Shown one piece after another: positions 1-64,000 of a DNA stretch of 64,000 nt. The first letter of the stretch is position 1; each line of letters starts with the position of its first letter. The translations under genes were made by a program, and so were the position numbers. Source of the DNA: an uncultured Gammaproteobacteria bacterium (GTDB taxonomy: Bacteria > Patescibacteriota > Patescibacteriia > SBBC01 > CAIJZX01); contig CAYNGY010000002.1 of the NCBI GenBank assembly GCA_964397195.1, positions 116,012 to 180,011 of the forward strand, written 5' to 3'. Under the pieces are notes generated by a model. That model searched no databases, was not told the origin of the DNA, and was given only the letters and a program-made list of their open reading frames with translations.

Positions 1-51
1 GAGGGCCGCACAGACGGCCATCAGGACGGCAGAAGCCAAAGCGTGCCGCAT
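1..51 (-). CDS. possible 5' end of a secreted protein gene running off the window start (partial)
   Basis: Reverse complement of 1..51 reads ATG then MRHALASAVLMAVCAAL, which is signal-peptide-like. Only 17 codons are visible. Confidence 0.2.
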   Translation of the reverse strand, partial: MRHALASAVLMAVCAAL

Positions 52-184
52 GTCGCGATCCTCCGTGCTGGGAAGGGTATTTGACGTCAGTGAACGAGCG
101 TTCAGATCAGCAGAAACAGCCTGAGCTGGACGGCCGACCTTATCAAAAAAACAGGACTTTGTCAACCCTGTTTTATTGGGGGAC

Positions 185-213
185 TTGACAGAAATCAACA
201 AACATGGTACGGT
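185..213 (+). promoter_or_regulatory. sigma70-like promoter (TTGACA-N17-TACGGT) for the first GT4 gene
   Basis: TTGACA at 185-190 and TACGGT at 208-213. A GTCAATTT motif at 219-226 lies just 5' of the ATG at 229. The same architecture recurs at 4846-4895. Confidence 0.3.
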
Positions 214-228
214 AGCACGTCAATTTCT

Positions 229-1440
229 ATGCGCATTCTTCTCGTCAACAAATTCTATTTTCCCCAAGGTGGGGCGGATAAACACGTCATAGAACTCGAG
301 CGCCTCCTGACAGCCGCTGGCCATGAGGTGGCGATTTTTGCGATGACGCATCCGAAAAACATTCCGACGCCGTGGGCGAAATATTTTGTGTCGTTTATTG
401 ATTTTAGCCGCGTGCGATTTAATTGGCAGGGGATGCGCGTTGTTGGTCGGACCCTTCATTCATTTGAAGCGGCGCGACAGATGAAAAAGATGCTCCGCGA
501 TTTTAAGCCCGACGTCGTCCACCTCCATAATATTTACCATCAAATCTCGCCGTCGATTTTACCGATCATCGCTCGGGCCGGAATCCCGATGGTGCAAACG
601 CTTCACGACTATTCATTAATCAGCGCGAACTACACCTTGGCCGGACACGGCGGGATTTGTGAACACGGCAAAGGCGGGCGATACTGGGAATACATTTTGC
701 ATCGTTGCATCCGACATTCCCTAGCGGCATCGTTGCTCGGAGCGATTGATCAATGGTGGCACGATCGAACGCGCGTGTATGAGCGATACGTGGCCGCGTT
801 TATCAGCCCGAGTCAATTTTTAAAAACAGTAGTCACGTCATGGAAGCCGAATATTCGACGAGTTGATGTGATTCCTAACTTTACGTCGGAGATACCACGT
901 CGCGTCTGGCCAAAAGACGGATCGATTATCTACGTTGGGCGACTCTCGGGCGAGAAAGGCGTGGCGACCTTGATTCGAGCGGCTAAAGATATCCCGGCGC
1001 CGGTGCATATTATTGGTACTGGTCCGGATGAATCACGGTTGCGGGCCTTGGCGGCCGAAGTGGGCGCTTCAAATATTGTGTGGCACGGCTTCCTGACCGG
1101 CGCACCGCTAGCGGAGTACCTGTCGAAAGCGTCGGCGATGGTAGTTCCATCAACGTGGTATGAAAATAATCCGCTGGTTATTTTGGAATCATTTGCCTAT
1201 GGCACGCCAGTCGTTGGCGCGCGGATTGGCGGTATTCCTGAACTCGTCCGCGACGGGGAAACCGGACGGCTCTTTACGCCGGGAGATGTTGGTGGTTTCG
1301 TACAGGCGGTGCAGGCGGTTCGACGCGACGTCCAAGACAGCGATCGACTGTCGACGGCCTGTATGCAAGTAGCCCAGGCATATACCCCCCAGGAGTATCT
1401 TGAAAAACTTATGAAATTGTATGCGTCGGTTTTGGCGTAA
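229..1440 (+). CDS. GT4-family glycosyltransferase (group 1)
   Basis: 403 aa. The N-terminus MRILLVNKFYFPQGGADKHV and the C-terminal EGFGLPxLEA-like region (ESFAYGTPVVGARIGGIPE) are typical of GT-B family 4. Confidence 0.8.
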   Translation: MRILLVNKFYFPQGGADKHVIELERLLTAAGHEVAIFAMTHPKNIPTPWAKYFVSFIDFSRVRFNWQGMRVVGRTLHSFEAARQMKKMLRDFKPDVVHLHNIYHQISPSILPIIARAGIPMVQTLHDYSLISANYTLAGHGGICEHGKGGRYWEYILHRCIRHSLAASLLGAIDQWWHDRTRVYERYVAAFISPSQFLKTVVTSWKPNIRRVDVIPNFTSEIPRRVWPKDGSIIYVGRLSGEKGVATLIRAAKDIPAPVHIIGTGPDESRLRALAAEVGASNIVWHGFLTGAPLAEYLSKASAMVVPSTWYENNPLVILESFAYGTPVVGARIGGIPELVRDGETGRLFTPGDVGGFVQAVQAVRRDVQDSDRLSTACMQVAQAYTPQEYLEKLMKLYASVLA

Positions 1441-3442
1441 CTCCATCTTGATTGCGGTTTTCACACTCGTTCCGTTCGGGACGAGGGTTTCGGCGCGTGA
1501 GCTGACGCCGACGTATCCACGCATCGCCAATTACTTTTTAACGCGGACCATTTCACCAGCCCAAGCCGCGGAATTAGCTCGTTGGGATGTCGTTATTCTC
1601 GGACTTGATAACCAATATACCAATCCGGCGGTTTTTTCGATCATGCGTCAGAAAAATCCCGACATTATTATTTTAGCGTACGTGTTGTCGGAAGAATTCC
1701 CGTCCGGCTACGATGGCCTGAGTGATCCAAATTATCCGCTGGTCAAACTCCGGAGCGGCATTGCCGACTCGTGGTGGTTACGTGATGCGAGCGGGGCGAA
1801 GACTGGTTTCTGGGCCGGGGCGAACATGTTGAATGTCACGAACCAAGTGTCGATGGTGAACGGGTATCGTTGGAATACTTACTTGGCGCATTTTGTGAAA
1901 GACTCTGTCCTCTCGACTGGGCTGTGGGATGGCGTCTTTTACGACAATGTCTTTAATGATGTGTCGTGGGTCAACGGCGGCAATATTGATACAAATAATG
2001 ACCATGTGGCCGACCTTGGGTCTTCGGCTGATGCTGCCTGGCGCGACGGCATGTCGACCTTACTGCGCACGACACGACAACTCGTCGGATCGGATGCCAT
2101 TATTATTGGGAATGGCGGCGGTCAGTACTACCCAGACATGAACGGTCGGCTGATCGAGCAATTCCCATCGTCGCTTGATGGCGGCTGGACCGGGGCGATG
2201 GCGAAGTACGCAGACGTTTTACGGCGCGGTTTATCGCCGTCGATTGTGGTGGTCAATCGCATGACCGCTAATGGGTTGCCCACCGACTATCAAGGGATGC
2301 GGTACGGATTAACGAGTACGCTACTGGAAAATGGGTTCTTCAGCTTTGACGAAGGTGCGGTTCGGCATGCAGCCCTCTGGCAATTCGATGAGTTTACCGC
2401 CTATCTCGGTTCACCAATCGGGAACGCGCGACGAATTTGGCCGACAGCAGCCGCGTCATATGAGACCGGCGTTTGGCGACGTGATTTTGCGAATGGGATC
2501 GTGTTAGTGAATTCAACCGATGCACCGCGCACCGTTACGCTCGGCGATGGATATGAAGAATTGCGGGGAACACCGTCCGATGTGAATGGTGGACGAATAG
2601 TAACGAGTGTGACCCTCGCTGGCCATGATGGACGAATTCTGCGCAAGCGTCAGGTTGTTCTCGATACCGGCACGTATGAAAATGGATCACTGATCAGTGT
2701 CTTCAAGGGTGATGGCACGGCGACACGGAGCGGATTCTTTAGTTATGATCCGACTCAGCCAGCCGGCGCGGCCCTGATTAAACAAGATGTGAACCATGAC
2801 GGCGAGACGGATGTCATCCGCGCTGATGCGGGGGCGATTACCGTTCGCAATGCGCATAACCAAGTACTCGGTTCATTCCGTCCGTTTGGCGCGTATCGAG
2901 GCGCATTGTCGATTGCCGTGGGTGATGTGAATGGTGATCGGATCGACGATATCGTCGTGTCGCCGCTGAGCGGAAAAAACCAGAAGATTTCTTTCTTTAC
3001 CTATACTGGGCGACGACTCTGGGCATCATGGCGGCCGTTTAAACGCGATTACACCGGCGGGCCGTCGGTGACGCTGGCAGACATGAATGGCGACGGTCGA
3101 TTGGAAGTACTGGCGGCGGCCGGTCGCGGCGCCGATCCGCGTGTCTCGGTCTTCACGCTCCGCGGTCGACAGGTGGCGAGTTTCTTAGCCTACGCTCGTT
3201 CCTTTAAGGGCGGTGTGCATCTGGCGGCCGGAGATCTGACCGCGGACGGAGTACCGGAAATTGTAACGGTTCCGGCGCGGAGCGGCGGCCCGCATGTTCG
3301 TATTTTCTCCAATCGCTATCAACCGGTCGGAAGCTTCTTCGCCCTCGCTAAGTCCTACCGCGGCGGATTACAAGTTGCTATTACCGATGTTGACCATACC
3401 GGCGATAACCGGATCGTTATTTCGACCCCATATGTCTATTAA
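1421..3442 (+). CDS. secreted glycoside-hydrolase-like (TIM-barrel GHL/GH114-like) protein with C-terminal FG-GAP/VCBS repeats
   Basis: Signal peptide, then an N-terminal TIM-barrel-like region (NYFLTR...WDVVILGLD). The C-terminus has several DxNGDGxxD/E calcium-binding-like FG-GAP repeats (DVNGDRIDDIVV, DMNGDGRLEVL, DLTADGVPEIV). Confidence 0.55.
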   Translation: MRRFWRNSILIAVFTLVPFGTRVSARELTPTYPRIANYFLTRTISPAQAAELARWDVVILGLDNQYTNPAVFSIMRQKNPDIIILAYVLSEEFPSGYDGLSDPNYPLVKLRSGIADSWWLRDASGAKTGFWAGANMLNVTNQVSMVNGYRWNTYLAHFVKDSVLSTGLWDGVFYDNVFNDVSWVNGGNIDTNNDHVADLGSSADAAWRDGMSTLLRTTRQLVGSDAIIIGNGGGQYYPDMNGRLIEQFPSSLDGGWTGAMAKYADVLRRGLSPSIVVVNRMTANGLPTDYQGMRYGLTSTLLENGFFSFDEGAVRHAALWQFDEFTAYLGSPIGNARRIWPTAAASYETGVWRRDFANGIVLVNSTDAPRTVTLGDGYEELRGTPSDVNGGRIVTSVTLAGHDGRILRKRQVVLDTGTYENGSLISVFKGDGTATRSGFFSYDPTQPAGAALIKQDVNHDGETDVIRADAGAITVRNAHNQVLGSFRPFGAYRGALSIAVGDVNGDRIDDIVVSPLSGKNQKISFFTYTGRRLWASWRPFKRDYTGGPSVTLADMNGDGRLEVLAAAGRGADPRVSVFTLRGRQVASFLAYARSFKGGVHLAAGDLTADGVPEIVTVPARSGGPHVRIFSNRYQPVGSFFALAKSYRGGLQVAITDVDHTGDNRIVISTPYVY

Positions 3443-4811
3443 CCCAACAACTCCAGCCGAACCACAACGCCCGTTGCATCATCGCCTGTTGGCAATTGTG
3501 GCGCCGCTGCTGGCTCACGCACATCATCGTCGGTACCACGGTCGCCCGCACCATCTGGTGATTGATACATTTTTGAATGTGGCGATGTGGGGGCTTGTGG
3601 CCTGGATTATTGTCCTAGCGGTCGTGAAGGTTGCCACAACCACACCTCAAGTCATGTGGGATGTCTCGACGGTGACGAGTGGCCAGGCCGTGACCGCCAC
3701 GCTGACAGTGACGGCGCCTAGCACCGGACGCATTGGTGATGTTCAAGCCGACGTGATTGTGCCGACCGGATGGTTGGTGGATGAAGCCACAGCGCAGAGT
3801 CTGGGGGCCATGGAACGACGAGCGGTGCGAACGATAACTTTTCACCTCGTCCCAGTTGCTGCACCAAGCGCAGCAGTCAATCTGGTGACCCACCTGGCGT
3901 GGACCGTCGCCGGGGCGTCTTTAGAGACCGAACATGTTCAACATATCTCTGTGCAGGGGACGAGTGGTGCGTTGACGTTGACTGCGCCGGCTTCGGTCCG
4001 ATCCGGTCAGATGATTCCGTTGACGTTGACTGCGCCGACGAGTCTGGCCGACCTTCGGTTGATGAAGGTCGTGTCGGTGACCCTGCCAAAGCATGTGACA
4101 CGCGTCAGTACAGAGCCGTCGATTGACGGGACAACGTGGACCATCGAGTCAAACACGGTTGAGGCTAAGACGTTGATCATGCGAGTGACGACATCGTTAC
4201 CGGCCGGAACCCGACTTCGTTTTTCGGCCACCTTAGCTTGGGGTGTCGGTGAGGCCCGGTTGGTGCAAGTCACCCGGACGACTGATGTCCTGATTACGGC
4301 TACGAGCGGTGAAGAGGTGGTGAATGGTCCGAGTACGACGGCGGTCACCTTCGCGGCGGAACTTCGCTATACCGGCGCCTCGGGCGTGCAGTTTGGTTAT
4401 GGACCATTGCCGCCGATCGTCGGTCAGGAAACGGTGTACCGGGCGTTCCTCTACGTTCGTCCAGGGTCGGCCGATGGCCACGGAGCGACCGTGACCATGT
4501 CATTACCGGCCGGGACGCGTTGGATTGGCCATTCGAGTTTAACCGGTGGTTCGCGGGTGGTCTGGAACTCTTCGGCCCGGACAATCACCTGGCAGATTGG
4601 TGAGTTAGCGGCGAATGTTGCGCCGCTGATGGCGAGTTTTGACCTCGGGTTGACCCCAAAAACGACCCAACGTGGGAGCGTCGTGACCATGACCGGGCCG
4701 GCCAAGCTGACATATCAATCTGATCGCGACGGCCTACAATCGAGCACCGCAGCTGCGCTGACGACCGCCAGCGTTGATGGCGGAAAACCAAGTTTGGCTA
4801 CAATTCGCTAA
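3432..4811 (+). CDS. membrane-anchored hypothetical protein with DUF11-like beta-sandwich repeats
   Basis: The track ORF starts at 3294 inside the previous gene. The first in-frame ATG after the upstream stop is 3432; an alternative is 3585 just before a TM helix. Repeated TLTVTAPS.../LTLTAP... segments resemble the DUF11 'conserved repeat domain'. Confidence 0.4.
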   Translation: MSINPTTPAEPQRPLHHRLLAIVAPLLAHAHHRRYHGRPHHLVIDTFLNVAMWGLVAWIIVLAVVKVATTTPQVMWDVSTVTSGQAVTATLTVTAPSTGRIGDVQADVIVPTGWLVDEATAQSLGAMERRAVRTITFHLVPVAAPSAAVNLVTHLAWTVAGASLETEHVQHISVQGTSGALTLTAPASVRSGQMIPLTLTAPTSLADLRLMKVVSVTLPKHVTRVSTEPSIDGTTWTIESNTVEAKTLIMRVTTSLPAGTRLRFSATLAWGVGEARLVQVTRTTDVLITATSGEEVVNGPSTTAVTFAAELRYTGASGVQFGYGPLPPIVGQETVYRAFLYVRPGSADGHGATVTMSLPAGTRWIGHSSLTGGSRVVWNSSARTITWQIGELAANVAPLMASFDLGLTPKTTQRGSVVTMTGPAKLTYQSDRDGLQSSTAAALTTASVDGGKPSLATIR

Positions 4812-4845
4812 AAAAGCGGTTTTTCCAGCGAAAATTCAGCTAGGC

Positions 4846-4874
4846 TTGACAAAATAGAGGGTTTGGTGTAAGGT
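4846..4874 (+). promoter_or_regulatory. sigma70-like promoter (TTGACA-N17-TAAGGT) for the second GT4 gene
   Basis: TTGACA at 4846-4851 and TAAGGT at 4869-4874, followed by GTCAATTT at 4880-4887 and the ATG at 4893. Confidence 0.3.
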
Positions 4875-4892
4875 CTCGGGTCAATTTTGTTT

Positions 4893-6101
4893 ATGTCTCC
4901 ATCGCTCACTATCGCCATGATCGGCCAAAAGGGCATGCCCGCTATTCACGGCGGGATCGAACGTCATGTTGAAGAACTGTCGGTTCGTTTAGCGTCCATG
5001 GGGCATACGGTGACCGTGTACACTCGGCCGTATTTTACGCCGACCGGCATGAAATCGTATCGCGGCGTCCGCCTTATTTCGTTACCGTCGATCCGTTCAA
5101 AGCATCTCGACGCCATCAGCCACACGTTTGCGGCGACGATTCACGCCGTGCGGTCTGGAGCGGATATCATTCACTACCACGGTGTCGGCCCGTCGATTTT
5201 ATCGTTCCTGCCAAAACTCCTTCGATCGAAAGCAAAAGTTGTTTCAACGTTTCATTGTATTGATCGGAAGCATCAGAAGTGGGGATTTATCGCCCGACAG
5301 TTTCTTCGTCATGGCGAATGGTCGTCGGTGACTCATCCGGATGAAACGATTGTGGTTTCAAAAACCCTGAAGAAGTACGTCAAACATATGTTCGGCAAGC
5401 AGGCGACGTATATTCCGAATGGTGTTGAGATTCCGCGAACATCCGCGCGGCGACGCTCACCAACGCTCCGCCGGTTCAATCTAACGCCGGGTGAATATAT
5501 TATTTCGGTCTCGCGCTTGATTCCGCACAAAGGCATCCATCATCTCATTTCTGCCTTTCGTCAGGTCTCAACGAACCACCGACTGGTGATTGTCGGCGAC
5601 GGATTTTATACGGATGAGTACGTTCAGTACCTCCACGAGCTCGCCGGCGATGATGCGCGCATTGTTTTCACCGGTTTTCAGAGTGGTCAGGATCTTCGTG
5701 ACTTGTTCTCGCACGCGGCGCTGTACGTTCTCCCATCACAAGCGGAAGGATTACCGATCGCTCTACTCGAAGCGGCCAGCTTCGGAGTCGGGATTGTGGC
5801 CAGTGATATTCCGGAAAATCGGGAAGTGATTCATGCGGATCGTTCACCAATCGGTCTGACGTTCGTGACCGGTGACATTGACGACCTGCGGCGTGTCCTG
5901 ACGGATGCCCTGCGGCGCCCAGCGGCCATGCGGAACATGGCCCAGCGGGCCAAAAAAGTCGTTGCCGAGCATTACCAATGGCGTGATGTGGCGACGCAGA
6001 TGGTAGCGGTCTACACTAGGCTCTGTAATCGTCCGACATCCGTTCGGGTGGCGTCGGCTGGTTCGATGCGGTCCCGTTCGGTTGCGGTGAACGCGGCGTA
6101 A
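4893..6101 (+). CDS. GT4-family glycosyltransferase
   Basis: The track start at 4887 is TTG; the first ATG is 4893. MIGQKGMPAIHGGIERHVEEL and the C-terminal EGLPIALLEAASFGVGIVASDIPENRE are typical GT4 motifs. Confidence 0.8.
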   Translation: MSPSLTIAMIGQKGMPAIHGGIERHVEELSVRLASMGHTVTVYTRPYFTPTGMKSYRGVRLISLPSIRSKHLDAISHTFAATIHAVRSGADIIHYHGVGPSILSFLPKLLRSKAKVVSTFHCIDRKHQKWGFIARQFLRHGEWSSVTHPDETIVVSKTLKKYVKHMFGKQATYIPNGVEIPRTSARRRSPTLRRFNLTPGEYIISVSRLIPHKGIHHLISAFRQVSTNHRLVIVGDGFYTDEYVQYLHELAGDDARIVFTGFQSGQDLRDLFSHAALYVLPSQAEGLPIALLEAASFGVGIVASDIPENREVIHADRSPIGLTFVTGDIDDLRRVLTDALRRPAAMRNMAQRAKKVVAEHYQWRDVATQMVAVYTRLCNRPTSVRVASAGSMRSRSVAVNAA

Positions 6102-6126
6102 GGTCGACGTGCTATACTGTATCGGT

Positions 6127-7353
6127 ATGCGGTATCTTTTTGGTTTCCTCGGTCTGGTCGTGGCGATTGGATGTGCGGCTCCGACCGCATGGGCGCTGAC
6201 GCCGACGCAGCGCTATCTTGGATATATGGTTATTTCGGCCGATACGCCGGAAGCGGTGTGGTACGTTGACCCGCGGCGGAAAGAACGAGTTCCGGCCACA
6301 ACACTGACCGACATCCGTACTATTTTGCGGACGCGAGCGGCCAAAGTGAAAGTAGCCGATTTAAAGCGTCTCCCGTTAGTTGGGACCCTGACGGTCGGAG
6401 ATCTGAATTATCGTCGTCAATTAGCGGGTCGATATATTGTTGTGACGGATCGGAAGAATGAAGCGTGGTACATTACGCCCCGCACCAAGCGTCGTATTCG
6501 CATCGGGAACGGGCAGGTGGCGGTTACCTTTGCGCGAAGTCAGGCCCTGACCATTTCGGCCGCGGACCTAGCGGAGATTCCGGCGCCGCCAAATATTCGT
6601 TTGGTAACCGGATCGGTGAAATCAAGTCGTGGTTCGTTTACGACTGAGCGACTCGAGTTTGCCTGGAATGATCCGGGGATACGCATCATGACCGACACGG
6701 CGAATACGAGTGATTGCAAAGGAAATTGCCCGGTCATTTCGCTCGGGTCGTATATCAGTCGTCGGGCAGCAGTGGCGGGGATCCATGGCACCTATTTCTG
6801 TCCGCAAGATTATGGAGCCTGTGCGACAAAACGAAACTCGTACGATTTTCCGGTCTGGAACAGTTTTACTAAATCGTGGCGAAATGAAGGGCGGATAAAA
6901 TATACGTCCCAGCCGATTGTGGCCTTTGATACTTCGAACCGGCCGTTCTTGTATGCTGAATCACGGCAGTTTAAGAGTCAGGCTGGGTTTGCGGCGACGT
7001 TTGCTGATGATTCAATTGCTGCTGGTGGCACGGGTGTTTTACAGGCGGCGTTCAGTAACGGGCCGATGCTCATTCGGAACGGCGTCTATGTTCTCAAGGG
7101 GAACCAGCTTGATACCAAACAGGCGACCGTGAAAAGTGCTCGTGGGGTACTTGGTTGGAAAGGAACGACGATGGTGTTCTTTGTGGTCCATGGGGCCACC
7201 GTCACGGATGCGGCCTCAGTTGCCCAAGCGCTTGGTTTAGAAAACGCCGTCAATCTTGATGGCGGTGGCTCGACAGCGATGTACACGGCCGGACGATACA
7301 TTCTTGGTCCGGGTCGGAATCTTCCGAACGCCATTTTGATTACTCGTCGGTAG
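6127..7353 (+). CDS. phosphodiester glycosidase (NAGPA-like/DUF2233) family secreted protein
   Basis: The track start at 6109 is GTG; the ATG is at 6127. Signal peptide, then C-terminal NGPMLIRNG...VNLDGGGSTAMY, characteristic of phosphodiester glycosidase domains. Confidence 0.65.
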   Translation: MRYLFGFLGLVVAIGCAAPTAWALTPTQRYLGYMVISADTPEAVWYVDPRRKERVPATTLTDIRTILRTRAAKVKVADLKRLPLVGTLTVGDLNYRRQLAGRYIVVTDRKNEAWYITPRTKRRIRIGNGQVAVTFARSQALTISAADLAEIPAPPNIRLVTGSVKSSRGSFTTERLEFAWNDPGIRIMTDTANTSDCKGNCPVISLGSYISRRAAVAGIHGTYFCPQDYGACATKRNSYDFPVWNSFTKSWRNEGRIKYTSQPIVAFDTSNRPFLYAESRQFKSQAGFAATFADDSIAAGGTGVLQAAFSNGPMLIRNGVYVLKGNQLDTKQATVKSARGVLGWKGTTMVFFVVHGATVTDAASVAQALGLENAVNLDGGGSTAMYTAGRYILGPGRNLPNAILITRR

Positions 7354-7356
7354 GCT

Positions 7357-8163
7357 ATGTCGGTTTTTCTCCAGACTCTCAAGCGAGCGGCGCTCGTCTT
7401 CTTGCTGATGGTTATTTTGGGTGGGATTGGTTATGTCGGACTTCGGGCCTGGCGTGGTCATCAGTCTGATCAGCCGAAAAATTTGCCGCCGGAAAAGAAC
7501 GTAGCGGTCGAAAATCGGAATACGACTCCGCGAAATACAAACGTGGCGGTGACGACCAACACGTCGTTGAACACGAATGCGGTTGTGGCCCCGGCGGAAC
7601 TCAATCTTGCCGCACCGTTTACCACTCAAGCGCCTGATGCCAACTGGGACGCTGAACACGAAGAATTTTGTGAGGAAGCGTCGGTACTGATGGCCGCTCG
7701 CGCGCTGCAAGGCCGAGCGATAAAAGATAGTGCTGACGCCGAGGCGGCGCTGCAAACGTTACAGCAATGGGAGATCGATACCTTCGGTTACTTTGAAAGT
7801 ACCACCGCGGTTGAAATCGCTCAGTTGGTGACAGATTTTTATGGTCTGTCGGCTGAGCTCGTGGTCGATCCGACGGTCAGCCAATTAAAATCTATTTTGG
7901 CCAGCGGTAAGTTTATCGTCGTGCCGGCCGCTGGTCGTGAGCTCCACAACCCAAACTTTAAGCAGCCCGGGCCGTTGTATCACGCGTTACTCCTGAAGGG
8001 CTATACGGCTACTACCTTTATTACGAATGACCCGGGGACACGAAAAGGGCAGAATTATACATACCCGACGGATGTCCTGATGCAATCAATTCATGACTGG
8101 AACGGCGGAGATGTTATGAATGGTCGTCGGGTCGTCATCGTGGTGTCCGCTGCTCGCGAGTGA
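7357..8163 (+). CDS. membrane-anchored C39-like (Peptidase_C39_2) domain protein
   Basis: N-terminal TM helix and low-complexity linker, then FCEEASVLMAARAL (candidate Cys motif) and YHALLLKGY...NDPG (candidate His motif) of C39-like cysteine peptidase domains. Confidence 0.5.
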   Translation: MSVFLQTLKRAALVFLLMVILGGIGYVGLRAWRGHQSDQPKNLPPEKNVAVENRNTTPRNTNVAVTTNTSLNTNAVVAPAELNLAAPFTTQAPDANWDAEHEEFCEEASVLMAARALQGRAIKDSADAEAALQTLQQWEIDTFGYFESTTAVEIAQLVTDFYGLSAELVVDPTVSQLKSILASGKFIVVPAAGRELHNPNFKQPGPLYHALLLKGYTATTFITNDPGTRKGQNYTYPTDVLMQSIHDWNGGDVMNGRRVVIVVSAARE

Positions 8164-8176
8164 TATACTCTTTTAT

Positions 8177-10204
8177 ATGATGAGTATTATCGCCTTTCTT
8201 GGGGTAGCTCTGGCGAGCGGCCTGTTTTGGCGTCGCCCGGCCTGGCGTCGACAATTGCTGGCCGGTGGAGCGTTGTATCTGCCGCTTTTTGCGCTGAGTG
8301 TCGCGATGGCCGGCGGTTTTTGGAAGTTTGGCGTCTCGACTGGGGATGCCGTCGTGACGGTGATCGGTATTTTTTTCGCCGGCGTATCACTAAGCGCCTT
8401 GATGGCGGTTGGGTATGAGCGAACCGTGAATCGCTGGTTAACACCGAACCTGCACGTGTCGCGTCGGCAGTTATGGTGGCTCGGCTTGGGACCGATCGTC
8501 GCGCTGGGGATGGTGCTGGGCGGGCTGGCCTTTATTCCGGCGGCGATGGTTGGTTTGTTTGTGAATGCTGTCGTCTTGGTTTGGGTCGGACGGTTTCATC
8601 TGCTCTGGGATGCGGTCATCAGCGCGGTTGGTGTCAGCGCGTGGTATGGACTGCTCTGGTTTATATTGGCGCCCGAAGCCTCGGGCGATGTCGGGCGTTT
8701 TGCGCTCGGTGGTGATGCGCTTGGCGTAACCCTGTGGTCGCGACCGATTGAGTTTGGTGTGGCTGCCATGTTATCGGGTGCCTTGGTTGGTCCGCTTTTT
8801 TCGGCGGCGAAGCCGTGGCGCTGGTGGCAGAAGCGTCCGACGAAATCGGCGACGACCGCGAAAATCGCGATCGGCACAACCGCAATTGTGATGCTAGCAC
8901 TGTGGTTCGGCGCTGTGACGGAGCGATATGTACTAGCCCCGGTCGTGATAGATGTTCAACCCTCGACGGCGGCCACGGCGATTCAGACCACGATGAAAAT
9001 TCGTTTACAGTTTTCTCGACCGATTAATCGCGATTCGCTGACCATGACCATCGACCCTGATGTGGCCGGATCATGGCATTTTTCTATCCCGCAAGATCGT
9101 CTCCATGGCTACCATGCGGCGACGTACGTCTTTGATACGACGCTTGAGCCCGGGACGACCTATGTCGCGACTATTAGCGGGATTCAGTCCGTCTGGGGGA
9201 CGGCGACGAATAATGAGCGTATTACCTTTACGACACGCGCGACTCCCGAAGTAACAGAGGTCCAATACCCGGCAGGAGCATCAACGCTCGATCCATGTGC
9301 GGCGATCACGATTCCGTTTGCGTCGATCGACGACCCGTCAGCGCAGTACGATGCGAAGTTTGAACCGGCCATGCCGTACACCATTGAACGATCGGTTACG
9401 AACGAAGGCCTGATCATTCGTCCCCAAGGTTGTTTTACCGGCGCGGCGACGACGTTGACGATTTACCGCACGAGCGTCATTCGCGATAGTGTGACTGCTG
9501 AAATAATTGCTGAATCGGAGCGGATGGCTATCTACGAAACTCGAGTCTTGTTTACGATTCAACCGGTGACCGTGGCGCCGGTGCTGGGGGTCTCGACGGT
9601 CACGGCGGCCGCGTATACCGCTGTCGGGTCACGGACGATTTTACCGATCAAATTAGATTACCAAGATCAGGCGCTTTCATGCGAAGCGGCGGCGTTAAAG
9701 ATGGCGCTAGCCGGCGTGGGCGTTTTTGTCAGCGAGAAGCAGATTATGGCCAAGGTCGGCTATGATCCAACCCCGCACAAGGGGAGTGTCTGGGGCGATC
9801 CTGATCGCGGATTTGTTGGCAACATTGCCGGCCGACAGAACACGACCGGGTATGGGGTGCACTGGAAACCAATTGCCCGCGCGGCGTCGGCCTGGCGGAC
9901 CGCTCGAACTATTACGAACTTTTCCGCGGCCAAAGTGGCCGCGGAAATCAAAGCCGGCCACCCGGTGATTGTCTGGGGGTTGATGGGAAATGCTCGGCGG
10001 ACACCGTGGCAGACGGCTGATGGCAGAGTCGTCTCGGCTTGGAAGGGTGAGCACGCCCGGACGGTGATCGGGTTTTACGGCCCGGTTGAGGCACCGACGC
10101 ATTTTGTTCTCAATGATCCGATTGCCGGTCGCCTCGTCTGGACGAAGCAGGCGTTTCTGACAAACTCTTCAGCCTTCGGCCGGAGCGGCGTGGTCGTGGA
10201 GTGA
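8177..10204 (+). CDS. polytopic membrane protein with Ig-like domain and C-terminal C39-like peptidase domain
   Basis: About 8 predicted TM helices. The C-terminus has SCEAAALKMALAGVG ... HPVIVWG ... HARTVIGFYG ... FVLNDP, C39-like Cys/His motifs. The start was moved to ATG 8177, after the stop at 8161-8163. Confidence 0.55.
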   Translation: MMSIIAFLGVALASGLFWRRPAWRRQLLAGGALYLPLFALSVAMAGGFWKFGVSTGDAVVTVIGIFFAGVSLSALMAVGYERTVNRWLTPNLHVSRRQLWWLGLGPIVALGMVLGGLAFIPAAMVGLFVNAVVLVWVGRFHLLWDAVISAVGVSAWYGLLWFILAPEASGDVGRFALGGDALGVTLWSRPIEFGVAAMLSGALVGPLFSAAKPWRWWQKRPTKSATTAKIAIGTTAIVMLALWFGAVTERYVLAPVVIDVQPSTAATAIQTTMKIRLQFSRPINRDSLTMTIDPDVAGSWHFSIPQDRLHGYHAATYVFDTTLEPGTTYVATISGIQSVWGTATNNERITFTTRATPEVTEVQYPAGASTLDPCAAITIPFASIDDPSAQYDAKFEPAMPYTIERSVTNEGLIIRPQGCFTGAATTLTIYRTSVIRDSVTAEIIAESERMAIYETRVLFTIQPVTVAPVLGVSTVTAAAYTAVGSRTILPIKLDYQDQALSCEAAALKMALAGVGVFVSEKQIMAKVGYDPTPHKGSVWGDPDRGFVGNIAGRQNTTGYGVHWKPIARAASAWRTARTITNFSAAKVAAEIKAGHPVIVWGLMGNARRTPWQTADGRVVSAWKGEHARTVIGFYGPVEAPTHFVLNDPIAGRLVWTKQAFLTNSSAFGRSGVVVE

Positions 10205-10222
10205 ATATGATATACTGAGGGC

Positions 10223-10342
10223 ATGACCACGGAGATTCAAACCCAATCGAAAAAGACGCTGACGACGTATCTGACGATTGCCATCGGACTGTCGGTCTTG
10301 GTGATCGGATTTTTCGTTTTTCTTTTTACCGGCGGGAAATAA
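10223..10342 (+). CDS. possible 39-aa single-TM small membrane peptide
   Basis: ATG 10223, reading MTTEIQTQSKKTLTTYLTIAIGLSVLVIGFFVFLFTGGK, stop at 10340. It lies directly after the C39 gene and is not in the ORF track (below 60 aa). Confidence 0.25.
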   Translation: MTTEIQTQSKKTLTTYLTIAIGLSVLVIGFFVFLFTGGK

Positions 10343-10378
10343 TGATAATAAAAAGACCGGGCTCAGTGTCGAGCCCGG
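10343..10378 (-). terminator. rho-independent terminator (hairpin CCGGGCTC/GAGCCCGG followed by a T-run on the minus strand)
   Basis: An 8-bp GC stem at 10357-10378 with a T-rich tract (RC of 10343-10354) downstream of the minus-strand gene 10404..10847. Confidence 0.5.
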
Positions 10379-10403
10379 GCGTTCGAGTTTCCGCTTCGCT
10401 TCG

Positions 10404-10847
10404 CTAGTGGGGAGCGGGTGGAGCACTCGGGGTGCGTTCGGAGACGTCGGGTGTCTCCGGATTCGTGGGGAGCGGGAGATGACTCGGGTGTTGGCCGATG
10501 CGGTGGAGGATCCCGACGAGGAGCGGGTGCATCTGACGTTTCCGGAGCTGTCGGTAGATCTCTTCGATCTCCTTGGCGGTGATCTTGGCCTGTTCGACGG
10601 TCGGGCGGCTGTGTCGATGGTGGACCCACCGGGTATGGTGGTAGTTGGTGATATGCCCGACGCCGAGCGGGACGTCGATGGCCTGGAAGAACTCGGTTAT
10701 GTGCAAGGCCAACGTGCCTTCGTCCGTCTTCGGTCCGTACGGTGTCCAGTGTGTCAGTGACTCGACCGGTGGGAGCAGGTGCAAGTACGCGCGGAGCGCG
10801 GTGGCGTCGAAGATGCGCAGTGGCGGTATCGGTGGTGACGTTGGCAT
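10404..10847 (-). CDS. hypothetical protein in a high-GC island
   Basis: 147 aa. The third codon position is about 80% G/C in this frame, and the gene is co-oriented with its neighbour. The overlapping ORFs 10363..10860(-) and 10407..10760(+) look like GC artefacts. Confidence 0.45.
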   Translation of the reverse strand: MPTSPPIPPLRIFDATALRAYLHLLPPVESLTHWTPYGPKTDEGTLALHITEFFQAIDVPLGVGHITNYHHTRWVHHRHSRPTVEQAKITAKEIEEIYRQLRKRQMHPLLVGILHRIGQHPSHLPLPTNPETPDVSERTPSAPPAPH

Positions 10848-10865
10848 ATCCGCCTCCCATGCCGC

Positions 10866-11480
10866 TTAGATCTCGGCCAGGACATCATCGTCCTCATCCT
10901 CATCGTCGTTCATGAAGATGGTCAGGCCCCGATCGAGCACGCGCCTCATCAGTGCCTTCCCGAGGATGAAGAGGACGATGAGGAGCATCAGGATGATGGC
11001 GATCGGATGGTACATCAGTCGGTTGAGGCCGACGTACCAGGGGTGACTGAGAATCCACTTCGCTCCGAGCACGATCGGCAGGTTGTGCGCCGTTCGTCCG
11101 ATACACTGGGCGAGGAAGAAGCGACGCGGCGAGTACCGCGTGCTGCCGGCCAGCGCACAGCTGACGTGATCGGGGAGGAGCGTGAAGTTCAGGGCGACCT
11201 GGAGTAGGAACATGTACCGCTTGAGATGGCTCACCAGCCAGCGGAACGTCCGGCTTCTGTTCGCCGTTCGTTCGAGCAGATCGGCGGTGCCATGCTGGTA
11301 CCCCTTGACCAGGTGTAGCATCCCGGCGGCGCCGATGACATTGGCGACGATCAGGACGATCCACCACGGGGTCGTGGCGGTCGCGGTGGCGGTGGCCGCA
11401 GCGCGGTAGATGAAGAAGGGGAACGGGATCGTTGGGGTGATCAGGTTGTACCAGACCATCATCCAAAATTCGCGGTCCAT
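10866..11480 (-). CDS. DedA/VTT-family membrane protein
   Basis: Multi-TM. LLPDHVSCALAGSTRYSPRRFFLAQCIGRTAHNLPIVLGAKW resembles the DedA motif (PGVRT..P..AG...M.Y.RF......G). The C-terminus is acidic. Confidence 0.45.
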   Translation of the reverse strand: MDREFWMMVWYNLITPTIPFPFFIYRAAATATATATTPWWIVLIVANVIGAAGMLHLVKGYQHGTADLLERTANRSRTFRWLVSHLKRYMFLLQVALNFTLLPDHVSCALAGSTRYSPRRFFLAQCIGRTAHNLPIVLGAKWILSHPWYVGLNRLMYHPIAIILMLLIVLFILGKALMRRVLDRGLTIFMNDDEDEDDDVLAEI

Positions 11481-11590
11481 GCGGTTCTCCCGGTTGATTG
11501 TCGAAGGGCGTATCCGGGGTGACCTTACCCCTGCCCGGAGGCGGTTGTCAATCCAAGGCGGTTCGACAATCGCGGATAGGCGTGATATCC

Positions 11591-11613
11591 TTAATGAGAG
11601 TAACTCTCATTAA
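11591..11613. promoter_or_regulatory. perfect 23-bp palindrome TTAATGAGAGT-A-ACTCTCATTAA, a candidate Fur-family (PerR/Zur-like) operator
   Basis: Inverted repeat 11+1+11, seen directly, ending 4 nt before the ATG of the Fur-family gene. A second 9-bp inverted repeat ATTGTCGAA/TTCGACAAT lies at 11505-11513 and 11566-11574. Confidence 0.6.
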
Positions 11614-11616
11614 GCT

Positions 11617-11997
11617 ATGATCTACCGACAGAGTCAGCATCGGCAGGCCATACTCCGCGTGGTGAAGTTTTCGGCGGAACCGATGACATCCGGCGAGATT
11701 CACCGTCGGCTCCCGCGAGTGCCTGAGGCGACCCTCTTCCGCAATCTAGAACGTCTCGTCGAGCGGGGAGAAATATTTTTGATCGACGGGATCCCTGGCA
11801 AACGCGGATATGTCGGTCACACCTGGCATGAGGCGGAGTTTACCTGTGTGCAGTGTGGCAAAAAACGCCATTTGAAACACCGATCGCTGCCGGGGTACGT
11901 TGACCGCAAAATGTTTGGGCATCAGGAAATTTTTACCACGCAACTGATGGCGCAGGGACGCTGTGGCACCTGTGCGAAGAAAGGGCCGCGACGATGA
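11617..11997 (+). CDS. perR: Fur-family transcriptional regulator (PerR-like)
   Basis: 126 aa. QAILRVV...ATLFRNLERLVERGEI is a winged-helix region, and HTWHEAEFTCVQCG...C..C are metal-binding motifs. The gene lies next to a peroxiredoxin and the suf operon, which suggests a peroxide-sensing role; that role is inference. Confidence 0.75.
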   Translation: MIYRQSQHRQAILRVVKFSAEPMTSGEIHRRLPRVPEATLFRNLERLVERGEIFLIDGIPGKRGYVGHTWHEAEFTCVQCGKKRHLKHRSLPGYVDRKMFGHQEIFTTQLMAQGRCGTCAKKGPRR

Positions 11998-12452
11998 AAA
12001 CGATGCTCGGCCAACCGGCGCCGGACTTTACTCTCAACGATCAGGAGGGGAATGTTGTGTCGTTGGCACATTTTCACGGTCAGCACCCGGTCCTCTTGGT
12101 TTTTTATCCCGGCGATGATACGCCCGGGTGTACCGTACAACTGTGTGCAATTCGGGACTCTTGGTCGGCGTTTCAGGCGTATCATGTGGCGGTCTACGGG
12201 ATTAATCCGGGAAATGCTGAGTCGCATACAACATTTTGGCGTCATCATGGCTTAAAAACGCCGCTGCTCGTTGATACCGATGCGGTCGTGACTCGGGCCT
12301 ACGGCGCGATGAAGAAGTTTTTTCGAACGGAGATTGTTAACCGGACGGTGGTGTTGATCGACCGGGACGGTATGATTCGCGCGTATTGGCGGGGGATGCC
12401 CTCGACCGAAACAATCCTCGCCGCGATTCGTGAGTTGCCTGCCCATGTCTGA
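11994..12452 (+). CDS. bcp: thiol peroxidase/peroxiredoxin, Bcp type (AhpC/TSA family)
   Basis: APDFTLNDQEGNVVSLAHFHGQHPVLLVFYPGDDTPGCT, with the peroxidatic Cys in the TPGCT motif. Confidence 0.85.
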   Translation: MKTMLGQPAPDFTLNDQEGNVVSLAHFHGQHPVLLVFYPGDDTPGCTVQLCAIRDSWSAFQAYHVAVYGINPGNAESHTTFWRHHGLKTPLLVDTDAVVTRAYGAMKKFFRTEIVNRTVVLIDRDGMIRAYWRGMPSTETILAAIRELPAHV

Positions 12453-13179
12453 GTTTCAGATTCGGGATCTAGCGGTACGGGTCGGCGAGAAGCCGATTCT
12501 GCGTGGAGTGACGCTTGATGTTCGCCCGGGGGAAGTCCATGCCCTGATGGGGCCGAATGGATCCGGGAAGTCGACGCTAGCGGCGACGCTGACGGGCCAT
12601 CCGGGCTATACCGTGACCGGCGGGTCGGCGGCAATTGATGGACACGACCTCTTGGCGATGACGCCCGATGCGCGTTCGCGGGCCGGAATTTTTTTGTCAT
12701 TTCAGTATCCCCTCGAGATTCCGGGATTACGATACGGACAGTTCTTGCATGCTGCGCTACAGGCTCATCGCGGGACGGACTGGTCGATGCAACAATCGTA
12801 TGCGCTGATTGCCGAGCGGCTAAAACTGCTCGGACTTGATGACGCGTTGCTCGAGCGGTCGTTGAATGAAGGATTCTCTGGTGGTGAGAAAAAACGAGCC
12901 GAGATGTTACAACTGGCGGTTCTCGAGCCGGACTGGTGCATTCTTGATGAGACGGATTCGGGATTAGATATCGATGCTCTCAAGATTGTGGCGAGCAGTA
13001 TTAATGCGTTGCGGTCATCCGATCGAGGCTGGCTGATCATTACCCATTATCGACGTTTACTCGATTTGGTACGGCCCGACCGAGTTTCCGTTATGACTGA
13101 TGGGAAAATTGTGCGAACCGGTGGTCCGGAATTAGTGGCTGATTTGGAACAACATGGATATGCGTCGGCGCGTGAATAA
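12445..13179 (+). CDS. sufC: Fe-S cluster assembly ATPase SufC
   Basis: Walker A GPNGSGKST, ABC signature FSGGEKKR, Walker B ILDETDSGLD. The start was moved to the ATG at 12445 (MSEFQIRDL). Confidence 0.9.
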   Translation: MSEFQIRDLAVRVGEKPILRGVTLDVRPGEVHALMGPNGSGKSTLAATLTGHPGYTVTGGSAAIDGHDLLAMTPDARSRAGIFLSFQYPLEIPGLRYGQFLHAALQAHRGTDWSMQQSYALIAERLKLLGLDDALLERSLNEGFSGGEKKRAEMLQLAVLEPDWCILDETDSGLDIDALKIVASSINALRSSDRGWLIITHYRRLLDLVRPDRVSVMTDGKIVRTGGPELVADLEQHGYASARE

Positions 13180-13269
13180 CTACCACCTCCTTTCGCCAGT
13201 TGGCGAAAGACCCTTCCTTGGCATCCCCGCGCGAGCGGGGAAAGGAGGGGATGTGCAGGAGCCGATCGC

Positions 13270-14676
13270 ATGAGCCTGCCTCTCCCAGCGGCGCTGGCAA
13301 CCGATCGGTATCAGTACGGGTTCGCCATGCCGGATTCGTCGATTCTGACCTCGGGACGAGGGTTAACCGACGCGACGATTAAGAATATTTCGGCGTGGAA
13401 GAAAGAACCGGCCTGGATGACTGAACAGCGACTGAAAGCCCACGCGGTGTTTTTGGCCAAGCCCATGCCGCCGTGGGGTGCGGATCTGTCCGGGTTACCG
13501 TTTGAGGATCTGACATATTATTTGCGTCCGGCGGAGGCGGTGGCGCGTTCGTGGGATGAGGTGCCGTCGGATATTCGATCGACGTACGATCGGATTGGTG
13601 TACCGGAAGCGGAAAAAAAGTATTTGGCGGGCGTCGGCGCACAGTATGATAGTGAGGTGATCTATCACTCCATCCAGGACATCTTAAAAAAACAGGGCGT
13701 CATATTTACCGATATGGATACGGCTCTGCGCGAGTATCCGGAGATTGTGCAGCAGTATTTTGGTACGCTTATCCCGGCAGCGGATAATAAATTTTCTGCA
13801 CTGAACTCCGCGGTTTGGTCCGGCGGGTCGTTTGTCTATGTGCCGGCCGGAGTCCATGTTGATTTGCCGCTCCAAGCTTATTTTCGGATCAACGCGCGCT
13901 CGATGGGACAGTTTGAACGGACACTGATTGTCGCCGAACCTGGAAGCTCCGTCCACTATGTAGAAGGGTGTACCGCGCCGATTTACTCAACGGCGTCGTT
14001 GCATGCGGCAGTGGTGGAAATATTTGTGAAGCCTGGCGCGAAGGTGCGGTATACGACCATTCAAAATTGGTCGAAGGATGTCTACAATTTAGTCACCAAG
14101 CGGGCGCAGGTGGGGGAAGAGGGTGTGATGGAATGGATTGACGGGAATTTGGGTTCGCGGGTGACCATGAAATATCCGAGCGTTTATCTAGTTGGACGGA
14201 AGGCGCATGGTGAAGTGCTGTCGTTGGCCATGGCCGGAGCGGATCAGCATCAGGACGCGGGCGGGAAGGCGATTCATGTCGCACCGGAAACATCGTCGAT
14301 CATTACCTCAAAATCGGTGTCTCGGAATGGCGGCCGAACGTCGTACCGCGGGCTCGTCCACATTGCCCCGACGGCCCATGACTCGAAATCGAGCGTCAAG
14401 TGTGATGCCCTGCTCATGGACGATCGATCACGATCGGATACGTACCCAACGATGAAAGTTCGGGCCAAGCGAGTCACCCTTGGTCATGAAGCCTCGGTCT
14501 CAAAAGTCGGGGAGGAGCAGTTGTTTTATATGCGTTCGCGCGGATTTGACGAAGCGGCGGCGACGGGGCTGATTGTTGGTGGATTTTTGGATCCGATCGT
14601 TCGAGAGCTTCCCTTTGAATATGCCGTTGAGTTAAATAAATTGATTTCATTAGAAATGGAAGGGAGTGTGGGATGA
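13270..14676 (+). CDS. sufB: Fe-S cluster assembly protein SufB
   Basis: 468 aa with the conserved SufB/D core (GxxVxxxxxEI..., HxAxxxxIHxA region). Confidence 0.85.
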   Translation: MSLPLPAALATDRYQYGFAMPDSSILTSGRGLTDATIKNISAWKKEPAWMTEQRLKAHAVFLAKPMPPWGADLSGLPFEDLTYYLRPAEAVARSWDEVPSDIRSTYDRIGVPEAEKKYLAGVGAQYDSEVIYHSIQDILKKQGVIFTDMDTALREYPEIVQQYFGTLIPAADNKFSALNSAVWSGGSFVYVPAGVHVDLPLQAYFRINARSMGQFERTLIVAEPGSSVHYVEGCTAPIYSTASLHAAVVEIFVKPGAKVRYTTIQNWSKDVYNLVTKRAQVGEEGVMEWIDGNLGSRVTMKYPSVYLVGRKAHGEVLSLAMAGADQHQDAGGKAIHVAPETSSIITSKSVSRNGGRTSYRGLVHIAPTAHDSKSSVKCDALLMDDRSRSDTYPTMKVRAKRVTLGHEASVSKVGEEQLFYMRSRGFDEAAATGLIVGGFLDPIVRELPFEYAVELNKLISLEMEGSVG

Positions 14677-15182
14677 CGAGACCCGGAGACAAAGACTGGT
14701 TACCCTACGATGAATATTTACGTCGGGCAGCGCGCAAGCGATGTTCGGCGGGGGCGATTTTTTTGAACGAGGCTGGGGAGATGTTGCTCGTTAAACCGGG
14801 GTACAAAGAGGGTTGGACTATCCCTGGCGGTGCCGTTGATACGCAGGAATCGCCTCGCAATGCTTGTGTCCGTGAAGTGGCCGAGGAACTGGGTCTAAAT
14901 ATCCCACTGCCGGAATTTATCGCGGTTATTCATGTGCCTCGACCGGAGAAAAATGACGAGGTGCTCCATTTTATGTTTTTTGGTGGCACGCTTTCATCTC
15001 AACAAATTCATGAGATAAAAATTCAGCCGAGTGAATTAGATGAATATCGATTCGTACCCATCGATGAAGTCGGCCAGTATGCGAATAAAAACTTCACACA
15101 GGTTGTTCCACAACTAATGCAAGCCATAGAAGGACACCGACCGGTATTCATCGACGAACCTGGGAGAACGCAAGCATCATGA
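14673..15182 (+). CDS. NUDIX hydrolase
   Basis: Nudix box GGAVDTQESPRNACVREVAEELGL (Gx5Ex7REVxEExG). Confidence 0.8.
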   Translation: MTRPGDKDWLPYDEYLRRAARKRCSAGAIFLNEAGEMLLVKPGYKEGWTIPGGAVDTQESPRNACVREVAEELGLNIPLPEFIAVIHVPRPEKNDEVLHFMFFGGTLSSQQIHEIKIQPSELDEYRFVPIDEVGQYANKNFTQVVPQLMQAIEGHRPVFIDEPGRTQAS

Positions 15183-15814
15183 GTAACGACGAACTTCGCC
15201 AAACCTACAATCGGATTGCGGATGACTGGCATGCCGATCATCTGAAAGACACGTGGTGGGCTGAGGGCACAGAAGCGTTTCTTACGTTCCTCAAAAAGGG
15301 CGACCACATTCTTGATCTTGGTTGTGCTGGCGGCGTGAAATCCAAGTTTTTGATCGACCATGGTTTTCGTGTGGTTGGATCTGACCTCTCAGAAGAGATG
15401 ATTCGGATTGCGAAAAGCTACGAGCCACGAGGTACGTTCATGCAGATGGATATACTACAAACTAGTTCACTGAAAGAACGGTTTGATGGGGTGTTTATTC
15501 AGGCCGTACTCCTTCATATCCCAAAGATCCAAATTCCTACAGCCGTACATCAGGCTGTGAGCGTTTTAAAACCGGGCGGAATATTCTACGTTGCGGTAAA
15601 AGAGCAGCGTGTGGGACAGCCGGCCGAGGAGATAAAAATGGAACATGATTATGGATATCCCTACCAACGTTTCTTTAGTTATTTTACGACCGGAGAAATT
15701 CGCGGACATATCGAGCAGTCCGGATGTCGCGTCCTGCGCGAGATTCGGACCGTTTCAGGCAAGACGGTATGGATTCAATTGATTGCCCAGAGAATGACGA
15801 CGCCGATTGTATGA
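15179..15814 (+). CDS. class I SAM-dependent methyltransferase
   Basis: Motif I ILDLGCAGG. Confidence 0.75.
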   Translation: MSNDELRQTYNRIADDWHADHLKDTWWAEGTEAFLTFLKKGDHILDLGCAGGVKSKFLIDHGFRVVGSDLSEEMIRIAKSYEPRGTFMQMDILQTSSLKERFDGVFIQAVLLHIPKIQIPTAVHQAVSVLKPGGIFYVAVKEQRVGQPAEEIKMEHDYGYPYQRFFSYFTTGEIRGHIEQSGCRVLREIRTVSGKTVWIQLIAQRMTTPIV

Positions 15815-16278
15815 ATATCCGAGCCGCCACTATAGCCGATCATCCCGCGCTCTATGCGCTCGGTTTGGCGACGCCTGAATTTCAGGTTGGGGCTGAGGGT
15901 CCGTTTATGGAGCCGGACGAGTTTTTGTCGGCCATCGAAAATCCTCATGGAACGTTTCTCTTAGCGGAGGATGGCCAGGTTATCCTTGGGTTTGTCTATG
16001 CCAGCCGACAAGATGTCGAGCGTGGTCCGCGAACATCCTGGGCGTGCCTTGTGTACCTAGTCGTCGAGTCAGCCCATCGGAAACGCGGAGTGGCGCGGAA
16101 ATTATATACGGCTTGCATTAACGACCTTCGCACGCACGGCGTGCGCTCCGTGTACGCGTGGGCAAACACCGAGAGTGACGGTAGTATTGTTTCCTTCTTG
16201 AAGAAGGAGGGGTATGCCGCTGGACATCGGTACGTTTGGATGGACAAAGATATTGGGATTCAACAAGATGCCTCCTAA
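15811..16278 (+). CDS. GNAT family N-acetyltransferase
   Basis: The ATG at 15811 overlaps the upstream stop (ATGA). Acetyl-CoA-binding motif HRKRGVARKLY. Confidence 0.7.
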   Translation: MNIRAATIADHPALYALGLATPEFQVGAEGPFMEPDEFLSAIENPHGTFLLAEDGQVILGFVYASRQDVERGPRTSWACLVYLVVESAHRKRGVARKLYTACINDLRTHGVRSVYAWANTESDGSIVSFLKKEGYAAGHRYVWMDKDIGIQQDAS

Positions 16279-16873
16279 TCATTTCAAGACCGTTAATGTG
16301 TCGCAGGATACCCAGATTCAGGACAATCTCCATGAATCGGATATTCGTTATACCGTCGCCGCCGGCGTTTGTTTCCAGCTCTGGCTCGACGCGCTGGGCG
16401 GACAATCTGAACCACGGGTGCGCGAGATCGTTTTAGCGGAGCCTGGGGCGCGGGCCGAGATTCGTGGCGTCTTCTCCGGGCGAGCAAAAGAGTCGTTACG
16501 TCTCCAGCTTGATACGATCCACCAAGCGCCGCATACCACTGCCGCGACCGATTTTCGGGCGGTACTGCGCGATGCGGCGGTGCTCGTGTTTCGTGGAATG
16601 ATCAAGATTGCACCCGGGGCGCAGGGGAGCCATGACTTTCTGCGGCAAGACTCGTTGATCTTGAGCGATGAAGCAAAGGCGGATTCTATTCCGGGGCTTG
16701 AAATTGAGGCCAATGATGTCAAAGCGTCCCATGGCGCGACCGCGAAACCCCTTGATCCAGAAATGATTCATTATGTGCAGAGTCGCGGAGTCCCCGCATC
16801 GGTCGCCGAAACGATGCTGATCGAATCATTTCTCCAACCTGTACGTTTCGCGAAAAGTATCGTAGGATCGTAA
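16268..16873 (+). CDS. sufD: short SufD-like protein (SufBD C-terminal core only)
   Basis: GLEIEANDVKASHGATAKPLDPEMIHYVQSRG is the conserved SufB/D C-terminal motif. At about 200 aa it is half the usual SufD length. The track start 16214 is an alternative. Confidence 0.6.
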   Translation: MPPNHFKTVNVSQDTQIQDNLHESDIRYTVAAGVCFQLWLDALGGQSEPRVREIVLAEPGARAEIRGVFSGRAKESLRLQLDTIHQAPHTTAATDFRAVLRDAAVLVFRGMIKIAPGAQGSHDFLRQDSLILSDEAKADSIPGLEIEANDVKASHGATAKPLDPEMIHYVQSRGVPASVAETMLIESFLQPVRFAKSIVGS

Positions 16874-16876
16874 TAT

Positions 16877-17389
16877 ATGGCACAGATTCGTGTACGTTCA
16901 GCTCGCGTTGGGGATACAGCCGATGTCGTTACGCTTTTTCAGGAGGCAGTGGTGTCTATTCCCGATTATTCGCCAAAATTACGGCGGCTCTTTTTTCGTA
17001 AATATCGGTCCGAGATCGTCACTAAACGGATTCGTGACCGGGCGGCATACTGTTTGCTGGCGGTGGATGGAAAAACCGTGGTTGGGTTTATCTGGGGGAT
17101 GCCGATGCGGGCCACAGAAGACGGCGTCTACTGGATGAACTGGGTTGGTGTTCATGCCGCTTACCGTCGGCGTGGGGTGGCGCGGCGAATGATGAAGGCG
17201 CTCGAGGCGGAGCTGCGGAAACATCAATTCCACAAACTTTGGTTTAATATTGATCCAAAGAATTCTCGCTCAGCGAAGACGTTTGCCGCTCTCGGATACC
17301 ACCAGATTGCCCGTGTGAAGCATCATTGGTACGGTCATGATGCGTTGCTGTGGGAAAAAGATTTGATGCCAACTAAGAAGGGGATGTAG
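16877..17389 (+). CDS. GNAT family N-acetyltransferase
   Basis: WVGVHAAYRRRGVARRMM, the Q/RxxGxG/A acetyl-CoA motif. Confidence 0.75.
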   Translation: MAQIRVRSARVGDTADVVTLFQEAVVSIPDYSPKLRRLFFRKYRSEIVTKRIRDRAAYCLLAVDGKTVVGFIWGMPMRATEDGVYWMNWVGVHAAYRRRGVARRMMKALEAELRKHQFHKLWFNIDPKNSRSAKTFAALGYHQIARVKHHWYGHDALLWEKDLMPTKKGM

Positions 17390-17393
17390 CAGT

Positions 17394-18593
17394 ATGAAAC
17401 ATGTTCGTTCGGATTTCCCGATTCTCGCGGCTAATGCTGGTCTTCGATATCTTGACTCCACCGCTTCCAGCTTGAAGCCGACGGTCGTGATTGAAGCTGA
17501 GGCTGGTTTTTATCGCCAGCATGGAGTGAATGTGCATCGCGGCGTGTACGCGTTATCACAATCGGCGACCGAAAGCTATGAATCGTCACGCGAAGTTATT
17601 CGTGGCTTTATCCATGCTCGCTCGACGGCGGAGATTATTTTTACCCGCAATACAACTGAAGCCATCAATCTGGTGGCCCGAACATTCGGGATGACGCTTC
17701 AAGCGGGGGACGTCGTTGTCCTGAGCGAGATGGAACACCATTCCAATATTGTACCGTGGCAGCAACTTCGGGATGAGCGGGGGATTGAACTGCGATGGAT
17801 TCCCGTGACCGACGCTGGAGATCTCGATCTCAGTGCCTTAGATGCGCTGCTCGTCGGGGCAAAACTCGTGGCGGTGACGCAGATGTCAAATGTGCTCGGA
17901 GTGGTCAACGATGTTAAGGAAATTGCGGCCAAGGCCCACGCGCATGGTGCGCTCATGCTTGTCGATGGTGCACAATCTGTTCCACATATGCCGGTGGATG
18001 TTCAGGATCTCGATTGTGATTGGTTAGTATTCTCCGGGCATAAAATGTGTGGCCCGATGGGAATCGGTGTGCTCTATGGACGGCAGTCCGTGCTGGAAGC
18101 CATGCCGCCGTTTCTGCGAGGTGGCGATATGATTCTTTCGGTCACGAAAGAGGCGGCGACATGGAATGAGTTGCCGTGGAAGTTCGAAGCCGGAACGCCG
18201 AATGCCGCTGGAGCTGTTGCATTAGGGGTGGCCACACAGTATTTACAGAAAATTGGCATGCAAACAATTTGGGAACACGACCTGGCTTTAGCGGCGCACG
18301 GGCGAGAGGTGTTGACGGCTATCTCCGGCCTACGGTTGCTCGGTGCCGACGCCCTATCACCACGCGGGGCGATATTCTCGTTTGATCTGAGCGGCGCTCA
18401 TCCGCATGATATCGGGTCACTCTTGGATGAAAAACAGATCGCGGTTCGTGCTGGCCATCACTGTGCCCAGCCGCTTCACGCACGATTCGGGCTCGGAGCG
18501 ACGACACGGGCGAGTGGGTATCTCTATACAACGGAAGACGAACTCACCGCATTGGCGAGCGAACTTGATTCCATCCGGACTCTGTTCTCATGA
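17394..18593 (+). CDS. sufS: cysteine desulfurase SufS (class II aminotransferase)
   Basis: PLP-lysine region LVFSGHKMCGPMGIGVLYG and the C-terminal RAGHHCAQPL with the active-site Cys. Confidence 0.9.
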   Translation: MKHVRSDFPILAANAGLRYLDSTASSLKPTVVIEAEAGFYRQHGVNVHRGVYALSQSATESYESSREVIRGFIHARSTAEIIFTRNTTEAINLVARTFGMTLQAGDVVVLSEMEHHSNIVPWQQLRDERGIELRWIPVTDAGDLDLSALDALLVGAKLVAVTQMSNVLGVVNDVKEIAAKAHAHGALMLVDGAQSVPHMPVDVQDLDCDWLVFSGHKMCGPMGIGVLYGRQSVLEAMPPFLRGGDMILSVTKEAATWNELPWKFEAGTPNAAGAVALGVATQYLQKIGMQTIWEHDLALAAHGREVLTAISGLRLLGADALSPRGAIFSFDLSGAHPHDIGSLLDEKQIAVRAGHHCAQPLHARFGLGATTRASGYLYTTEDELTALASELDSIRTLFS

Positions 18594-18964
18594 ATTCGAA
18601 TATGTATCAACAGCAAATTCTCGATCACGCGCGTCATCCGCATAACTTTGGCATCCTCGAGGGTGCGACGGCTACGGCGGAGAAAGTGAATCCGCTGTGT
18701 GGCGATGAGGTGACGTTTTTTTTGGAGTTTGGTGATGATCAACGCGTCACACAGGCCAAGTTTTCCGGTCGCGGTTGTGCTATTTCGCAAGCGGCGGCGT
18801 CAATGCTCACCGATGCCCTGATCGGGAAGAGCCGCGAAGAAATTTCTGCGCTTGGACCGGATGAAATGAAAGCGCTACTCGGAGTTGATGTAAACCCGGC
18901 GCGGATCACCTGTGCGACACTAGGACTCCAGGCGGCACAACGCGCCGTGACCGTGCCCGAGTAG
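18590..18964 (+). CDS. sufU: SufU/IscU-like sulfur acceptor/scaffold
   Basis: HARHPHNFG...NPLCGDEV...SGRGCAISQAAAS, the three conserved Cys of SufU. Confidence 0.85.
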   Translation: MNSNMYQQQILDHARHPHNFGILEGATATAEKVNPLCGDEVTFFLEFGDDQRVTQAKFSGRGCAISQAAASMLTDALIGKSREEISALGPDEMKALLGVDVNPARITCATLGLQAAQRAVTVPE

Positions 18965-18974
18965 CATAAAAAGG

Positions 18975-19010
18975 GGCCCCGACTCGCGTGAGCGAGCCGG
19001 AGCTTTTTTG
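18975..19010. terminator. bidirectional rho-independent terminator
   Basis: Hairpin CCGACTCGC-GTGA-GCGAGCCGG followed by TTTTTT on the plus strand and preceded by AAAAA, between the convergent genes sufU and 19014(-). Confidence 0.7.
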
Positions 19011-19013
19011 GCT

Positions 19014-19676
19014 TCAGAGGCTGACCGATTCGATCGGTGCGCCACCGAAGTGGGTGATGATCCGATTGGCCTCATCGGTGAAGGGCGGTTCGAATCGGAA
19101 CCGCTGACGCATGACGAGTTCGTACCAGGTGCGGGGCAGGCCGCGTGATTCACGGTCGTCGTCAGCCGCCCGGAGCCGATCGTAGTGGACGAGCGGGTGC
19201 GGCTGGACCCAGACGATTGAGGTGTCGAAATCGCGCTGATGCGCCTGTTTGGTGATGGCCAGACGTGACCAGCGATCGAGATTGCAGGCGTCGACGACGA
19301 AGGCGATATCGCGTCGAATCAGCTCGGTACAAAGTTGCCCGCGGACCCAGTGCGTCAGGAACTGGCGCTTCCAGAACGCATGACTATGGATGGCGGTGTT
19401 TTCTTGCAGGTCCGGGTAGAGGGCGTTCAGCTCGGCGTGGAGCACATCAGTCTCGATACAGACGAGATCTTGCAGGTCGGGGTGACTTCGCCGGAAGTGT
19501 GACTTCCCAGCACAGCTGAATCCGACGAGCAGGACCACGCGCTTGGTGAAGGCGGATGTGGTGGCCGCCTGAACCCGTGGCCCGATGATGTGCGTCGAAA
19601 GGAAGGCGCGCTCTGGTGCCTGACGGAGCAACATTCGTGCCGCGACAAATCCCTTTGCCATCTGCCAACTGAACAT
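19014..19676 (-). CDS. P-loop kinase (AAA_33/zeta-toxin-like NTP-binding) protein, chromosomal paralog
   Basis: Walker A VGFSCAGKSHF and the motifs DACNL, IVWVQ and RFEPP, all shared with the cassette gene 32813..33442(-). Confidence 0.6.
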   Translation of the reverse strand: MFSWQMAKGFVAARMLLRQAPERAFLSTHIIGPRVQAATTSAFTKRVVLLVGFSCAGKSHFRRSHPDLQDLVCIETDVLHAELNALYPDLQENTAIHSHAFWKRQFLTHWVRGQLCTELIRRDIAFVVDACNLDRWSRLAITKQAHQRDFDTSIVWVQPHPLVHYDRLRAADDDRESRGLPRTWYELVMRQRFRFEPPFTDEANRIITHFGGAPIESVSL

Positions 19677-19776
19677 AAAGGTGCCTCCCCGTGCGCAACA
19701 ATTACTCCTGTGACCGAGCGCAGAGACTAGCCGATGGTTGTCTTCCTGTCAACCCCCGATGGGTGACGATGGATTT

Positions 19777-20361
19777 CTAGGGGAGGAGACGGAGGACTGA
19801 CCACCAGGCCGAGATATAGTCGGCGCGGCGATTTTGATGTTTTACGTAGTAGGCGTGTTCCCAGACGTCGAGGCCGATCAGGGGTACGTGCTGGTCTAGA
19901 ATCGGGGAATCTTGATTGGGTGTGGCACGCAGCGCAAGCTTTCCGGCTTGATCACGGACGAGCCACATCCATCCACTGCCAAAAACCGCCGCGGCGCCGT
20001 CGCTAAACTTCTTCTTAAAGTCATCAAGTGAGCCAAACGTACTTGTAATTTCGGCAATCAAGCTCGCATCGATCTTTTTTTCCGGACCGATGATATTCCA
20101 GAAGAAAGAGTGGTTGGCATGCCCCCCGCCGTGATTTCGGATTGCGAGGCGGACTGTGTCAGGAATATCGAGCGTTGCTAGCTGCCCGAGGAGCGATCCG
20201 AGCTCAAGCGACTGCAAGTGCGGGTACGGTTCAAGCGCGGCATTCAGCTTGTCTACGTATGTCTGATGATGTTTGGTATGGTGAATACGCATCGTTTCCG
20301 TATCAATATACGGTTCGAGCGCGTCGTAGTCGTATCCGAGGGCGGGGAGGGTGTAGGACAT
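19777..20361 (-). CDS. sodA: Fe/Mn superoxide dismutase
   Basis: YTLPALGYDYDALEPYID, HHTKHHQTYV and DVWEHAYY. The start was trimmed to the ATG at 20361 (MSYTLP); the track ORF extends to 20466. Confidence 0.9.
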   Translation of the reverse strand: MSYTLPALGYDYDALEPYIDTETMRIHHTKHHQTYVDKLNAALEPYPHLQSLELGSLLGQLATLDIPDTVRLAIRNHGGGHANHSFFWNIIGPEKKIDASLIAEITSTFGSLDDFKKKFSDGAAAVFGSGWMWLVRDQAGKLALRATPNQDSPILDQHVPLIGLDVWEHAYYVKHQNRRADYISAWWSVLRLLP

Positions 20362-20450
20362 AGAAAAGATGAATGATGAGGGTTTAGACATTGTACAGGA
20401 AAAAACCATTCTCCGTGACCGTTGTGGATTCGAGATAAATATTGTATAGT

Positions 20451-22277
20451 ATGAACGAGTTTTCAAACGTTGTGATCACCTCAAAAACCCAACAAATATC
20501 TCTCGCCTTCGGTGCCCTCGCGGTTATAGTGACCGTTAGTGTGCTTGGTATTGGTCGCGTTGCAGAGGCGCAATCCACAACCTCGCCGAAACTCTATATT
20601 TACCAGGGCGTCATCTCGATCAGTCCGGCCGCCGGGCAGGTAATGGAGTTGGGGGCAAATGGGACGACGATTGCGACGAATGGAAATATTGCGCTTCGAC
20701 CGTCGAATGGGACGGTGACCTTCGGGCCGGCAAATGCCATTGATGAGGGCGGCGAGCTTGATCTTCAAGGAGCCTCGTCGTCGTATCCAACGTGGGGGAT
20801 CGATTCGTACGTTGATTTGTTCGCCACTCCCGATGTTGTCTCATACCTACGTTTCTATCACGGCGCAAGTGTTCCATTGAAGGTGGGAAATGACGGAAAA
20901 ACGAGTATCAATGGCCAACTGTGCTTTGGGGCCGGGCTTGGGGACTGTATCTCAAACTGGTCGTCGGTTGGTGGAGGTGTTGACACCTTGTCGTCACTCT
21001 TGAGCCCGATAAATAGCGGTAATACCTCGATGACCCCAGTTGTTCTTGGGCAAGGTAGTGGGCCGGTGACCGCGACGGCCCGTTTTGATATCAGTACCAC
21101 GTCGAGTGCCTTTAATGCCTATCCGTCCCTCAACGCGGTTTCGGCACACAGTTCAGTGGTTAGCGATCCGAAAGGTGCGGCCATCCGGGCGGAGAACCCA
21201 AATGGAGGGTGGGCGGGATACTTTAGCGGCCGGGTGGGGGTGTTTCAGCCGGGTGCTTCTGATCCCGGATTTGCCGACGCGACGGTAGTTCGACTCTCGG
21301 GAGATCATACGTTTCAATCATCGCAAGGCGTGTTGAATGTTACGAACTTGCGCCCGAGTTCCTACGCGGCGCGTTTTGTTGGCGCGGTCGAAATTACCGG
21401 GAGCGGTGGTCGGGTGCCTGGCGCTGCGTCAACCGGTGTGGACGCCGATGCCGCGCTCGACATATTTAATTCGACATCGACGGAAGTATTTCGAGCGACG
21501 AGCCCTTCGCTCAACGGGGCGGCCATTTGGGCCCAAGCGGGGAATCCTTACACAAATGGCATGGTCACCTCAGCGTTCTATGGCCAGGGTGGCGCTTGGC
21601 CAAGCCCCGCCTCGGATCAGGTCGGCCTGCAATACGCCGGGTTCTTCACGGGTGCAAATGTGGTTGAAGGCGTTCTTTCTATCCAGCCGTATGATGCGTC
21701 TGACCGATGGGGATTATTAATACAGGGGATGACCCGAAGAGCGAATGTCGCTTTTAATGGTGCTAAACAAACGGCTGAGATGCAGGTGTGTGAGCTGAGT
21801 AGCAATACCTGTTATGGAAAGTACGTTGCCACGATTGGTCATGGGACGCGTGGTGGGGACCGGGCGACAACACAACTCTGTTACGAAAGTGGCGGAGCGG
21901 TGACCTGCCGAGCGATGTATGTGAGCCAGTCGGGTTGTGTTGGGACCGGGTCGGTCGGACTTAAATTGGGAAGTAGCTCGTCGGCGGCCCGGAGTTATTT
22001 CGTGACGCCAGTCCCACAAACTCCTTCTTGCCGCGGTGCGGAGTTGGGTGCACCGTACCAAGAGTATGTGGCGAATGCCGGTGATTCCCCGTATCGGGCG
22101 GCGCCGACAGCTCAGCAATTTTGTGTGTCGGGGACGCCGACGCTCGTCGCGCCAAATTATGCCCAAGATCAGCTCCATGGCGGCTGTTACCTCGTCTCAA
22201 CTTCTCCGCCGGCGTTCCAAGCGTACGCGGTGACTCTACCAACTACTGAGTTAGTACAAACGCTTGAAATCCGTTAA
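20451..22277 (+). CDS. secreted protein, tandem paralog family member A (unrecognised family)
   Basis: The track start at 20442 is TTG; the ATG is at 20451. Signal peptide, then the module YQGVISISPAAGQVMELGANGTTIATNG, an internal ENPNGGWAGYFSG, and a C-terminal TQLCYESGGAVTC Cys motif. Confidence 0.6.
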   Translation: MNEFSNVVITSKTQQISLAFGALAVIVTVSVLGIGRVAEAQSTTSPKLYIYQGVISISPAAGQVMELGANGTTIATNGNIALRPSNGTVTFGPANAIDEGGELDLQGASSSYPTWGIDSYVDLFATPDVVSYLRFYHGASVPLKVGNDGKTSINGQLCFGAGLGDCISNWSSVGGGVDTLSSLLSPINSGNTSMTPVVLGQGSGPVTATARFDISTTSSAFNAYPSLNAVSAHSSVVSDPKGAAIRAENPNGGWAGYFSGRVGVFQPGASDPGFADATVVRLSGDHTFQSSQGVLNVTNLRPSSYAARFVGAVEITGSGGRVPGAASTGVDADAALDIFNSTSTEVFRATSPSLNGAAIWAQAGNPYTNGMVTSAFYGQGGAWPSPASDQVGLQYAGFFTGANVVEGVLSIQPYDASDRWGLLIQGMTRRANVAFNGAKQTAEMQVCELSSNTCYGKYVATIGHGTRGGDRATTQLCYESGGAVTCRAMYVSQSGCVGTGSVGLKLGSSSSAARSYFVTPVPQTPSCRGAELGAPYQEYVANAGDSPYRAAPTAQQFCVSGTPTLVAPNYAQDQLHGGCYLVSTSPPAFQAYAVTLPTTELVQTLEIR

Positions 22278-22280
22278 TTC

Positions 22281-23732
22281 ATGAAACCCGTCTTTATCAC
22301 AACTCAGAACCGGATGCGTCGACAGCTGATGTGGTTGTTGGCGTTGGTTTTGAGCAGTGTGGGGTGGATGCTCTGGCCACGGACAGTCGTCTTAGCTGGT
22401 CCGGTGACTGCGGCGCCGACAAAAGTGACCGTTTATCAAGGAGTAGCGGCAATTTCGCCGGTAGCCGGCCAAATTATGGAGCTTGGAAATAATGGCACGG
22501 ATATCGCTACAAATAACGGCACATTAAATTTTATTCCCGGGACTAACAATGGAGTGCTCATCACCCCAGCCGGCACGTCTCCGGCCGGTGGGAAAATAAC
22601 TCTGCTTCCGCCATCGAGCACGGTGTATCAGGAATGGCAGATTAAGCTCAACGGCAATTACCTGCAATTTTATACACCATCAGGCACAGAGCGTTTTACA
22701 CTTGGTAAGGACGGGGATGCGCATATTATGGGCGGCTTATGCTTGACGGATCGATGCATTACCGGTTGGTCGCAGGTGGGTGGCGGTACCGGCGCATTGC
22801 AAACACTAGATGGCGTTCTTACCCAGGGGAACAGCTCGAATCATCCTATTGTCATACACCAGTTGGCTGGTGCTTCAACGGTGTATGAAAACGCCAGTGG
22901 CCTGCTTGACGCTTCAACTGATCCGGCCAGCGTCCCGTATATTGATGCCGGTACAAATTTGAATGTCTTTGCCTCGGGTATTTTTACGTCACATACACAA
23001 CCGATGATGGCCCAAGGCGGATCGGCACTGTACGCCGAAAATCCATCGGGGTATGCCGGCTATTTTAGTGGCTCACTCGGCATTCAAACAACAAACGGCG
23101 GGTCAAATTTACTCGGCTCATTCTATGCACTTGCTGCTGATGGCGCGGTTGACCCGACGCGTGGGTATATCTTGGAAGTCGTCGATGCGGTCAACGGATC
23201 GGCGGCGCGTTTTACCGGATCAGTGCGCTTAGGCGGTAATAACGTCTCCTTCCAACCGGTGCTGGATGTCGTCAGTACGGCCACAACCGGGAATACGGTC
23301 AAAAGTTACGGCGCTGAGGAAGAGGGGCCAGCGGTTTTTGGGACGGCTGGGTTTGCCGGGAATACTGGTGGACCGTTACCAACCGGCGCAGTCTCTTCAG
23401 CCATTCGCGGCAACGCGGGGACCGGAAATTCTTATGGCGCTTTTTTCCATGGCCATACGCGGGTTGACGGGGTGTTACGGGTGTACTCGACTACGGGTGG
23501 GGAAGGGATTCGTTTGAATGGAAGTGCGCGGCTTAAGACACAAACCGGTTTGTGGGTGTATCCGGTTGGCTCGGATATCGCCGCCGGTCGGTATGTCTAC
23601 ACCGTGGCCGCCGTGGGGACACCGGCGCGGGGGACGGGGACTCAGCTGTGTTATGAAGTGGAAATCTCCTATAACACCACTTGTGTTTCAATGTACACGG
23701 CGGGTGGGGCCCTTAGTTATGAATTACGGTAG
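22281..23732 (+). CDS. secreted protein, tandem paralog family member B
   Basis: Signal peptide (VLA/GP), then KVTVYQGVAAISPVAGQIMELGNNGTDIATNNG, ENPSGYAGYFSG, and a C-terminal TQLCYEVEISYNTTCVSMYTAGGALSYELR. Confidence 0.6.
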   Translation: MKPVFITTQNRMRRQLMWLLALVLSSVGWMLWPRTVVLAGPVTAAPTKVTVYQGVAAISPVAGQIMELGNNGTDIATNNGTLNFIPGTNNGVLITPAGTSPAGGKITLLPPSSTVYQEWQIKLNGNYLQFYTPSGTERFTLGKDGDAHIMGGLCLTDRCITGWSQVGGGTGALQTLDGVLTQGNSSNHPIVIHQLAGASTVYENASGLLDASTDPASVPYIDAGTNLNVFASGIFTSHTQPMMAQGGSALYAENPSGYAGYFSGSLGIQTTNGGSNLLGSFYALAADGAVDPTRGYILEVVDAVNGSAARFTGSVRLGGNNVSFQPVLDVVSTATTGNTVKSYGAEEEGPAVFGTAGFAGNTGGPLPTGAVSSAIRGNAGTGNSYGAFFHGHTRVDGVLRVYSTTGGEGIRLNGSARLKTQTGLWVYPVGSDIAAGRYVYTVAAVGTPARGTGTQLCYEVEISYNTTCVSMYTAGGALSYELR

Positions 23733-23733
23733 C

Positions 23734-25269
23734 ATGGCGATACGCATGAAACATCTCGCGCGCTCAGCCCTCGGCATCGGTATGGTGTTTGCGGTCGTCT
23801 GGTTGGCGAGCATGCAACCGGTGTCGGCCGGCCCGATCACCGGGACACCGGGAAGCCCACCGTATCCAAAACTTACCGTGTACCAAGGGATCGTTGCCAT
23901 CACGCCCGGGGCATCGACGTCCTTAAAACTTGGAAAGAATGGCAACACCATCCAGTCAAACGGTGCGATTGTTCTTAACCCAACCAATGGCACAGTCAGT
24001 GTGACGCCGCAGAATAATCAGGCCGAGGGTGCCGAGCTGGTGTTTACGCCGCCGAGCAGCGCGACGGTCTATTCGACATGGCATCTTGATAACTATGTGG
24101 CCGGGCTACCGACCACACCGGTGAGTAAAGCGCGAATTTTCAGTGACGGTGTCGAGCGTCTCAATGTGACTGAAGCGGGGGATCTTGAGGTGCGTGGTCA
24201 GCTGTGTCTGAACTCGTCCGGATGCCACGCTCGTTTTGATGAACTCGGTGGGACGGGAAATCAAAATCTCGATCAGGTGCTGGCCGGGGGGAACATGGCG
24301 AATACGTGGATGTGGATCGGATCTCAAAACTATACGCCGTACTACGCGCAACCGTATTATCAAAGTTCGTGGTTCATGGTCGGCCAAGTCTTAGCCGAAG
24401 TCGACGTTGCCTACGGGACGTCCTTGGGCGAGGACTGGTCACGCCTGAACGGTATCTCCGCGAAGGCCAACCATCCGATGGGTCTGGCGCCATCCGGCAC
24501 GCCGTATGGTTCAGCGTTGTACGGAGAAGACAATGTTGGTTGGGCGGGGTATATAAAGGGCGTGACCGGCATCTTCGGTCCCGGATCCGGCAGCCCAACA
24601 TTTAGTGCCGACTCATTGGTGCGGATGGCGGGGTCAGTGCCGACGGGTACCGGGTATGTACTTGATGTATATAATGCGAATGTTCGCGGACAGGCGGCGA
24701 CGTTTTCGGGGAGCGTAAAATTAACCGGGACCGGCGCAGTGGGGGCTGAACCGGAAGCTGAGTTGGTGGTGCACAATAGTCGACCGGAACGACGTGGGAC
24801 GACGATTCGAGTGGCGGCGGCATATGAAAGCAGTTCGGTGGTTGGGTACGCGCAAAATACTTCTTCGGGATCACCGACGTACGGTCTGTATGGTATCATG
24901 GGCACCGCGACCGGTGGGGCGACCTCCTATGCGGCCTGGCTCCATGGGAATGCACAGATTACTAACCAGGGCGGAGTGCTGGGGCAGGTCAATGTACGTC
25001 CATATGGCGGCTCAACGCCGTGGGGAATTCAATTCGGAGCCTCAGGACGCATCAAGTTGGCGACTGAAACGTGGGTCTGTCCGGTGAATAGCGACGACTG
25101 TTCGGGATACGGTAAATATATTCGCACGACGTGTGGGCCGACGGGCGCCGAGTGCACCGCGGCGAATTACACTGATCGGGCCAATATGAAATATTGCTAT
25201 GACCATACGGGGGCCAATGTCTGTCAGTTGGTGTATAGCGGTGGTGTCCAGGCGTTTGAATTGCGTTAG
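23734..25269 (+). CDS. secreted protein, tandem paralog family member C
   Basis: The start was moved to the ATG at 23734 (MAIRMKHLARS...), since the track ORF overlaps the previous gene. KLTVYQGIVAITPGASTSLKLGKNGNTIQSNG, GWAGYIKG, and a C-terminal KYCYDHTGANVCQLVYSGGVQAFELR. Confidence 0.6.
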   Translation: MAIRMKHLARSALGIGMVFAVVWLASMQPVSAGPITGTPGSPPYPKLTVYQGIVAITPGASTSLKLGKNGNTIQSNGAIVLNPTNGTVSVTPQNNQAEGAELVFTPPSSATVYSTWHLDNYVAGLPTTPVSKARIFSDGVERLNVTEAGDLEVRGQLCLNSSGCHARFDELGGTGNQNLDQVLAGGNMANTWMWIGSQNYTPYYAQPYYQSSWFMVGQVLAEVDVAYGTSLGEDWSRLNGISAKANHPMGLAPSGTPYGSALYGEDNVGWAGYIKGVTGIFGPGSGSPTFSADSLVRMAGSVPTGTGYVLDVYNANVRGQAATFSGSVKLTGTGAVGAEPEAELVVHNSRPERRGTTIRVAAAYESSSVVGYAQNTSSGSPTYGLYGIMGTATGGATSYAAWLHGNAQITNQGGVLGQVNVRPYGGSTPWGIQFGASGRIKLATETWVCPVNSDDCSGYGKYIRTTCGPTGAECTAANYTDRANMKYCYDHTGANVCQLVYSGGVQAFELR

Positions 25270-25278
25270 TCGACATGT

Positions 25279-25881
25279 ATGATTTTGCTTGAAGCGGAAC
25301 ATGACCGCCGATTTTCGGTTTCGCGGCTGAAGTGGCCGATGATTGTCCATGGTCGGGCTGGGGCCGGCGCCAGTATGGCGACAGTCGTGATGGCGGCTGA
25401 ACTGATTCGAAGCGGCGAGTCGGTTGTCTGGATGTGTGCTAAGCCGACTGCAATCCGGACATTACGTGATGAGCTCGGCCTTGAGACCAAGGCGCCGATT
25501 CGCGCGCCGACGGTTTCGGCGCAACAGGAGTCACTTGCAGATGCGCAGTTGGTGACGATGCACGGAAAATCTTCGTTTCTGGAAACGTCGTTGCGCGCTC
25601 TTCCAGACTGGCAATCACGGGTAGTGATTGTAAAGAATATTGAGGATATCTTGAGTCCAACCTTGTGGTCGATGATTGCCGATCATCCGCGGCTCATCCT
25701 TTCCGGTGATGTTGGGAGTATGCCGTGGCCGCTCCCGCATCACGGCTGGCAGTCCGCACTGGCATTTTCGGCTTGGCCACCGCCGTGGTCTCACGACGAT
25801 CCAATCCGCCCGCCTTTCATCGGGTATTTGCGAATTGGACGATCACACCCGACGGCTGTGATTATCGCTGAATCACGATGA
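25279..25881 (+). CDS. hypothetical protein with a degenerate P-loop-like motif
   Basis: 200 aa. GRAGAGAS resembles a Walker A lacking the Lys; otherwise no recognisable domain. Confidence 0.35.
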   Translation: MILLEAEHDRRFSVSRLKWPMIVHGRAGAGASMATVVMAAELIRSGESVVWMCAKPTAIRTLRDELGLETKAPIRAPTVSAQQESLADAQLVTMHGKSSFLETSLRALPDWQSRVVIVKNIEDILSPTLWSMIADHPRLILSGDVGSMPWPLPHHGWQSALAFSAWPPPWSHDDPIRPPFIGYLRIGRSHPTAVIIAESR

Positions 25882-25954
25882 GGTGGTGGTTTGGCCGTGC
25901 GTTGACAGGACACCTTTTTTCTGCTAGAGTCGCGTGTTATTCTACATACATCGC

Positions 25955-27424
25955 ATGACCGCATTCCATCATCGCCTGCGACATCATCTCCGATACGCAC
26001 GTCATCGGGTGATCCATCATGCGCGGAATGCCTTCATTCCGCATGAAGGAAACCAGTTCCATCCGCATGCGTTGCGCCGCAGGTCGTTGCATATTGTCGG
26101 TGGGACGCTGATTGCCGCTAAGGTGCTGACGGTCGTATTTGTTTCGCTTTATGCTGGTGAAGCTCGGCTGACGACGATTTCACCTTCGACCATTGTGACC
26201 CAAACAAACATGGCTCGATCAGCCCGTGGTGTCGCCGCCCTCAAGACGAACACAGCGTTGACGAAGGCGGCGCAGGCCAAGGCCAATGATATGGTGGCGA
26301 ACGGTTACTTTGCCCATATTAGCCCAAAAAAAGTAACGCCGTGGTATTGGTTTAAAAAAGCCGGCTATTCGTATACGTATGCCGGCGAAAATCTTGCTAT
26401 TGATTATGCCTCGAGTGAGGATGTGATTAGCGCGTGGCTAGATTCTCCGACGCATCGGGCGAATCTCCTCGGAACGCGGTATAAAGAAATTGGTGTGGCC
26501 ACGGCCACGGGCGTGATTAACGGTGTTGAGTCACAAGTGGTGGTGCAGATGTTCGGCGCTCCGGTCGCAACGAAACCGAAGGTGACGACGCCGAAACCGA
26601 CGCAAACCCCCGACCCTGTCGTTACGAAAAAAGCCATCGTCAAAAAGCCGCTGGTCTTAGGAACGGAAACGAAAATTAATCTCACCGCACCGTCGGTGCT
26701 TTCGCCGGAAATGGGTACGCTGGTGCGGACGGCGCATCCAATTATTGTCGGTACAACAACCCCGCAAGCGACGGTCATCATGATGTCTGGAGATACCACC
26801 ATCGCGACCGGCGTGGCCGAGACGAATGGTGCATTTTCGATTGAACCGGTCGCGGCCTTATCCGACGGCGCTCACCAGTTCAGCATCCGTGCCCAAGCGC
26901 AGGGTGTGACGAGTACGTCGCGGACGATATCGTTTTCGGTTGATACCGTCGCTCCGGAGTATATCAACGAATCGTCGTTTGCAATCCCGGTGATTGGTCG
27001 AACGAATACGTACCTCGTCTCCGTACGTTCCGATGCCACGAGCTTGGTGGCCGTGACTGGTGCGGTTGTGACGCCGTTCCAGCCGTTGGCCGGCCACCAT
27101 GTCGGGCTCGTGACTGTCGGGGACCGCGGAGTCATGGCCGGTGTTATCCGCCTGCGTCTGACTGATGCGGCCGGAAACGATACGTACGCGGCGGTTGTGA
27201 ATACAGAACGATTTACGGATGCGGCCGTGAGCGCTCATATTGGGCCGGGGACTCGGGCTTTGACGACCATCTTCTTCTCGCGGGTTTTCTTGATGATGTT
27301 CTTCGCGTTTTTCTTGGTCGTCGCGCTCGTGAATGTGTCGATGAATTGGCACCGACGCCATCATCCGGCCTTGTTGGGGATCCTGCTCGTCCTCTATACG
27401 GCCGGAACACTGCTGATTCTCTAG
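25955..27424 (+). CDS. CAP/SCP/PR-1-like domain protein with an Ig-like middle domain and C-terminal TM helices
   Basis: The track start at 25934 is GTG; the ATG is at 25955. The CAP signature region reads ANGYFAHISP...GENLAIDYASSEDVISAWLDSPTHRANLLGTRYKEIGVA. There is a His-rich N-terminus and two C-terminal TM helices. Confidence 0.7.
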   Translation: MTAFHHRLRHHLRYARHRVIHHARNAFIPHEGNQFHPHALRRRSLHIVGGTLIAAKVLTVVFVSLYAGEARLTTISPSTIVTQTNMARSARGVAALKTNTALTKAAQAKANDMVANGYFAHISPKKVTPWYWFKKAGYSYTYAGENLAIDYASSEDVISAWLDSPTHRANLLGTRYKEIGVATATGVINGVESQVVVQMFGAPVATKPKVTTPKPTQTPDPVVTKKAIVKKPLVLGTETKINLTAPSVLSPEMGTLVRTAHPIIVGTTTPQATVIMMSGDTTIATGVAETNGAFSIEPVAALSDGAHQFSIRAQAQGVTSTSRTISFSVDTVAPEYINESSFAIPVIGRTNTYLVSVRSDATSLVAVTGAVVTPFQPLAGHHVGLVTVGDRGVMAGVIRLRLTDAAGNDTYAAVVNTERFTDAAVSAHIGPGTRALTTIFFSRVFLMMFFAFFLVVALVNVSMNWHRRHHPALLGILLVLYTAGTLLIL

Positions 27425-27471
27425 TCTTGTCGCTGATTTCAAGGTCTGCTACACTGTGTCGTAGATAGACT

Positions 27472-27849
27472 ATGAAATACTTTTTAGGCACACTTGAATC
27501 CGCGATCATGGATGTCGTCTGGACCCGTGGTGCTTCGACGGTTCGAGATGTCATGAAGGCGCTGCAACCACAGCGTCGTTTAGCGTATACGACTATCATG
27601 ACCGTGATGAATCGTCTCCAAGGTGACGGGTGCCTCCGACGCTCGGCCGGCCCGGCGAATGCATTTCGCTATACTGCGACTGAAGGCCGGGAGGTGTTTG
27701 CCGCTCGATGTACGCGGGAGAATATTAATGCGCTGGTCGCTCGGTATGGTGATGCGGCGCTGGTGCAGTTTATGGCCAAGCTGGAACGAATTCCGCCGGA
27801 AAAGATTCAGAAGCTCAAGCGCTTAGCCAATCGACCTCGTCATGACTAA
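27472..27849 (+). CDS. BlaI/MecI/CopY-family transcriptional repressor
   Basis: Winged helix ESAIMDVVWTRGASTVRDVMKAL...YTTIMTVMNRLQGDG. Confidence 0.8.
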   Translation: MKYFLGTLESAIMDVVWTRGASTVRDVMKALQPQRRLAYTTIMTVMNRLQGDGCLRRSAGPANAFRYTATEGREVFAARCTRENINALVARYGDAALVQFMAKLERIPPEKIQKLKRLANRPRHD

Positions 27850-28768
27850 TCGATCGTGGCTGCCAACAGTAGCGGTTGTGGGGACCGTGGTCGCCAGCAT
27901 GGTGGTGCTGGTTGTGGCTGGAGTGCGGGCGTGGCAGTCCGCAAATGACCCACTAGTCGCGGAGTGTGGATGTGGAGCGTTGCTGGTGACGCCAGGGACC
28001 CACGATTTTTGGCCGGCGGCACTTCTTCTGGCCGTGGCGGCGATTATGATCGGACGATTTCTCTGGTCGCTCGGGCGAAGTGTACGGATGGATCGGCGGA
28101 TGCAACGCCGCTTTTCTGAGTTGAGAACGGCGCAGGAAACGTCACGTGGTGGTCAGGCATATACCATCGTCGAAAGTTCCGAGGTGTTTGCCGTTACCGC
28201 CGGTGTGTTTCATCCGCACGTCTACCTCAGTCGTGGTTTTGCCGAGCGCTTGGATCCGGAAGAGTCATTGATGGTTGTCGGTCATGAACTCGCGCACGCC
28301 CGGGCGTATCATCCGGCCTGGTGGATGTTGGCTCGTGCGGCGCATGCGGCCATTGCGCTTTGGCCGGGGAGTCGAAGTCTCTTGGAGTATATTCGAGCCC
28401 GACAAGAGCTCGAAGCTGATCACCAGGCAACAAATGGGTATCAACAGACCGATGTGGCGGCGCGGGTGATGTTAAAGTTAGCAACCGTTGAAGTCTCGGC
28501 CGGATCGGCTTGGTCGATGATGGAAGCGCGAGTCGACCGTCTGCTTGACCCGCACCAACCGCTTTTTTGGCCACGGTCGATGCGTTGGGCGTGGGGCGGG
28601 GTGGTGGCAATGGTGATGGTCGCGATTGGTGTTGGGGCGGCCGCTGTCTCAGCTTCCGCACCGGCAACGCCAGATTCAGCCCAGTGTGTCGATCGTCGGC
28701 GGCTTTGCGCGCCGTCGCCAGTACGTCCGCCGATGACAACTTTGCGCTCAACCTATGGCTCGCGGTAA
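27842..28768 (+). CDS. BlaR1-like M56/M48 zinc metalloprotease sensor/anti-repressor
   Basis: N-terminal TM helices and HEXXH in VVGHELAHARAYH. It overlaps the blaI-like gene by 8 nt. Confidence 0.7.
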   Translation: MTNRSWLPTVAVVGTVVASMVVLVVAGVRAWQSANDPLVAECGCGALLVTPGTHDFWPAALLLAVAAIMIGRFLWSLGRSVRMDRRMQRRFSELRTAQETSRGGQAYTIVESSEVFAVTAGVFHPHVYLSRGFAERLDPEESLMVVGHELAHARAYHPAWWMLARAAHAAIALWPGSRSLLEYIRARQELEADHQATNGYQQTDVAARVMLKLATVEVSAGSAWSMMEARVDRLLDPHQPLFWPRSMRWAWGGVVAMVMVAIGVGAAAVSASAPATPDSAQCVDRRRLCAPSPVRPPMTTLRSTYGSR

Positions 28769-29384
28769 GTGGCAGTGGTGGCTCCTCGGCGGAGTAGCGG
28801 TCGTCGTGGTTGGGACCGTGACAATGGTTTTTTTCGTCTGGCAGTGGGCGCAAGACACAACCACGACACCCGTGAACCCGGCTCATCAGCAGTACGCCGA
28901 TGCCTATCTGGCGACGTGGCGCTCGGATGACGCGGTTGGGGAGGCGACGATGACGGCAACGTTGTTAACACCACAGATGCGAACGTGGCTGGCGGCGGAT
29001 GATCAGCCATCGACCACGGACGGACAGATTTTAAGCAAGTTGATTGACATTCCCACCGCGGACGTGGCCACGGTCCTGACGCTCGACGCACTGCAAAGCT
29101 CGTCGGCGGCTCGGGTGTCGGATGCAATGGTTCAGGCGGCGATTACGATGCACGCCGTTGCCGGTGGATATACACTCGGATCATTCTCGCCGTTAACGCC
29201 GCCGCAAGTGACGACCAACACCAATACGGCACCGACCACGCGTCGGATGTGGCTGGTGACATGGCACCCGACCGCGTCGACCGCCTGGGAGCTCGTTCGT
29301 GACCTCCAGCTGACGGTTGCGAATATCGGTGGTCAGGAACAGCGGGTCTTTACCTGGGCGAACCCGGGACTCCTTGGTACCTAA
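28755..29384 (+). CDS. hypothetical membrane-anchored protein
   Basis: Single N-terminal TM helix, no recognisable domain. It overlaps the upstream gene. Confidence 0.4.
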   Translation: MARGKWQWWLLGGVAVVVVGTVTMVFFVWQWAQDTTTTPVNPAHQQYADAYLATWRSDDAVGEATMTATLLTPQMRTWLAADDQPSTTDGQILSKLIDIPTADVATVLTLDALQSSSAARVSDAMVQAAITMHAVAGGYTLGSFSPLTPPQVTTNTNTAPTTRRMWLVTWHPTASTAWELVRDLQLTVANIGGQEQRVFTWANPGLLGT

Positions 29385-29911
29385 CGCTTGGTGAAGTAGA
29401 GGAAGATCAGCGTCGTGACCACTTGCAGGGCGAGACCGTATCGGAACGGTATATCGCGGCGGACGACTGATGGTCGGACAACTTCGTGTATCCAATATTG
29501 GATGCGGTAGATATAGCGGAGTCCGGTTGGCTTGGTCAGGCGATAGATCCAGCGTACCAGCCAGAGCCAGGACATGCGCTCGTGGATGACCGGGAAGAGC
29601 AAGCTGAGAAAATCTGGGAGAATAGAACCGAGTATGGCCAGCAGCACGAGGCCAGTTTGCGGCACGGGTGTTTGTTGGTAGGTGAAGAGCGTCAGGCCGG
29701 TTAGGACGCCCAAATCAATCAGGCCGTAGTAGAGTACCCGTCGGTATTTTTTCTGGACCCGCCACTCGTCATCATGGTAGATCTTATCATCGCCATGCGG
29801 GATGAAATCGAGCACAAAATGCGAAGCAAATGACGCGGTGAATACGGCCCATGGATTTGATATGGTGCTGGCGATATAGATGCCGGCGGCCGCGTGGACG
29901 GTTAAAAACAT
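29381..29911 (-). CDS. polytopic membrane protein, possibly a DUF457-like metal-dependent hydrolase
   Basis: Multiple TM helices with conserved His/Asp (HFVLDFIPHGDD). The assignment is weak. Confidence 0.35.
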   Translation of the reverse strand: MFLTVHAAAGIYIASTISNPWAVFTASFASHFVLDFIPHGDDKIYHDDEWRVQKKYRRVLYYGLIDLGVLTGLTLFTYQQTPVPQTGLVLLAILGSILPDFLSLLFPVIHERMSWLWLVRWIYRLTKPTGLRYIYRIQYWIHEVVRPSVVRRDIPFRYGLALQVVTTLIFLYFTKR

Positions 29912-29962
29912 AGCGGGCGTAGCCTACGATATTCCCCGGAAAACGGCAAGTGCCCGGCTGGC

Positions 29963-31432
29963 TTATTGGTCTCGTGGCGTATGTCGAAAAACCCAGTATT
30001 GCTCGCGATGATAGAGCAAGGTCCAGTTTGGGTCCTGTCGCAGTTCTTCAACGCGGGCGGCTATCTGCTCATTCGCTACAAACTCATAGAGTCCGCCGGT
30101 TAAGATGATCGCCACGTCGGCGTCGTTCACGGCATTCGGGAATCCCCAAATATATTCGCGTTGGGAAAATTGCGGTACGACATTGTTGGTAGCCACAATT
30201 CGATCAGATACTTTCAGGAGCGGTTTCGTTTTTGCCACGTCGGCTCGATAGGGCGAGGTGATGAACGGACGAATCGCATCGCCGTGGAATCGGGAACCGG
30301 GAATCGGACTCCACGCATAGAGCGAAATGAGTACGGCCGCGATCACACCGCCGATAGCATATCGTTCGAGTCGCTCATGAGGCCATGTTGGGCGGTACCG
30401 GCGAATCCAAATGCGGGCGCGACGCCAACCGTCGATGGTGGCGAGGAGCACAAACGGTGTAATAACGCTGTAGTATTGAAAAAAGATAGCGTACTGGTTG
30501 ACGTTATTACTGAGCAGGTTAATCAGTAGTTCCGGCAGGGCGAGGATCAGGATCGGGAGTCCGAAGACTGCGATCCCGCCGACGGGAATGAGTAGAAATT
30601 TAAAGGCCCAATGACGTTGTTCGCTGAAGAGATCACTGATGACGCGCCACGGATGGGTGATAACCGTTTTGATCACCTCTTCGTATGAGTTTCCGTAGGC
30701 TTGGTAGTACTCAAGCGCGAAGTGCTCCGATGATCCCCGGGCGCTCGGGATGGCCCAGCCGAGCATCAGCGCGGTCCAAGCTAAACCGATGACGATACTG
30801 CCGATGGCTACCCAGCGGTGACTGCGGCGCCAGACCCAGTAGAGACCAATCGCGGCGATGGCAATCCCGACTTCTTCCTTGGATAGCATGGTCGCAAACG
30901 CGAGTACCCCATATAGCCACCAGCGCTTTTCGCTCATCGCCCACCAGGCCCAGAGGATGAGCGGTGTGGCCAGGACCACGGCGTGGACATCAAACATGGT
31001 CGCCCAATGCAGTGTCGGGAAGAGGAGATAGAGGGCGGCAATGAACACGGCCACGCGATCATCGAGGAGTTTTCGTCCAATCCAAAAGAGGGGAATCGCG
31101 CCGCTGACAACGGCGAGGACCTGAAGGACTAACATCGTCCGTGGATCCGGCCAGAGCGCGTAGAATGGTAGGTAGCTCAGGAGGAGATAGTCGGCATGGA
31201 TGGCGGTGCGCAGGATGTGCGTTGGGGCGCCGGGGTCGGTCAGTTGAAAGAAATTGCCGTGTAGTGAGTTCCAGAGCACCTGGTCCATGTTGCCCATGTC
31301 GAACTGGGCGGTGACCAGGTTTGTTTGGCGGAGCCAGTTGCTTGTCCCAAACCACGCCACAAACACGCCTATGATGATCATCAGGTAGACGGATGGTCGA
31401 CGTGAACGCAGATACTGCAAAAACGGCTTCAT
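29963..31432 (-). CDS. DUF2079-family integral membrane protein (GT-C-like)
   Basis: 489 aa, about 11 TM helices. The N-terminal FDMGNMDQVLWNSLHGNFF motif is typical of DUF2079. Confidence 0.55.
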   Translation of the reverse strand: MKPFLQYLRSRRPSVYLMIIIGVFVAWFGTSNWLRQTNLVTAQFDMGNMDQVLWNSLHGNFFQLTDPGAPTHILRTAIHADYLLLSYLPFYALWPDPRTMLVLQVLAVVSGAIPLFWIGRKLLDDRVAVFIAALYLLFPTLHWATMFDVHAVVLATPLILWAWWAMSEKRWWLYGVLAFATMLSKEEVGIAIAAIGLYWVWRRSHRWVAIGSIVIGLAWTALMLGWAIPSARGSSEHFALEYYQAYGNSYEEVIKTVITHPWRVISDLFSEQRHWAFKFLLIPVGGIAVFGLPILILALPELLINLLSNNVNQYAIFFQYYSVITPFVLLATIDGWRRARIWIRRYRPTWPHERLERYAIGGVIAAVLISLYAWSPIPGSRFHGDAIRPFITSPYRADVAKTKPLLKVSDRIVATNNVVPQFSQREYIWGFPNAVNDADVAIILTGGLYEFVANEQIAARVEELRQDPNWTLLYHREQYWVFRHTPRDQ

Positions 31433-31552
31433 AGGGGCATTGTACCATATTTTTTCGGAGGTCGGGAGTCTCTTTTTATCTTATGTTAGCCAAACTTTAT
31501 AGTATGACAAACGAAACTGAAAAAACGCTGAAGGCTAGGGCGGGAGGAAGTT

Positions 31553-31918
31553 TTACGAATCGCGCAAGATTTTTTCCATCTTCCGCCCGGTCGCTAATTC
31601 GTCTACCAGCTTATCCAAATACCGGACTTTTTTCGTGAGCGGGTTCTTAAGATCTTCAATCCGATATCCACAAATCACGCCGGTGATGCGGTTTGCTTTT
31701 GTGTTGAGCGTCGCCTCGTGGAAGAACGTTTCGAATGTGACGTTTCTCTTGATCAGTTCCCGTAGCTTTTTTGTATCAAAACCCGTTAGCCAAGTGATGA
31801 CTTGGTGGAGTTCTTTTTTCGTTCGGCCTTTCCGTTCTACTTTTGCGAGATATAACGGGTAGACCGTGGCGAAGGTCATCTGCGCCATTCGTTGATGGTG
31901 TGTTTGGTTGGGGGTCAT
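31553..31918 (-). CDS. DUF2200-domain protein
   Basis: 121 aa reading MTFATVYPLYLAKVERKGRTKKELHQVITWLTGFD. Its start lies only about 15 nt from attC-like repeat A. Confidence 0.55.
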   Translation of the reverse strand: MTPNQTHHQRMAQMTFATVYPLYLAKVERKGRTKKELHQVITWLTGFDTKKLRELIKRNVTFETFFHEATLNTKANRITGVICGYRIEDLKNPLTKKVRYLDKLVDELATGRKMEKILRDS

Positions 31919-31933
31919 GGTGATGGGAATTTC

Positions 31934-32010
31934 GGCTAACGTTTGCGGCTCATGCGCGGCGGACCCTGAGCGAAGTCGAAGAGGGAGTGGCGGATAGACG
32001 CTGTTAGGTA
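31934..32010. repeat. attC-like site A (77 bp imperfect palindrome; ends GGCTAAC...GTTAGGT)
   Basis: CTAACGTTTGCGGCTCATGCGCGGCGGACCCTGAGCGAAGTCGAAGAGGGAGTGGCGGATAGACGCTGTTAGG, with internal inverted symmetry. It lies immediately downstream of the hydrolase stop at 32022. Confidence 0.55.
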
Positions 32011-32021
32011 GCGTTGTCCGT

Positions 32022-32603
32022 CTATGACTTCAGACATTCCTCTAGCAGTTCGGGAAATTCGACAGTGCCTAAGTCACTAAGACAAAAATGTCCTTTATTG
32101 GCAAACTCTTGATAGGTCGCCTGATCAATGTTTTCTCGAATGAGATCAATTGTTTTTAGAACACTTTCATCATCATTTTTTGAGTAAAACACAGAAACAC
32201 CGCCGGTTCGTGAAACGAGATCTCGATCTATTGAAAAGTTAAAGAAATCCGCTGTGTCAGAGTGAGGGTTATTGGAAGGGTTGGTCCAGGGTGCAACGAG
32301 AACCACCTTACCGACGCGAAGATCTTTATGTTCGCTGAGGTATCGGAGTAAAAAACCACCACCACAGCTATGACCGACTAGCATTGTTTCGGGGGTCAAT
32401 TCAAAGCGCTCCAATTCTTTCTTCCATAGAGCATAGCGCGGTTGCCATGGTGTTGGAATTTCCAGTGCGACAGTAAAAATATCCTTGAGCATCAGTTGCT
32501 TCGAAAGCCAAGGAAACCAATGATCATTGCTATTTGTTGGACGTACCGGATCGTAGTATTCTTCTCGATCAGGTCGTCCGGGAATTAGTATCGTGTTTCT
32601 CAT
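32022..32603 (-). CDS. alpha/beta hydrolase of the YdeN/RBBP9-like serine hydrolase type
   Basis: ILIPGRPD...NDHWFPWL at the N-terminus and the nucleophile motif LVGHSCGGG. The start was trimmed to the ATG at 32603. Confidence 0.6.
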   Translation of the reverse strand: MRNTILIPGRPDREEYYDPVRPTNSNDHWFPWLSKQLMLKDIFTVALEIPTPWQPRYALWKKELERFELTPETMLVGHSCGGGFLLRYLSEHKDLRVGKVVLVAPWTNPSNNPHSDTADFFNFSIDRDLVSRTGGVSVFYSKNDDESVLKTIDLIRENIDQATYQEFANKGHFCLSDLGTVEFPELLEECLKS

Positions 32604-32812
32604 AGACTTGAATAATATTGGTGGCCGGTCGATTTCACACAACGTCCGCGGATATGAGAAGTTGCTGCTTCGTTTCGGCGGTACAATTCTACCACCGCCG
32701 GGGCGAAGCAGCAATTTGCACGTAGGAAATTGGGTTGGGTTTCTTCTTGTGACATCTTGATGTTTAGACAACACCCGACAGTTTCCTGCCGGGTGCTTTG
32801 GAGCATTCTTGT

Positions 32813-33442
32813 TTATGCGCTGGTCTGAATGAGCAGGGAATCCGCCTCTTCCGGCCTCGGCTCTTCGAACCGTGGCTGCTGGATCTGCCGATAGAGATCC
32901 ACCCAGGCGGCCGGACGCCCACGCTGACGGAGCTGATCATCGGCTCGTTGTAGCCGCTCGAGCAACCTGACTTCTTGGCATTGGATCCAGACGATTTCCG
33001 TCTGGTATCCATATTGCTTGGCTAGCTTGAGCCGCTCGACTCGTTCCTTGCGCACGAGGTTGCAGGAATCATTGACGACATTCACGCCTTGTTGGAAGGC
33101 GGCGGCTAGAACAACTTGCCGTACCTTTTGCGTCAGCCACTGCCGTGGCCAGTAGGCTGGTCCAGTGACCGTCCTGTCGTCGTTGAGCCAGGGAAAAGCA
33201 GCGTTTAGTCGAACGTGAATCTGATCAGTGCTGAGTTGGAAGAATCGTGCCCTCACCGAATCGTGTTCCAGCCAGTAGTTCTTGCCTGACTTGGAATACC
33301 CGACCATCGCTACGAACTTTCGTTCTCGCGGGTACTCATCCCATGCCTTGATGAAACCGGAAACAACGGTCTTCAGCCGAGACCTATTTTCAGGGACGAG
33401 TAGCTTGATCTCCGTCAGCAAAACGGCAAAGAGCTTTCGCAT
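32813..33442 (-). CDS. P-loop kinase (AAA_33/zeta-toxin-like), cassette-borne paralog of 19014..19676
   Basis: Walker A VGYSKSGKNYW plus DSCNL, IVWIQ and RFEEP, the same motif order as the chromosomal copy. Confidence 0.6.
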   Translation of the reverse strand: MRKLFAVLLTEIKLLVPENRSRLKTVVSGFIKAWDEYPRERKFVAMVGYSKSGKNYWLEHDSVRARFFQLSTDQIHVRLNAAFPWLNDDRTVTGPAYWPRQWLTQKVRQVVLAAAFQQGVNVVNDSCNLVRKERVERLKLAKQYGYQTEIVWIQCQEVRLLERLQRADDQLRQRGRPAAWVDLYRQIQQPRFEEPRPEEADSLLIQTSA

Positions 33443-33542
33443 GTCGACCTCTTTCGTGGGTACGTATACAGCGTGCCGTGCTACTCTACACTTTTTTTTA
33501 AAAAAGTCAAGTCCCTTTGCATGAACGGCGGTGTGACTAGGG

Positions 33543-33592
33543 GTAACGAAAAACCAACCCCGATTTCCTCCGTCTCCTATCCGCTGTTAGAC
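33543..33592. repeat. degenerate attC-like remnant (GGTAACG...GCTGTTAGAC)
   Basis: A short element with TAACG at the left and CCGCTGTTAGAC at the right, directly abutting attC-like site B. This could be an empty cassette. Confidence 0.25.
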
Positions 33593-33615
33593 GATGCGGT
33601 GCGCAGCGGAGTTTC

Positions 33616-33692
33616 GACTAACGTTTGCGTCTCATCCGCGGCGGACCCTGAGCGAAGTCGAAGAGGCAGTGGCGGATAGACGCTGTTAAGTG
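33616..33692. repeat. attC-like site B (77 bp; CGACTAACGTTTGCG...GCTGTTAAGT)
   Basis: Nearly identical to repeat A over CTAACGTTTGCG.CTCAT.CGCGGCGGACCCTGAGCGAAGTCGAAGAGG.AGTGGCGGATAGACGCTGTTA. Confidence 0.55.
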
Positions 33693-33809
33693 ATGTAAAC
33701 TTCTATCTTCGTTTTTCTGTACAAATTATGTTTATTGTTTAGGAAAGTATTATTTCTGTTTCAGGAAAAGTGAGAGTGGCTGGGAGTAAATCGTTTTTGT
33801 CATTATTCC

Positions 33810-34550
33810 TTATTTGGGCTTTACTGCTTTAATCCATAATGCCATCGGAGTAGTTTGTCTATATGCTAAATCAGAATATTTCCTTGCTAGTTTTACCGAT
33901 GGTTTTGGTTCTGTTATTTCTGAAATGTAAAAACCAGCTTGCGTTAAAGAGTTTGCTAAATCGGATAATGTCCAATGGTAGTCTTGATACAGAGTTTCTT
34001 TGCCATCAAGTCGTCTTGAAACTATTTGTATAACGCTTCCGCTTGAAAAATAGTTGTACTCAACTGGTGTTCTGATATTATCAGGTTTTGAAGATGGGGC
34101 GAAGGGATGTATTTCGCTTATGATGATAATGCCAGATTTTTTGAGCAGGGCAAAAGCATCTGTCATGATTTTATTTATTTTCTTTATTGATGTAATCTCC
34201 AAAAGTACGTGTTCAAGTAGAACAAAATCAAATGAATTATTTTGTAGACCTAGTTGTTCTAATTTTGTGATATCGCCTTGAACGTATGTAGTTTTCGGAT
34301 TGCTTTTGTTGGCGAGTTCAAGTTGTTTTTTTTCTATCTCCACGCCCGTGCCGATGGCGCCACGTTTTGAAAGTAAATCAAGCCAATAACCATTGCCACT
34401 GCCAAGCTCGAGTACTTTTTTATTTTTTACATTGCCGAACATTCGAAGTAGTTCTGGCTCACCAATGTATTTTTTACCAAAGTTTGGAGTGTAAGCACTC
34501 TTGGCTTGTTTTTCAGTCCACTCGTGTTTTTTTAGATGGTTGCTTGTCAT
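33810..34550 (-). CDS. class I SAM-dependent methyltransferase (AT-rich cassette gene)
   Basis: Motif I VLELGSGNGYW. GC is well below the flanking DNA. Confidence 0.7.
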   Translation of the reverse strand: MTSNHLKKHEWTEKQAKSAYTPNFGKKYIGEPELLRMFGNVKNKKVLELGSGNGYWLDLLSKRGAIGTGVEIEKKQLELANKSNPKTTYVQGDITKLEQLGLQNNSFDFVLLEHVLLEITSIKKINKIMTDAFALLKKSGIIIISEIHPFAPSSKPDNIRTPVEYNYFSSGSVIQIVSRRLDGKETLYQDYHWTLSDLANSLTQAGFYISEITEPKPSVKLARKYSDLAYRQTTPMALWIKAVKPK

Positions 34551-34662
34551 AATATATACCTAGTTATTCCTTGCTCACCCTACATCGATTATTAAAGTAA
34601 TATTTTCCGTGGCTTTTAATATCACTGATGTTTTATATATGTACTAAGATAAAAGTTTATTT

Positions 34663-34728
34663 CACTTAACGTTTGCGTCTCATCCGCGGCGAAGCGTAGC
34701 GGAGTGGCGGATAGACGCCGTTAGGCGC
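34663..34728. repeat. attC-like site C (66 bp; ACTTAAC...GTTAGGC)
   Basis: CACTTAACGTTTGCGTCTCATCCGCGGCGAAGCGTAGCGGAGTGGCGGATAGACGCCGTTAGGCGCC. It has the conserved ends, a different shorter middle, and the classic GTTAGGC core. Confidence 0.55.
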
Positions 34729-34742
34729 CGTAATAATAGGTG

Positions 34743-35093
34743 CTATAAGGCTATAGATTCTTTTTTTGAGAATTTGGCACCTAAGCAATCCCAACCCTTT
34801 GTTACCATTTTACAACTTGTGGTGGGAAAGTCCGACTCCCTTTCCTTATTTGTCGGATAGATGATCCCAGCACACCATCCAGAGGTCTCATTAACATAGA
34901 TGATTGATGGAATACCCAGATCCTCAATAAAAAATTGATTTGTATTCAATGCTGGGGAATTTATGTTTCGCGCGACAGCGTCATTTCTATCACAAGACTT
35001 TACATTTGTTGATAGAGAGTAGGGTTTTGGGATTGTAAAAAACAACATCGTCAGGGTAAGAACTATGATAGTGACAGTAGTTGTTTTTTTCAT
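34743..35093 (-). CDS. small secreted protein (signal peptide, 4 Cys), cassette gene
   Basis: 116 aa, MKKTTTVTIIVLTLTMLFF... The start codon lies 8 nt from attC-like site D. Confidence 0.45.
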   Translation of the reverse strand: MKKTTTVTIIVLTLTMLFFTIPKPYSLSTNVKSCDRNDAVARNINSPALNTNQFFIEDLGIPSIIYVNETSGWCAGIIYPTNKERESDFPTTSCKMVTKGWDCLGAKFSKKESIAL

Positions 35094-35100
35094 ATTATGG

Positions 35101-35158
35101 CGCCTAACGTTTGCGACTATACGAAGTACTCGTTATTTCGAATAGTCGCTGTTAGGAG
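35101..35158. repeat. attC-like site D (58 bp; GCCTAAC...GTTAGGA)
   Basis: GCGCCTAACGTTTGCGACTATACGAAGTACTCGTTATTTCGAATAGTCGCTGTTAGGAGC. It has the conserved ends, a distinct internal palindrome GCGACTAT...ATAGTCGC, and the classic inverse core GCCTAAC. Confidence 0.55.
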
Positions 35159-35184
35159 CTGTCGAATATTTTTCAATGTTGGGG

Positions 35185-35601
35185 TTAATAAACATACCAG
35201 CCAGACCCATTACATAAAATCTGTTGTTGTGAAAATGGTATTCCAAAGAATGTATATCCGGTAACCCGTGCCTGATACGGCTTGCTCATTGGCGTGATCT
35301 TTTCATCACCACCAATCATGATGCCAGCACAACGCTGCGCTGTATCTTTTACATCGTCATATCCCGTGTCGTTTGGTGTTAGTTCTTTAATCCAGGCTAC
35401 GCGTCGACGAATTTCGAGACCGTGCTGGATAGGATTCCCGTGGTAACTTGATTCAATGAGCGCATAACGAGCGAATTCTCTCTGATCACCTGTGTATGAC
35501 TTTGCGTTATCGCCAGTGAGCAAGGGAATACCAAGGGCGGCTACAATTCCTACGATAACAAACAACCAGATTGTCTGTGTTCTATTGAATTTCATATACA
35601 T
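35185..35601 (-). CDS. small secreted protein (signal peptide), cassette gene
   Basis: 138 aa, MYMKFNRTQTIWLFVIVGIVAALG... AT-rich. Confidence 0.45.
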   Translation of the reverse strand: MYMKFNRTQTIWLFVIVGIVAALGIPLLTGDNAKSYTGDQREFARYALIESSYHGNPIQHGLEIRRRVAWIKELTPNDTGYDDVKDTAQRCAGIMIGGDEKITPMSKPYQARVTGYTFFGIPFSQQQILCNGSGWYVY

Positions 35602-35837
35602 CTAGGAAAAATATTCGATTGCTCCTAACTCGTTATTATGCGAACTCTGGGGATTGGATACGCCAAGTATCTCACCATTAATCAAGTTTTGCCAGTCTTC
35701 TGGTAGACGTGTTTCGTAGAGATTCAGGGGGGGGCAAAATGACCTGGTCATTTTCGGGTAAGGGCCGCGCTCCTCGATCCCGCTTCGTACGACAAGCCCA
35801 GCCCTTCGATGGGTTTTGTGGGCGGATGAATTTTTCT

Positions 35838-35914
35838 TGGTACCGGGGGGCGGGATCGAACCGCCGACCTCGGGCTTATGAGTCCCGCGCTCTAACCAAC
35901 TGAGCTACCCCGGC
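35838..35914 (-). tRNA. tRNA-Met (anticodon CAT; elongator type, tRNA-Ile2 not excluded)
   Basis: RC reads GCCGGGGTAGCTCAGTTGGTTAGAGCGCGGGACTCATAAGCCCGAGGTCGGCGGTTCGATCCCGCCCCCCGGTACCA. Cloverleaf with D-arm TAGCTCAGTTGGTTAGAGC, anticodon loop CTCATAA, T-loop TTCGATC and an encoded CCA. Confidence 0.8.
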
Positions 35915-36057
35915 AAGATGTTGTATTGTGTTTGTTTTAGTGGGCCTTTTTTATTGTTTCTACCTAGGTTCCGGGGCGTGTCTGTTCCTGCGGAACATGG
36001 ACCCGCCCGTCTCGCCCCGCGAAAACAGAAGCAGTTCTGTTTTCTTGTGGGCTCGAC

Positions 36058-36080
36058 CCAACTGAGCTACCCCGGCAAGA
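36058..36080. repeat. 23-bp direct repeat of the tRNA-Met 5' end (CCAACTGAGCTACCCCGGCAAGA), also present at 35896-35918
   Basis: The two copies match exactly and lie 162 bp apart. The interval between them contains the hairpin AAAACAGAA-GCAG-TTCTGTTTT. Confidence 0.6.
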
Positions 36081-36144
36081 AATGGTTTGACTATGCCCAC
36101 GCAGGGCTTGGCCAATCTACAATTTTTTTCGTTGTGGGTCAAGC

Positions 36145-37494
36145 CTAGAACGAAAAACGTTCATAGTGGATGTGCCGGTCTTCGTATCCGAGGCCTCGGA
36201 GTTGAGTCACCACGGCCTTCATCATCATCGGCGGCCCACACAAGAATACTTCCCGGTCATAGAAGTCTGGGACGAGGCGAACAATCTTTTCTCGGTCAAT
36301 ATATCCCGACTCATACCCAGGGAGTGGAGCATTCAAGAAATACACAATGCGGAAGGCGCCATGTTGCGTGTAGGTGTCGAGCTCGGCGCGGAGGGCAATA
36401 TCTTGTACCGTTCGGTTGGCATAGAGCAGGACCGTATCCCGATCTGTAATGTGCTCGTCGTCGAGCAGCGCCCGGAGCGGGGTAATGCCAATTCCGCCGG
36501 CAATCATTAATATTTTTTTCCGATTCGCCCGGGAGAGAATAAATTGCCCCAATGGGCCGTCAATCAGCACTGGTGTACCCGGGCGGAGTTGTTCGAGCGT
36601 TTTTGTGTAGTCACCGCTGGCCTTCATGGAGAAACGGAGGAAATGGCCATTCGGTCCGGCGGAAAAAGAAAACGGGTGTGACTGCCAGCCGTGGGTGCGG
36701 CTCAGGAAACGAAGATTCGCGTACTGGCCGGGCTTGAAGCCAAAACGATCGAGATGCTTGCCAATAATATAGACCGATGTGACGCCGAGGACTTCCGTCT
36801 GGACATGATCGACCCGAAATTGGTGGAACCAGATGAGCCAGAGTGGTCGAATCCAGCGGTAGATGACGAAACTCCCGCCAACAACGCAGTTGAGGGTTAG
36901 CCAGTAGATCCACGGCCCGCCACTCCGCACATCGCCGGTGTGCAATTGATGGAGGAAGATGAGTCCAACTGCGACATACGTCAGGAGATGGACGAAATAC
37001 CAGGTCTCGTACGGAACTTTTTTTCGGACAATAACTATGGAACTCAAAATGACGACGATCAGGAGAACCGATCCGAGGTAGGAGTTAAAAACGTGCTCGC
37101 GGTTGGTGAGGTAATCGACGAACTGGCCGATGAGCGATGATCCGTTAGACCTCGCTGTGCCGTAGGTCAGTAAAAAAGGATGAGCAATCATCAGTGAGGC
37201 GATGGTGTACCCGATCCAGCGGTGAACAGCATTCAGCTTATCGAACCCAAATGGTCGCTCGATGAACGGCGCTCGGCCGATGAAGAGCAGTTGCAGGAGT
37301 AAGGCAAATTGTCCGAGCAGTCCGGTGAGTCGGCCAAAGGCAAACCAGATATTTCCGTCGCCCGGGTTGTCGAGATAATACGCCGATCCAGTCTGCCAAA
37401 TCCAGATGATTGCTAAAACATTCGCCGCCAATATACTGACGACCGCATACTGAGCGAGTGAGTGGCGATTTGGCCAGCGGAAATAGATGGTCAT
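36145..37494 (-). CDS. ferric-reductase-like transmembrane flavocytochrome (FRE domain + FAD-binding + NAD(P)-binding)
   Basis: 449 aa. N-terminal 6-TM region with paired His, then a ferredoxin-reductase-type FAD/NAD domain (HPFSF, GGIGITP). Confidence 0.75.
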   Translation of the reverse strand: MTIYFRWPNRHSLAQYAVVSILAANVLAIIWIWQTGSAYYLDNPGDGNIWFAFGRLTGLLGQFALLLQLLFIGRAPFIERPFGFDKLNAVHRWIGYTIASLMIAHPFLLTYGTARSNGSSLIGQFVDYLTNREHVFNSYLGSVLLIVVILSSIVIVRKKVPYETWYFVHLLTYVAVGLIFLHQLHTGDVRSGGPWIYWLTLNCVVGGSFVIYRWIRPLWLIWFHQFRVDHVQTEVLGVTSVYIIGKHLDRFGFKPGQYANLRFLSRTHGWQSHPFSFSAGPNGHFLRFSMKASGDYTKTLEQLRPGTPVLIDGPLGQFILSRANRKKILMIAGGIGITPLRALLDDEHITDRDTVLLYANRTVQDIALRAELDTYTQHGAFRIVYFLNAPLPGYESGYIDREKIVRLVPDFYDREVFLCGPPMMMKAVVTQLRGLGYEDRHIHYERFSF

Positions 37495-37997
37495 GGTCGT
37501 TCGAGCGCGATACGGGCGACGGATGGCGTTTCGATGCCGGGCTCAAAAATCAAATGAAGCCCGCGGGCGTCGGATGGAATCAAGAAGGAAAGTTCTTCTT
37601 GAAGACTATCGCCATCGAGTAATGGACCGGAGAGCTGAGTCGAGCCAGATGGGTTGGTGGTTACATCGTAGACCCGTCCGCGATCATCTTTGGCATGAAA
37701 ATGGAGGAGCGGAATGACCTGGATCGTGTGGCCTGTATTATTTCCTAAAAACACTGTGGTCACGAGGTATACGTGGTCGGCTGGGGCGACGATGGGGCTG
37801 GCGCCGGGTGTTCGTTTTGCATCGAGAGCGCGCAAGGCCACACGGTCAATCATGACCGTATCTCCGAGTGTGGCCGTGGCCGATTGAAAATGGAATGTCG
37901 GTTGACCCGGCCAGAAATATATTGCTGCCAACGTCATGCCCGCGGTTACGACGGCGGTGATCAGGACGGTGATAAAGGTGGCGTGGCGCGTCGTCAT
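37491..37997 (-). CDS. membrane-anchored DUF4352-like Ig-fold protein
   Basis: N-terminal TM helix. YLVTTVFLGNNTGHTIQV...LHFHAKDDRGRVY resembles DUF4352. ATGA overlap with the FRE gene. Confidence 0.35.
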   Translation of the reverse strand: MTTRHATFITVLITAVVTAGMTLAAIYFWPGQPTFHFQSATATLGDTVMIDRVALRALDAKRTPGASPIVAPADHVYLVTTVFLGNNTGHTIQVIPLLHFHAKDDRGRVYDVTTNPSGSTQLSGPLLDGDSLQEELSFLIPSDARGLHLIFEPGIETPSVARIALERP

Positions 37998-38000
37998 GAC

Positions 38001-38966
38001 TTATGGTGCGAATGGGCCAATGTAGTAGGCTTGGAGCGTTGTATTGAGTGCTTTGCTGGAGTGGGAATGGCCACCGGCTGACCCAATAAACGCGCTGTAC
38101 ATATTCTTGCCACAGTATGGAACGATGACGTCGCCTCCGGGGTGTTGGCTTGGCTTACTGACGTAGGCGGTGACGTTGTAGACCTTATTGAGCGGGCTGA
38201 GGTAGACCCAGCAATTGCTCCGGGTGCTATGCGCCGCCACGTCTGCCGTTGTGCATGATCCGCCTTGACCACACGCGGGTGGTGTTGGGGTTGGCGTGGG
38301 TGTTGGGGTTGGTGGTGGGGCGGTATTGGTGTTGGCTGGCGGCGTACTGGTATTCGTTGGTGTGCTGGGCGTATGTGTGGTTGGTGAGGAAGGATTGGAA
38401 TTCGTTGGGGTGTTGGCGGTTGGTTTGGCGGTATTTTTATTTGGGGTGCTTGTTTTTGTGTTGGTGTTTTTGGTTGGCGTTGTCGGTTTGGTAGGAGTCG
38501 GAGTTGGCGTGGTGGCGACTTGTGTCGGGGTGGTCGCGGAAACAGATATTGGATCAGATGCGGCAACGTTCAATGAATTGACGGTGGTGACGGTGTAGAC
38601 GTAGGTGGTGCTGGGGAGCAATACGAAGTCGATAAACTGGGTTCCGTAGACCACGCCAATAAATGTGTCATTGCGGGTGATCGCATATCCGTGGGCCCCG
38701 ACGACGGCGTCCCAGCTCACCGTCACGTCGGTACCAGTGACAGACGTGGTGACGTTTGCTGGTGAGGACAGGAGAACCGACGGAGTGCTATTGGTGTTTA
38801 CACTGGCGTTGGTGACCGTGGTCTCGTTGGTAGTCGTGTTAGTTGGGGCGATCGTTTCGATCGAGAGCGAGTGCGCATTCGGCCATCGTCCCGGACCTTC
38901 ATGCTTGAGCCACCAACCAAAAACCACCAGCGAGGAGCAGATAATGAAAACAATAATAATTCTCAT
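38001..38966 (-). CDS. secreted FN3 domain protein with Thr/Pro-rich linker and C-terminal cytochrome b5-like heme-binding domain
   Basis: Signal/TM, then an FN3-like TGTDVTVSWDAVVGAHGYAITRN, a TPTPTP low-complexity linker, and the C-terminal cyt b5 signature ...SQHPGGDVIVPYCGKNMYSAFIGSAGGHSHS (HPGG plus a second His). Confidence 0.7.
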   Translation of the reverse strand: MRIIIVFIICSSLVVFGWWLKHEGPGRWPNAHSLSIETIAPTNTTTNETTVTNASVNTNSTPSVLLSSPANVTTSVTGTDVTVSWDAVVGAHGYAITRNDTFIGVVYGTQFIDFVLLPSTTYVYTVTTVNSLNVAASDPISVSATTPTQVATTPTPTPTKPTTPTKNTNTKTSTPNKNTAKPTANTPTNSNPSSPTTHTPSTPTNTSTPPANTNTAPPPTPTPTPTPTPPACGQGGSCTTADVAAHSTRSNCWVYLSPLNKVYNVTAYVSKPSQHPGGDVIVPYCGKNMYSAFIGSAGGHSHSSKALNTTLQAYYIGPFAP

Positions 38967-39868
38967 GGGGCGGTGACGGTGATTGTGCCGGTCTGGGTCG
39001 AGCCATCGCTTTTTTTGTAGGTGTACGTTCCAACGGATGAGAAGGTCACGGTTTTACTGGTGTGATCATGATCGAGCTTAACCGACGTGCTGATGCTCGG
39101 AGTGAAGCGGAGAATAACCTCGTCGCCCTCGCCACTGGTGTAGGTAAAGGTGACGGTATCGGTGGGGTGAATCGTTAGAGACAATGGCGTGAAGACTCCA
39201 TGTTCGGTGACGGTGACCACATAGTTCTGTGGTGTATATGGGGTGGTATTGGTATTCGTCGTGGTGTTCGTATTGGTCGGGACGCTTGGAGCGGGAGCCG
39301 AGTTTGTGTTCTCATTTGTGGTTGGGGTAGTGTTTGTTGGGGCCGCGGTATTCGTATTTGTCTGCGTATTGGAATTCTTGGGAGCGGCGTTCTTGTTGGT
39401 CGTTTTCGTGGGCACCGACGCGGGTTTGGGAGTGACGACGGCGACCGGGTTTTTGATCGTGATGAGAATAAAGTTGGACGGTTGCGAAAACCGACCTAAA
39501 CCATCAATGGCTTGGATGTAATACCCATATTGCCGACTCGCAAGAACGAAGCCATCGGCAAAACGAGGTTCGGTGACTTCAGCGATCAGGAGGTTGTTGC
39601 GGACGACTCGATAACGTTTCACTTCGGGGTTACTGGAGGCATCCCAGGTGAGAAAGACGGTGTGGGGGAGCGTGGTCGTTCCGGAAAGATGTGTTGGGGC
39701 CGGAAGTGGGCTTGTAGCGGCGGTCAATACTTCAGCCGGCGGCGGTGTCGGCGTATTGAGGCCAACTTCGCTAACGACAACGGGCGTTCGCGTCCGTTGT
39801 GGCCACAATGCCGCGACGCCGGTAAAGAGCGAGACGGCCACGAGGGCATAAAACAAGTTTATTTTCAT
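38963..39868 (-). CDS. secreted FN3 domain protein with Thr/Asn-rich linker and C-terminal cupredoxin-like domain (ligands not conserved)
   Basis: Signal peptide, an FN3-like TVFLTWDASSNPEVKRYRVVRNN, and a TNTNT linker. The C-terminal beta-sandwich resembles the cupredoxin fold (F.P..L.I...DTV.F) but lacks the Cys/His/Met copper ligands. Confidence 0.5.
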   Translation of the reverse strand: MKINLFYALVAVSLFTGVAALWPQRTRTPVVVSEVGLNTPTPPPAEVLTAATSPLPAPTHLSGTTTLPHTVFLTWDASSNPEVKRYRVVRNNLLIAEVTEPRFADGFVLASRQYGYYIQAIDGLGRFSQPSNFILITIKNPVAVVTPKPASVPTKTTNKNAAPKNSNTQTNTNTAAPTNTTPTTNENTNSAPAPSVPTNTNTTTNTNTTPYTPQNYVVTVTEHGVFTPLSLTIHPTDTVTFTYTSGEGDEVILRFTPSISTSVKLDHDHTSKTVTFSSVGTYTYKKSDGSTQTGTITVTAP

Positions 39869-39973
39869 ACCAAAAACAGGATGTTATCGCCAGCGACTAT
39901 ACCATATTCTGGCTGGGAATTAAATGGACACGCCCTGAAAACAAAAACACCCCACGGTTTAGTGAGATCCTTT

Positions 39974-40048
39974 TGGTTGCGGGGGTGGGAATTGAACCCA
40001 CTACCTGCGGATTATGAGCCCGCCATGCAGCCGTTACACTTCCCCGCG
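39974..40048 (-). tRNA. initiator tRNA-fMet (CAT)
   Basis: RC reads CGCGGGGAAGTGTAACGGCTGCATGGCGGGCTCATAATCCGCAGGTAGTGGGTTCAATTCCCACCCCCGCAACCA. C1-A72 mismatch, G-C-rich anticodon stem, and the same ends as E. coli tRNA-fMet (CGCGGGG...CCCCGCAACCA). Confidence 0.75.
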
Positions 40049-40070
40049 GGATATGTTTACCCTATTCGGG

Positions 40071-40766
40071 CTATTTTGGCAAGTCCGCTGTTTCCGCGCT
40101 GGCCGCGTCGACCAAGTGCTCTAGGTCGTTGATGACTATGGTCGTCAACGATTCCGTGATGATATCCGGCTGTTGTTGAAGGTCTTGTCGGGCGTGTGGG
40201 CCAAGTCCGAGCGTATGCATTCCGGCTGCCTTCGCTGCGCACACGCCGGCTAAACCATCTTCGATGACGATACATCGATTCGGCCTGACCCCGAGATGTT
40301 CGGCGGCGGCGAGATATCCTTCGGGGTCTGGTTTCCCGCGCCGAACGTCATCCGCGCCGATGATGATTTGGACATAATGGTCGATGCCGAGCAGTTTCAA
40401 AATCGTTTCGACGGCGGTGTGACGCGAGGCTGAAACCACGGCGATTGACCAGCCGTGCCGAGCGCCACTCAACAAGAGCTCCCGACCGCCGGGGATGGCA
40501 TCAGCGCGACGGGGGAGTTGGCGCAAAAACTCCTCCCATTTTTCAGTAATGGCATGTTGAATGTCGAGCGGTTGGCCATGTTCATCGGCGAGCGTCGAGA
40601 ACCATTCTTCGTTTTTGACCCCCGAAAAGCGGCGCGAAATTTCTTGGGGCTCAATCGTAATCCCATGTCGGGCCAAAACGGTTGATTCGACTTCCGCGTG
40701 TAAAGACTGGGTGTCGGAGAGGACACCATCGAGGTCGAAGAGAAGCGCGCGACCGGAAGAAGACAT
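40071..40766 (-). CDS. HAD-superfamily hydrolase, subfamily IA (beta-phosphoglucomutase-like)
   Basis: Motif I LLFDLDGVLSDT and motif IV GADDV. The start was trimmed to the ATG at 40766, because the track ORF runs through tRNA-Leu. Confidence 0.75.
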   Translation of the reverse strand: MSSSGRALLFDLDGVLSDTQSLHAEVESTVLARHGITIEPQEISRRFSGVKNEEWFSTLADEHGQPLDIQHAITEKWEEFLRQLPRRADAIPGGRELLLSGARHGWSIAVVSASRHTAVETILKLLGIDHYVQIIIGADDVRRGKPDPEGYLAAAEHLGVRPNRCIVIEDGLAGVCAAKAAGMHTLGLGPHARQDLQQQPDIITESLTTIVINDLEHLVDAASAETADLPK

Positions 40767-40784
40767 GTGATGATAATAGGTGTT

Positions 40785-40870
40785 TGGTGCCGGAGAAGGG
40801 AGTCGAACCCTTAATCCCTTACGGGAACGCGATTTTGAGTCGCGCGCGTATGCCATTCCGCCACTCCGGC
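40785..40870 (-). tRNA. tRNA-Leu (anticodon CAA)
   Basis: RC reads GCCGGAGTGGCGGAATGGCATACGCGCGCGACTCAAAATCGCGTTCCCGTAAGGGATTAAGGGTTCGACTCCCTTCTCCGGCACCA. Long variable arm, anticodon loop CTCAAAA. Confidence 0.8.
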
Positions 40871-40961
40871 GTCGCGCCACTGAGTAAAGCATGGACAGAA
40901 AAACTGGTCAACGGCTATTTTGCGACCGAGGGTAAAAAATGGTATACTCAGCGGGCTTTTT

Positions 40962-41738
40962 ATGGCGCGCGTCATTGCTATCGTCAATCAAAAAGGTGGT
41001 GTTGGGAAGACGACCACGGCCATCAATCTCGGCGCCTATTTAGCGCGGATGGGACAGCGGGTACTGCTGATCGATCTCGACCCCCAAGCGAATGCCACCA
41101 GCGGGCTAGGCGTTGATCATCGGAAGCTCGAAAAGGGGATTTACGAGGTGCTGGTGAGTCCGACGCGCTTGCAGGATGTCATTGTCGGGACACCGATTGA
41201 CCGACTGCATCTGGCACCGGCGACGGTGGCGCTCGCGGGAGCATCTGTTGAGCTCGTACCGCTCGAACGTCGTGAATGGTTGCTCCGCGATAACCTGCGT
41301 GACTTGCTGGATCGGTATGACTATGTGCTGATTGATGCGCCGCCGACGCTCGGTCTCCTGACAATTAACAGCTTAGTGGCCGCCGATGAAGTCTTGATTC
41401 CGGTTCAATCAGAATACTACTCACTCGAGGGCCTCGGACAACTCTTGGAGACCGTCGATCTCGTCAAAGAGAATTTACATAGTGATCTCCAGATGCTCGG
41501 GGTGGTACTAACGATGTTTGATCCGCAATTTCGATTGTCTGACGCGGTGTTAACCGAGTTGTATAAATACGTGCCGAGCCATCAAATTTTTCGCTCGGTC
41601 ATTCCACGGAATATCCGGCTGGCCGAAGCCCCATCGTATGGACAAACCATTGCCGAATACGATCCGTACTCTGCTGGTGCGAAAGCATATAAAAAACTAG
41701 CCAAAGAAGTTCACTTAAAACCAACATCGCATGACTGA
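40962..41738 (+). CDS. parA: chromosome partitioning ATPase ParA/Soj
   Basis: Deviant Walker A KGGVGKTTTAINLGA. TATACT at 40943-40948 is a candidate -10. Confidence 0.9.
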   Translation: MARVIAIVNQKGGVGKTTTAINLGAYLARMGQRVLLIDLDPQANATSGLGVDHRKLEKGIYEVLVSPTRLQDVIVGTPIDRLHLAPATVALAGASVELVPLERREWLLRDNLRDLLDRYDYVLIDAPPTLGLLTINSLVAADEVLIPVQSEYYSLEGLGQLLETVDLVKENLHSDLQMLGVVLTMFDPQFRLSDAVLTELYKYVPSHQIFRSVIPRNIRLAEAPSYGQTIAEYDPYSAGAKAYKKLAKEVHLKPTSHD

Positions 41739-42726
41739 CCATCCGCTCGGCCGGGGTCTCGGGTCGTTGATTCCACCCCGAGCTCGTCCGATTTCACCTC
41801 CTCCATCGGCGCCCCTGACGCCACCGCCGGCGCCGCGGATTGTCACGGAACCTATTTCGGTTTCACCGAACCCGGTGGCACCGGTGGCTATGCCGATCGT
41901 CAAACAGGCACCGACAGCTCCGCTGCCGACGGTCTCGCGTCGCGAAGGGCGCGCCGCCCCGCGGTTGCTTGATATTCCGATCGACTTGGTCGATCCAAAT
42001 CCTCATCAGCCGCGCCGCTCGTTTGAGCCGGAGGCGCTTGAAGACCTGGTCCGCTCCATTCGTCAGCACGGAATTATTCAGCCGCTGGTGGTGACGCGGA
42101 ATGGAGAGCGATTCGAACTTATCGCCGGTGAGCGACGACTACGGGCCTCAAAACTTCTCGGTCTGACGACGGTGCCGGCCATTGTTCGTGAAACCCATGA
42201 ACTCGAGCAATTGGAATTGGCGATTGTCGAGAATGTCCAACGACAAGATTTGAACCCAGTCGAAGAGTCGCTCGCTTATCAGCAGCTGCTCGATGAATTT
42301 GGGATGACCCAAGAAGAGGTCGCGCAAAAAGTTGGTAAATCCCGAACGACGGTGGCGAATGCCTTACGACTCCTGACCTTGCCGCCGGAAATGCTGAGTG
42401 CCCTGCGCGATGGAAAAATTACGGCGAGTCACGGCAAGGTCTTACTCTCGGCGGTTACGCCCCATGAGCGTGAAAAATTGTATCGGCAGATTATTGATGA
42501 TCAGTTACCCGTGCGGGCCGCCGGATCGATTGGACGGGCCACGACCGTGCGTCGCCATGTACGCCGAAAAACGGACCCGCTTATTATTGCGGCCGAGGAT
42601 GAACTTCGAAATCATTTTGGAACAAAAGTCACTATTTCTAAACGCGATGAACGCGGATCGGTCAGTATCGAGTTTTACTCGGAAGAAGAGTATCTCGCAC
42701 TCCTGAATCGACTGCGCTCGCTCTAA
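41731..42726 (+). CDS. parB: chromosome partitioning protein ParB/Spo0J
   Basis: ParB box GERRLRASKLLGL, an HTH, and a Pro-rich N-terminal extension. Confidence 0.85.
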   Translation: MTDHPLGRGLGSLIPPRARPISPPPSAPLTPPPAPRIVTEPISVSPNPVAPVAMPIVKQAPTAPLPTVSRREGRAAPRLLDIPIDLVDPNPHQPRRSFEPEALEDLVRSIRQHGIIQPLVVTRNGERFELIAGERRLRASKLLGLTTVPAIVRETHELEQLELAIVENVQRQDLNPVEESLAYQQLLDEFGMTQEEVAQKVGKSRTTVANALRLLTLPPEMLSALRDGKITASHGKVLLSAVTPHEREKLYRQIIDDQLPVRAAGSIGRATTVRRHVRRKTDPLIIAAEDELRNHFGTKVTISKRDERGSVSIEFYSEEEYLALLNRLRSL

Positions 42727-42733
42727 TCGTTGT

Positions 42734-45019
42734 ATGCCAACACGAACATCATCAAAAAAGAAACCAAACATCGTCAGCCGCATCGTCTCGGCCTTTGTGC
42801 CGACTGACCGTGGGGCGAATTGGGAAACGGCCGCCCGTGCCTGGACCGCGGTCGGGCTCTTTTTGCTGCCGCTGGTCGTTGTGCCGTGGAGCAGTGACGC
42901 CTGGGAACTGCATAAGCTCGGTGTGTTAGTCCTGACGGTGCTCGGCGGGTGGGTCTGTTATGTGGTGGCGATGCTGAAACGGAAGAGTGACCGCTGGGCG
43001 TGGCACCCGCTCGATATTCTGGTCCTGATCTTCGGGCTGGTAGCGACGGTCAGTATGGCAACATCGGTCAACTGGTGGGTGAGTTTTGTCGGCGTGCCGG
43101 GCTGGACAAGCCAGTCGCTGATTGCGATTTGGTCATTCGTCGGTTTGTATTTCTTAGTGGCCAAGCTTTTTGTGACGCCGGCAGATCGACGCTTGGTCTG
43201 GTTTGTCTTACTCGGAAGCTTAGCCACAAGCTTTGCCTTACAGATGTTCCAGTTCGCGAACCTATCGTTCCTCTGGGCGCCGCTCGACAGTAACCGCTGG
43301 ATTAGCACGCTCGGGAATTTAAATCTCCATGTTTCAATTATTGCCGCGGTATTTGCGACGGCCATGCTGCTCTTTTGGTCGGCCGAACAGGAAAAATGGG
43401 TCAAACTGATGCTGGCGGTTGGCGTGTTGCTGAGCTGGTTAGTGCTACTCTTTTCCGGTCGGGCGGTGGCCTGGGCGGTGTTTGCGCTCGGGATGGTCAT
43501 CGTCGTCTTCCATCAGTCCCGCGAAGAGAAGAAGGTCAATGTCCGCCTGATTATGGTTGTCGTCGGTATTGCCGCGATCGGGTTAATCGCCCAGTTGGCG
43601 CACGTGGCCGAACGAAGCGGACTACCGGCCTTTCGGGAATTAACCCTCGACCAGTCAACGACGGCGGCCATCGCGTTTTCGACGGTGGCGGATCGCCCGG
43701 CGTTCGGTTCCGGACCGGCGACATGGTACTACGATTTTGTTTCCCATCGTCCCGAGTCGTTTAACCAGAGTGCGGCCTGGGACCTGCGTTTCACACAAGG
43801 CGGGAGTGCCTGGCTCCAGTCATTTGCGACGCTGGGCATTGGGGGAACAATCATCCTTTTCGGTATTCTTGCCCTCGGCGCGGTGATGGCCTGGTTCGGG
43901 TGGCGTCGTACCGGTGATCCGTTCTTGTTGCTGACGACGTTTGTTGGTGCCGTCGCGATTCTAAGTGGCTTTGTCACGATCTGGTCATTTACCTTCTTGG
44001 TCATGGCCTGGGTCGGCTTAGGGTTAGCCCGGACAACGGTGGCCGATTGGTCGGTCATTAAGCGCTCCGCTCTACCGGCCTGGTCATACACAGTCATCGC
44101 TCTTGGTGCGGTCGTGTCGATTGTGGTTTTAATTCCATTTGTTGGCGCCTACGTTTCGGACGCGGTGACGTATCATGCGGCCCAGCGGGTTCAGAGTGCG
44201 GCGACACGAGAACAGGCCATCGCTGAATTCCGGTTGGCGCTTGATTGGAACGGACGAAATGCCGATGCGGCAAAACTCCTGATTACGACGTACGCCGATC
44301 GGATTAATGACTTGGTTGATGCGAAGAAGAATGATCAAGCCTCGGCCTTGGTAGCGAAATTAACATCGGTGGTGTCCGTGGCGATGCAACGCGATCCGGA
44401 GAATCCACAAATTATTGAAGCCGCGAACCAGGCCTTGAACGCGCTGGCCTACGCGATTCCCGATGCGATTACGCAGGCCCAGACGAACTTTGTCGCTTTG
44501 CAGGCGCTTGAACCGATGAGTCCGATTCATGACGTCGGGTACGGCCAAACGGTGATGGCGCTCGTTACGAAAACCGATTCCTATACACCAACCGTGACGG
44601 AGATCGATACGGCGTTGAAAAAAGCGGTGGCGGTCTATCACCGTGCACTCCAGAAAAAGCCGGGGTATTTCCAAGCGCGGTATTCCCTGATGCAGGCGTA
44701 TATCCAAGCGGAAAAATACACCGAGGCGCTGGCGGTCTTTACCGATACGCCGCGTCTCCAGGCCTATGAACAAGCCTACGTCTATATGGGGGCGGCCAAG
44801 GCTTATGCGGGCCTCAAGAAGCCACACGAGGCCGGGGAGGCCGTGGTCGCGGCGATTCAAGCCTACCCGAGCAGTGCCTCTGTCTATATCGCAGCGGCCG
44901 ATTACTACCTCGAAGCGAAAGAGACCGCGGCGGCGAAAGAGGTGCTGACCCTTGGACAGAAGGTCTACCCGAACGACACGGATATCGCCGATAAACTGAA
45001 AACGCTCGACAAGAAGTAA
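42734..45019 (+). CDS. O-antigen ligase/polymerase-like (Wzy_C) polytopic membrane protein with C-terminal TPR repeats
   Basis: 761 aa, more than 10 TM helices, then TPR-like repeats (YSLMQAYIQAEKYTEALAVF...). Confidence 0.6.
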   Translation: MPTRTSSKKKPNIVSRIVSAFVPTDRGANWETAARAWTAVGLFLLPLVVVPWSSDAWELHKLGVLVLTVLGGWVCYVVAMLKRKSDRWAWHPLDILVLIFGLVATVSMATSVNWWVSFVGVPGWTSQSLIAIWSFVGLYFLVAKLFVTPADRRLVWFVLLGSLATSFALQMFQFANLSFLWAPLDSNRWISTLGNLNLHVSIIAAVFATAMLLFWSAEQEKWVKLMLAVGVLLSWLVLLFSGRAVAWAVFALGMVIVVFHQSREEKKVNVRLIMVVVGIAAIGLIAQLAHVAERSGLPAFRELTLDQSTTAAIAFSTVADRPAFGSGPATWYYDFVSHRPESFNQSAAWDLRFTQGGSAWLQSFATLGIGGTIILFGILALGAVMAWFGWRRTGDPFLLLTTFVGAVAILSGFVTIWSFTFLVMAWVGLGLARTTVADWSVIKRSALPAWSYTVIALGAVVSIVVLIPFVGAYVSDAVTYHAAQRVQSAATREQAIAEFRLALDWNGRNADAAKLLITTYADRINDLVDAKKNDQASALVAKLTSVVSVAMQRDPENPQIIEAANQALNALAYAIPDAITQAQTNFVALQALEPMSPIHDVGYGQTVMALVTKTDSYTPTVTEIDTALKKAVAVYHRALQKKPGYFQARYSLMQAYIQAEKYTEALAVFTDTPRLQAYEQAYVYMGAAKAYAGLKKPHEAGEAVVAAIQAYPSSASVYIAAADYYLEAKETAAAKEVLTLGQKVYPNDTDIADKLKTLDKK

Positions 45020-45036
45020 ATCGACTTCACCCGAAA

Positions 45037-45064
45037 GGGCCCGCGATGAACGGGCTCTTTTTGT
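45037..45064 (+). terminator. rho-independent terminator
   Basis: GCCCG-CGATGAA-CGGGC followed by TCTTTTTGTTGG. Confidence 0.5.
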
Positions 45065-45204
45065 TGGCAGGTGGCACCCGTTACGTTTTTACTCGGTCAG
45101 ACGTTAAAACTCGCATGGGGTCAGGTCACGGGAAAAAATGCCTATTTGTTGGCCAACAGAAAAAAGTCGCTTGACGGCAGAGCTGACGTATTCTGTAATC
45201 GCGG

Positions 45205-47796
45205 CTAACTCGACTTCCGCCGGCGCCCTTTCGGTCGTTTTGGCGCGTGTTCGCGGGCGGCGATGAGCTCAACCGCTTCGTCGATGGTGAGCGCTTCCGG
45301 CTTGGTACCGCGGGGGAGTGAAGCGTTGGTGGAGCCATCGGTTACATACGGTCCGTAGCGACCACTCAAAATCTTGAGCGCGAGTTTTGAGGTCGGATGT
45401 TCGCCGAGCTCACGCAGGGTGGTGGCGGTGCGGCGACCGCGGCCTTTCTTTTCTTCGGCCAAGAGGGCCAGACACTGTTCGAGGGTAATGTGGATTGGGT
45501 CCATGCCCTCGGGGATACTGCGGGTGTCGGTGGCACATTTAATGTACGGACCGAAGCGCCCATTCGCCGCCAAGATTGGTTCATGTGAGTCGGGGTGTTC
45601 GCCGACGGTGCGGGGGAGCGCGAGCAGGGCGAGCGCTTCGTCGATAGAAATAGTCACTGGATCCATCCCCGTCAAAAGCGAAGCCATTTTTGGCTTTTGC
45701 GTGTCACTCGGTTCGCCCTTCTTTTTTCGTTTCGGCTTGATTGGTTTTCCGTTCTCATCTTTTTCCGCGACTGGCATTTCGCCGAGCTGGACATACGGGC
45801 CGAAACGTCCAACTTTCGCGTAGACGTTTTTGCCGGTGGCCGGATCCTGGCCGATGACGCGGTCGGACGTTTTTGCCGACTCGAGAATTTGCATGGCTCG
45901 CTCGACGGTTAATTCATCCGGAGCGACATCATCAGGGATGGATGAGGTTTTGTCCTGCCAACGGATAAACGGACCGTATCGACCAATGCGGACTTCAACT
46001 GGGACGCCGTCTTTTTCCCCAATCGGGACGCCGCTGGTCAGGCGCGGGTCGATCGTGTCTTTGACCGTATCGATGGTGGGCTTGAGCCCGGGGGTGCCGT
46101 CGCCGAAGTAAAAGGTGTGTAAATACTCTTGGACATTTGCCTCGCCGTTGGCGATATTATCGAGGGCGTCCTCCATCGAGGCGGTAAATCCATAATCGAC
46201 GAGGCTCCCGAGATACGTCTCGAGTAGGTTAACGACGGCGAAGGCGGTGAACGACGGAATGAGGGCGGTCCCGCGCTTTAGGACATATTCCCGACGCAGG
46301 ATGGTTTCAATAATTGAGGCATAGGTACTCGGACGACCGATGCCGCGGGTTTCTAATTCTTTGACGAGGCTGGCTTCGGTGAGTCGGGCGGGTGGTTGGG
46401 TGGTGTGGTCGCGTGGCGTGAGCGTTGATAGGCCAAGTTCCTGATTGGCGGCCAGCGGCGGCAAGACGATTTCACGCTCGGCCAGATCGGCGTCCGGGTC
46501 GTCGCTCCCTTCAACGTAGGCGCGGCGATACCCAGGGAATTCGATGGTCTTCCCTTTGGCGTGAAAATGGGCGGGGCCGAGGGCGATGACGGCGGTGGTG
46601 CGCTGTCCGTGGCAATCCGACATCTGTGAGGCGACCGTTCGTTTCCAGATCAGCTCGTAGAGTTTATAGACATCATCAGCCACCTCTTTCTTGACGGTGT
46701 CGAGGGCTTGGAATTCTTCGCCCGCCGGTCGAATGGCTTCATGGGCCTCTTGGGCGTTTTTGACCTTCGTTTGATATTGACGTCCGCCGCTGGCGAGGTA
46801 CTCCGGACCGTATTGTTCGCGAATATACTTTTGGGCGGCGGTCATGGCCTGCGATGACAAGGTCGTTGAATCTGTACGCATGTAGGTGATGTACCCGTTC
46901 TCGTACAGTTCTTGCGCCAACTGCATGGTGCGACGCGCAGAATATCGAAGTTTTCGGTTGGCGTCCTGCTGGAGGGTGCTGGTCGTGAATGGGGCTAATG
47001 GCCGCTCGGTGAACGGCTTGCGGTCGACGGAGAGGATGGTTGGTGTTTCTGTTTTCCACGATTGGCAATACGCCTCGGCTTCGGCCATAGTGATGGCCAT
47101 GGCCTTGGTGGTGAGCTGACCAGTGTTCGGATCAAAATCTTTTCCGGAGGCGAGCGGTTGGCCGTTAATGGCGTTCAGTTCGGCTTCGAAGGCGGTCTGA
47201 TCGGCGGTGAATGTCCCAACAATATCGGCGAAAGTGGCGCTGGTAAATGTCAGGCGGAGACGTTCACGTTCGACAATCAGGCGGATAGCGACACTTTGTA
47301 CCCGTCCGGCCGAAAGCCCCGGTCGAATTTTTCGCCAGAGAATCGGGGAGACCTCGTATCCGTACAGCCGATCGAGGAGGCGGCGCGCCTCTTGCGCACG
47401 AACGAGTCGTTCGTCGAGCGGGCGCGGGTGATCAACAGCTTGTTGGAGGGCGCCTTTGGTGATTTCGTGAAAGACAATTCGTTCAACCTTCTTGGCGGGA
47501 ATCTTTAACAGCTCGGCGAGGTGCCAGGAGATGGCTTCGCCTTCGCGGTCTTCATCAGTCGCGAAGAGGACGCGGTCGGCTTTGCTGGCCCGTTTTCGTA
47601 GATCGGCGACGACGGTTTTACTCCCGCTCGGAACTTCGTATTCCGGGGTGAAGCCGTGTTCAATGTCGATACCCATGGTGCTTCGCGGCAAGTCGCGGAC
47701 ATGTCCGTATGACGACTGGACATCAAAATCCCGTCCTAAAAATTCACGGATCTTTTTTGCTTTGGTCGGGGATTCGACGATGACGAGTGAACTCAT
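45205..47796 (-). CDS. topA: DNA topoisomerase I
   Basis: TOPRIM N-terminus [16 protein letters not shown], the catalytic Tyr region, and C-terminal repeated Zn-ribbon/Lys-rich repeats. Confidence 0.9.
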
Positions 47797-48902
47797 GTGG
47801 CAGAAGTATAGCGCATGTCACCATGATGGCGCACGTAGCCTTGGAGTTCGAGGAACGCTAAGGTGGCGCTGATGACACTGGACTCCAGTCTACAGGCTTG
47901 TGCAATCTCGTCAATATGCCGCGGCTCAGATGGTGTGAGGTTAGCGAGAATTTCCCTTTCTACCGGGGTGTTTGGTGTGATGTGACTCGCATTAGGTGTC
48001 GCGTTTTGGAGCGTTGGGAAGGTATCCGAAAAGTGCTGAACCTCCCAAGCGGGTGTAGCACCAAGGCGAAGCCAGCTGAGTGATCCACGATTCGTGGTGC
48101 GGGTGGTATCGCCGGGTAATACGTAGCCGTCACGATTCTGGTCGACAGCAAACTTCATGGTAATGAGCGCCCCGGAGCGGTCCGGCGCCTCGACGAGCCA
48201 GGTGGCGCGACTGAGCCCGGAGATGATGCGATTCCGTTGCGGGAAGTGATGTCGCTCGGCGGATGCGCCGAGCGGCTGTTCGGTAACCAGTGCGCCGCCG
48301 GTGTCGAGGATATCATTTGCCAATATGTCGTGTTCTGGCGGATATATCTCAGTTATTCCCGTGCCCATGACCGCGATGCTAGGCGAGGAGCTTTTGACCG
48401 CGGCTTGGTGTGCGACCGCATCGATCCCAAAGGCTAAGCCGGAGATGATGCCAATGCCGCTTTCAGCTAACCCGCGCGCCACGCGTTCTGTACAGTGAAG
48501 GGCATAGGTGGAGGGGGTGCGCGTTCCGACAATGGCGATACTCGGACGATGGAGGGCCATGATCTCTCCCCGCACGTAGAGGAGTGGTGGTGGCGACGGT
48601 ATTTCCCGTAACAAGGCCGGGTACCGCTCGTCAGTGAGGGGAATAACGTGTATGCGATAACGATCAATCTCGCGCTTGGCGGATTCTTGGTCGAGTTCGG
48701 ATAGCGCGGCGACAACTTTTGATGCCCGCGCAGGATCAATACCCCAATCGATGAGCATTGTGCTTGACCAGGCGGTGATGTCGCTCGTGATGGAGTGCGT
48801 TACAATCGCCCGAAGCACGCCGTCGGTGACGGCTGGAAGTTGGTGGAGTGCCGCAAGGGACTCAGCGGAGTATGGCATTGGTGGTTCCTTCGACCAAGCC
48901 AC
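47793..48902 (-). CDS. dprA: DNA processing protein DprA (Smf)
   Basis: Rossmann-like core [11 protein letters not shown]...[12 protein letters not shown]. The track start at 48902 is GTG; an alternative ATG is at 48878. Confidence 0.8.
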
Positions 48903-48926
48903 GGATGAAGACTAGCGACCGCTGAC

Positions 48927-51900
48927 TTATTTGGCAAGCGGCGTGACCGGCGGGGTGAGCGTGATTTCCGGTTCGACGAATATCTTCAAGACATGTTTTA
49001 GTTCCTGCAGCCAGCCCTGACCGAGCGCGTCGCGGTCAATCTTGATGAATTCGGGAGTGAAGTCCCAAGCCTGATTTCGGGCGAGGAGTGTCCCGATTTG
49101 CTCGGGGGTAATCATCCGCGCGAATGAGATAACGATCTTTTCTTTTCGGACGCCGTCGATGGTCATGTTCGATTGTTGGATTGAGGTGACGGCAGTTTGT
49201 TGGGCGAGAATCTTTAACGCTACGGCCTCGAACAGGTTTTTCAACGGGGCGGGGAGCTCGCGCGTTCCAAATTCATCAGTGCGGAAGTGTTGGAGATCCT
49301 CTTCGGTTTCCACCGCCGCAATGCGCTGGTATAAGCGTAACCGTTTCGGTTCGCTCGGCATAAATTCTTTCGGGATGGCAATCTCCATCGGCAAGTCGAT
49401 CAAGATATCTCGCGTTTGCCGGGCCGGTCGGCCGGTGCGTAATTCTTCGACTGCTTGGGCCAACAGCCGGGCGTAGAGGTTCAAGCCGATGGCCGTGACA
49501 TGTCCATGCTGTTTTTTTCCTAGAATACTGCCGGTGCCGCGAATTTCTAGGTCACGCATGGCGAGTTGGAACCCGCTGCCGAGCTCTTTGGCCTCGAGCA
49601 GGGCCTGCATGCGCTTCTCTGGCTTGCCGGCAACCTTTTCCGATCGGTAGAGGAAATAGGCGTAGGCCTGTCGATCACCGCGACCAACCCGACCACGTAA
49701 TTGATACAGCTGGGCGAGACCGAACTTGGTGGCGTAGTCCACAATCATGGTGTTGACGTTCGGTAAGTCGAGACCATTTTCGATAATGGTTGAAGTTAAC
49801 AGGATATCGAGATGTTGATTGTCGAACTTTTCCATGACATCAACGAGGCGCCGTTCGTCCATTTGTCCGTGGGCGATGCCGATGGATACCTTCGGCAGGA
49901 GTTTCTGGAGGTAATTGCGCTCAATCTCCATTGATTCGACATCGTTGTAGACATAGTAGATTTGCCCTTTTCGGGCGAGCTCGCGTTCGATAACTTCAAC
50001 GATCAGCTCATCACTATAGGGCATGATATTTGTTTCGATCGGACGTCGTCCCTCGGGGGCGGTCTCGATGACGCTAATATCCCGCATGCCGGAGAGCGCG
50101 ATATTCAGCGTGCGCGGGATCGGCGTGGCGGTTAAGGTCAGGACATGCGCTTCCGTTCGCAATTCTTTCAGTTTTTCTTTGTGGCGGACGCCGAAGCGTT
50201 GTTCTTCATCGATAATAATGAGCCCGAGTTTCTTGAATCGGATGTCAGTGGAGAGCAATCGGTGCGTGCCGATGACGATATCAATCGTACCAGCGGCGAC
50301 CTGGGCGAGCGTGGCGGCCTGTTCCTCGTCATCTTCAAATCGGGAGAGCACGCCGATGCGCATTTTCAGGTGCTTCAGGCGATTTTTGAATGTGTCGTAG
50401 TGTTGTTGGGTGAGGATGGTCGTTGGTGATAAGACGGCCACTTGGACGCCGTTGACGGCAGCGCGGAAAGCGGCGCGAATAGCGACTTCTGTTTTTCCGA
50501 AACCCACGTCGCCGCAAATCAAGCGATCGGCGGGAATATCGCGCTCTAAATCGGCCATCGTTTCTTGGAGCGTTCGTTCCTGATCGGAGGTGAGTTCGTA
50601 GGGGAAGGACTGAGCGAGCGCTTCTTCTTGTTCCGGGGCTGGCAGGAGCACTGGCGCCTGAGCTAATTCGCGGCGAGCGTAGAGCTCGAGGAGCTCCTTG
50701 GCCGCCTGACTAGCATCTTCACGAATCTTCTTGGTGACCGCCGCCCAGTTTGACCCAGAGAGGCGGTGGAGTTTTGGATGCGGACTTCCGACGTAGCGCG
50801 TAATCTTATCGGCCGTTTCAACCGGGACGTACAATTTATCACCGCCAGAATATTCGACCACGAAGTATTCTTTCGTGTGTCCATTGACATGCTGGAGTCG
50901 CATGCCCATGAATTTTCCGATGCCATGGTCAAGGTGAACAACAAAGTCGCCTTCTTCAAGATCACCGATGAAGACGTCTTCAACGCGACGGCGATTTGCT
51001 TTCCCGCGTTCGTTCTTCCCGAAGAGTTCGTCATCACCAAAGAACGCATATTTTTCGGTGGGCGCGATGAAGCCATTCGTTGGGCCGGCCGATTCGAGGA
51101 AGGTGAGGTGCTTCAATGAGAACTTTTGTCGTTGGAGCTGCCCTTCGAGTTCTTCCCGACGGGTGGTGTGGATGGCGATGGTGTAGTGGTCAGCGGCCAG
51201 TTTGGAAAAGTCCTTGGCAATGAGCGGCCACTGGGCATGGTAGAAGGCGGCCGCGCGCCAGTCTATTTTCACACTCTGGGTTTCGGAAGCAAATGGCTCG
51301 TAAATGAGTTGCTTGTACTGCTTGATTGCGTCTCGGCCGCGCGGTAGCGAGTCGAGGAGTGACGAACGTGGGGCTACGATCAGCGTTCGCATCGGCTGGA
51401 GATAGGCGAGGAGGCTAATGCGCGGGTCAAGGTGGCTCATGACTACCGGCGGAATGTTTATAGCCCCCGATTTCACCTTCGCTGGAAGCTGTTCGATCGC
51501 ACGAAGGGTTACCCCATCAACACTCAGCCGGGTGGGGCCATCAGTATCTGGAATCCAGACGTCGACTACTTCACCGCGCTGGTGAAAGTACCCCGGCGCA
51601 TCGGCGGCGGGTTGTGCGCTGTACCCACGGAGAACAAGTTGTTCAGCAATCTTTTGCGGCGTCATTGGGCCGCCGACTTCGAGTTGGAAGAATTGTTGTG
51701 CAAGTTCGTTCGGATGGGGGAGCGATTCGGCAAACGCTGTCTGTTGTGCCACTAAAATAATTGGGTCGTGTTGCAAGAGCCGCTCGAGCAATCCGGCGCC
51801 CATGCCCGGAACCATTTCAATTCGTCGATGGTCTTCGTTGCTTTGCCATGTGTTCAGGCAGGCAGCGACGAGCTCCTGTTCGCGCTCCGATCCAACCACA

Positions 51901-52136
51901 TAGACGATCTGCCAAGCCCGCGGGAGTTCCGGGAGGAGTCGTGACATCGCAAAAGCTTCGGCGGTGGGATGGGGCACGCCGACAAGCCGGCCAGTGCCGG
52001 TCTCTGTTAAACGATTGGTCAACTGCCGAAATGGGCCGTTGACCTGATGGTCACGGGATGCGGACACAAGAAATCCGTTGCGGAAACTGAGGGTAGTATA
52101 GCGCATCTTGGAAAAGAGCGCAAGGTCTATTGACAT
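48927..52136 (-). CDS. mfd: transcription-repair coupling factor Mfd
   Basis: 1069 aa. UvrB-homology N-terminus, RNAP-interacting domain, SF2 helicase motifs (GDVGFGKTEVA, DEEQRFG), and the TRG motif. Confidence 0.9.
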   Translation of the reverse strand: MSIDLALFSKMRYTTLSFRNGFLVSASRDHQVNGPFRQLTNRLTETGTGRLVGVPHPTAEAFAMSRLLPELPRAWQIVYVVGSEREQELVAACLNTWQSNEDHRRIEMVPGMGAGLLERLLQHDPIILVAQQTAFAESLPHPNELAQQFFQLEVGGPMTPQKIAEQLVLRGYSAQPAADAPGYFHQRGEVVDVWIPDTDGPTRLSVDGVTLRAIEQLPAKVKSGAINIPPVVMSHLDPRISLLAYLQPMRTLIVAPRSSLLDSLPRGRDAIKQYKQLIYEPFASETQSVKIDWRAAAFYHAQWPLIAKDFSKLAADHYTIAIHTTRREELEGQLQRQKFSLKHLTFLESAGPTNGFIAPTEKYAFFGDDELFGKNERGKANRRRVEDVFIGDLEEGDFVVHLDHGIGKFMGMRLQHVNGHTKEYFVVEYSGGDKLYVPVETADKITRYVGSPHPKLHRLSGSNWAAVTKKIREDASQAAKELLELYARRELAQAPVLLPAPEQEEALAQSFPYELTSDQERTLQETMADLERDIPADRLICGDVGFGKTEVAIRAAFRAAVNGVQVAVLSPTTILTQQHYDTFKNRLKHLKMRIGVLSRFEDDEEQAATLAQVAAGTIDIVIGTHRLLSTDIRFKKLGLIIIDEEQRFGVRHKEKLKELRTEAHVLTLTATPIPRTLNIALSGMRDISVIETAPEGRRPIETNIMPYSDELIVEVIERELARKGQIYYVYNDVESMEIERNYLQKLLPKVSIGIAHGQMDERRLVDVMEKFDNQHLDILLTSTIIENGLDLPNVNTMIVDYATKFGLAQLYQLRGRVGRGDRQAYAYFLYRSEKVAGKPEKRMQALLEAKELGSGFQLAMRDLEIRGTGSILGKKQHGHVTAIGLNLYARLLAQAVEELRTGRPARQTRDILIDLPMEIAIPKEFMPSEPKRLRLYQRIAAVETEEDLQHFRTDEFGTRELPAPLKNLFEAVALKILAQQTAVTSIQQSNMTIDGVRKEKIVISFARMITPEQIGTLLARNQAWDFTPEFIKIDRDALGQGWLQELKHVLKIFVEPEITLTPPVTPLAK

Positions 52137-52186
52137 GGCCGATTTCCCGTGCTAGTCTCCGTCGAGTGCTCTTTCCGTGCTGGTGC

Positions 52187-52676
52187 TGTGTCTTCTACTT
52201 ACAACGGCTACTCGGTTACCCCTCCTATTACCGATTGGCGTTGATCAACGGGCCTCGTGTCTATTGATCCTTGTAAGTAGGAGACACGGCAATATCCAGC
52301 TCGGGGTGAAATACGGGGCGCATGGCGAGCCTCATCGGACCCAGTTCGACTCTCATGGGCGTTGAGGGATGCAAACCCGGAATAGCGCTCGTGTCGTCGT
52401 TTTCCTCGACACGAAACGCCGCGGATCGCGTTCCGCGCACACCCCTTCGTACCGGTCGGTGCGCTCGATACTCACAGCCCATCTGGGTGCGGCCCCCAGT
52501 GGGTCACGTGACGTCGACCACCGACCGGCTTTCTTTTTCTGTCGTCGGCGAGCGCGGCTGTCTCCAGCTGAAAAGAGTTAAGACTCGTGCGACGACGACG
52601 GAGCGCGTGGCTCGATAAAGGTCGGCCATTGCCTCCACCAAGGGCCCCGGACGTTCGGGGCCCCGTATTTTTTCGG
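52187..52676 (+). ncRNA. candidate structured non-coding RNA in the 560-bp pth-mfd spacer, identity unknown
   Basis: No protein-like ORF. Many helices: a long-range 14-bp pairing 52187-52202/52271-52286; a 10-bp helix CCGGTCGGTG/CACCGACCGG at 52452-52461/52519-52528; a 7-bp GTCGTCG/CGACGAC at 52394-52400/52590-52599. It ends at a strong plus-strand terminator. Strand and boundaries are uncertain. Confidence 0.2.
52642..52676 (+). terminator. strong plus-strand rho-independent terminator
   Basis: GGGCCCCG-GACGTT-CGGGGCCC followed by GTATTTTTT. There is no plus-strand protein gene upstream. Confidence 0.6.
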
Positions 52677-52695
52677 TGATGGACGGTCCGACGAT

Positions 52696-53223
52696 TTATT
52701 CCTTTTTCAGCGTCAGTTCGAGGAGGGAAGCGGTCTTTTGAATCGCGTCCTGTATGATTGGTATTTCCGATGCCGAGAACGGTTGGAGGACGTACGTTTC
52801 GGCCGGGAGCTGGACGTCGTGGTTGTTCCCGATCCCGATTCGGATCCGGCGGAACGCCTGAGTCCCTAGGGCGTCGATGATTGATTGGATACCTTGATGA
52901 CCACCGGCTGACCGGTCGAATTGCTCACGGACTTCGCCGAGAGGAAAATCAAGGTCGTCGTGGACAACGATTATTTGGTGACCGTCAGTATCAAGCAGGT
53001 GTCGGTAGGCGAGCCACGCTCGTACTGCCGGACCAGACTCGTTCATAAATAACCACGGCTCAACCAGCAGATGACCTTTATATGTCGCGACCGAAACGTT
53101 TTTTTCTTTTTTCCACTTCTCGCAACTCAGATCGTGGGCCAGACGATTCAAGACCATAAACCCAATATTATGTCGTGTGCCCTCGTATGATTTACCAGGA
53201 TTCCCGAGGCCAATAATGATCAT
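52696..53223 (-). CDS. pth: peptidyl-tRNA hydrolase
   Basis: MIIIGLGNPGKSYEGTRHNIGF. Confidence 0.9.
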   Translation of the reverse strand: MIIIGLGNPGKSYEGTRHNIGFMVLNRLAHDLSCEKWKKEKNVSVATYKGHLLVEPWLFMNESGPAVRAWLAYRHLLDTDGHQIIVVHDDLDFPLGEVREQFDRSAGGHQGIQSIIDALGTQAFRRIRIGIGNNHDVQLPAETYVLQPFSASEIPIIQDAIQKTASLLELTLKKE

Positions 53224-54914
53224 GGCGTCGTATTGGTATTGATGGTGGAGTCGGTCGCAGTGTTGGTTGTGGTCGTGTTGGTATTAACCGGCGCGTTCAC
53301 GTTGGCCGGTGCATTCACATTACTGTTGGATGTAGTGTTCGTGTTTTTGTTGGTAGTCTTCGAATTTGTATTTTTACTGGTGTTCGTGTTTTTGGATGTA
53401 TTCGTATTTGTACTGCGTGGGGTGACCGTAAAGATCGATTTTGCTGGATTTGGTTGGTCAAGTCCGAGAATGAGGATGATTTTCGGGAGAACGGTTTTCG
53501 AGTTGGTCGTTGCGGGTTCGAGGAACTGCATGATTGAGGTATCACCAGTGGCTTCGGCAAAAACGCTCGGTGAAACAACACGATCGGTGTGTGCATAGGC
53601 TTTGAGAATGGCGATGGTGTTCGGATTTGCGCCGGCGGTCGTATCGATAATGATGGATTTTCCAATCGTGGTGGTCCCGGTTTTAATCGGGAGTGTGTCG
53701 ACGCCGAAGCCGGTAAGCCCCTGATCAAAAGCGGTCGCAACGGCACTGCGTTTCGAGCGATTGAGAATTAAAACCGGAGCGGCTTCTTTCTTGGTCCCCG
53801 CCGCTTCGAAAATGTGGTTGGCGAGGAATTTAACATCCTCGTACGTTCCGGAACGAGGAATAAGAATGTAGGCGCCGCCGCTGCCCGTGGCGGATCGCAA
53901 GAGATTACCGGTTGAGTCATCGAGGACCCAATTAATCATGCCCGGCGCGTCGGCATCCTTGACGATGTTGGCGAGGCGAACCATTTCCCAGACCTCCATA
54001 TTGGTTTGGCTGTGCGTCCCGAGGGCCTGAATGAGGTCGGTAATCTTCACGGGATTAATGAGCGTGCCGATGGATAGTGCCTTCTCACGGATGGCGAGGA
54101 GAATCTTCTGTTGTCTGGCGGCACGGGCAAAATCGGACCCCTCGCCGTTATTCCCATGCCGGGAGCGAGCGAACTTGAGGGCCATATCGCCGTTCATTGT
54201 CTGCGTTCCGGTCTTGAAGCGGAGGGTTTGATAGCCGTAGTTTTCTGTCGGGTAGGAGATATCGGTGAAGGCACGATCGACGGTGACGGTGATGCCGCCA
54301 AGGCGATCGATGATGTCAACAAAGCCATTGAAATCAACGCGGGCGTAATACTGGATCGGAATATTCAACGTGTCGCTCACAACTTTGACGGCAAGGGCTT
54401 CGCCACCACCCGGAAACTTCTGGTCGCGTCCGATGGAGAGGACGCTGTTGATTTTGCGGTAATCGTAGCCGGGAATATTTACTACCAAATCTCGTGGGAT
54501 AGAAAGCATTGCGACTTTTTTGGTGGCGGTCTCATAACTCAGGACAATCATGGTGTCGGTGAGGTACGGGCCGTCGTGTCCGGGTCCGCCGATGCCCATC
54601 AAAAGGACATTGACGCGGCCATCGGCCTCACCCTGAAGTTTCTTGTCTCCCGCCGTGACCAAGCGGGTAATTTGTTGGATCAGTCCAACGCGGCTGTTCG
54701 AATTATCGAGTTTTTGGGTATTGACCGCGGCGATGGCGCGAATGAAAACATACCCAGCCACACCGGCAATGACCAGCAGGACGGTCAGGGAGATCAGGAG
54801 TGGCCGTCGCCAACGACGAACAGGCCGCGCCGGTCGGACAATTTCAGGACGGATGGGGGTAGTTGATTCAACCGGAGTCGGTGAAACCGGCGTATGAGGG
54901 AGTTGCTTGGCCAT
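53220..54914 (-). CDS. LytR-CpsA-Psr (LCP) family protein with Thr/Asn-rich C-terminal tail
   Basis: N-terminal TM helix, the LCP core VNVLLMGIGG...LSIPRDLVVNIPGYDYRKIN, and a C-terminal low-complexity TNTNTSKNTNT tail. Confidence 0.8.
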   Translation of the reverse strand: MAKQLPHTPVSPTPVESTTPIRPEIVRPARPVRRWRRPLLISLTVLLVIAGVAGYVFIRAIAAVNTQKLDNSNSRVGLIQQITRLVTAGDKKLQGEADGRVNVLLMGIGGPGHDGPYLTDTMIVLSYETATKKVAMLSIPRDLVVNIPGYDYRKINSVLSIGRDQKFPGGGEALAVKVVSDTLNIPIQYYARVDFNGFVDIIDRLGGITVTVDRAFTDISYPTENYGYQTLRFKTGTQTMNGDMALKFARSRHGNNGEGSDFARAARQQKILLAIREKALSIGTLINPVKITDLIQALGTHSQTNMEVWEMVRLANIVKDADAPGMINWVLDDSTGNLLRSATGSGGAYILIPRSGTYEDVKFLANHIFEAAGTKKEAAPVLILNRSKRSAVATAFDQGLTGFGVDTLPIKTGTTTIGKSIIIDTTAGANPNTIAILKAYAHTDRVVSPSVFAEATGDTSIMQFLEPATTNSKTVLPKIILILGLDQPNPAKSIFTVTPRSTNTNTSKNTNTSKNTNSKTTNKNTNTTSNSNVNAPANVNAPVNTNTTTTNTATDSTINTNTTP

Positions 54915-55074
54915 TTCTTCCTAGGCAGTATATCCGACGAATGCGTTCGTCGCAATTCAGGAAGGCCATTTTGTGTCCGTCATGGCCGGGAGCAACTTTT
55001 TCTCGGTGTTGGGGTTGGTAAGTGGGGCCAAAAACAGGCCGAACCTTAGCGAAAAACCCGTGACTGACCAATTT

Positions 55075-55102
55075 TGACTTTTCGTATCATTTTCAGTACA
55101 AT
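55075..55102 (+). promoter_or_regulatory. sigma70-like promoter TTGACT-N16-TACAAT
   Basis: It lies about 16 nt upstream of the ATG at 55119 that opens the giant ORF, implying a very short leader. Confidence 0.45.
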
Positions 55103-55118
55103 ATTTTTATCTAATCCG

Positions 55119-58100
55119 ATGCTAAAAGCAAAAAGAATACTGTTGAAATACGACTTTCGATTCCCTGGTCACGAATTGGTCAGGAATTTTTCGTTTTTGG
55201 GGTATTTCGGAACAAAAAAGCGTGACCTTTCGAAGTATCCGAAGTTGTTGACGATTAGCCAGACAGCTAGGATTCTGAATGTGCACCCAAATACGCTCCG
55301 ACTTTGGGATGACCAGGGTCGTTTACGAGCGGTTCGGTTGGGAACACGGCGAGATCGGCGATATGAACAGGCGGCGGTGGCGACGATGTTGGCGAGCCGA
55401 CCGGAATCTCACCTCAGTCTCGTTCGGCGGCGGTGGGCGGAGCGTGTTTTACATCATCGTCTCCTGGTGCAACGTGCGGCGTACGTCACGGCAGCGATTC
55501 TTCTTTTTGCTTGGGGCGGAGCAAGCTTGCAGTCTGCGCTGGCTGATCAGCCGCAGCCGGTGACCGTCCTGATGGCGCCGCAGACCTGCCAGGGATGGTC
55601 AAATGCGCGTGGTGCAATCGGAATTGACGTTGGAGAAGGTAGCGCGCTCGAGAGCTTCACGAGCCGAAATTCGGCGATCTATGATGCGCAGCGATATCAA
55701 GTACGTTCCAACGATGGGGCAGTCGCGACCGGCTCGCTTGATGGTGCGGGTGGTGACATCACTTGTACCCACTTCTCATCGGCCGATCTACCGGCCGGCG
55801 CAACGATTACCTCGGCGTCCGTTCTCGTATCGATGGCGAGTCGTCTTGATGGGAATACGAGCGCTAGTTTTTCTCTCCAAACGAGTGAGGATGGTGCCCA
55901 TTGGACGACCGTTCAGGTCTTACCGGTTTCAGCTGAGGGTGACCGTCGGCAGATCGTAGCGTTGCCGAAGGTTGACGGGAAGACGGTGGCCAACATGGCC
56001 GTGCGCATTGTCCCCGATATTGAGCTAGGGGCGGCCGCGTTTACCACTTGGCTGGATGCTGTCCAGCTCCAGGTGACGGCGACACCACTGGCGAGCTCAA
56101 CGCCGCGGCAGGACGCAAAAGCGCGTCAGGAGCTCAATAAATTAGTGTCTTTTTCCAAGGAAATCTACAAGACTGATGAACATCCGGTGGTCCGAATTCC
56201 GAAATCACACCCGCGGAAATTCATGTTTATCACTACCGGCCAAACGACATGGGGTTTAGTTGATGTCCAATTGGCTGATAGTAGTCAGCGGACATATCCG
56301 GTTGACTATCATGAGCGGGACATTCAAGACGGAACGACGGTCGATACTGACCTGTTGATCAACCCGAAAGACCTGCACCCGGGGAAGTATAAAATCAAGG
56401 TGACGATGCGCAGTTCGGATGGCGGATCGTCGATGGTGGAGAAGGACTTTTTCTGGGGAGTGGTGGCCTTAAACTTTGATCGGGCGGCACCTCAGCAAAA
56501 CGATCGGGAGCGAGTCGGGATGGGTATTCTTGATGATACTGGGCGAACAATTTGTGATGCCGAGGTGACGGTTCAGGTTCGCGATCCGCGCGGCCATACG
56601 ACGACCTATCGGACCAGCAAACGGTCTATCACCAAGAACCCGAATTGTATTGATAAAGGGATTACCAATGAACCGGACTACCACTTTGATTTCACCGTTC
56701 GCCTGGCCGGAACATACCATGTGACACTCCGGGCGAAGACGGACGTTGGTGAGCGGGTCTATGAAGACAATCTTTTTGTGACGAAAGCGTTGCCGTTTGA
56801 TGTTGAACGGAGCGATTACCCGACGCGGATTAACCCGTATGCGGCGTACCCGGTGCGGATCGCCGTGACACCGAGTCGTGACTACGCCGGACCGGTCTAC
56901 GAACGCGTCCCGGCCGACTTTAAGATTTTGAATCTCCAGCCGGAGGCGAAGATTCAGGATGATCCGGCACACCCGGGGATGAAGCGCATCTATTGGCAGG
57001 TCGAATGGAAACGAAACACGACCTACTACCTGTCGTATCGGTTTGTTGCGCCTCCGATTTCGCCGGCGCTCTTCATGACCGGACCGCTTTCGATCGGCGG
57101 GAATGATTTACTCGGCGCTGATTTTATTGAGCCACGACAATGGCAAATCGCTTCCGACTCGATCAGTTCTATTTCTTGGGACGGAAGTGCGAGCAACTTG
57201 TGGTCAAATCCGGCTAACTGGTCGACCAACGTGATTCCGCAAGCAGGTGATAATCTTGTTTTTCCGGCGGGCGCGGCTAACTATTCGAATCAAAACGATC
57301 TGGGTGAAAACTATTGGTTTAACTCCATTACGTTTTACGATTCTGGGTACACACTGAGCGGGAATACGATCATCATGGGCCAGGGGCAAACCACAAACGC
57401 GGTTATTCTGCCTGGTATAACCGATGCCGTCTCAAGTGGCGGAAATACCATTTCTCTGCCCATCCGTCTCGATGCGACGCGTCTCATTACCGTAACGAAT
57501 AGTAGCGAAACGTTAACGATCAGTGGTGCAATTACCGGCGTTGGCGGTCTCTCAAAAGAGGGATTAGGTGATCTCGTTCTGTCCGGGGGAAATACGTATG
57601 GTGGTGTGACGAAGGTGAATGGCGGCGTCTTGAGCGCACGAAACAATACCGCTCTGGGAACGATTGCGCTCGGAACCGAAGTTGTTGGCGAGGCCGCGCT
57701 TGAACTAGAGGGGACGATTGCGATCGGACGTGAGGCGTTGACCTTGCGATCATACGGTCAATCGAATGGTGGCGCGCTTCGAAACGTCCAGAACAACAAT
57801 AGTTTTGACGGACTCATCACGATTGCCGGGACAACCGAGATTGCCTCTGATTCTGGCACGCTGACCCTTAATGGCGGTGTGACCGGAACGTTCAACCTCA
57901 ACCTCGATGGTAGTGGGAATATTTCCTTTGCCAAGGCGCCGATTGCCATTTCGACCGGGCTGCTAACAAAAAACGGCGGCGGGACGACGACCTTCAACTT
58001 TCCGAATACGTATACCGGCGTCACGACCGTCAATGCCGGGACGTTGCTCTACGGGTGCGATAATGCGATTCTGTCCGGTAACATTGTAGTTAATGGCGGG

Positions 58101-61100
58101 ACGCTTGATGTCGCAACGTTCTCGGATATGGTCGGCGCGGTGACGCTTGGGACATTAGCTGGTGGCAGTGCCACGATTACCGGAAGTACGGGCGTATTGA
58201 GCGGTACGTTCGTCGTCTATGCCGGAACAATCAGCGCAATTATCGCTGGTGATGGGACGACGCTGACGAAGCAAACTCCGGGCACTGTCACGTTGACTCG
58301 CGCTAACCAATTTACGGGTGCAGTCACGCTCTCCGTCGGGATTCTTAAAATTCAGGATAATCTTAGCCTGGGGACTACTGACGGTGTTACGACGCTCACA
58401 TCGGGCGCGACGTTGCAAATTGACGGCAACGGACTTTCCGTACCGGAACTCATCTCCGTAGCTGGTTTAGGTCTCAATAATGTCGGTGCGCTCGTCAATT
58501 CGGGCGGAGATAACACCATCACCGGCTTGATAACCATGACGGCGGCTACGACGATTGAATCGGCGGCCAGTACGACCCTGACTATTTCCAATAGCGGCGT
58601 AACCGGCGCCTTTGGGTTAACTGTTGATGGTGATGGTGACACTGTCATTTCGGCGCCAATCAATACTAGTGGCGGGACTCTGACCAAGGATGGTTCTGGC
58701 AACTTAACATTGAGCGCCTACAATCCGTATACGGGTGCGACGGTCATTAACTATGGAAATTTGAGGCTGAACGGTAACGGTACGATCACCACGTCCGCAT
58801 CAATCGACATCAGATCTGGATCCAAGCTGATACTTGATAATTCGTCGACCGTGGCCGACCGCATCGGTGACGCCATTGGTGTCACCATGAACGGCGGAGA
58901 TATGGAATTTTATGGCAACACCAGCACGAGCACCATGGCTACCGCGGGAACGCTCACGTTGAATAGTGGGCAGAATACCATTTCTGTTTTCGCGGCCACG
59001 GGCGGTCCGACCATCCTCCGCTTTGGTTCGTTAGTCCGGACGACTCCTGGAGCTACGGGGTTGTTCCGCGGTACAAGTCTCGGCGCGACGCCAGCTGCGA
59101 ACGTGGCGACACTGTTATTTACGACGGCGCCAACCTTGCTTGGGGACGATGGAGCATCCAATACACCCACCCTCAGCATCATCCCAGGCATTTTCGGCGA
59201 CAACTCAACGGCCGGGACCGGGACGGACATGGTGACCTATGGCCGCGGGAATAACAACGGCGTCCGGTTATTGAACGGCGCTGGGTTTAGTGGTGAGTAC
59301 ACGACCGACCTGACCATGACGAATGCGAATATCAAACTCACAGCCGGTACGGCAGCGGTAACGACGCAAATCAATTCGCTCATCCTTGGTTCAGGCGCGA
59401 GTATCACCAACCCCGGATCTGCGCAGACGATGACGTTTATGTCCGGGAACATTTTGAACCTCCAATCGAGCGGCTCGATTGCTGGAGCAAATACGACCCT
59501 AGCTGGTGGTACGCTTGAATTCATTATCAGGACCCCCCAAGATCTCGACATTTCGGCACTGATTACCACAACCGGCGGGTTGAGTAAGAGTGGATCCGGC
59601 ACGCTGACCTTTTCGAGCTCTAAAACCTACACTGGGTTGACGAGTATTAACGCCGGGACGTTGCTCTATGGAGCCCATAACGCCCTTAGTAATGGCGCCG
59701 TGACCATCAACGATGCAACACTCAATATCGATATTTATAGTGATACCGTCGGGGCCGTGATCGTCCAAGGGGGGACGATTACCGGTGATACCGGTGTTTT
59801 AACGGCGACGTCGTATGATTTTCGCGCGTCGACCGCCAGCGCGTATTTAGACGGGTCTGGTACGCTGACTGTCAGCAATACGAATGAGCGGGTTGACGCC
59901 ACCTCGACCTTCACGAGAGACAATCCATATACGGGGGCAATTTCGGTCGCTTCCGGCGTCCTGAAACTCGGTGCTGACGGTGGTGGCACGAACACACCGC
60001 TGGGGACAACCGCCGCTGGCACGACGGTTTCGAATGGTGCGATGCTTGATTTGAATGGCCATACTCTCGGGATTGCCGAGGCCCTAAACTTCCGAGGAAC
60101 GGGTATTGCCGGTCAAGGCGCGATCATCAACAGCAACGCTTCGGCGGTGACCTACAGCGGTGCTTTAACGATCAGCACCTCGGGACGTATTGGCGCCGAT
60201 TACGGCAAAATTACCATCACGGGCAGTATTTCTGGGACTGGCTTACCGCTGACGGTCGGAGGCTTTGGGGATATTGATATTTCTGGCGCTATCAGTACTG
60301 GTACCTCAGGTTCCGTTACGAAAGATGGTTTTGGAACCTACACACCGTCGAACGGGAACTCGACCTATACCGGCGCAACAACCATCAGCGCTGGCAAGTT
60401 GAAGTTGGGAGCGGCTTCGGTTGGCGGTACAAACTCTCCCTTGGGTACAGCGGGCGGTGCAACCGCCGTCACCGCCGGTGCAACCCTTGATCTGAACGGC
60501 TACACGCTGGGAATAGCTGAAGCGATTACGAACCTGAATGGTGTTGGTGGCGGGAGTGGTGATTTCGCCCCCGGCGCACTGATTAATAGCTCAGGTACGC
60601 CGGTCACCTTTACCGGGACGATTACGATTGCGGCGGGGACGATGATTCGGGCCGATTCTGGGGCGATGACGTTGAGCGCTATTTCGGGTACGAACGCCGC
60701 ACTGATCCTCGCCGGAAACGGCGGCGGAACGGTGGGCGGTGTGATCGGGACTGGTACTGGGACGCTCTCAAAACTCGATAGTGGCACATGGAATCTGGCC
60801 GGGTCGAGCACCTATACCGGCGCGACATTCATTTACCAGGGCACAATCCAGCTCGGCGCGACCGGTGGGGCAGCCAATACTCCCCTTGGGACGACCGGTA
60901 CGGGGACAACCGTGTATAGCGGTGGCGTACTTGATTTAAATGGTTTTACACTCGGGACGCTTGAGGCGTTTACATTAAACGGATTTGGTATTGCCGACGG
61001 CGGTTGCGTGGTCAACAGCTCTGGTAACCCGAATTTTTCCGGCAACCGGACACTGGGCTCCGATATTCGGGTCACGAATACGAGCGGCAGCGCACTTATT

Positions 61101-64000
61101 TGGTCCGGCACGAGCACAGGCGTCTTCGAAACCCGGGTCGGTGGCTCCGGGGATCACACGTTGCAAGGCGTTTGGGCTGCGGCCGCGGCGACGGTGTGGA
61201 AGGATGGCGCCGGAATAGCGACGGTCAACGCGGCGCAAGGGTGGACAGGAAATACGACGGTCATTGCCGGAACATTCCGGGACGGCGCCTTAAACGGGCT
61301 ATCGTCCGGAAACGTGGTTGTGGCTGGTGGGACGTTTGATCTTTCATCAAACAATGCTGATTCGGTTGGCGCAGTAGTCCTCGTTGATGGGACCATTTCG
61401 ACGACCGGTGGAGCGAGTGCGATTTTAACCGGGACAGCATACACCATCGAAAGTGGAACCATCAGCGGCGTGATTACTGGCGCCGTCGCGATGACCAAGA
61501 ACACTGCTGGTACGGCGGCAATTACGGCAGCGATTACTACTTCCAGCACGCTGACGATTAATGCGGGGACACTGACGTTTAGTGGGAACGGAGCGGCGAC
61601 CACTGTCACAGGGGCTACCATCAACCTTGGTGGGACATTGACGCTTGATAACTCGGGGACGAACGTTGGCGATCGGCTGAGCGGAAGTGGGAATAACATT
61701 GTGGTGACGATGAATGGCGGGAATTTCAATTTGATCGGCAAGGATTCAACGACGGTCACGGAGTCTATCGGCCAGCTCGCCTTCGCCGCCGGACATAATG
61801 TCGTGACGGTCGATCCGAAAGCCGGCAGTGGCGGTTCGGGAACAACCCTGACGGTCACGAATGCCACCTGTTTTAATCGGACGGTTGGGGCAACGGTGTT
61901 ATTCCGTGGGACGAGCTTCGGCTCAACCCCGGCCGCTGGAGTGTCGTCGTTGCTGTGTTCTGGGGGCGCGCCGACATTAACCGGAGCCAACGGTGGTTCG
62001 AACAATAGCGCGATTAGCATCTTGAAAGGTGCCTTTGGTGATAACTCCGTCACCGGTACTGGCACAGATATGGTGACGTATAACCAAGGTGATACCACCG
62101 GCCTGCGGTTACTCAACGGTGCCGGTCACACCGGAGAGTATGCGACAAACTTCGGCACAAATAACGCAAATGTAAAAATAACCGGTAACACTGCGGCCGC
62201 CACACAAAATGTAAATTCGTTGATTGTCAACGGCGGTGACGTGACGAACCCGGGTAGTGCCCAAACAATTACCACGGCTGGTGGGAGCTTAGCGGGGAAC
62301 GTCTTAATTGCATCGGCGAATACTATCGCCGGTGCGAATACGACATTTGCTTTCTCGAATGGTGTCGAAGCCTGTCTGCTGGCGAATGCGCCTACCACAA
62401 TATCAGCTAGCCTAGGAAATACGACGTCAAGTAATGTAACTTTCAGTGGCAGCGGCAACATTACTATAAGCGCGGCAAACACCTATACCGGTACTACCTT
62501 TATTAATTCCGCGACCTTAACTGAAGGTACGACGGACGCGATGTACACTGGTCCGGTGACTCTTGTGGGTGGGACCTTTGATACCAACGGAAATACTGAC
62601 TCGATAGGTGGTATCACCATGACGGCTGGAGTTGTTAAATCAGATTCATCCACCTTAACGACGACGGGAACCTTCGCGACCATTGCCAACGCCAATCTTT
62701 CCGCCAAGGTGACCGGAACCGTGGCGTTGCCCGCCTCTTCGACGTTGAACATTGCCGACGGGTTGGTTGAGGATGATGCCGTGATTTCGGCGGTGCTCAC
62801 GAGCGCCAACACGTCATTATCGAAAAGCACCGGTACCGGTGTCGTCGTGTTCAGCGGAAACAATACGTATACCGGGCCGACCACCATTAACGCTGGGACC
62901 ATTAAATATGGAACAACCGGGAATGCAACGAACGGTCCCCTCGGGACGTCAGCTGGCGCAACGACGGTGGCGAATGGGGCGGCGCTTGATCTGAATGGAT
63001 ATTCCCCAAACCCGGTAGATGCGCTGACCATCAGTGGCGCTGGTCTCAATACGAAAGGCGCACTCTTGAACACGTCCTCGACGGCAGTCACTTATAGCGC
63101 ATTATTGTCCATGGGTGCCGCCGCGACGATCCAGTCCGATTACGGCGACATCAATATCTCGAATACCGGAACCATTACTGGTACAAATACTAACTTGACC
63201 TTGCGTGGCGCCGGGAACGGCACGTTATCAAGTATTCTCGGCACTGGGTCCGGAACGCAGGTAAAAAATGATATGGGGACCTGGACCGTTTCCGGAAATG
63301 GAACATTTACCGGCGTGACGACGATCACGCTCGGCGTCCTAAAACTCGGGGCGGCGGGGAATGTAACCAATACGCCGTTCGGCACGAGTGCCGGTGGCGT
63401 CACGGTCGCGGCCACCGCCATGCTTGATCTGAACGGGCTGACGCTCGGTACGGCCGAAGCGTTAACTATCGCCGGAACCGGATTAGCGAACGCCGGCGCG
63501 TTGACCACGAGTGCCTCGGGCTCGACGAGTTATTCCGGAGCAGTGACACTTGGCGCGACGCCGCGGGTAACAAATTACGGGAGCGGCACATTTACGATTA
63601 GCGGTGCAATTTCTGGGAACAATGCGTTAACTGTCGTCAGCGCACCGGGGACGATCACAATTGGAACTGGCGTGTGGTCCGGTTCGGGGTCACTCGTGAA
63701 AGAAGGTTGGGGCACGACGATTATATCCGGTCAGAACACGATGACCGGGGCGATGACGGTCAGTACCGGGACTCTCCAGCTCGGGGCGAGCGGTGGTGGA
63801 ACGAACTCTCCGGTTGGGACAAATGCGGGTGGGGTCTCGGTATCAGCCGGCGCGGTATTTGATACCAGTACATTCCAAATTAATAATGCGGGTGCGGGCT
63901 CGAATGAGGGTTTGACCCTGAACGGTTCAGGTCTTAAGAATGCTGGTGCCTTGATTACCAACTCTGGCTCGACGATCACCTTTAGTACCATCGCGCTCGG
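55119..64000 (+). CDS. giant surface protein with PATR (autotransporter-associated beta-strand) repeats, 3'-partial; N-terminal excisionase-type HTH, then TM/signal anchor
   Basis: Open frame (codon positions = 0 mod 3) with no stop from 55068 to the window end, over 2,950 codons. It is absent from the ORF track because it has no stop. The N-terminus LLTISQTARILNVHPNTLRLWDDQGRLRAVRLGTRRDRRY is an HTH_17/MerR-excisionase-like fold. The second in-frame ATG at 55386 gives a signal-peptide-like RRRWAERVLHHRLLVQRAAYVTAAILLFAWGGASLQSALA/DQ. From about 57950 come dozens of N(T/P)YTGxTxINAGTLxLG...GATLDLNG repeats. Confidence 0.7.
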   Translation, partial: MLKAKRILLKYDFRFPGHELVRNFSFLGYFGTKKRDLSKYPKLLTISQTARILNVHPNTLRLWDDQGRLRAVRLGTRRDRRYEQAAVATMLASRPESHLSLVRRRWAERVLHHRLLVQRAAYVTAAILLFAWGGASLQSALADQPQPVTVLMAPQTCQGWSNARGAIGIDVGEGSALESFTSRNSAIYDAQRYQVRSNDGAVATGSLDGAGGDITCTHFSSADLPAGATITSASVLVSMASRLDGNTSASFSLQTSEDGAHWTTVQVLPVSAEGDRRQIVALPKVDGKTVANMAVRIVPDIELGAAAFTTWLDAVQLQVTATPLASSTPRQDAKARQELNKLVSFSKEIYKTDEHPVVRIPKSHPRKFMFITTGQTTWGLVDVQLADSSQRTYPVDYHERDIQDGTTVDTDLLINPKDLHPGKYKIKVTMRSSDGGSSMVEKDFFWGVVALNFDRAAPQQNDRERVGMGILDDTGRTICDAEVTVQVRDPRGHTTTYRTSKRSITKNPNCIDKGITNEPDYHFDFTVRLAGTYHVTLRAKTDVGERVYEDNLFVTKALPFDVERSDYPTRINPYAAYPVRIAVTPSRDYAGPVYERVPADFKILNLQPEAKIQDDPAHPGMKRIYWQVEWKRNTTYYLSYRFVAPPISPALFMTGPLSIGGNDLLGADFIEPRQWQIASDSISSISWDGSASNLWSNPANWSTNVIPQAGDNLVFPAGAANYSNQNDLGENYWFNSITFYDSGYTLSGNTIIMGQGQTTNAVILPGITDAVSSGGNTISLPIRLDATRLITVTNSSETLTISGAITGVGGLSKEGLGDLVLSGGNTYGGVTKVNGGVLSARNNTALGTIALGTEVVGEAALELEGTIAIGREALTLRSYGQSNGGALRNVQNNNSFDGLITIAGTTEIASDSGTLTLNGGVTGTFNLNLDGSGNISFAKAPIAISTGLLTKNGGGTTTFNFPNTYTGVTTVNAGTLLYGCDNAILSGNIVVNGGTLDVATFSDMVGAVTLGTLAGGSATITGSTGVLSGTFVVYAGTISAIIAGDGTTLTKQTPGTVTLTRANQFTGAVTLSVGILKIQDNLSLGTTDGVTTLTSGATLQIDGNGLSVPELISVAGLGLNNVGALVNSGGDNTITGLITMTAATTIESAASTTLTISNSGVTGAFGLTVDGDGDTVISAPINTSGGTLTKDGSGNLTLSAYNPYTGATVINYGNLRLNGNGTITTSASIDIRSGSKLILDNSSTVADRIGDAIGVTMNGGDMEFYGNTSTSTMATAGTLTLNSGQNTISVFAATGGPTILRFGSLVRTTPGATGLFRGTSLGATPAANVATLLFTTAPTLLGDDGASNTPTLSIIPGIFGDNSTAGTGTDMVTYGRGNNNGVRLLNGAGFSGEYTTDLTMTNANIKLTAGTAAVTTQINSLILGSGASITNPGSAQTMTFMSGNILNLQSSGSIAGANTTLAGGTLEFIIRTPQDLDISALITTTGGLSKSGSGTLTFSSSKTYTGLTSINAGTLLYGAHNALSNGAVTINDATLNIDIYSDTVGAVIVQGGTITGDTGVLTATSYDFRASTASAYLDGSGTLTVSNTNERVDATSTFTRDNPYTGAISVASGVLKLGADGGGTNTPLGTTAAGTTVSNGAMLDLNGHTLGIAEALNFRGTGIAGQGAIINSNASAVTYSGALTISTSGRIGADYGKITITGSISGTGLPLTVGGFGDIDISGAISTGTSGSVTKDGFGTYTPSNGNSTYTGATTISAGKLKLGAASVGGTNSPLGTAGGATAVTAGATLDLNGYTLGIAEAITNLNGVGGGSGDFAPGALINSSGTPVTFTGTITIAAGTMIRADSGAMTLSAISGTNAALILAGNGGGTVGGVIGTGTGTLSKLDSGTWNLAGSSTYTGATFIYQGTIQLGATGGAANTPLGTTGTGTTVYSGGVLDLNGFTLGTLEAFTLNGFGIADGGCVVNSSGNPNFSGNRTLGSDIRVTNTSGSALIWSGTSTGVFETRVGGSGDHTLQGVWAAAAATVWKDGAGIATVNAAQGWTGNTTVIAGTFRDGALNGLSSGNVVVAGGTFDLSSNNADSVGAVVLVDGTISTTGGASAILTGTAYTIESGTISGVITGAVAMTKNTAGTAAITAAITTSSTLTINAGTLTFSGNGAATTVTGATINLGGTLTLDNSGTNVGDRLSGSGNNIVVTMNGGNFNLIGKDSTTVTESIGQLAFAAGHNVVTVDPKAGSGGSGTTLTVTNATCFNRTVGATVLFRGTSFGSTPAAGVSSLLCSGGAPTLTGANGGSNNSAISILKGAFGDNSVTGTGTDMVTYNQGDTTGLRLLNGAGHTGEYATNFGTNNANVKITGNTAAATQNVNSLIVNGGDVTNPGSAQTITTAGGSLAGNVLIASANTIAGANTTFAFSNGVEACLLANAPTTISASLGNTTSSNVTFSGSGNITISAANTYTGTTFINSATLTEGTTDAMYTGPVTLVGGTFDTNGNTDSIGGITMTAGVVKSDSSTLTTTGTFATIANANLSAKVTGTVALPASSTLNIADGLVEDDAVISAVLTSANTSLSKSTGTGVVVFSGNNTYTGPTTINAGTIKYGTTGNATNGPLGTSAGATTVANGAALDLNGYSPNPVDALTISGAGLNTKGALLNTSSTAVTYSALLSMGAAATIQSDYGDINISNTGTITGTNTNLTLRGAGNGTLSSILGTGSGTQVKNDMGTWTVSGNGTFTGVTTITLGVLKLGAAGNVTNTPFGTSAGGVTVAATAMLDLNGLTLGTAEALTIAGTGLANAGALTTSASGSTSYSGAVTLGATPRVTNYGSGTFTISGAISGNNALTVVSAPGTITIGTGVWSGSGSLVKEGWGTTIISGQNTMTGAMTVSTGTLQLGASGGGTNSPVGTNAGGVSVSAGAVFDTSTFQINNAGAGSNEGLTLNGSGLKNAGALITNSGSTITFSTIAL

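Follow-up and report, generated by a model that had tools for sequence, protein, structure and literature searches.

The locus examined here raises the question of which protein reads a perfect palindrome lying immediately ahead of a Fur-family gene and its suf operon, and what that protein might sense, in the Patescibacteria (Candidate Phyla Radiation), a poorly studied lineage of ultra-small bacteria in which, to our knowledge, transcription control is almost unexplored by experiment. Our analysis of the window, the whole 64,000-nucleotide (64-kb) stretch of DNA under study, and of orthologous loci in relatives indicates that the palindrome is probably the operator of the adjacent Fur-family repressor, through which this protein would regulate its own gene and exert operon-local control over suf. 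The comparison set comprised 15 other loci from Patescibacteria/Candidatus Kerfeldbacteria that encode orthologous regulators at 30-63% protein identity, referred to below by L numbers where they must be told apart.

The gene calls of the first-pass annotation provide a sound starting point, with a DedA-like gene diverging from the regulator, a Bcp gene sharing 4 nt (ATGA) with the end of the regulator gene, and suf genes following in the same direction:

10866-11480, minus strand: VTT/DedA-domain gene, divergent from the regulator
11617-11997, plus strand: Fur-family regulator, 126 aa, with a winged helix-turn-helix carrying R42 and a C-terminal domain carrying C77xxC80 and C116xxC119
11994-12452, plus strand: Bcp/PrxQ-type thiol peroxidase (Pfam AhpC-TSA, 116.6 bits)
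12445-13179, plus strand: sufC, ABC ATPase (Pfam ABC_tran; synteny)
13270-14676, plus strand: sufB (Pfam SUFBD_core, 276.9 bits, and SufBD_N)
14673-16278, plus strand: operon inserts, namely NUDIX (14673-15182), SAM methyltransferase (15179-15814) and GNAT acetyltransferase (~15811-16278)
16214-16873, plus strand: short sufD, core domain only (Pfam SUFBD_core, 141.1 bits)
16877-17389, plus strand: second GNAT acetyltransferase of the operon
17394-18593, plus strand: sufS, cysteine desulfurase (Pfam Aminotran_5, 457.8 bits)
18590-18964, plus strand: sufU, NifU_N scaffold/sulfur acceptor and final gene (Pfam NifU_N, 88.3 bits)
18976-19003, no strand assigned: GC-rich hairpin between the convergent sufU and AAA_33 genes

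The window Bcp matches the NCBIfam thiol peroxidase models below their cut-offs, as the window sufD does the TIGR01981 sufD model, and the most likely start codon of sufC is ATG 12445, giving an 8-nt overlap with bcp. The hairpin that follows sufU, which the scan flagged on the minus strand, is likely a terminator, and internal promoters are possible within the operon, for example in the 90-nt gap between sufC and sufB. Relatives carry other inserts in the place of the NUDIX, methyltransferase and GNAT genes.

The palindrome itself had been described as a 23-bp dyad, TTAATGAGAGT-A-ACTCTCATTAA at 11591-11613, ending 4 nt before the regulator's ATG. Its position and its perfection are borne out, and the gap between this 23-bp form and ATG 11617 is 3 nt. 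The full symmetry is that of a perfect 12-1-12 palindrome, CTTAATGAGAGT A ACTCTCATTAAG (arms 11590-11601 and 11603-11614), which ends 2 nt before the ATG and holds a 7-1-7 core, TGAGAGT n ACTCTCA, flanked by TTAA within outer flanks of CTTAA/TTAAG. The number of such dyads expected by chance is 0.00 (100 shuffles, up to 3 mismatches allowed). Scored with a PWM, positions 11590-11614 reach 36-40 bits, against maxima in shuffled versions of the 64-kb window that average 10.1 and peak at 17.5 bits, and the next-best site in the window falls within the shuffle range. The elements of the intergenic region are arranged as follows:

11496-11571, no strand assigned: second dyad, GATTGTCGAA at 11496-11505 and TTCGACAATC at 11562-11571, with 56 nt between
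11563-11568, plus strand: predicted -35 TCGACA (promoter scan), within the right arm of the second dyad
11583-11591, plus strand: predicted extended -10, TG-n-TATCCT (promoter scan), its final 2 nt in the palindrome
11590-11614, no strand assigned: predicted operator, a perfect dyad and the sole strong PWM site in the window, kept in orthologues

The promoter predicted by the scan, TCGACA-17-TATCCT, matches at 9 of 12 positions with a TG ahead of the -10, and its last 2 nt are shared with the start of the palindrome. A -35 of the form TCGACA(A) is also present in L001, L009 and L010, and TTGAC(G/C) in L006, L007, L012 and L133; most orthologous loci also have a -10-like hexamer beside the palindrome, in some cases with no gap and in L134-L136 about 7 nt upstream. 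This overlap with the -10, together with the retention of position and architecture in all orthologues examined, agrees with the original proposal that the dyad serves as an operator overlapping the promoter of a Fur-family gene, one that regulates itself and heads a bcp-suf operon. A leaderless mRNA was considered and rejected, as by our reading the sequence offers no suitable -10 at the spacing that a transcript starting at ATG 11617 would need.

Two further upstream elements had been proposed. The second dyad exists, at the coordinates given above rather than at 11505-11513/11566-11574, and by our estimate about 0.05 perfect 10-nt inverted repeats would be expected in 340 nt. The predicted -35 TCGACA falls in the right arm of this dyad, and its left arm has no counterpart in the relatives, where the upstream neighbour genes differ. 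Use of this left arm as the -35 of the divergent VTT gene was rejected, since the spacing would set the -10 on the start codon; the promoter scan found no minus-strand promoter in 11350-11750. The GGGGT/ACCCC hairpin (11516-11520 and 11527-11531) is present as a trivial 5-bp stem.

Comparison among relatives identifies the palindrome as a predicted, evolutionarily conserved Fur-family binding site. A palindrome of the same architecture lies downstream of a -10-like hexamer and ahead of the ATG in 15 of the 15 other loci, clearly so in 13 and in degenerate form in L011 and L135, and the intergenic DNA around it and the upstream neighbour genes vary from locus to locus. Its inner positions covary symmetrically, taking the forms GAGT/ACTC, GAAT/ATTC, CACA/TGTG and GACT/AGTC. 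Wherever the locus is long enough to judge (12 of 12), the suf cluster opens with the regulator gene, encoded on the same strand, and the gene order in informative loci is regulator-(bcp)-sufC-sufB...sufD-sufS-sufU; of the relatives, about half have bcp after the regulator and about half lack it.

The predicted operator is, by its sequence, an iron-type Fur box. Aligned with the published Fur-box 19-mer AATGATAATnATTATCATT (PMC1698941), the palindrome (AATGAGAGTnACTCTCATT) matches at 14 of 18 positions. By our own count the site of L005 matches the Fur 19-mer at 16 of 18; the 15-mer core of that site scores 12 of 14. Against 15-mer consensus sequences the window operator agrees with Fur at 10 of 14 positions and with PerR at 8 of 14, and a Zur 15-mer consensus fits it poorly, at 6 of 14. 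The sites do not conform to the PerR box TTATAATnATTATAA, the discriminating second base being G, not T, in 14 of 15, and, counted from the centre, T at -7 is invariant across sites, as is A at both -9 and -3, in agreement with the Fur box. A metagenome scan with the pattern returned, among the matches listed, mostly canonical Fur boxes of unrelated bacteria together with one new orthologous locus, L016; on unrelated contigs the matches listed include sites just upstream of FeoA (at least 3), of an FTR1 permease and of solute-binding proteins. These matches helped to identify the motif and gave no information on the regulon. A reading of the palindrome as an "expanded" Fur box, in which each half-site would have gained 3 bp relative to the classical 19-mer GATAATGATAATCATTATC, was rejected; the metagenome matches give the register AATGAnAATnATTnTCATT. 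As a Fur box, the predicted operator should also be convenient for a heterologous reporter system.

Membership of the regulator in the Fur superfamily is supported by profiles and structure prediction alike. Its score against Pfam FUR (PF01475) is 21.1 bits, under the gathering score of 23.1, while PF01475 matches are precomputed for nearly all the relatives listed and a profile of the clade matches 21 PDB Fur-family sequences (best E = 5.9e-16). The AlphaFold model (pLDDT 72; 86-92 in the DNA-binding domain and 47-73 in the C-terminal domain) and Foldseek indicate an N-terminal winged-helix DNA-binding domain and a C-terminal alpha/beta dimerisation domain, and the best 50 Foldseek matches in the PDB are all Fur, PerR, Zur, Mur or Nur proteins (probability 1.00, TM ~0.5). 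Many, though not all, members of the superfamily form a Zn(Cys)4 structural site from two CxxC motifs; in this clade C77, C80 and C116 are present in 83 of 83 members and C119 in 79 of 83. Assignment to a subfamily by overall similarity failed, the clade profile being equidistant from structures of Zur (61.7 bits), Fur (59.1) and PerR (57.9), and Foldseek being likewise non-discriminating. Residue by residue, the Arg of the recognition helix and the TGA-type box are those of iron Fur, while the regulatory Fe2+ site is missing, the His of the DNA-binding domain being replaced by Pro22 and the HxH by an ExE that varies in the clade. Absence of this canonical metal site leaves the classical Fe2+ co-repressor mechanism unsupported by residues. 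The HHHH motif of S. coelicolor Zur aligns to H71-E72-A73-E74, and the D-site partners are absent.

The extent of the regulon was assessed by a site scan covering the 64-kb window and 1-16 kb from each relative. PWM scans revealed no second operator in the window or in the loci of 8 relatives, a result that does not bear out the wider peroxide regulon, sodA included, that the first-pass annotation had envisaged. That annotation had also reasoned that, if no further copies of the dyad lay upstream of stress or metal genes, the site would be the operator of another regulon, and none was present there in the 64 kb and the 8 relatives' loci. The regulon in question would be the suf operon itself, and judging from these scans the regulator appears to be operon-local. 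The half-site claimed ahead of sodA, CTCATCATT on the minus strand at 20380-20372 (10-19 nt ahead of the likely sodA ATG at 20361), has no symmetric partner and no PWM score, and the regions upstream of sodA in L002 and L134 contain no site. Weak PWM matches that recur within sufC (TTCTTGATGAGAC.GATTC..G.TTAGAT) were rejected; they fall in a conserved coding stretch, ILDETDSGLD.

The first-pass annotation called the regulator PerR-like, and a PerR-type peroxide sensor, in which metal-catalysed histidine oxidation would release the protein from a PerR box controlling bcp, suf and sodA, is a rival with several points in its favour: Bcp is co-transcribed, sodA lies nearby, PerR models give the best NCBIfam similarity, and in S. 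mutans PerR represses the sole Suf operon of the organism, sufCDSUB (PMC11631912). The scores against those models are nevertheless far under the cut-offs (34.8 bits against 200 for NF047406 and 18.6 against 180 for NF052545), and the PerR sensor residues H37/D85/H91/H93/D104 align to P22/V66/E72/E74/H85, all five positions varying among the 83 clade members. The Asn61 of helix H4 that defines PerR and specifies its box (PMC8638967) corresponds to Arg42 in 83 of 83 members. The operator has TGA, not TTA, and fits the Fur consensus better. The patchy occurrence of bcp in relatives' operons and the lack of a site at sodA in the window, L002 and L134 also speak against this view. The designation of the regulator as a typical PerR peroxide sensor is not supported by its sequence, and we consider such a mechanism unlikely.

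The remaining rivals concern the palindrome rather than the protein. It might act not as a DNA operator but as a hairpin in the 5'-leader RNA, with its right end (TAAG/TAAGGA) masking the ribosome-binding site and thereby controlling translation or mRNA stability. RNA beginning at 11590 does fold into an 11-bp stem (-13.9 kcal/mol, z = -2.8), in L002, L007, L133 and L136 an AAGGA(G) closes the right arm 3-8 nt ahead of the ATG, and symmetric covariation is also expected of a hairpin. However, the -10 overlaps the left arm, so that the transcript should begin inside that arm, and RNA from ~11598 has no significant structure (z = -0.04). Moreover, it is the sequence and not pairing alone that is conserved, as the invariant T and A positions shared with the Fur box attest, the asymmetric arms of L009, L010 and L134 break the stem but keep the 7-1-7 core, and the same motif elsewhere is a known protein-binding site; regulation by such a hairpin is accordingly given very little weight. 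Closeness of the box to the universal iron-Fur consensus would also suit a separate global Fur encoded elsewhere, with the adjacent Fur-like protein having another target. This arrangement seems highly improbable given that box and regulator gene occur together in 16 of 16 loci, that the box varies by lineage along with the protein (as in L007, CTTATTGACACA), that the 64-kb window holds no other Fur-family gene, and that Patescibacterial genomes are small, at ~1 Mb (the L002 contig measures 979 kb).

With the palindrome taken as the operator of the adjacent repressor, a working model of the locus can be outlined. A dimer of the regulator would bind the two half-sites (the 7-1-7 core TGAGAGT-n-ACTCTCA and its TTAA flanks) at a site that is predicted to start within the -10 and to span the transcription start and nearly all of a short 5' leader. 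Because the site overlaps -10, start and leader, bound repressor would block RNA polymerase and shut off one long unit comprising the regulator, Bcp, sufC, sufB, sufD, sufS, sufU and the interspersed accessory genes, and once the protein no longer bound DNA, the unit as a whole would be released from repression. As to the signal, we tentatively suggest that binding may require iron or Fe-S sufficiency, with a metal or cluster as co-repressor, such that iron shortage or oxidative damage would induce Suf and Bcp. A more specific version, in which this Kerfeldbacteria-specific Fur clade, having lost the classical metal-sensor site, would be a dedicated Fe-S-status sensor analogous to SufR or IscR, with C77/C80/C116/C119, the one ligand set conserved throughout the clade, holding a labile cluster supplied by Suf, appears doubtful to us. 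The [2Fe-2S] form reported for E. coli Fur (PMC11001641) makes an Fe-S-sensing regulator of this kind chemically conceivable, and, if true, the product of the Suf machinery would feed back directly on its own synthesis by way of a canonical Fur box.

In the examined loci, then, we describe a comparatively supported regulator-operator pair for the only Fe-S assembly system seen there. The Fur box and its Arg read-out persist in a very divergent, minimal Fur protein in which the sensory site does not, and the clade is a natural test case for Fur-fold sensing beyond a mononuclear metal at the classical site.

Set beside known systems, the locus combines features of several. Fur of E. coli is itself a suf repressor, acting on sufABCDSE through a Fur box in the promoter (PMC11001641). 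With iron Fur of E. coli and B. subtilis the regulator shares the Fur fold, two CxxC motifs and the recognition-helix Arg, and its predicted operator shares the 19-bp palindromic box AATGAnAnTnAnTnTCATT, a 7-1-7 core of TGAnAnT, overlap with the promoter and suf as a predicted target (PMC11001641). Unlike iron Fur, the regulator is short (126 aa), apparently without the N-terminal helix, keeps none of the canonical regulatory-site His/Glu/Asp positions, and has a single operator, extended to 25 bp, with no iron-uptake regulon within the DNA scanned. PerR of B. subtilis and S. mutans offers a parallel as an autoregulated Fur-family repressor linked to peroxide-defence genes and Suf (PMC11631912), and overall similarity of the regulator is marginally best to PerR HMMs, but His37 and His91 are absent, Asn61 is replaced by Arg and Asp104 by His or a variable residue, and the box is of the TGA rather than the TTATAAT type. 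Zur proteins (S. coelicolor 3mwm, Synechococcus 7ne9) are the best PDB sequence matches whether the single sequence or the clade profile is used, and are similarly compact, yet the regulator lacks the Zur metal-site histidines and D-site partners, and its operon lacks zinc-uptake genes.

In genetic layout the closest likeness is to SufR of M. tuberculosis (Rv1460) and cyanobacteria, a dedicated repressor encoded at suf with an operator at the suf promoter; the M. tuberculosis suf operon begins with Rv1460, whose product represses it (PMC6034842), while the cyanobacterial gene is divergent from suf. A repressor gene together with a predicted operator at the suf promoter is likewise found in 12 of 12 informative loci here. 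The two proteins belong to unrelated families, SufR sensing by means of an Fe-S cluster and the regulator having a Fur fold, and the latter would take the place that SufR occupies as first gene of the mycobacterial suf operon, on a Fur fold and with a Fur-type box.

The palindrome in front of the regulator gene was recovered as TTAATGAGAGTAACTCTCATTAA at 11591-11613, exactly as the first-pass annotation had reported it, and its perfect symmetry extends one base further on each side to a 12-1-12 arrangement, CTTAATGAGAGT-A-ACTCTCATTAAG (arms 11590-11601 and 11603-11614), whose 25 bp stop 2 nt 5' of the regulator ATG at 11617. No other perfect 12-1-12 palindrome occurs in the 64 kb of the window, and 100 dinucleotide-preserving shuffles gave no chance match, even with three mismatches permitted. 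An unbiased sigma-70 scan of 11350-11750 returned 2 promoter-like sites against 0.2 expected and predicts a promoter with TCGACA at 11563-11568, a 17-nt spacer and TATCCT at 11586-11591, preceded by TG. This -10 therefore runs two bases into the palindrome, which spans the expected transcription start and nearly the entire leader. Repressor operators classically lie in this position, over -10, start site and leader. A further, GC-rich 12-1-12 palindrome carrying a single mismatch (TTCCGCGGCCAA A GTGGCCGCGGAA) occupies 9922-9946, within a Big_5/Peptidase_C39_2 gene (8120-10204). The gene identities first proposed (DedA-like, regulator, Bcp and suf genes) were borne out, as follows.

Genes around the palindrome
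10866-11480, VTT/DedA-domain gene, divergent from the regulator
11617-11997 (+), Fur-family regulator
11994-12452, Bcp, overlapping the regulator by 4 nt
about 12445 (start), sufC, overlapping bcp by 8 nt
3' of sufC, in this order, sufB, a short sufD, sufS and sufU
14673-17389, accessory genes scattered among the suf genes (NUDIX, SAM methyltransferase, two GNAT)

A second dyad described upstream does exist, as a perfect 10-nt inverted repeat (GATTGTCGAA/TTCGACAATC) with arms 56 nt apart, at 11496-11505 and 11562-11571, which corrects the original placement by 4-9 nt; its right arm is simply the predicted -35 region, and no counterpart was found in the relatives. It is flanked by another, non-nested, imperfect 9-nt pair (11508-11516/11573-11581). 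The GGGGT/ACCCC hairpin noted beside it is likewise present, as a trivial 5-bp stem.

Conservation was assessed in the DNA of 15 further distinct loci encoding regulator orthologues (L001, L002, L005-L007, L009-L012, L016 and L133-L136; protein identity 30-63%). All 15 carry a palindrome built in the same way, placed between a -10-like hexamer and the regulator start codon; it is degenerate in L011 and L135. Five examples are given here.

Palindromes of orthologous loci
L005, CTTAATGAGAAT C ATTCTCATTAAG
L012, CTTAATGGGACT G AGTCCCATTAAG
L007, CTTATTGACACA T TGTGTCAATAAG
L002, CTTAAGTGAGAGT T ACTCTCACTTAAG
L133, CTTATTGAGAAC G ATTCTCAATAAG

The inner positions are lineage-specific, yet change symmetrically in both halves, and the lineages share the outer T/A positions and the TGA...TCA core. 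Intergenic DNA outside the palindrome is not alignable between loci, and the gene 5' of the regulator varies (VTT in the window, receiver-like in L005, a 42-aa membrane peptide in L001, L002, L009, L010 and L012); the palindrome therefore belongs to the regulator gene. The regulator start codon falls inside the right arm in L006 (638-662) and L134 (about 6981-7005), where the operator covers both the transcription and the translation start. Twelve loci are long enough to show the gene order, and in each the regulator heads (bcp)-sufC-sufB-...-sufD-sufS-sufU, all on one strand. The membrane peptide (~42 aa, conserved, consensus ...STKTHPAVAVYLLVAIGFIVGT.A.IAYLF.GK; L001 7766-7893, L002 7760-7888) lies 5' of the regulator promoter in many relatives and is replaced in the window by the divergent VTT/DedA gene.

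The regulator itself is borderline as a single sequence (Pfam FUR 21.1 bits, cut-off 23.1; HTH_20 26, cut-off 27). Its Fur-family assignment, as first annotated, is secure because almost every listed relative has a precomputed PF01475 hit, the clade profile matches Fur-family PDB chains at E = 6e-16, and the top 50 Foldseek hits of an AlphaFold model (pLDDT 72) are exclusively Fur, PerR, Zur, Mur and Nur structures. The clade is small and distinct: of 5.8 billion proteins, a search with the single sequence retrieves close relatives in only 7 clusters, the clade profile brings ~75, and an exhaustive profile search passes from ~20 representatives at E < 1e-16 across a steep gap to the general Fur continuum near 1e-10. 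In GTDB the matching genomes are MAGs of Patescibacteria/Kerfeldbacteria; within the clade, sources are named only as 'transcriptional repressor [Candidatus Kerfeldbacteria]' (NCBI) and by generic labels, Fur-family or 'Fe2+ or Zn2+ uptake regulation protein' (JGI).

The description of this protein as PerR-like is not supported. The clade profile lies equally far from Zur, Fur and PerR structures (61.7, 59.1 and 57.9 bits), and the best NCBIfam matches, PerR equivalog HMMs, fall far under their cut-off (34.8 vs 200). In the HMM alignment, the B. subtilis PerR sensor ligands H37/D85/H91/H93/D104 correspond to P22/V66/E72/E74/H85, and the box-specifying N61 to R42. Over 83 distinct clade members the five canonical sensor positions vary, the window's sub-clade retaining Glu, Glu and His at 3/5 together with H68 and H71 (found in 53/83 and 65/83 members), and R42 is invariant (83/83). 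The apparatus for sensing peroxide is absent. The published rule (PMC8638967, after Caux-Thang 2015 and Parent 2013) gives Asn in PerR vs Arg in Fur for helix H4, and Asp in PerR/Irr vs Glu in Fur/Zur for position 103. Under this rule the protein reads DNA as a Fur does, consistent with the TGA-type box.

The motif points the same way. A metagenome scan with a degenerate palindrome pattern gave, among the matches listed, mostly sequences such as CTTAATGAGAATCATTCTCATTA on unrelated contigs without a regulator homologue, and the genes directly 3' of sampled sites encode FeoA (three cases), FTR1 iron permease and solute-binding proteins; accordingly, the motif is an ordinary iron-Fur box. In the 7-1-7 register, TGAGAGT-n-ACTCTCA agrees with the Fur consensus TGATAATnATTATCA at 10/14 positions and with a Zur 15-mer at 6/14. 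Agreement with the PerR consensus TTATAATnATTATAA is 8/14 (PMC11631912). Against the published Fur 19-mer, AATGATAATnATTATCATT (PMC1698941), the window site AATGAGAGTaACTCTCATT scores 14/18 and the L005 site 16/18 by our own count.

We favor a model in which a dimer of the Fur-fold regulator would bind this box and occlude the -10/+1 region, thereby repressing its own gene and also controlling bcp and suf. That the palindrome works instead as an RNA hairpin is unlikely: the stem (-13.9 kcal/mol) needs transcription to start at or before 11590, RNA from the predicted start has no structure (z = -0.04), and several orthologous sites retain the 7-1-7 core although their arms are too asymmetric for a stem.

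Repression by the Fur-fold dimer may be confined to this operon. A position-weight matrix built from the palindrome sites and scanned across the window and the longer relative loci found exactly one strong site per locus (24-40 bits; degenerate L011 20.0, L135 16.5) and no second one. Runners-up (<=14.8 bits) score within what the best hits of shuffled windows reach (mean 10.1, maximum 17.5). The half-site that the first-pass annotation had placed before sodA proved to be only CTCATCATT, for which no partner half was found, and the sodA upstream regions of L002 and L134 hold no site. The regulator is the sole Fur-family gene in the window and, within the window and loci scanned, appears operon-local. 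A weak recurrent Fur-box-like match in sufC (12943-12967; L002 about 9874; L011 about 2412) falls within codons for a conserved ILDETDSGLD stretch and is therefore a coding coincidence, not an operator.

Several features of the surrounding DNA were also recorded. SufD is ~200 aa clade-wide, comprising the SUFBD core only (window copy 16214-16873). The accessory inserts vary among relatives (GrpB, glyoxalase, a second cysteine desulfurase and further NUDIX genes in L002 and L133-L136) at a recurrent insertion spot. The sodA ORF is listed at 19777-20466 (-) from a TTG at 20466, and its Pfam domain begins only at residue 37; the start is likely ATG 20361, with an extended -10, TGTACAAT, before it. 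sodA is convergent to the suf unit also in L001, L002, L133 and L134, and the neighbourhood C39-peptidase ... suf ... sodA is conserved. One open frame of at least 2,977 codons occupies 55068-64000 (+) and continues past the window end; an excisionase/MerR-like HTH motif near its start possibly marks a separate small gene, and its C-terminal part carries repetitive G/T/A/S-rich 'GxGTLxLxG'-like segments, which are typical of giant surface proteins. GC falls from ~0.55 to 0.42-0.48 at 32000-36000, beside tRNA-Met (35838-35914), and this stretch could be an island or element integrated at the tRNA.

The sole ligand set conserved clade-wide is a Cys4 site (C77, C80 and C116 invariant in 83 members, C119 in 79/83). 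Such a site normally holds structural zinc. Speculatively, it could also serve for sensing through thiol redox chemistry or an Fe-S cluster; for E. coli Fur, binding of an IscU-assembled [2Fe-2S] cluster has been reported (PMC11001641). The regulatory logic is already known, as suf is repressed by Fur in E. coli (PMC11001641), the sole sufCDSUB of S. mutans by PerR (PMC11631912), and M. tuberculosis SufR is both the first gene of its suf operon and its repressor (PMC6034842). We found no literature on the present regulator-operator pair. Compared with these systems, three points are new: a minimal Fur protein that lacks the canonical sensor site, its fixed place at the head of the suf operon throughout a Patescibacteria lineage, and a cleanly defined predicted regulator-operator pair from a group whose regulation is essentially uncharacterised.

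Follow-up and report, generated by a model that had tools for sequence, protein, structure and literature searches.

What do three adjacent genes encode whose products resemble one another and no described protein, and what might a bacterium use such products for? The genes, here called A, B and C, lie in a 64,000-nucleotide stretch of DNA (the window) whose lineage we place from its synteny with, and identity to, named records of Patescibacteria and Kerfeldbacteria. A preliminary description had read them as three head-to-tail genes on the plus strand, and the open reading frames are present in exactly that arrangement (Table 1). The lengths it gave (611, 483 and 512 aa) were right for B; the 611 aa of A are obtained only from the TTG start, the ATG yielding 608 aa, and C has 511 aa or, from ATG 23719, which is its start in the public gene call, 516 aa. 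Of the spacers of 3 to 4 nt, the one between A and B (3 nt) stood, whereas B and C are separated by 1 nt, or overlap by 14 nt with the ATG 23719 start. The exact protein of gene B is present in the public protein collection as P0001, a singleton cluster. GC content at the three genes resembles that of the surroundings, and promoter and terminator scans gave counts not above those in shuffled sequence.

Table 1. Positions in the window of genes A, B and C and of the modules of their products.
Feature	Position	Strand	Remarks
Gene A	20451..22277	+	ORF; 608 aa from ATG 20451 (public gene call); 611 aa if TTG 20442
A, predicted Sec signal peptide	20451..20570	+	aa 1-40, site AEA/Q, read from sequence
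A, N-terminal module	20571..20744	+	KLYIYQGVISISP..MELGANGT..LRPSNGTV; most conserved alignment block
A, beta-meander equivalent	20745-20912	+	counterpart of the B module
A, putative disulfide hairpin	20913..20978	+	GQLCFGAGLGDCISNWSSVGGG; C158, C166
A, full C-terminal ELR domain	21789..22274	+	162 aa, 8 Cys, ends LEIR
Gene B	22281..23732	+	ORF; 483 aa
B, predicted signal peptide	22281..22397	+	aa 1-39, VLA/GPVTA; AF2 helix 9-31, pLDDT about 84
B, N-terminal module	22398..22577	+	GPVTAAPTKVTVYQGV..MELGNNGTDIA..; A3 N-module HMM E = 2.6e-10
B, beta-meander module	22578..22730	+	GGKITL..W.I..YLQFY..GTERFTLG..; five predicted strands, pLDDT 82-92
B, putative disulfide hairpin	22731..22787	+	GGLCLTDRCITGWSQVGGG; C154, C159
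B, core with three copies of x-A-(G/A)-(Y/F/R)-F-x-G-x-(V/L)-x-(I/L)	23019..23471	+	aa 247-270, 304-321, 375-397 (regex)
B, shortened C-terminal domain	23559..23729	+	57 aa, 2 Cys, ends YELR
Gene C	23734..25269	+	ORF; 511 aa from ATG 23734; 516 aa if ATG 23719
C, predicted signal peptide	23734..23829	+	aa 1-32, VSA/GPITG, from sequence
C, N-terminal module	23830..24024	+	GPITGTPGSPPYPKLTVYQGI..LKLGKNGN..; A3 N-module HMM E = 9.7e-15
C, putative disulfide hairpin	24196..24252	+	GQLCLNSSGCHARFDELGG; C158, C164
C, shortened C-terminal domain	25078..25266	+	63 aa, 6 Cys, ends FELR

The three proteins are real paralogs, as had been proposed, and their likeness lies far beyond chance. BLASTP aligned A with B at E = 2e-38 (32% identity, 476 columns) and B with C at E = 8e-40 (32%, 524 columns; BLASTP identities were about 31-32%), while the mean pairwise identity in a three-way alignment was 35% over 426 ungapped columns. 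These E-values, together with conservation across genomes, rule out a compositional artefact as the source of the shared motifs. A, B and C are one another's best matches, at 135-157 bits versus at most 90 bits to same-site genes elsewhere. The triplet is, by these scores, a lineage-specific expansion of three old copies that arose within the lineage. A DNA-level comparison found no meaningful repeat between the genes, and the duplication is therefore old. Values of dN among the paralog pairs were 0.76-0.82; dS had no defined value in two of them and stood at 2.4 in the other, and since it is saturated, dN/dS is uninformative here. Windowed identity along the paralog alignment fell from 0.59 in the N-module, the most conserved block, to 0.20 between units 2 and 3. 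The regions between the motifs are thus more divergent, although "highly divergent", as first described, overstates a moderate contrast.

Searches against described families returned nothing, in agreement with the first impression that no domain is recognisable. Pfam and NCBIfam gave zero families for A, B and C at E <= 1, so that the PATR, pectate-lyase-like and haemagglutinin repeats and the translocator domain of autotransporter and beta-helix adhesins were all lacking from the three proteins in Pfam; no Pfam family was matched by more than one of 86 relatives at E <= 0.01; and neither PHROGs nor two profiles run against the PDB sequences (zero matches at E <= 10) placed them in a known family. 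A literature search for the motifs found no relevant paper. A word-indexed protein search yielded no more than the query sequence or a fragment or two; the method is unsuited to a family that is low in complexity and rare, and a profile search succeeded. Run exhaustively over 1.84 billion (1.84e9) representative proteins, it gave 91 relatives at E <= 1e-3; the profile, built from A, B and C, scores these three at 722-773 bits and retrieves 88 further proteins. All named relatives are "hypothetical proteins" of Patescibacteria or Candidatus Kerfeldbacteria, with the exception of one single-module TA06 protein. On this profile evidence, A, B and C belong to a rare family that matches no described one and is so far confined to a small group of ultra-small bacteria (Patescibacteria/CPR).

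The family has a regular architecture. Behind an AxA signal-peptidase site and the residues GP(I/V)T(G/N) come the strongly conserved N-module, a beta-meander, a disulfide hairpin (G.LC...C..W), three A(G/A)(Y/F)F.G.V units and a Cys-rich C-terminal domain that ends in (Y/F)E(L/I)R. A, B and C carry the features of this "GPIT...ELR" family, namely the AxA site, the N-module KL.VYQGV..(M/L)E(I/L)G..G.DI, the Cys hairpin, the AGYF.G units and the ELR-ending domain. The N-module is common to nearly all 91 relatives, and an HMM of it built without A, B and C (A3) recognises all three (E = 1e-14 for C, 3e-10 for B and 9e-10 for A). Profile positions of about 87-164, the beta-meander, also match proteins without the N-module, such as one of candidate division TA06 (E = 9e-8 to 1e-4). 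The hairpin Cys columns are invariant across the three paralogs; Cys counts are even (10 in A, 4 in B, 8 in C) and the residues fall in conserved pairs. Units equivalent to those of B are centred on aa 255, 306 and 396 in A and on aa 271, 321 and 400 in C. In profile-profile comparison (hhalign) the three align pairwise in register (E = 1.3e-5, 8e-4 and 6e-3), which indicates that the aromatic-Gly motifs are one recurring unit. The full-length ELR domain is kept in A, and 14 of 15 other ELR-type representatives (those in which the boundary motif was found) have it at the same length (141-178 aa) with 6-10 Cys; an ELR end occurs in 20 of the 91 representatives. The motifs initially listed as common to all three are present, with departures in C (LKLG for MELG, no WS after the Cys hairpin, GYIKG for GYFSG), and the (Y/A)ELR ending attributed to each holds for B, A ending in LEIR and C in FELR.

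The N-termini bear out the Sec signal peptides originally assigned to all three proteins: as read from sequence, each opens with a basic n-region that is followed by some 17-20 hydrophobic residues and a small-x-small site. Of 74 family members, 63 carry Ala at position -1 and 68 carry A, V or S at position -3. The gene A product has lost the GP(I/V)T start, and its mature form begins QSTT. The GP(I/V)T(G/N) with which the mature form starts conforms in 49 of 74 relatives to the x-P-x-T-G pattern of sortase motifs; a simpler reading, given its place behind a canonical AxA site, is that the mature protein just begins there. A class III (prepilin) signal is lacking, for the hydrophobic residues come ahead of the AxA site and no G|F..E motif is present; as the mature start is, moreover, polar or Gly/Pro-rich, we reject a type IV pilin. 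We likewise reject a classical LPXTG substrate, as the C-termini (..TLEIR, ..SYELR, ..AFELR) show no sorting signal and no hydrophobic tail. Searches of A, B and C against Pfam and NCBIfam found no membrane anchor, LPXTG signal, known wall-binding domain or other means of retention on the cell.

Structure prediction was informative for B only in part. AF2 with a three-sequence alignment gave a pLDDT of 30 for A, which is unusable; for B, with 40 sequences, it reached 57.5 and was confident only over aa 100-160, the beta-meander. The model of B is all-beta apart from the signal peptide. With such a low-confidence monomer as query, Foldseek against BFVD gave E = 6e-4 at a TM of 0.16, the weak matches being mostly tail-fibre-like, and a Bdellovibrio fibre chain (8onf_B) appeared at E = 0.49; with TM values of at most 0.16 overall, none is significant. 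Neither a beta-helix nor a fibre fold is demonstrable from these monomer models and fold searches.

The triplet lies downstream of sufCBDS-nifU and adjoins sodA, between housekeeping genes in conserved synteny. The family occupies this suf-sod site in at least 10 loci, the window included, none of which has a pilus gene within reach; nor was one found among the ORFs scanned in the window. At the orthologous suf-nifU / sodA-CAP-blaI-blaR1 site, different genomes hold one, two or three family copies, which answers the question, raised at the outset, of whether gene number varies. Between genomes, the neighbours at this site are mostly 50-83% identical (CAP 42-44%, BlaR1 30-33%) versus 26-35% for the family. 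The family diverges much faster than the neighbouring genes; relaxed constraint, rather than diversifying selection, could account for this. Elsewhere in the window, at 55-64 kb, a giant ORF carries seven PATR repeats (Pfam).

Taken together, we give an even chance to the reading, close to one first suggested and supported indirectly, that A, B and C are modular, fast-evolving, non-enzymatic surface fibre or adhesin proteins. Their composition, rich in G/A/S/T/N/V with few charged residues, agrees with it, as do the weak structural and motif matches, nearly all of which fall on proteins of the phage tail-fibre type. The three genes would be transcribed as one unit, as the spacers of 3 nt and 1 nt suggest. 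Their products may then leave through Sec and lose the signal peptide to signal peptidase I at the conserved AxA site; outside the cell each would be a beta-rich, disulfide-stabilised modular protein, as the paired Cys and the all-beta prediction suggest. The conserved N-module may dock it on a conserved partner in the envelope or a surface apparatus. The diverging middle and the Cys-rich ELR domain would face outwards and bind targets beyond the cell, of which a host-cell surface is the most plausible, because cultivated Patescibacteria are episymbionts.

The second conserved home of the family is the start of a type IV pilus operon (pilM-N-O-B), where it lies beside famX and a giant protein; this link, like the patescibacterial context, is missing from the preliminary description. 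Eight other loci (L002, L003, L005, L006, L007, L008, L013 and L017) hold it in this conserved cluster, whose order, where the contig is long enough, is famX, one to three family copies, famX, famX, giant protein, pilM, pilN, pilO and pilB. In six of the eight, pilM comes directly after, in the same orientation; L003, L005 and L017 show pilN as well, and L003, the sole locus that reaches so far, also shows pilO and pilB. Pfam matched none of the uncharacterised proteins of the cluster, the giant protein of L003 included. FamX is a second uncharacterised secreted family, and its LCLNG..C..W hairpin aligns to the family hairpin (hhalign E = 8e-4), as does family unit 1 to famX (probability 91%, E = 1e-6). 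These alignments indicate that famX and the three proteins draw on one set of short units.

This arrangement, shared by eight independent loci and reminiscent of minor-pilin/PilY1 clusters elsewhere, favours a role as pilus accessories, in which the family, famX and the giant protein would form a non-pilin tip or priming complex, or an envelope collar, and the window triplet would be dispersed spare variants. We consider it unlikely, as the proteins lack a prepilin signal, the suf-sod loci have no pilus gene in reach, and adjacency alone is no evidence of interaction. More speculatively, and with a rather small probability, the three components could make up a previously unrecognised Sec-dependent, non-pilin surface filament or host-attachment apparatus, possibly polymerised or docked via the mature N-terminus GPITG...KL.VYQGV, with the window triplet as exchangeable variants of the exposed component.

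Alternatively, the proteins could be the subunits from which a pilus or fibre assembles itself, either through donor-strand exchange of the N-terminal strand KL.VYQGV.S., as in TasA and archaeal bundling pili, or joined by sortase, with the tandem genes supplying major and minor subunits. Arrays of two or three paralogs of unequal length do recur, the mature N-terminus and the extreme C-terminus (..ELR) are both conserved, and the x-P-x-T-G shape is accompanied by a sortase gene (PF04203) that immediately precedes the lone orthologue of L009/L010. However, that adjacency is found in one organism only among many loci, and no sortase homologue was found in the window. A sortase signal lies at the C-terminus with a membrane anchor behind it, whereas these proteins end in ELR without an anchor, and GP(I/V)T has the simpler explanation given above. 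A chaperone, usher or dedicated signal peptidase is absent nearby, and an incomplete fold is unsupported by any structural model; we regard self-assembly as improbable.

Patescibacteria possess S-layers, and an S-layer or other structural wall protein without a binding role would agree with predicted secretion, a beta-rich fold, a low charge and a conserved chromosomal position. Yet genomes differ in copy number at the syntenic site and the family diverges fast there, conserved disulfides are unusual in S-layer proteins, and Pfam found no SLH or other wall-binding domain in A, B, C or 86 relatives, so this reading seems very doubtful. A prophage remnant, in which the chromosome would retain tail-fibre or receptor-binding genes of a phage, has a negligible chance: the weak BFVD matches are mostly tail-fibre-like and the WHPGN.G.GSGLDA..DG motif of short members matches phage only in tail-fibre genes (E = 0.03-0.8), but the absence of relatives in IMG/VR viral contigs, in 50,697 GenBank phage records (tblastn, E <= 0.01) and in PHROGs (noise only, best E = 0.066 over 20 residues), with conserved synteny, housekeeping flanks and ordinary GC content, leads us to reject it and leaves the phage receptor-binding option first raised, in its literal sense, unsupported.

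A large part of bacterial diversity belongs to the Patescibacteria, and cultivated ones live attached to other microbes. To our knowledge, the molecules by which they recognise and hold hosts are mostly unknown outside the type IV pili of Saccharibacteria. Being predicted to be secreted, fast-evolving, variable in copy number, without known domains, confined to a lineage and often at the head of a pilus operon, the present family is therefore a concrete candidate determinant of host attachment or specificity in one lineage of Patescibacteria. Furthermore, its reusable modules (N-module, EGGE beta-meander, AGYF unit, Cys hairpin and ELR domain) reappear in further surface proteins that lack annotation and could serve as seeds for new domain families. 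Should it prove an ordinary wall protein, its value would be one of annotation only.

Among known proteins, the closest in parts are "hypothetical" ones made of GIGT..P, EGGE..W.ID..RF, AGYF.G.V and LCL.G.C..W units (MFA6198267.1 of Patescibacteria; MBI5806444.1 of TA06), which share single modules with A, B and C but lack the N-module and differ in module order and number; P0059 shares the C-terminal ELR domain, with a different N-terminus. The former are equally uncharacterised and therefore do not help in assigning a function. Sortase-assembled pili and LPXTG proteins of monoderms likewise comprise tandem related secreted subunits, and the P-x-T-G pentapeptide and the sortase beside one orthologue recall them; in A, B and C, unlike sortase substrates, the pentapeptide is N-terminal, behind a signal-peptidase site, and sortase is not conserved at the locus. 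Minor-pilin/PilY1 clusters resemble the relatives encoded as a block of secreted proteins with one very large protein directly upstream of pilM-pilN-pilO-pilB, but A, B and C have neither prepilin signal nor pilin alpha-1 helix, and the window copies lie outside a pilus locus. Phage tail fibres differ from A, B and C, which are chromosomal, predicted to be Sec-secreted with a cleavable signal peptide, equipped with putative disulfides, and without significant match in sequence or fold. In general design, however, tail fibres and tail-fibre-like adhesins such as the Bdellovibrio fibre proteins (PDB 8onf) are similar, being modular, beta-rich and rich in G/S/T/N, and proteins of this type combine, as A, B and C may do, a conserved N-terminal attachment part with a variable remainder, in several diverged copies.

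The three genes had been taken, in the preliminary description, as tandem paralogs of one family, and with small corrections to details they proved to be true paralogs. BLASTP gave E = 2e-38 for A against B and E = 8e-40 for B against C, with 31 to 32% identity across nearly the full length in both pairs. No DNA-level similarity is left among A, B, and C, and dS among them is saturated; therefore, the duplications are old. The genes lie head to tail with spacers of 3 nt (A-B) and 1 nt (B-C), and thus most likely form a single transcription unit. A scan for consensus promoters and terminators returned no more sites than shuffled sequence did. The alternative ATG of gene C, which is the start chosen by the public gene call, overlaps gene B by 14 nt. 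Directly 3′ of gene C lies an ORF that has no Pfam match, contains a degenerate Walker-A-like stretch (GRAGAGAS), and is kept at the same position, with 38% identity, in the related locus L004.

Coordinates of the features in the window and in related loci (nucleotides unless marked aa)
Feature	Position	Strand	Detail
Gene A	20451-22277	+	608 aa from ATG; 611 aa if TTG 20442
Gene B	22281-23732	+	483 aa
Gene C	23734-25269	+	511 aa; 516 aa if ATG 23719
Signal peptide, predicted (B)	aa 1-39
N-module (conserved N-terminal module; B)	aa 40-99		GP(I/V)T.., KL.VYQGV.S.., (M/L)E(I/L)G..G.DI.., ..RP
GP(I/V)T(G/N) start, B	22398-22412 (aa 40-44)	+	right behind AxA-type site
GP(I/V)T(G/N) start, C	23830-23844 (aa 33-37)	+	right behind AxA-type site
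Beta-meander module (B)	aa 100-150		pLDDT 82-92 (AF2)
Disulfide hairpin (B)	aa 151-169		G.LC...C..W..GGG
Short motif	after disulfide hairpin, before variable region		L..VL..GN.S
Variable region	between L..VL..GN.S motif and first AGYF unit
AGYF unit			A(G/A)(Y/F)F.G.V.(I/L); three copies per protein
C-terminal (ELR) domain			starts VC.V.S..C.G.Y; (Y/F)E(L/I)R ends at very last residue
ORF 3′ of gene C	25279-25881	+	200 aa
AAA_33 gene near array (kinase-like P-loop)	19014-19676	-
Second AAA_33 gene	32813-33442	-	kinase-like P-loop
Low-GC stretch	~32000-36000		GC 42-48%
tRNA	35841-35914
Long open frame	55068-64000	+	>2,900 aa; runs off window end
Sortase gene (PF04203), locus L009	9388-9939
Sortase gene (PF04203), locus L010	749-1300
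Pilus cluster, locus L003	5496-20161

The family combines export signals, paired cysteines, and a modular all-beta character. The N-termini of A, B, and C run from basic residues through a hydrophobic stretch of ~17 to 20 residues to a small-x-small site (AEA↓Q, VLA↓G, and VSA↓G, respectively). Among the relatives the site reads AxA↓GP(I/V)T(G/N), with Ala at position -1 in 63 of 74 and A, V, or S at position -3 in 68 of 74, and this predicted cleavage site fits signal peptidase I. Cysteine counts are even (10, 4, and 8 in A, B, and C, respectively), and the pairs align across the paralogs; no C-terminal hydrophobic segment was found in any of the three. The proteins are high in G, A, S, T, N, and V and low in K, E, and D. 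Apart from the signal peptide and a few short helical turns, only beta structure is seen in the AF2 models, the beta-meander being the sole confidently modelled part of B. The N-module is the most conserved block in the paralog alignment, and the three copies of the AGYF unit fall in register in profile-profile alignment (E = 1.3e-5, 8e-4, and 6e-3). The C-terminal domain is complete in paralog A (162 aa, 8 Cys) and in 14 of the 15 other ELR-type representatives in which the domain was located (141 to 178 aa, 6 to 10 Cys). In B and C it is shortened by ~100 residues, with the terminal ELR kept.

The family is real, rare, and lineage-restricted. When 1.84 billion representative proteins were searched with a profile of A, B, and C (E ≤ 1e-3), 91 matches were obtained, 34 of them below 1e-10 and seven below 1e-30, the latter including A, B, and C themselves. 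The N-module is common to ~80 of the 91, and 20 end in ELR, most others having a Cys-rich ..C.C. tail. The few matches with source names are hypothetical proteins of Patescibacteria group bacteria or Candidatus Kerfeldbacteria. Seven loci emerged when genomes were scanned with the N-module; their records are titled Kerfeldbacteria (two), Patescibacteria (two), “bacterium” (one), and “uncultured Gammaproteobacteria” (two: L005, CAYGGC010000005.1, and L006, CAZFGG010000001.1). In the last two, ClpB, M48, LemA, and PilM share 60 to 77% identity with their counterparts on a Candidatus Kerfeldbacteria contig, with 60 to 74% for the genes flanking the family, and the genes are arranged alike; the taxonomic label of both records is therefore probably wrong. 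Housekeeping proteins of the window are 50 to 83% identical to those of the related records, with shared synteny, which places it in the same lineage as the Kerfeldbacteria and Patescibacteria records.

The family has two recurrent genomic sites. At the first, that of the array in the window, the gene order fur-ahpC-sufC-sufB-sufD-sufS-nifU is followed by the family, sodA on the opposite strand, a CAP-domain protein, blaI, and blaR1. Gene number was checked across related genomes at this syntenic suf-sod site and varies between 1, 2, and 3 copies: one in L009/L010, L012, L016, and L019, two in L004 and L011, at least two in L014, and three in the window. Because A, B, and C are mutual best matches (135 to 157 bits, versus ≤90 bits to same-site genes elsewhere), the triplet must have arisen within this lineage. 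Related genomes have the array directly after nifU and then sodA; in the window, the array is instead preceded by sodA and an AAA_33 gene, which separate it from nifU. This displacement suggests that a local rearrangement accompanied array expansion. Furthermore, between genomes the family members are much less alike than the flanking proteins: identity to the window is 74 to 83% for SufB, 57 to 64% for SufS, 53 to 67% for SodA, and 42 to 44% for CAP, against 26 to 35% for the family. The family thus diverges much faster than its neighbours, and the reading of A, B, and C as diversifying surface proteins is plausible. A, B, and C would be surface-exposed, with the conserved N-module docking each of them to a conserved partner; the variable parts, along with the C-terminal domain, may contact external targets, for example a host cell. 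We consider this reading as a whole about as probable as its negation.

Elsewhere in the window, the long open frame has seven PATR (passenger-associated transport) repeats, which give it the appearance of a giant surface protein of the adhesin type. An HTH_17/MerR match at aa 60-111 of this frame probably belongs to a separate upstream gene, and P/V-rich minus-strand “ORFs” at 57 to 63.5 kb are antisense shadows of the long frame. The low-GC stretch (~55% GC elsewhere in the window) contains a methyltransferase, the second AAA_33 gene, a serine hydrolase, and a tRNA, and may be an acquired island.

At the second site, relatives of A, B, and C repeatedly adjoin a type IV pilus operon. Eight loci (L002, L003, L005, L006, L007, L008, L013, and L017) share one conserved cluster; contigs that extend far enough have clpB, an M48 peptidase gene, and lemA on one strand. 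On the other strand are famX (a second secreted family), one to three family members, two further famX genes, and a giant protein of ~1,450 to 1,985 aa where complete; all of these are unannotated, and the giant protein of L003 had no Pfam domain. The gene pilM directly follows the giant protein in six of the eight loci, pilN comes after it in L003, L005, and L017, and pilO, a small ORF, and pilB were seen in L003, the sole locus extending that far. The cluster thus stands at the head of the pilus operon. FamX has LCLNG..C..W hairpins and a C-terminal CGDG.C motif, and in hhalign comparisons it shares with the family the AGYF unit (probability 91%, E = 1e-6) and the Cys hairpin (E = 8e-4); one famX case carries a Flg_new_2, InlB-B-repeat-like domain. 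That the family serves as type IV pilus accessory proteins, as this neighbourhood might suggest, we regard as unlikely; the scanned window ORFs included no pilus genes.

Self-assembling subunits, joined by a donor strand or by sortase, are decidedly unlikely. The sortase variant draws on two observations. A sortase gene lies directly upstream, on the same strand, of the lone family orthologue of L009/L010 (one organism). In addition, 49 of 74 relatives have GP(I/V)T(G/N) as the predicted mature N-terminus, which follows the x-P-x-T-G pattern of sortase pentapeptides; paralog A has lost this start. However, no sortase homologue was found in the window or the other loci, so that the gene is unconserved at the suf-sod locus, and x-P-x-T-G is not at the end where a sorting signal belongs. 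A role as structural proteins of the wall or S-layer is very unlikely.

The statement that no known family could be assigned was upheld by sequence and fold searches. A, B, and C had no match in Pfam or NCBIfam at E ≤ 1 and none to PDB sequences at E ≤ 10 with profiles of three or 40 sequences; the best PHROGs match (E = 0.066) spanned 20 residues. Over 86 relatives, no Pfam family was matched by more than one member. Foldseek of the better AF2 model against PDB gave E ≥ 0.14, and a full-text literature search by family motifs found no relevant paper. Against BFVD, the same model matched mostly tail-fibre-type phage proteins, yet with TM-scores of 0.07 to 0.16, which we read as a likeness in local beta and composition character with no common fold. 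Taken literally, the earlier suggestion of tail-fibre or receptor-binding proteins is not supported, as neither GenBank phages (tblastn) nor IMG/VR viral contigs contained a relative; phage origin is unlikely, and a prophage remnant has next to negligible probability.

Parts of these proteins also occur outside the family. The beta-meander module matches proteins that have no N-module (E = 9e-8 to 1e-4), one of them from candidate division TA06, and the ELR domain is found on a Patescibacteria protein of 1,245 aa whose N-terminus differs. Short family members at the pilus locus carry a WHPGN.G.GSGLDA..DG motif, whose only phage matches are weak (E = 0.03 to 0.8) and mostly in annotated tail fibre or tail protein genes. 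This sharing suggests that fibre-type building blocks are pooled among unannotated surface proteins, a resemblance of motifs and not family membership. The family belongs to an under-studied phylum, and its link to the pilus operon is suggestive. It is new and unannotated, and its general kind is familiar, that of tandem, fast-evolving secreted surface proteins.

Follow-up and report, generated by a model that had tools for sequence, protein, structure and literature searches.

Two members of a rare AAA_33 subfamily of P-loop kinases were found on the minus strand of the window (the whole 64-kb stretch of DNA that was analysed). Taken as a whole, they are probably best explained as kinases that are not toxins, one of them a resident of the core chromosome and the other a xenolog carried in a cassette array without an integrase (Table 1). 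As a kinase finding the result is modest, in that it defines a rare AAA_33 subfamily with an acceptor site departing from that of polynucleotide kinases. One reduced genome retains two deeply diverged copies of the kinase, one of which was apparently acquired with a cassette, and the surroundings of this copy may matter more than the kinase itself. An undescribed split-attC cassette architecture is put forward tentatively, as is, separately, a kinase family with an active site based on His and a novel acceptor; these proposals may well not hold.

Both minus-strand open reading frames called as kinases in the first-pass annotation (209 and 220 aa) were present where it had placed them. Pairwise alignment with BLASTP showed 57 identical residues out of 190 (30%) with an E-value of 4e-29, and ran collinearly from a point ahead of the P-loop through to the C-terminus, so that the identity extended beyond the P-loop and was not negligible. 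Both proteins matched AAA_33 (PF13671) in Pfam with 47.7 bits (209 aa) and 57.4 bits (220 aa) against a cutoff of 27, which placed them in one family, and the motifs quoted in the annotation (Walker A, DSCNL/DACNL, IVWIQ/IVWVQ and RFEEP/RFEPP) were family-conserved columns. The AAA_33, PNK-like or zeta-like fold proposed for both kinases agreed with Pfam, the structural model, Foldseek and the PDB profile search. A tblastn search of the 64-kb window returned these two copies only.

A family profile was built from both window proteins and two close homologues (4 sequences) and searched against 1.84 billion cluster representatives. It produced 316 matches at E ≤ 1e-3, of which 62 passed E ≤ 1e-30; almost all were 200–235 aa long, and both window kinases were retrieved at E ≤ 1e-100. 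As only 316 representatives were found at E ≤ 1e-3, the cassette and core kinases share a narrow subfamily and not merely a P-loop. Homologue searches with a word index were nearly empty, with 3, 1 and 6 matches. All 57 aligned family members matched AAA_33. The alignment of these 57 sequences showed an N-terminus extended by about 45 residues, a Walker A of VGFSKSGK[TS] and further conserved segments, namely [ST]xxIHxxLN, DDNTVxGxAYWxRQxLT, DSCNL and the lid RLxxAD, as well as W180, Q188 and E199. The Walker A motif of P-loop kinases is GxxxxGK[ST], in which the Ser/Thr binds Mg2+, and this Ser/Thr was absent in 11 of the 57 members. Comparison of the cassette kinase with its 80%-identical homologue at locus L001 gave a dN/dS of 0.16, which indicated purifying selection and therefore that the GKN variant of Walker A is maintained by selection. 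Distant multi-domain matches with APH and AAA_33 fused were rejected as family relatives, as these were generic AAA_33 proteins and uninformative on the family. Five genome loci with a family kinase include the titles Saccharibacteria, Patescibacteria (two) and WWE3, one family protein carries the name Patescibacteria, and no family kinase was found in viral contigs. Overall, the family appears to be restricted to Patescibacteria, and on these grounds the window itself would come from a member of this group.

The model of the cassette kinase (AlphaFold with the family alignment) had a pLDDT of 96.2. It showed a P-loop kinase core of five strands that carries a lid and is preceded by two helices at the N-terminus. 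The top groups in a Foldseek search of the PDB were the kinase domains of mammalian PNKP and Clostridium thermocellum Pnk (CthPnk), zeta/PezT, PFK-2 and AvrRxo1, with E-values of approximately 1e-5 each. Since these four groups had similar E-values, the fold by itself did not discriminate between relatives. The family profile searched against PDB sequences had its best hits with two Mucorales RNA 5'-OH kinases, LcoKIN (E 7e-10) and RazKIN (E 1e-7), followed by CthPnk (E 4e-7), mammalian PNKP (E 2.5e-4), PFK-2 (E 7e-4), PSTK (E 1.5e-3) and PezT (E 0.049). The closest solved relatives by profile were thus 5'-OH polynucleotide kinases. In addition, the best PHROG match of the cassette kinase was a polynucleotide kinase, and a weak NCBIfam match with Pnkp was obtained.

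The essential and acceptor-binding residues of CthPnk were mapped onto the 57-member family through the PDB-profile alignment, with cassette numbering (PMC3902929, PMC11571804). Lys21, the essential P-loop Lys, corresponded to an invariant Lys54. The position of the Mg2+-binding Ser22, a P-loop Ser that is essential in CthPnk (PMC3902929), was Thr/Ser in 46 of 57 members and Asn in the cassette kinase and its 80% homologue. The acceptor-binding Ser37 aligned with Ser/Thr72 in 57 of 57. An Asp at the position of the general base Asp38 was found in 23 of 57 members (40%), both window copies (D73) included; the general base of MciKIN is D36, and its change from D to N nearly abolishes activity (PMC11571804). 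Arg41, which is essential and anchors the first phosphodiester, was replaced by His76 (54/57), and Thr80, another first-phosphodiester anchor, by Cys127 (44/57). The lid residue Arg116 aligned with Arg163 (54/57), and Arg120 and Arg123, which hold the gamma-phosphate, were without a conserved counterpart in the family. Because two defining features of the acceptor site, Arg41 and Thr80, are replaced in this way, the family was not filed as polynucleotide kinases, although it is PNK-like in descent. As the general-base Asp is variable, Arg41 and Thr80 are substituted and the lid arginines are unconserved, catalysis and the acceptor are given here as predictions, and the activity of some family members may be limited to NTP binding or hydrolysis. 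Both genes would encode stand-alone P-loop phosphotransferase-like proteins of a small family whose acceptor site derives from the polynucleotide-kinase type. Lys54 of Walker A and Arg163 of the lid would bind the NTP, whose gamma-phosphate would pass to an acceptor hydroxyl. The acceptor would be held by the family-specific Ser/Thr72, His76, Asp88/Asp89, Tyr97-Trp98-x-Arg100-Gln101, Cys127 and Asn128, and the best guess is that it is either the end of a nucleic acid or a nucleotide-like molecule bearing a phosphate.

It is unlikely that both proteins are genuine 5'-OH polynucleotide kinases healing RNA or DNA ends, despite the profile matches with the Mucorales enzymes and CthPnk, the weak NCBIfam and PHROG matches and the presence in both window copies of D73 and of Ser/Thr at the Ser37 position. 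The likeness to CthPnk, RazKIN/LcoKIN, PNKP and T4 Pnk covers the P-loop, the DxxN(L) strand motif, the helix-loop-helix lid with its Arg aligned to Arg116, a D(D/Q)xTVxGxA segment and the Ser/Thr before the acceptor-site Asp. However, the family differs from these enzymes in having His for the essential Arg41, Cys for Thr80 and an Asp that is kept by a minority of members, and in lacking the lid Arg120/Arg123. It also has an invariant Asp168, an additional inserted helix (YWxRQxLT) and, at the N-terminus, a helical hairpin of 45 aa, and a ligase or phosphatase partner was found in none of the 24 kinase loci. A small-molecule phosphotransferase of the chloramphenicol phosphotransferase (CPT) type, acting on antibiotics or xenobiotics and carried as adaptive cargo, is quite improbable for the cassette kinase. 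The array also holds a methyltransferase and a hydrolase, and CPT matches were obtained for 5 of 57 members (best 5.6e-9) and listed for loci L010 and L028. Against this, the cassette kinase scored 12.5 bits in Pfam where the cutoff is 22, the core kinase had no match, no CPT structure was among the Foldseek or PDB-profile matches, and most family members lie in ordinary chromosomal contexts.

The toxin, addiction or defence function suggested in the first-pass annotation, with the hydrolase as a candidate antitoxin, made an attractive toxin-antitoxin story that was unsupported and has been removed. A zeta/PezT-like toxin phosphorylating UNAG would account for the overall fold, including the N-terminal helices ahead of the P-loop (Foldseek TM 0.59–0.68), and for weak Zeta_toxin (PF06414) matches in 32 of 57 members. 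This reading is nevertheless very unlikely. The cassette kinase scored 15.1 bits for Zeta_toxin in Pfam, below the cutoff of 22.3, and the core kinase had no match; identity to the toxins was 9–12%, the profile E-value with PezT was the weakest of those above, and the catalytic Asp was not conserved. DSCNL occupies the presumed position of a UNAG-binding motif in zeta toxins. PADLOC matched neither the kinases nor the hydrolase. The kinase unit was a single ORF without an epsilon/PezA-like partner, and clustering of neighbours over 24 loci showed no family-wide neighbour. The recurring neighbours formed local synteny groups only (TrpRS with amidase, GalU, HisRS-like, PP2C, MurB and glycosyltransferases). 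The hydrolase forms a cassette of its own, which defeats the idea of it as antitoxin, and is missing from L001. Our best guess is that the kinase does not act as the zeta-type toxin in a toxin-antitoxin pair.

The core kinase lay beside sod and sufS/sufU as had been annotated. The order sod-kinase-sufU recurred in L010, with identities of 60% for SOD, 55% for SufU and 34% for the kinase, and because of this recurrence the core kinase is considered a resident, fast-evolving orthologue. It was at most 33% identical to any family representative compared. In both genomes sod preceded the kinase by about 100 nt and was transcribed in the same direction (window 19014-20466; L010 1502-2854), and a functional link of the core kinase to oxidative stress is possible, based on two genomes. 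That the kinase had been duplicated into a cassette, as the annotation proposed, was contradicted by the phylogeny, in which the two copies shared a small clade in 3 of 200 neighbour-joining bootstraps and were never sisters. The core kinase ranked last of the 56 family representatives in similarity to the cassette kinase. A recent duplication of the core gene inside this genome would fit the shared family and genome and the similar GC contents (0.556 for the cassette kinase and 0.609 for the core kinase, against 0.548 for the window), but it is extremely unlikely, as the copies are 28–30% identical to each other whereas the cassette kinase is 40–46% identical to many representatives from other organisms and 80% to that of L001. 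In the preferred explanation, of a resident and a xenolog, the core copy would be a vertically inherited, fast-evolving gene of the sod-kinase-sufU block. The cassette copy would descend from another branch of the family and be carried as a unit of one gene, which is bounded by attC-type ends and has a promoter-like element of its own.

The location of one kinase in a cassette was confirmed by an attC-type array at 31.4–35.6 kb. The array (31433-35629) consisted of six ORFs next to tRNA-Met, without a tyrosine recombinase in 64 kb (CALIN-like). The tRNA was the sole Rfam match in the window. All six ORFs were co-oriented on the minus strand and each started 12–36 nt past a G|TTRRRY junction, and the GC content of the stretch at 31.5–35.8 kb was low and heterogeneous (0.37–0.47 for most ORFs). 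Four of these ORFs, namely those of 138 aa and 116 aa, the methyltransferase and the hydrolase, were followed by compact sites with the imperfectly palindromic pattern RYYYAAC-L''...L'-AAAC-GTTRRRY. In total, four compact sites and one split site at the 3' ends of cassettes combined RYYYAAC...GTTRRRY and L boxes, as called from motif and palindrome features. Such motifs were confined to 31.9–35.2 kb and occurred nowhere else in the 64 kb. MAFFT and RNAalifold on the compact sites gave a poor consensus, the alignment being structure-blind. The 138-aa cassette recurred in the array of locus L032 with 91% nucleotide identity and different neighbours. No IntI or other tyrosine recombinase was found in the 64-kb window of the 246-kb contig by motif search and phmmer with approximate probes, nor was an adjacent intI with attI, and the array is therefore of CALIN type as far as the window shows.

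Table 1. Positions of the kinase genes, cassette-array elements and tRNA gene in the 64-kb window.
Feature	Position	Strand	Remarks
Core-chromosome family member, 220 aa	19014..19676	-	Canonical GKS Walker A; divergent
Compact attC-like site	31934..32011	-	After hydrolase
Ser_hydrolase (PF06821), 193 aa, separate cassette	32022..32603	-	GC 0.435; start 32603
Downstream half of split attC-like site	32636..32745	-	Stem A', 62-nt side hairpin, L' CTCATATCCGC, GGAC spacer, R' G|TTGTGTG
Cassette-borne AAA_33/PNK-like P-loop protein, 209 aa	32813..33442	-	Walker A GYSKSGKN (Asn after Lys)
Promoter-like TTGACT-16-TAGAGT	33483..33510	-	Inside unit, upstream of kinase start
Upstream half of split attC-like site	33549..33593	-	R'' CGTCTAAC, L'' AGCGGATAGGAG, 25-nt stem A
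Compact attC-like site	33616..33692	-	After methyltransferase cassette (ORF 33810..34550)
Compact attC-like site	34664..34728	-	After 116-aa ORF cassette
Compact attC-like site	35102..35158	-	After 138-aa ORF cassette
tRNA-Met	35838..35914	-	~210 nt from first G|TT junction of array (35629)

The kinase and the hydrolase had been described as sharing a cassette. This was not upheld, because the downstream half-site with its G|TT junction (32745-32636) forms an attC-like boundary that separates the two genes. Homology to L001 ended at this boundary, and L001 had another gene downstream, with no hydrolase. A 250-aa hydrolase ORF, which is also the NCBI call, was over-extended across the attC-like hairpin (32604-32774); a second, independent gene prediction, like the match in Pfam, supported the 193-aa protein with its start at 32603. 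A Ser_hydrolase (PF06821) was also located at 4850-5410 of locus L006, where the surroundings are ordinary chromosome and a family kinase lies some 4 kb away, and this proximity is probably a coincidence.

The kinase unit of L001 had the same bordering elements as that of the window and different neighbours. Identity between the two units was 77–86% at the borders (86% for the upstream half-site), 45–54% in the leader and trailer and approximately 30% further out. Both hexamers of the promoter-like element were invariant in L001, in a leader that was only 54% identical. The joined flanks of the window unit folded as a three-way junction with -50 kcal/mol. ORFs enclosed by split sites were found at 33593-32636 of the window (minus strand), at 1743-2395 and 2471-3430 of L001 and at 1135-1460 of L032, including a 115-aa ORF in L001 and a 71-aa ORF in L032, where the stems were unrelated in sequence. 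The order was R''-L''-stem, ORF and stem'-side hairpin-L'-spacer-R', and the joined flanks formed three-way junctions with -38 to -56 kcal/mol. Among the family kinases, inverted-repeat flanks were found for those of the window and L001 only and were absent around 21 other members. Ordinary cassettes showed unusually long complementary R'/R'' extensions (17–28 nt) flanking each ORF. Because the boxes extend so far, ordinary cassettes also tested positive for complementarity between upstream and downstream flanks, so that the evidence for the split layout is the box order and not complementarity. A naive scan for R''/R' complementarity was not discriminating, and folding the joined flanks of ordinary cassettes was uninformative as these flanks hold whole compact attC sites.

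The array resembles integron cassettes and CALIN elements in its co-oriented small ORFs, G|TTRRRY junctions, palindromes of variable length, heterogeneous GC content and cassettes that different arrays share. It differs from them in having no IntI or tyrosine recombinase in 64 kb, in a kinase ORF placed between L'' and L' at the position of the variable terminal structure, in the extra 25-bp stem with a side hairpin and in a promoter-like element belonging to the kinase unit. In described attC sites the variable terminal structure can be as small as 3 unpaired nucleotides, and in larger ones, VCR for example, it is branched (PMC2727003). In the limited literature searched, no description was found of an ORF at this position or of cassette arrays in Patescibacteria. 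An ORF with a promoter inside an attC site, the halves of which are zipped by an extra stem of 10–25 bp and a side hairpin, may be an undescribed cassette architecture. The three arrays with split sites (window, L001 and L032), all without an integrase, probably belong to Patescibacteria. If functional, the split layout would extend the range of integron-type recombination sites, and if integrases recombine split sites, attC folding would tolerate kilobase loops, which bears on cassette creation.

Other genes and elements were observed in and around the array. The methyltransferase cassette matched the PADLOC model mad2 (mads_2) with an E-value of 4e-15 over the SAM-MTase domain, and L001 likewise had a methyltransferase cassette upstream of its kinase unit, the two being 28% identical. 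A 30-nt copy of the 5' end of tRNA-Met (35889-35918) was located at 36051-36080, 162 nt upstream of the tRNA gene and with 93% identity; it may have been left behind by an integration event or by a tRNA that has decayed. Finally, the region just beyond the tRNA (36145-38966) encoded a ferric-reductase/NOX-like flavocytochrome (449 aa), a DUF4352 protein and a cytochrome b5-domain protein, which form a redox cluster of a genome that is probably reduced.
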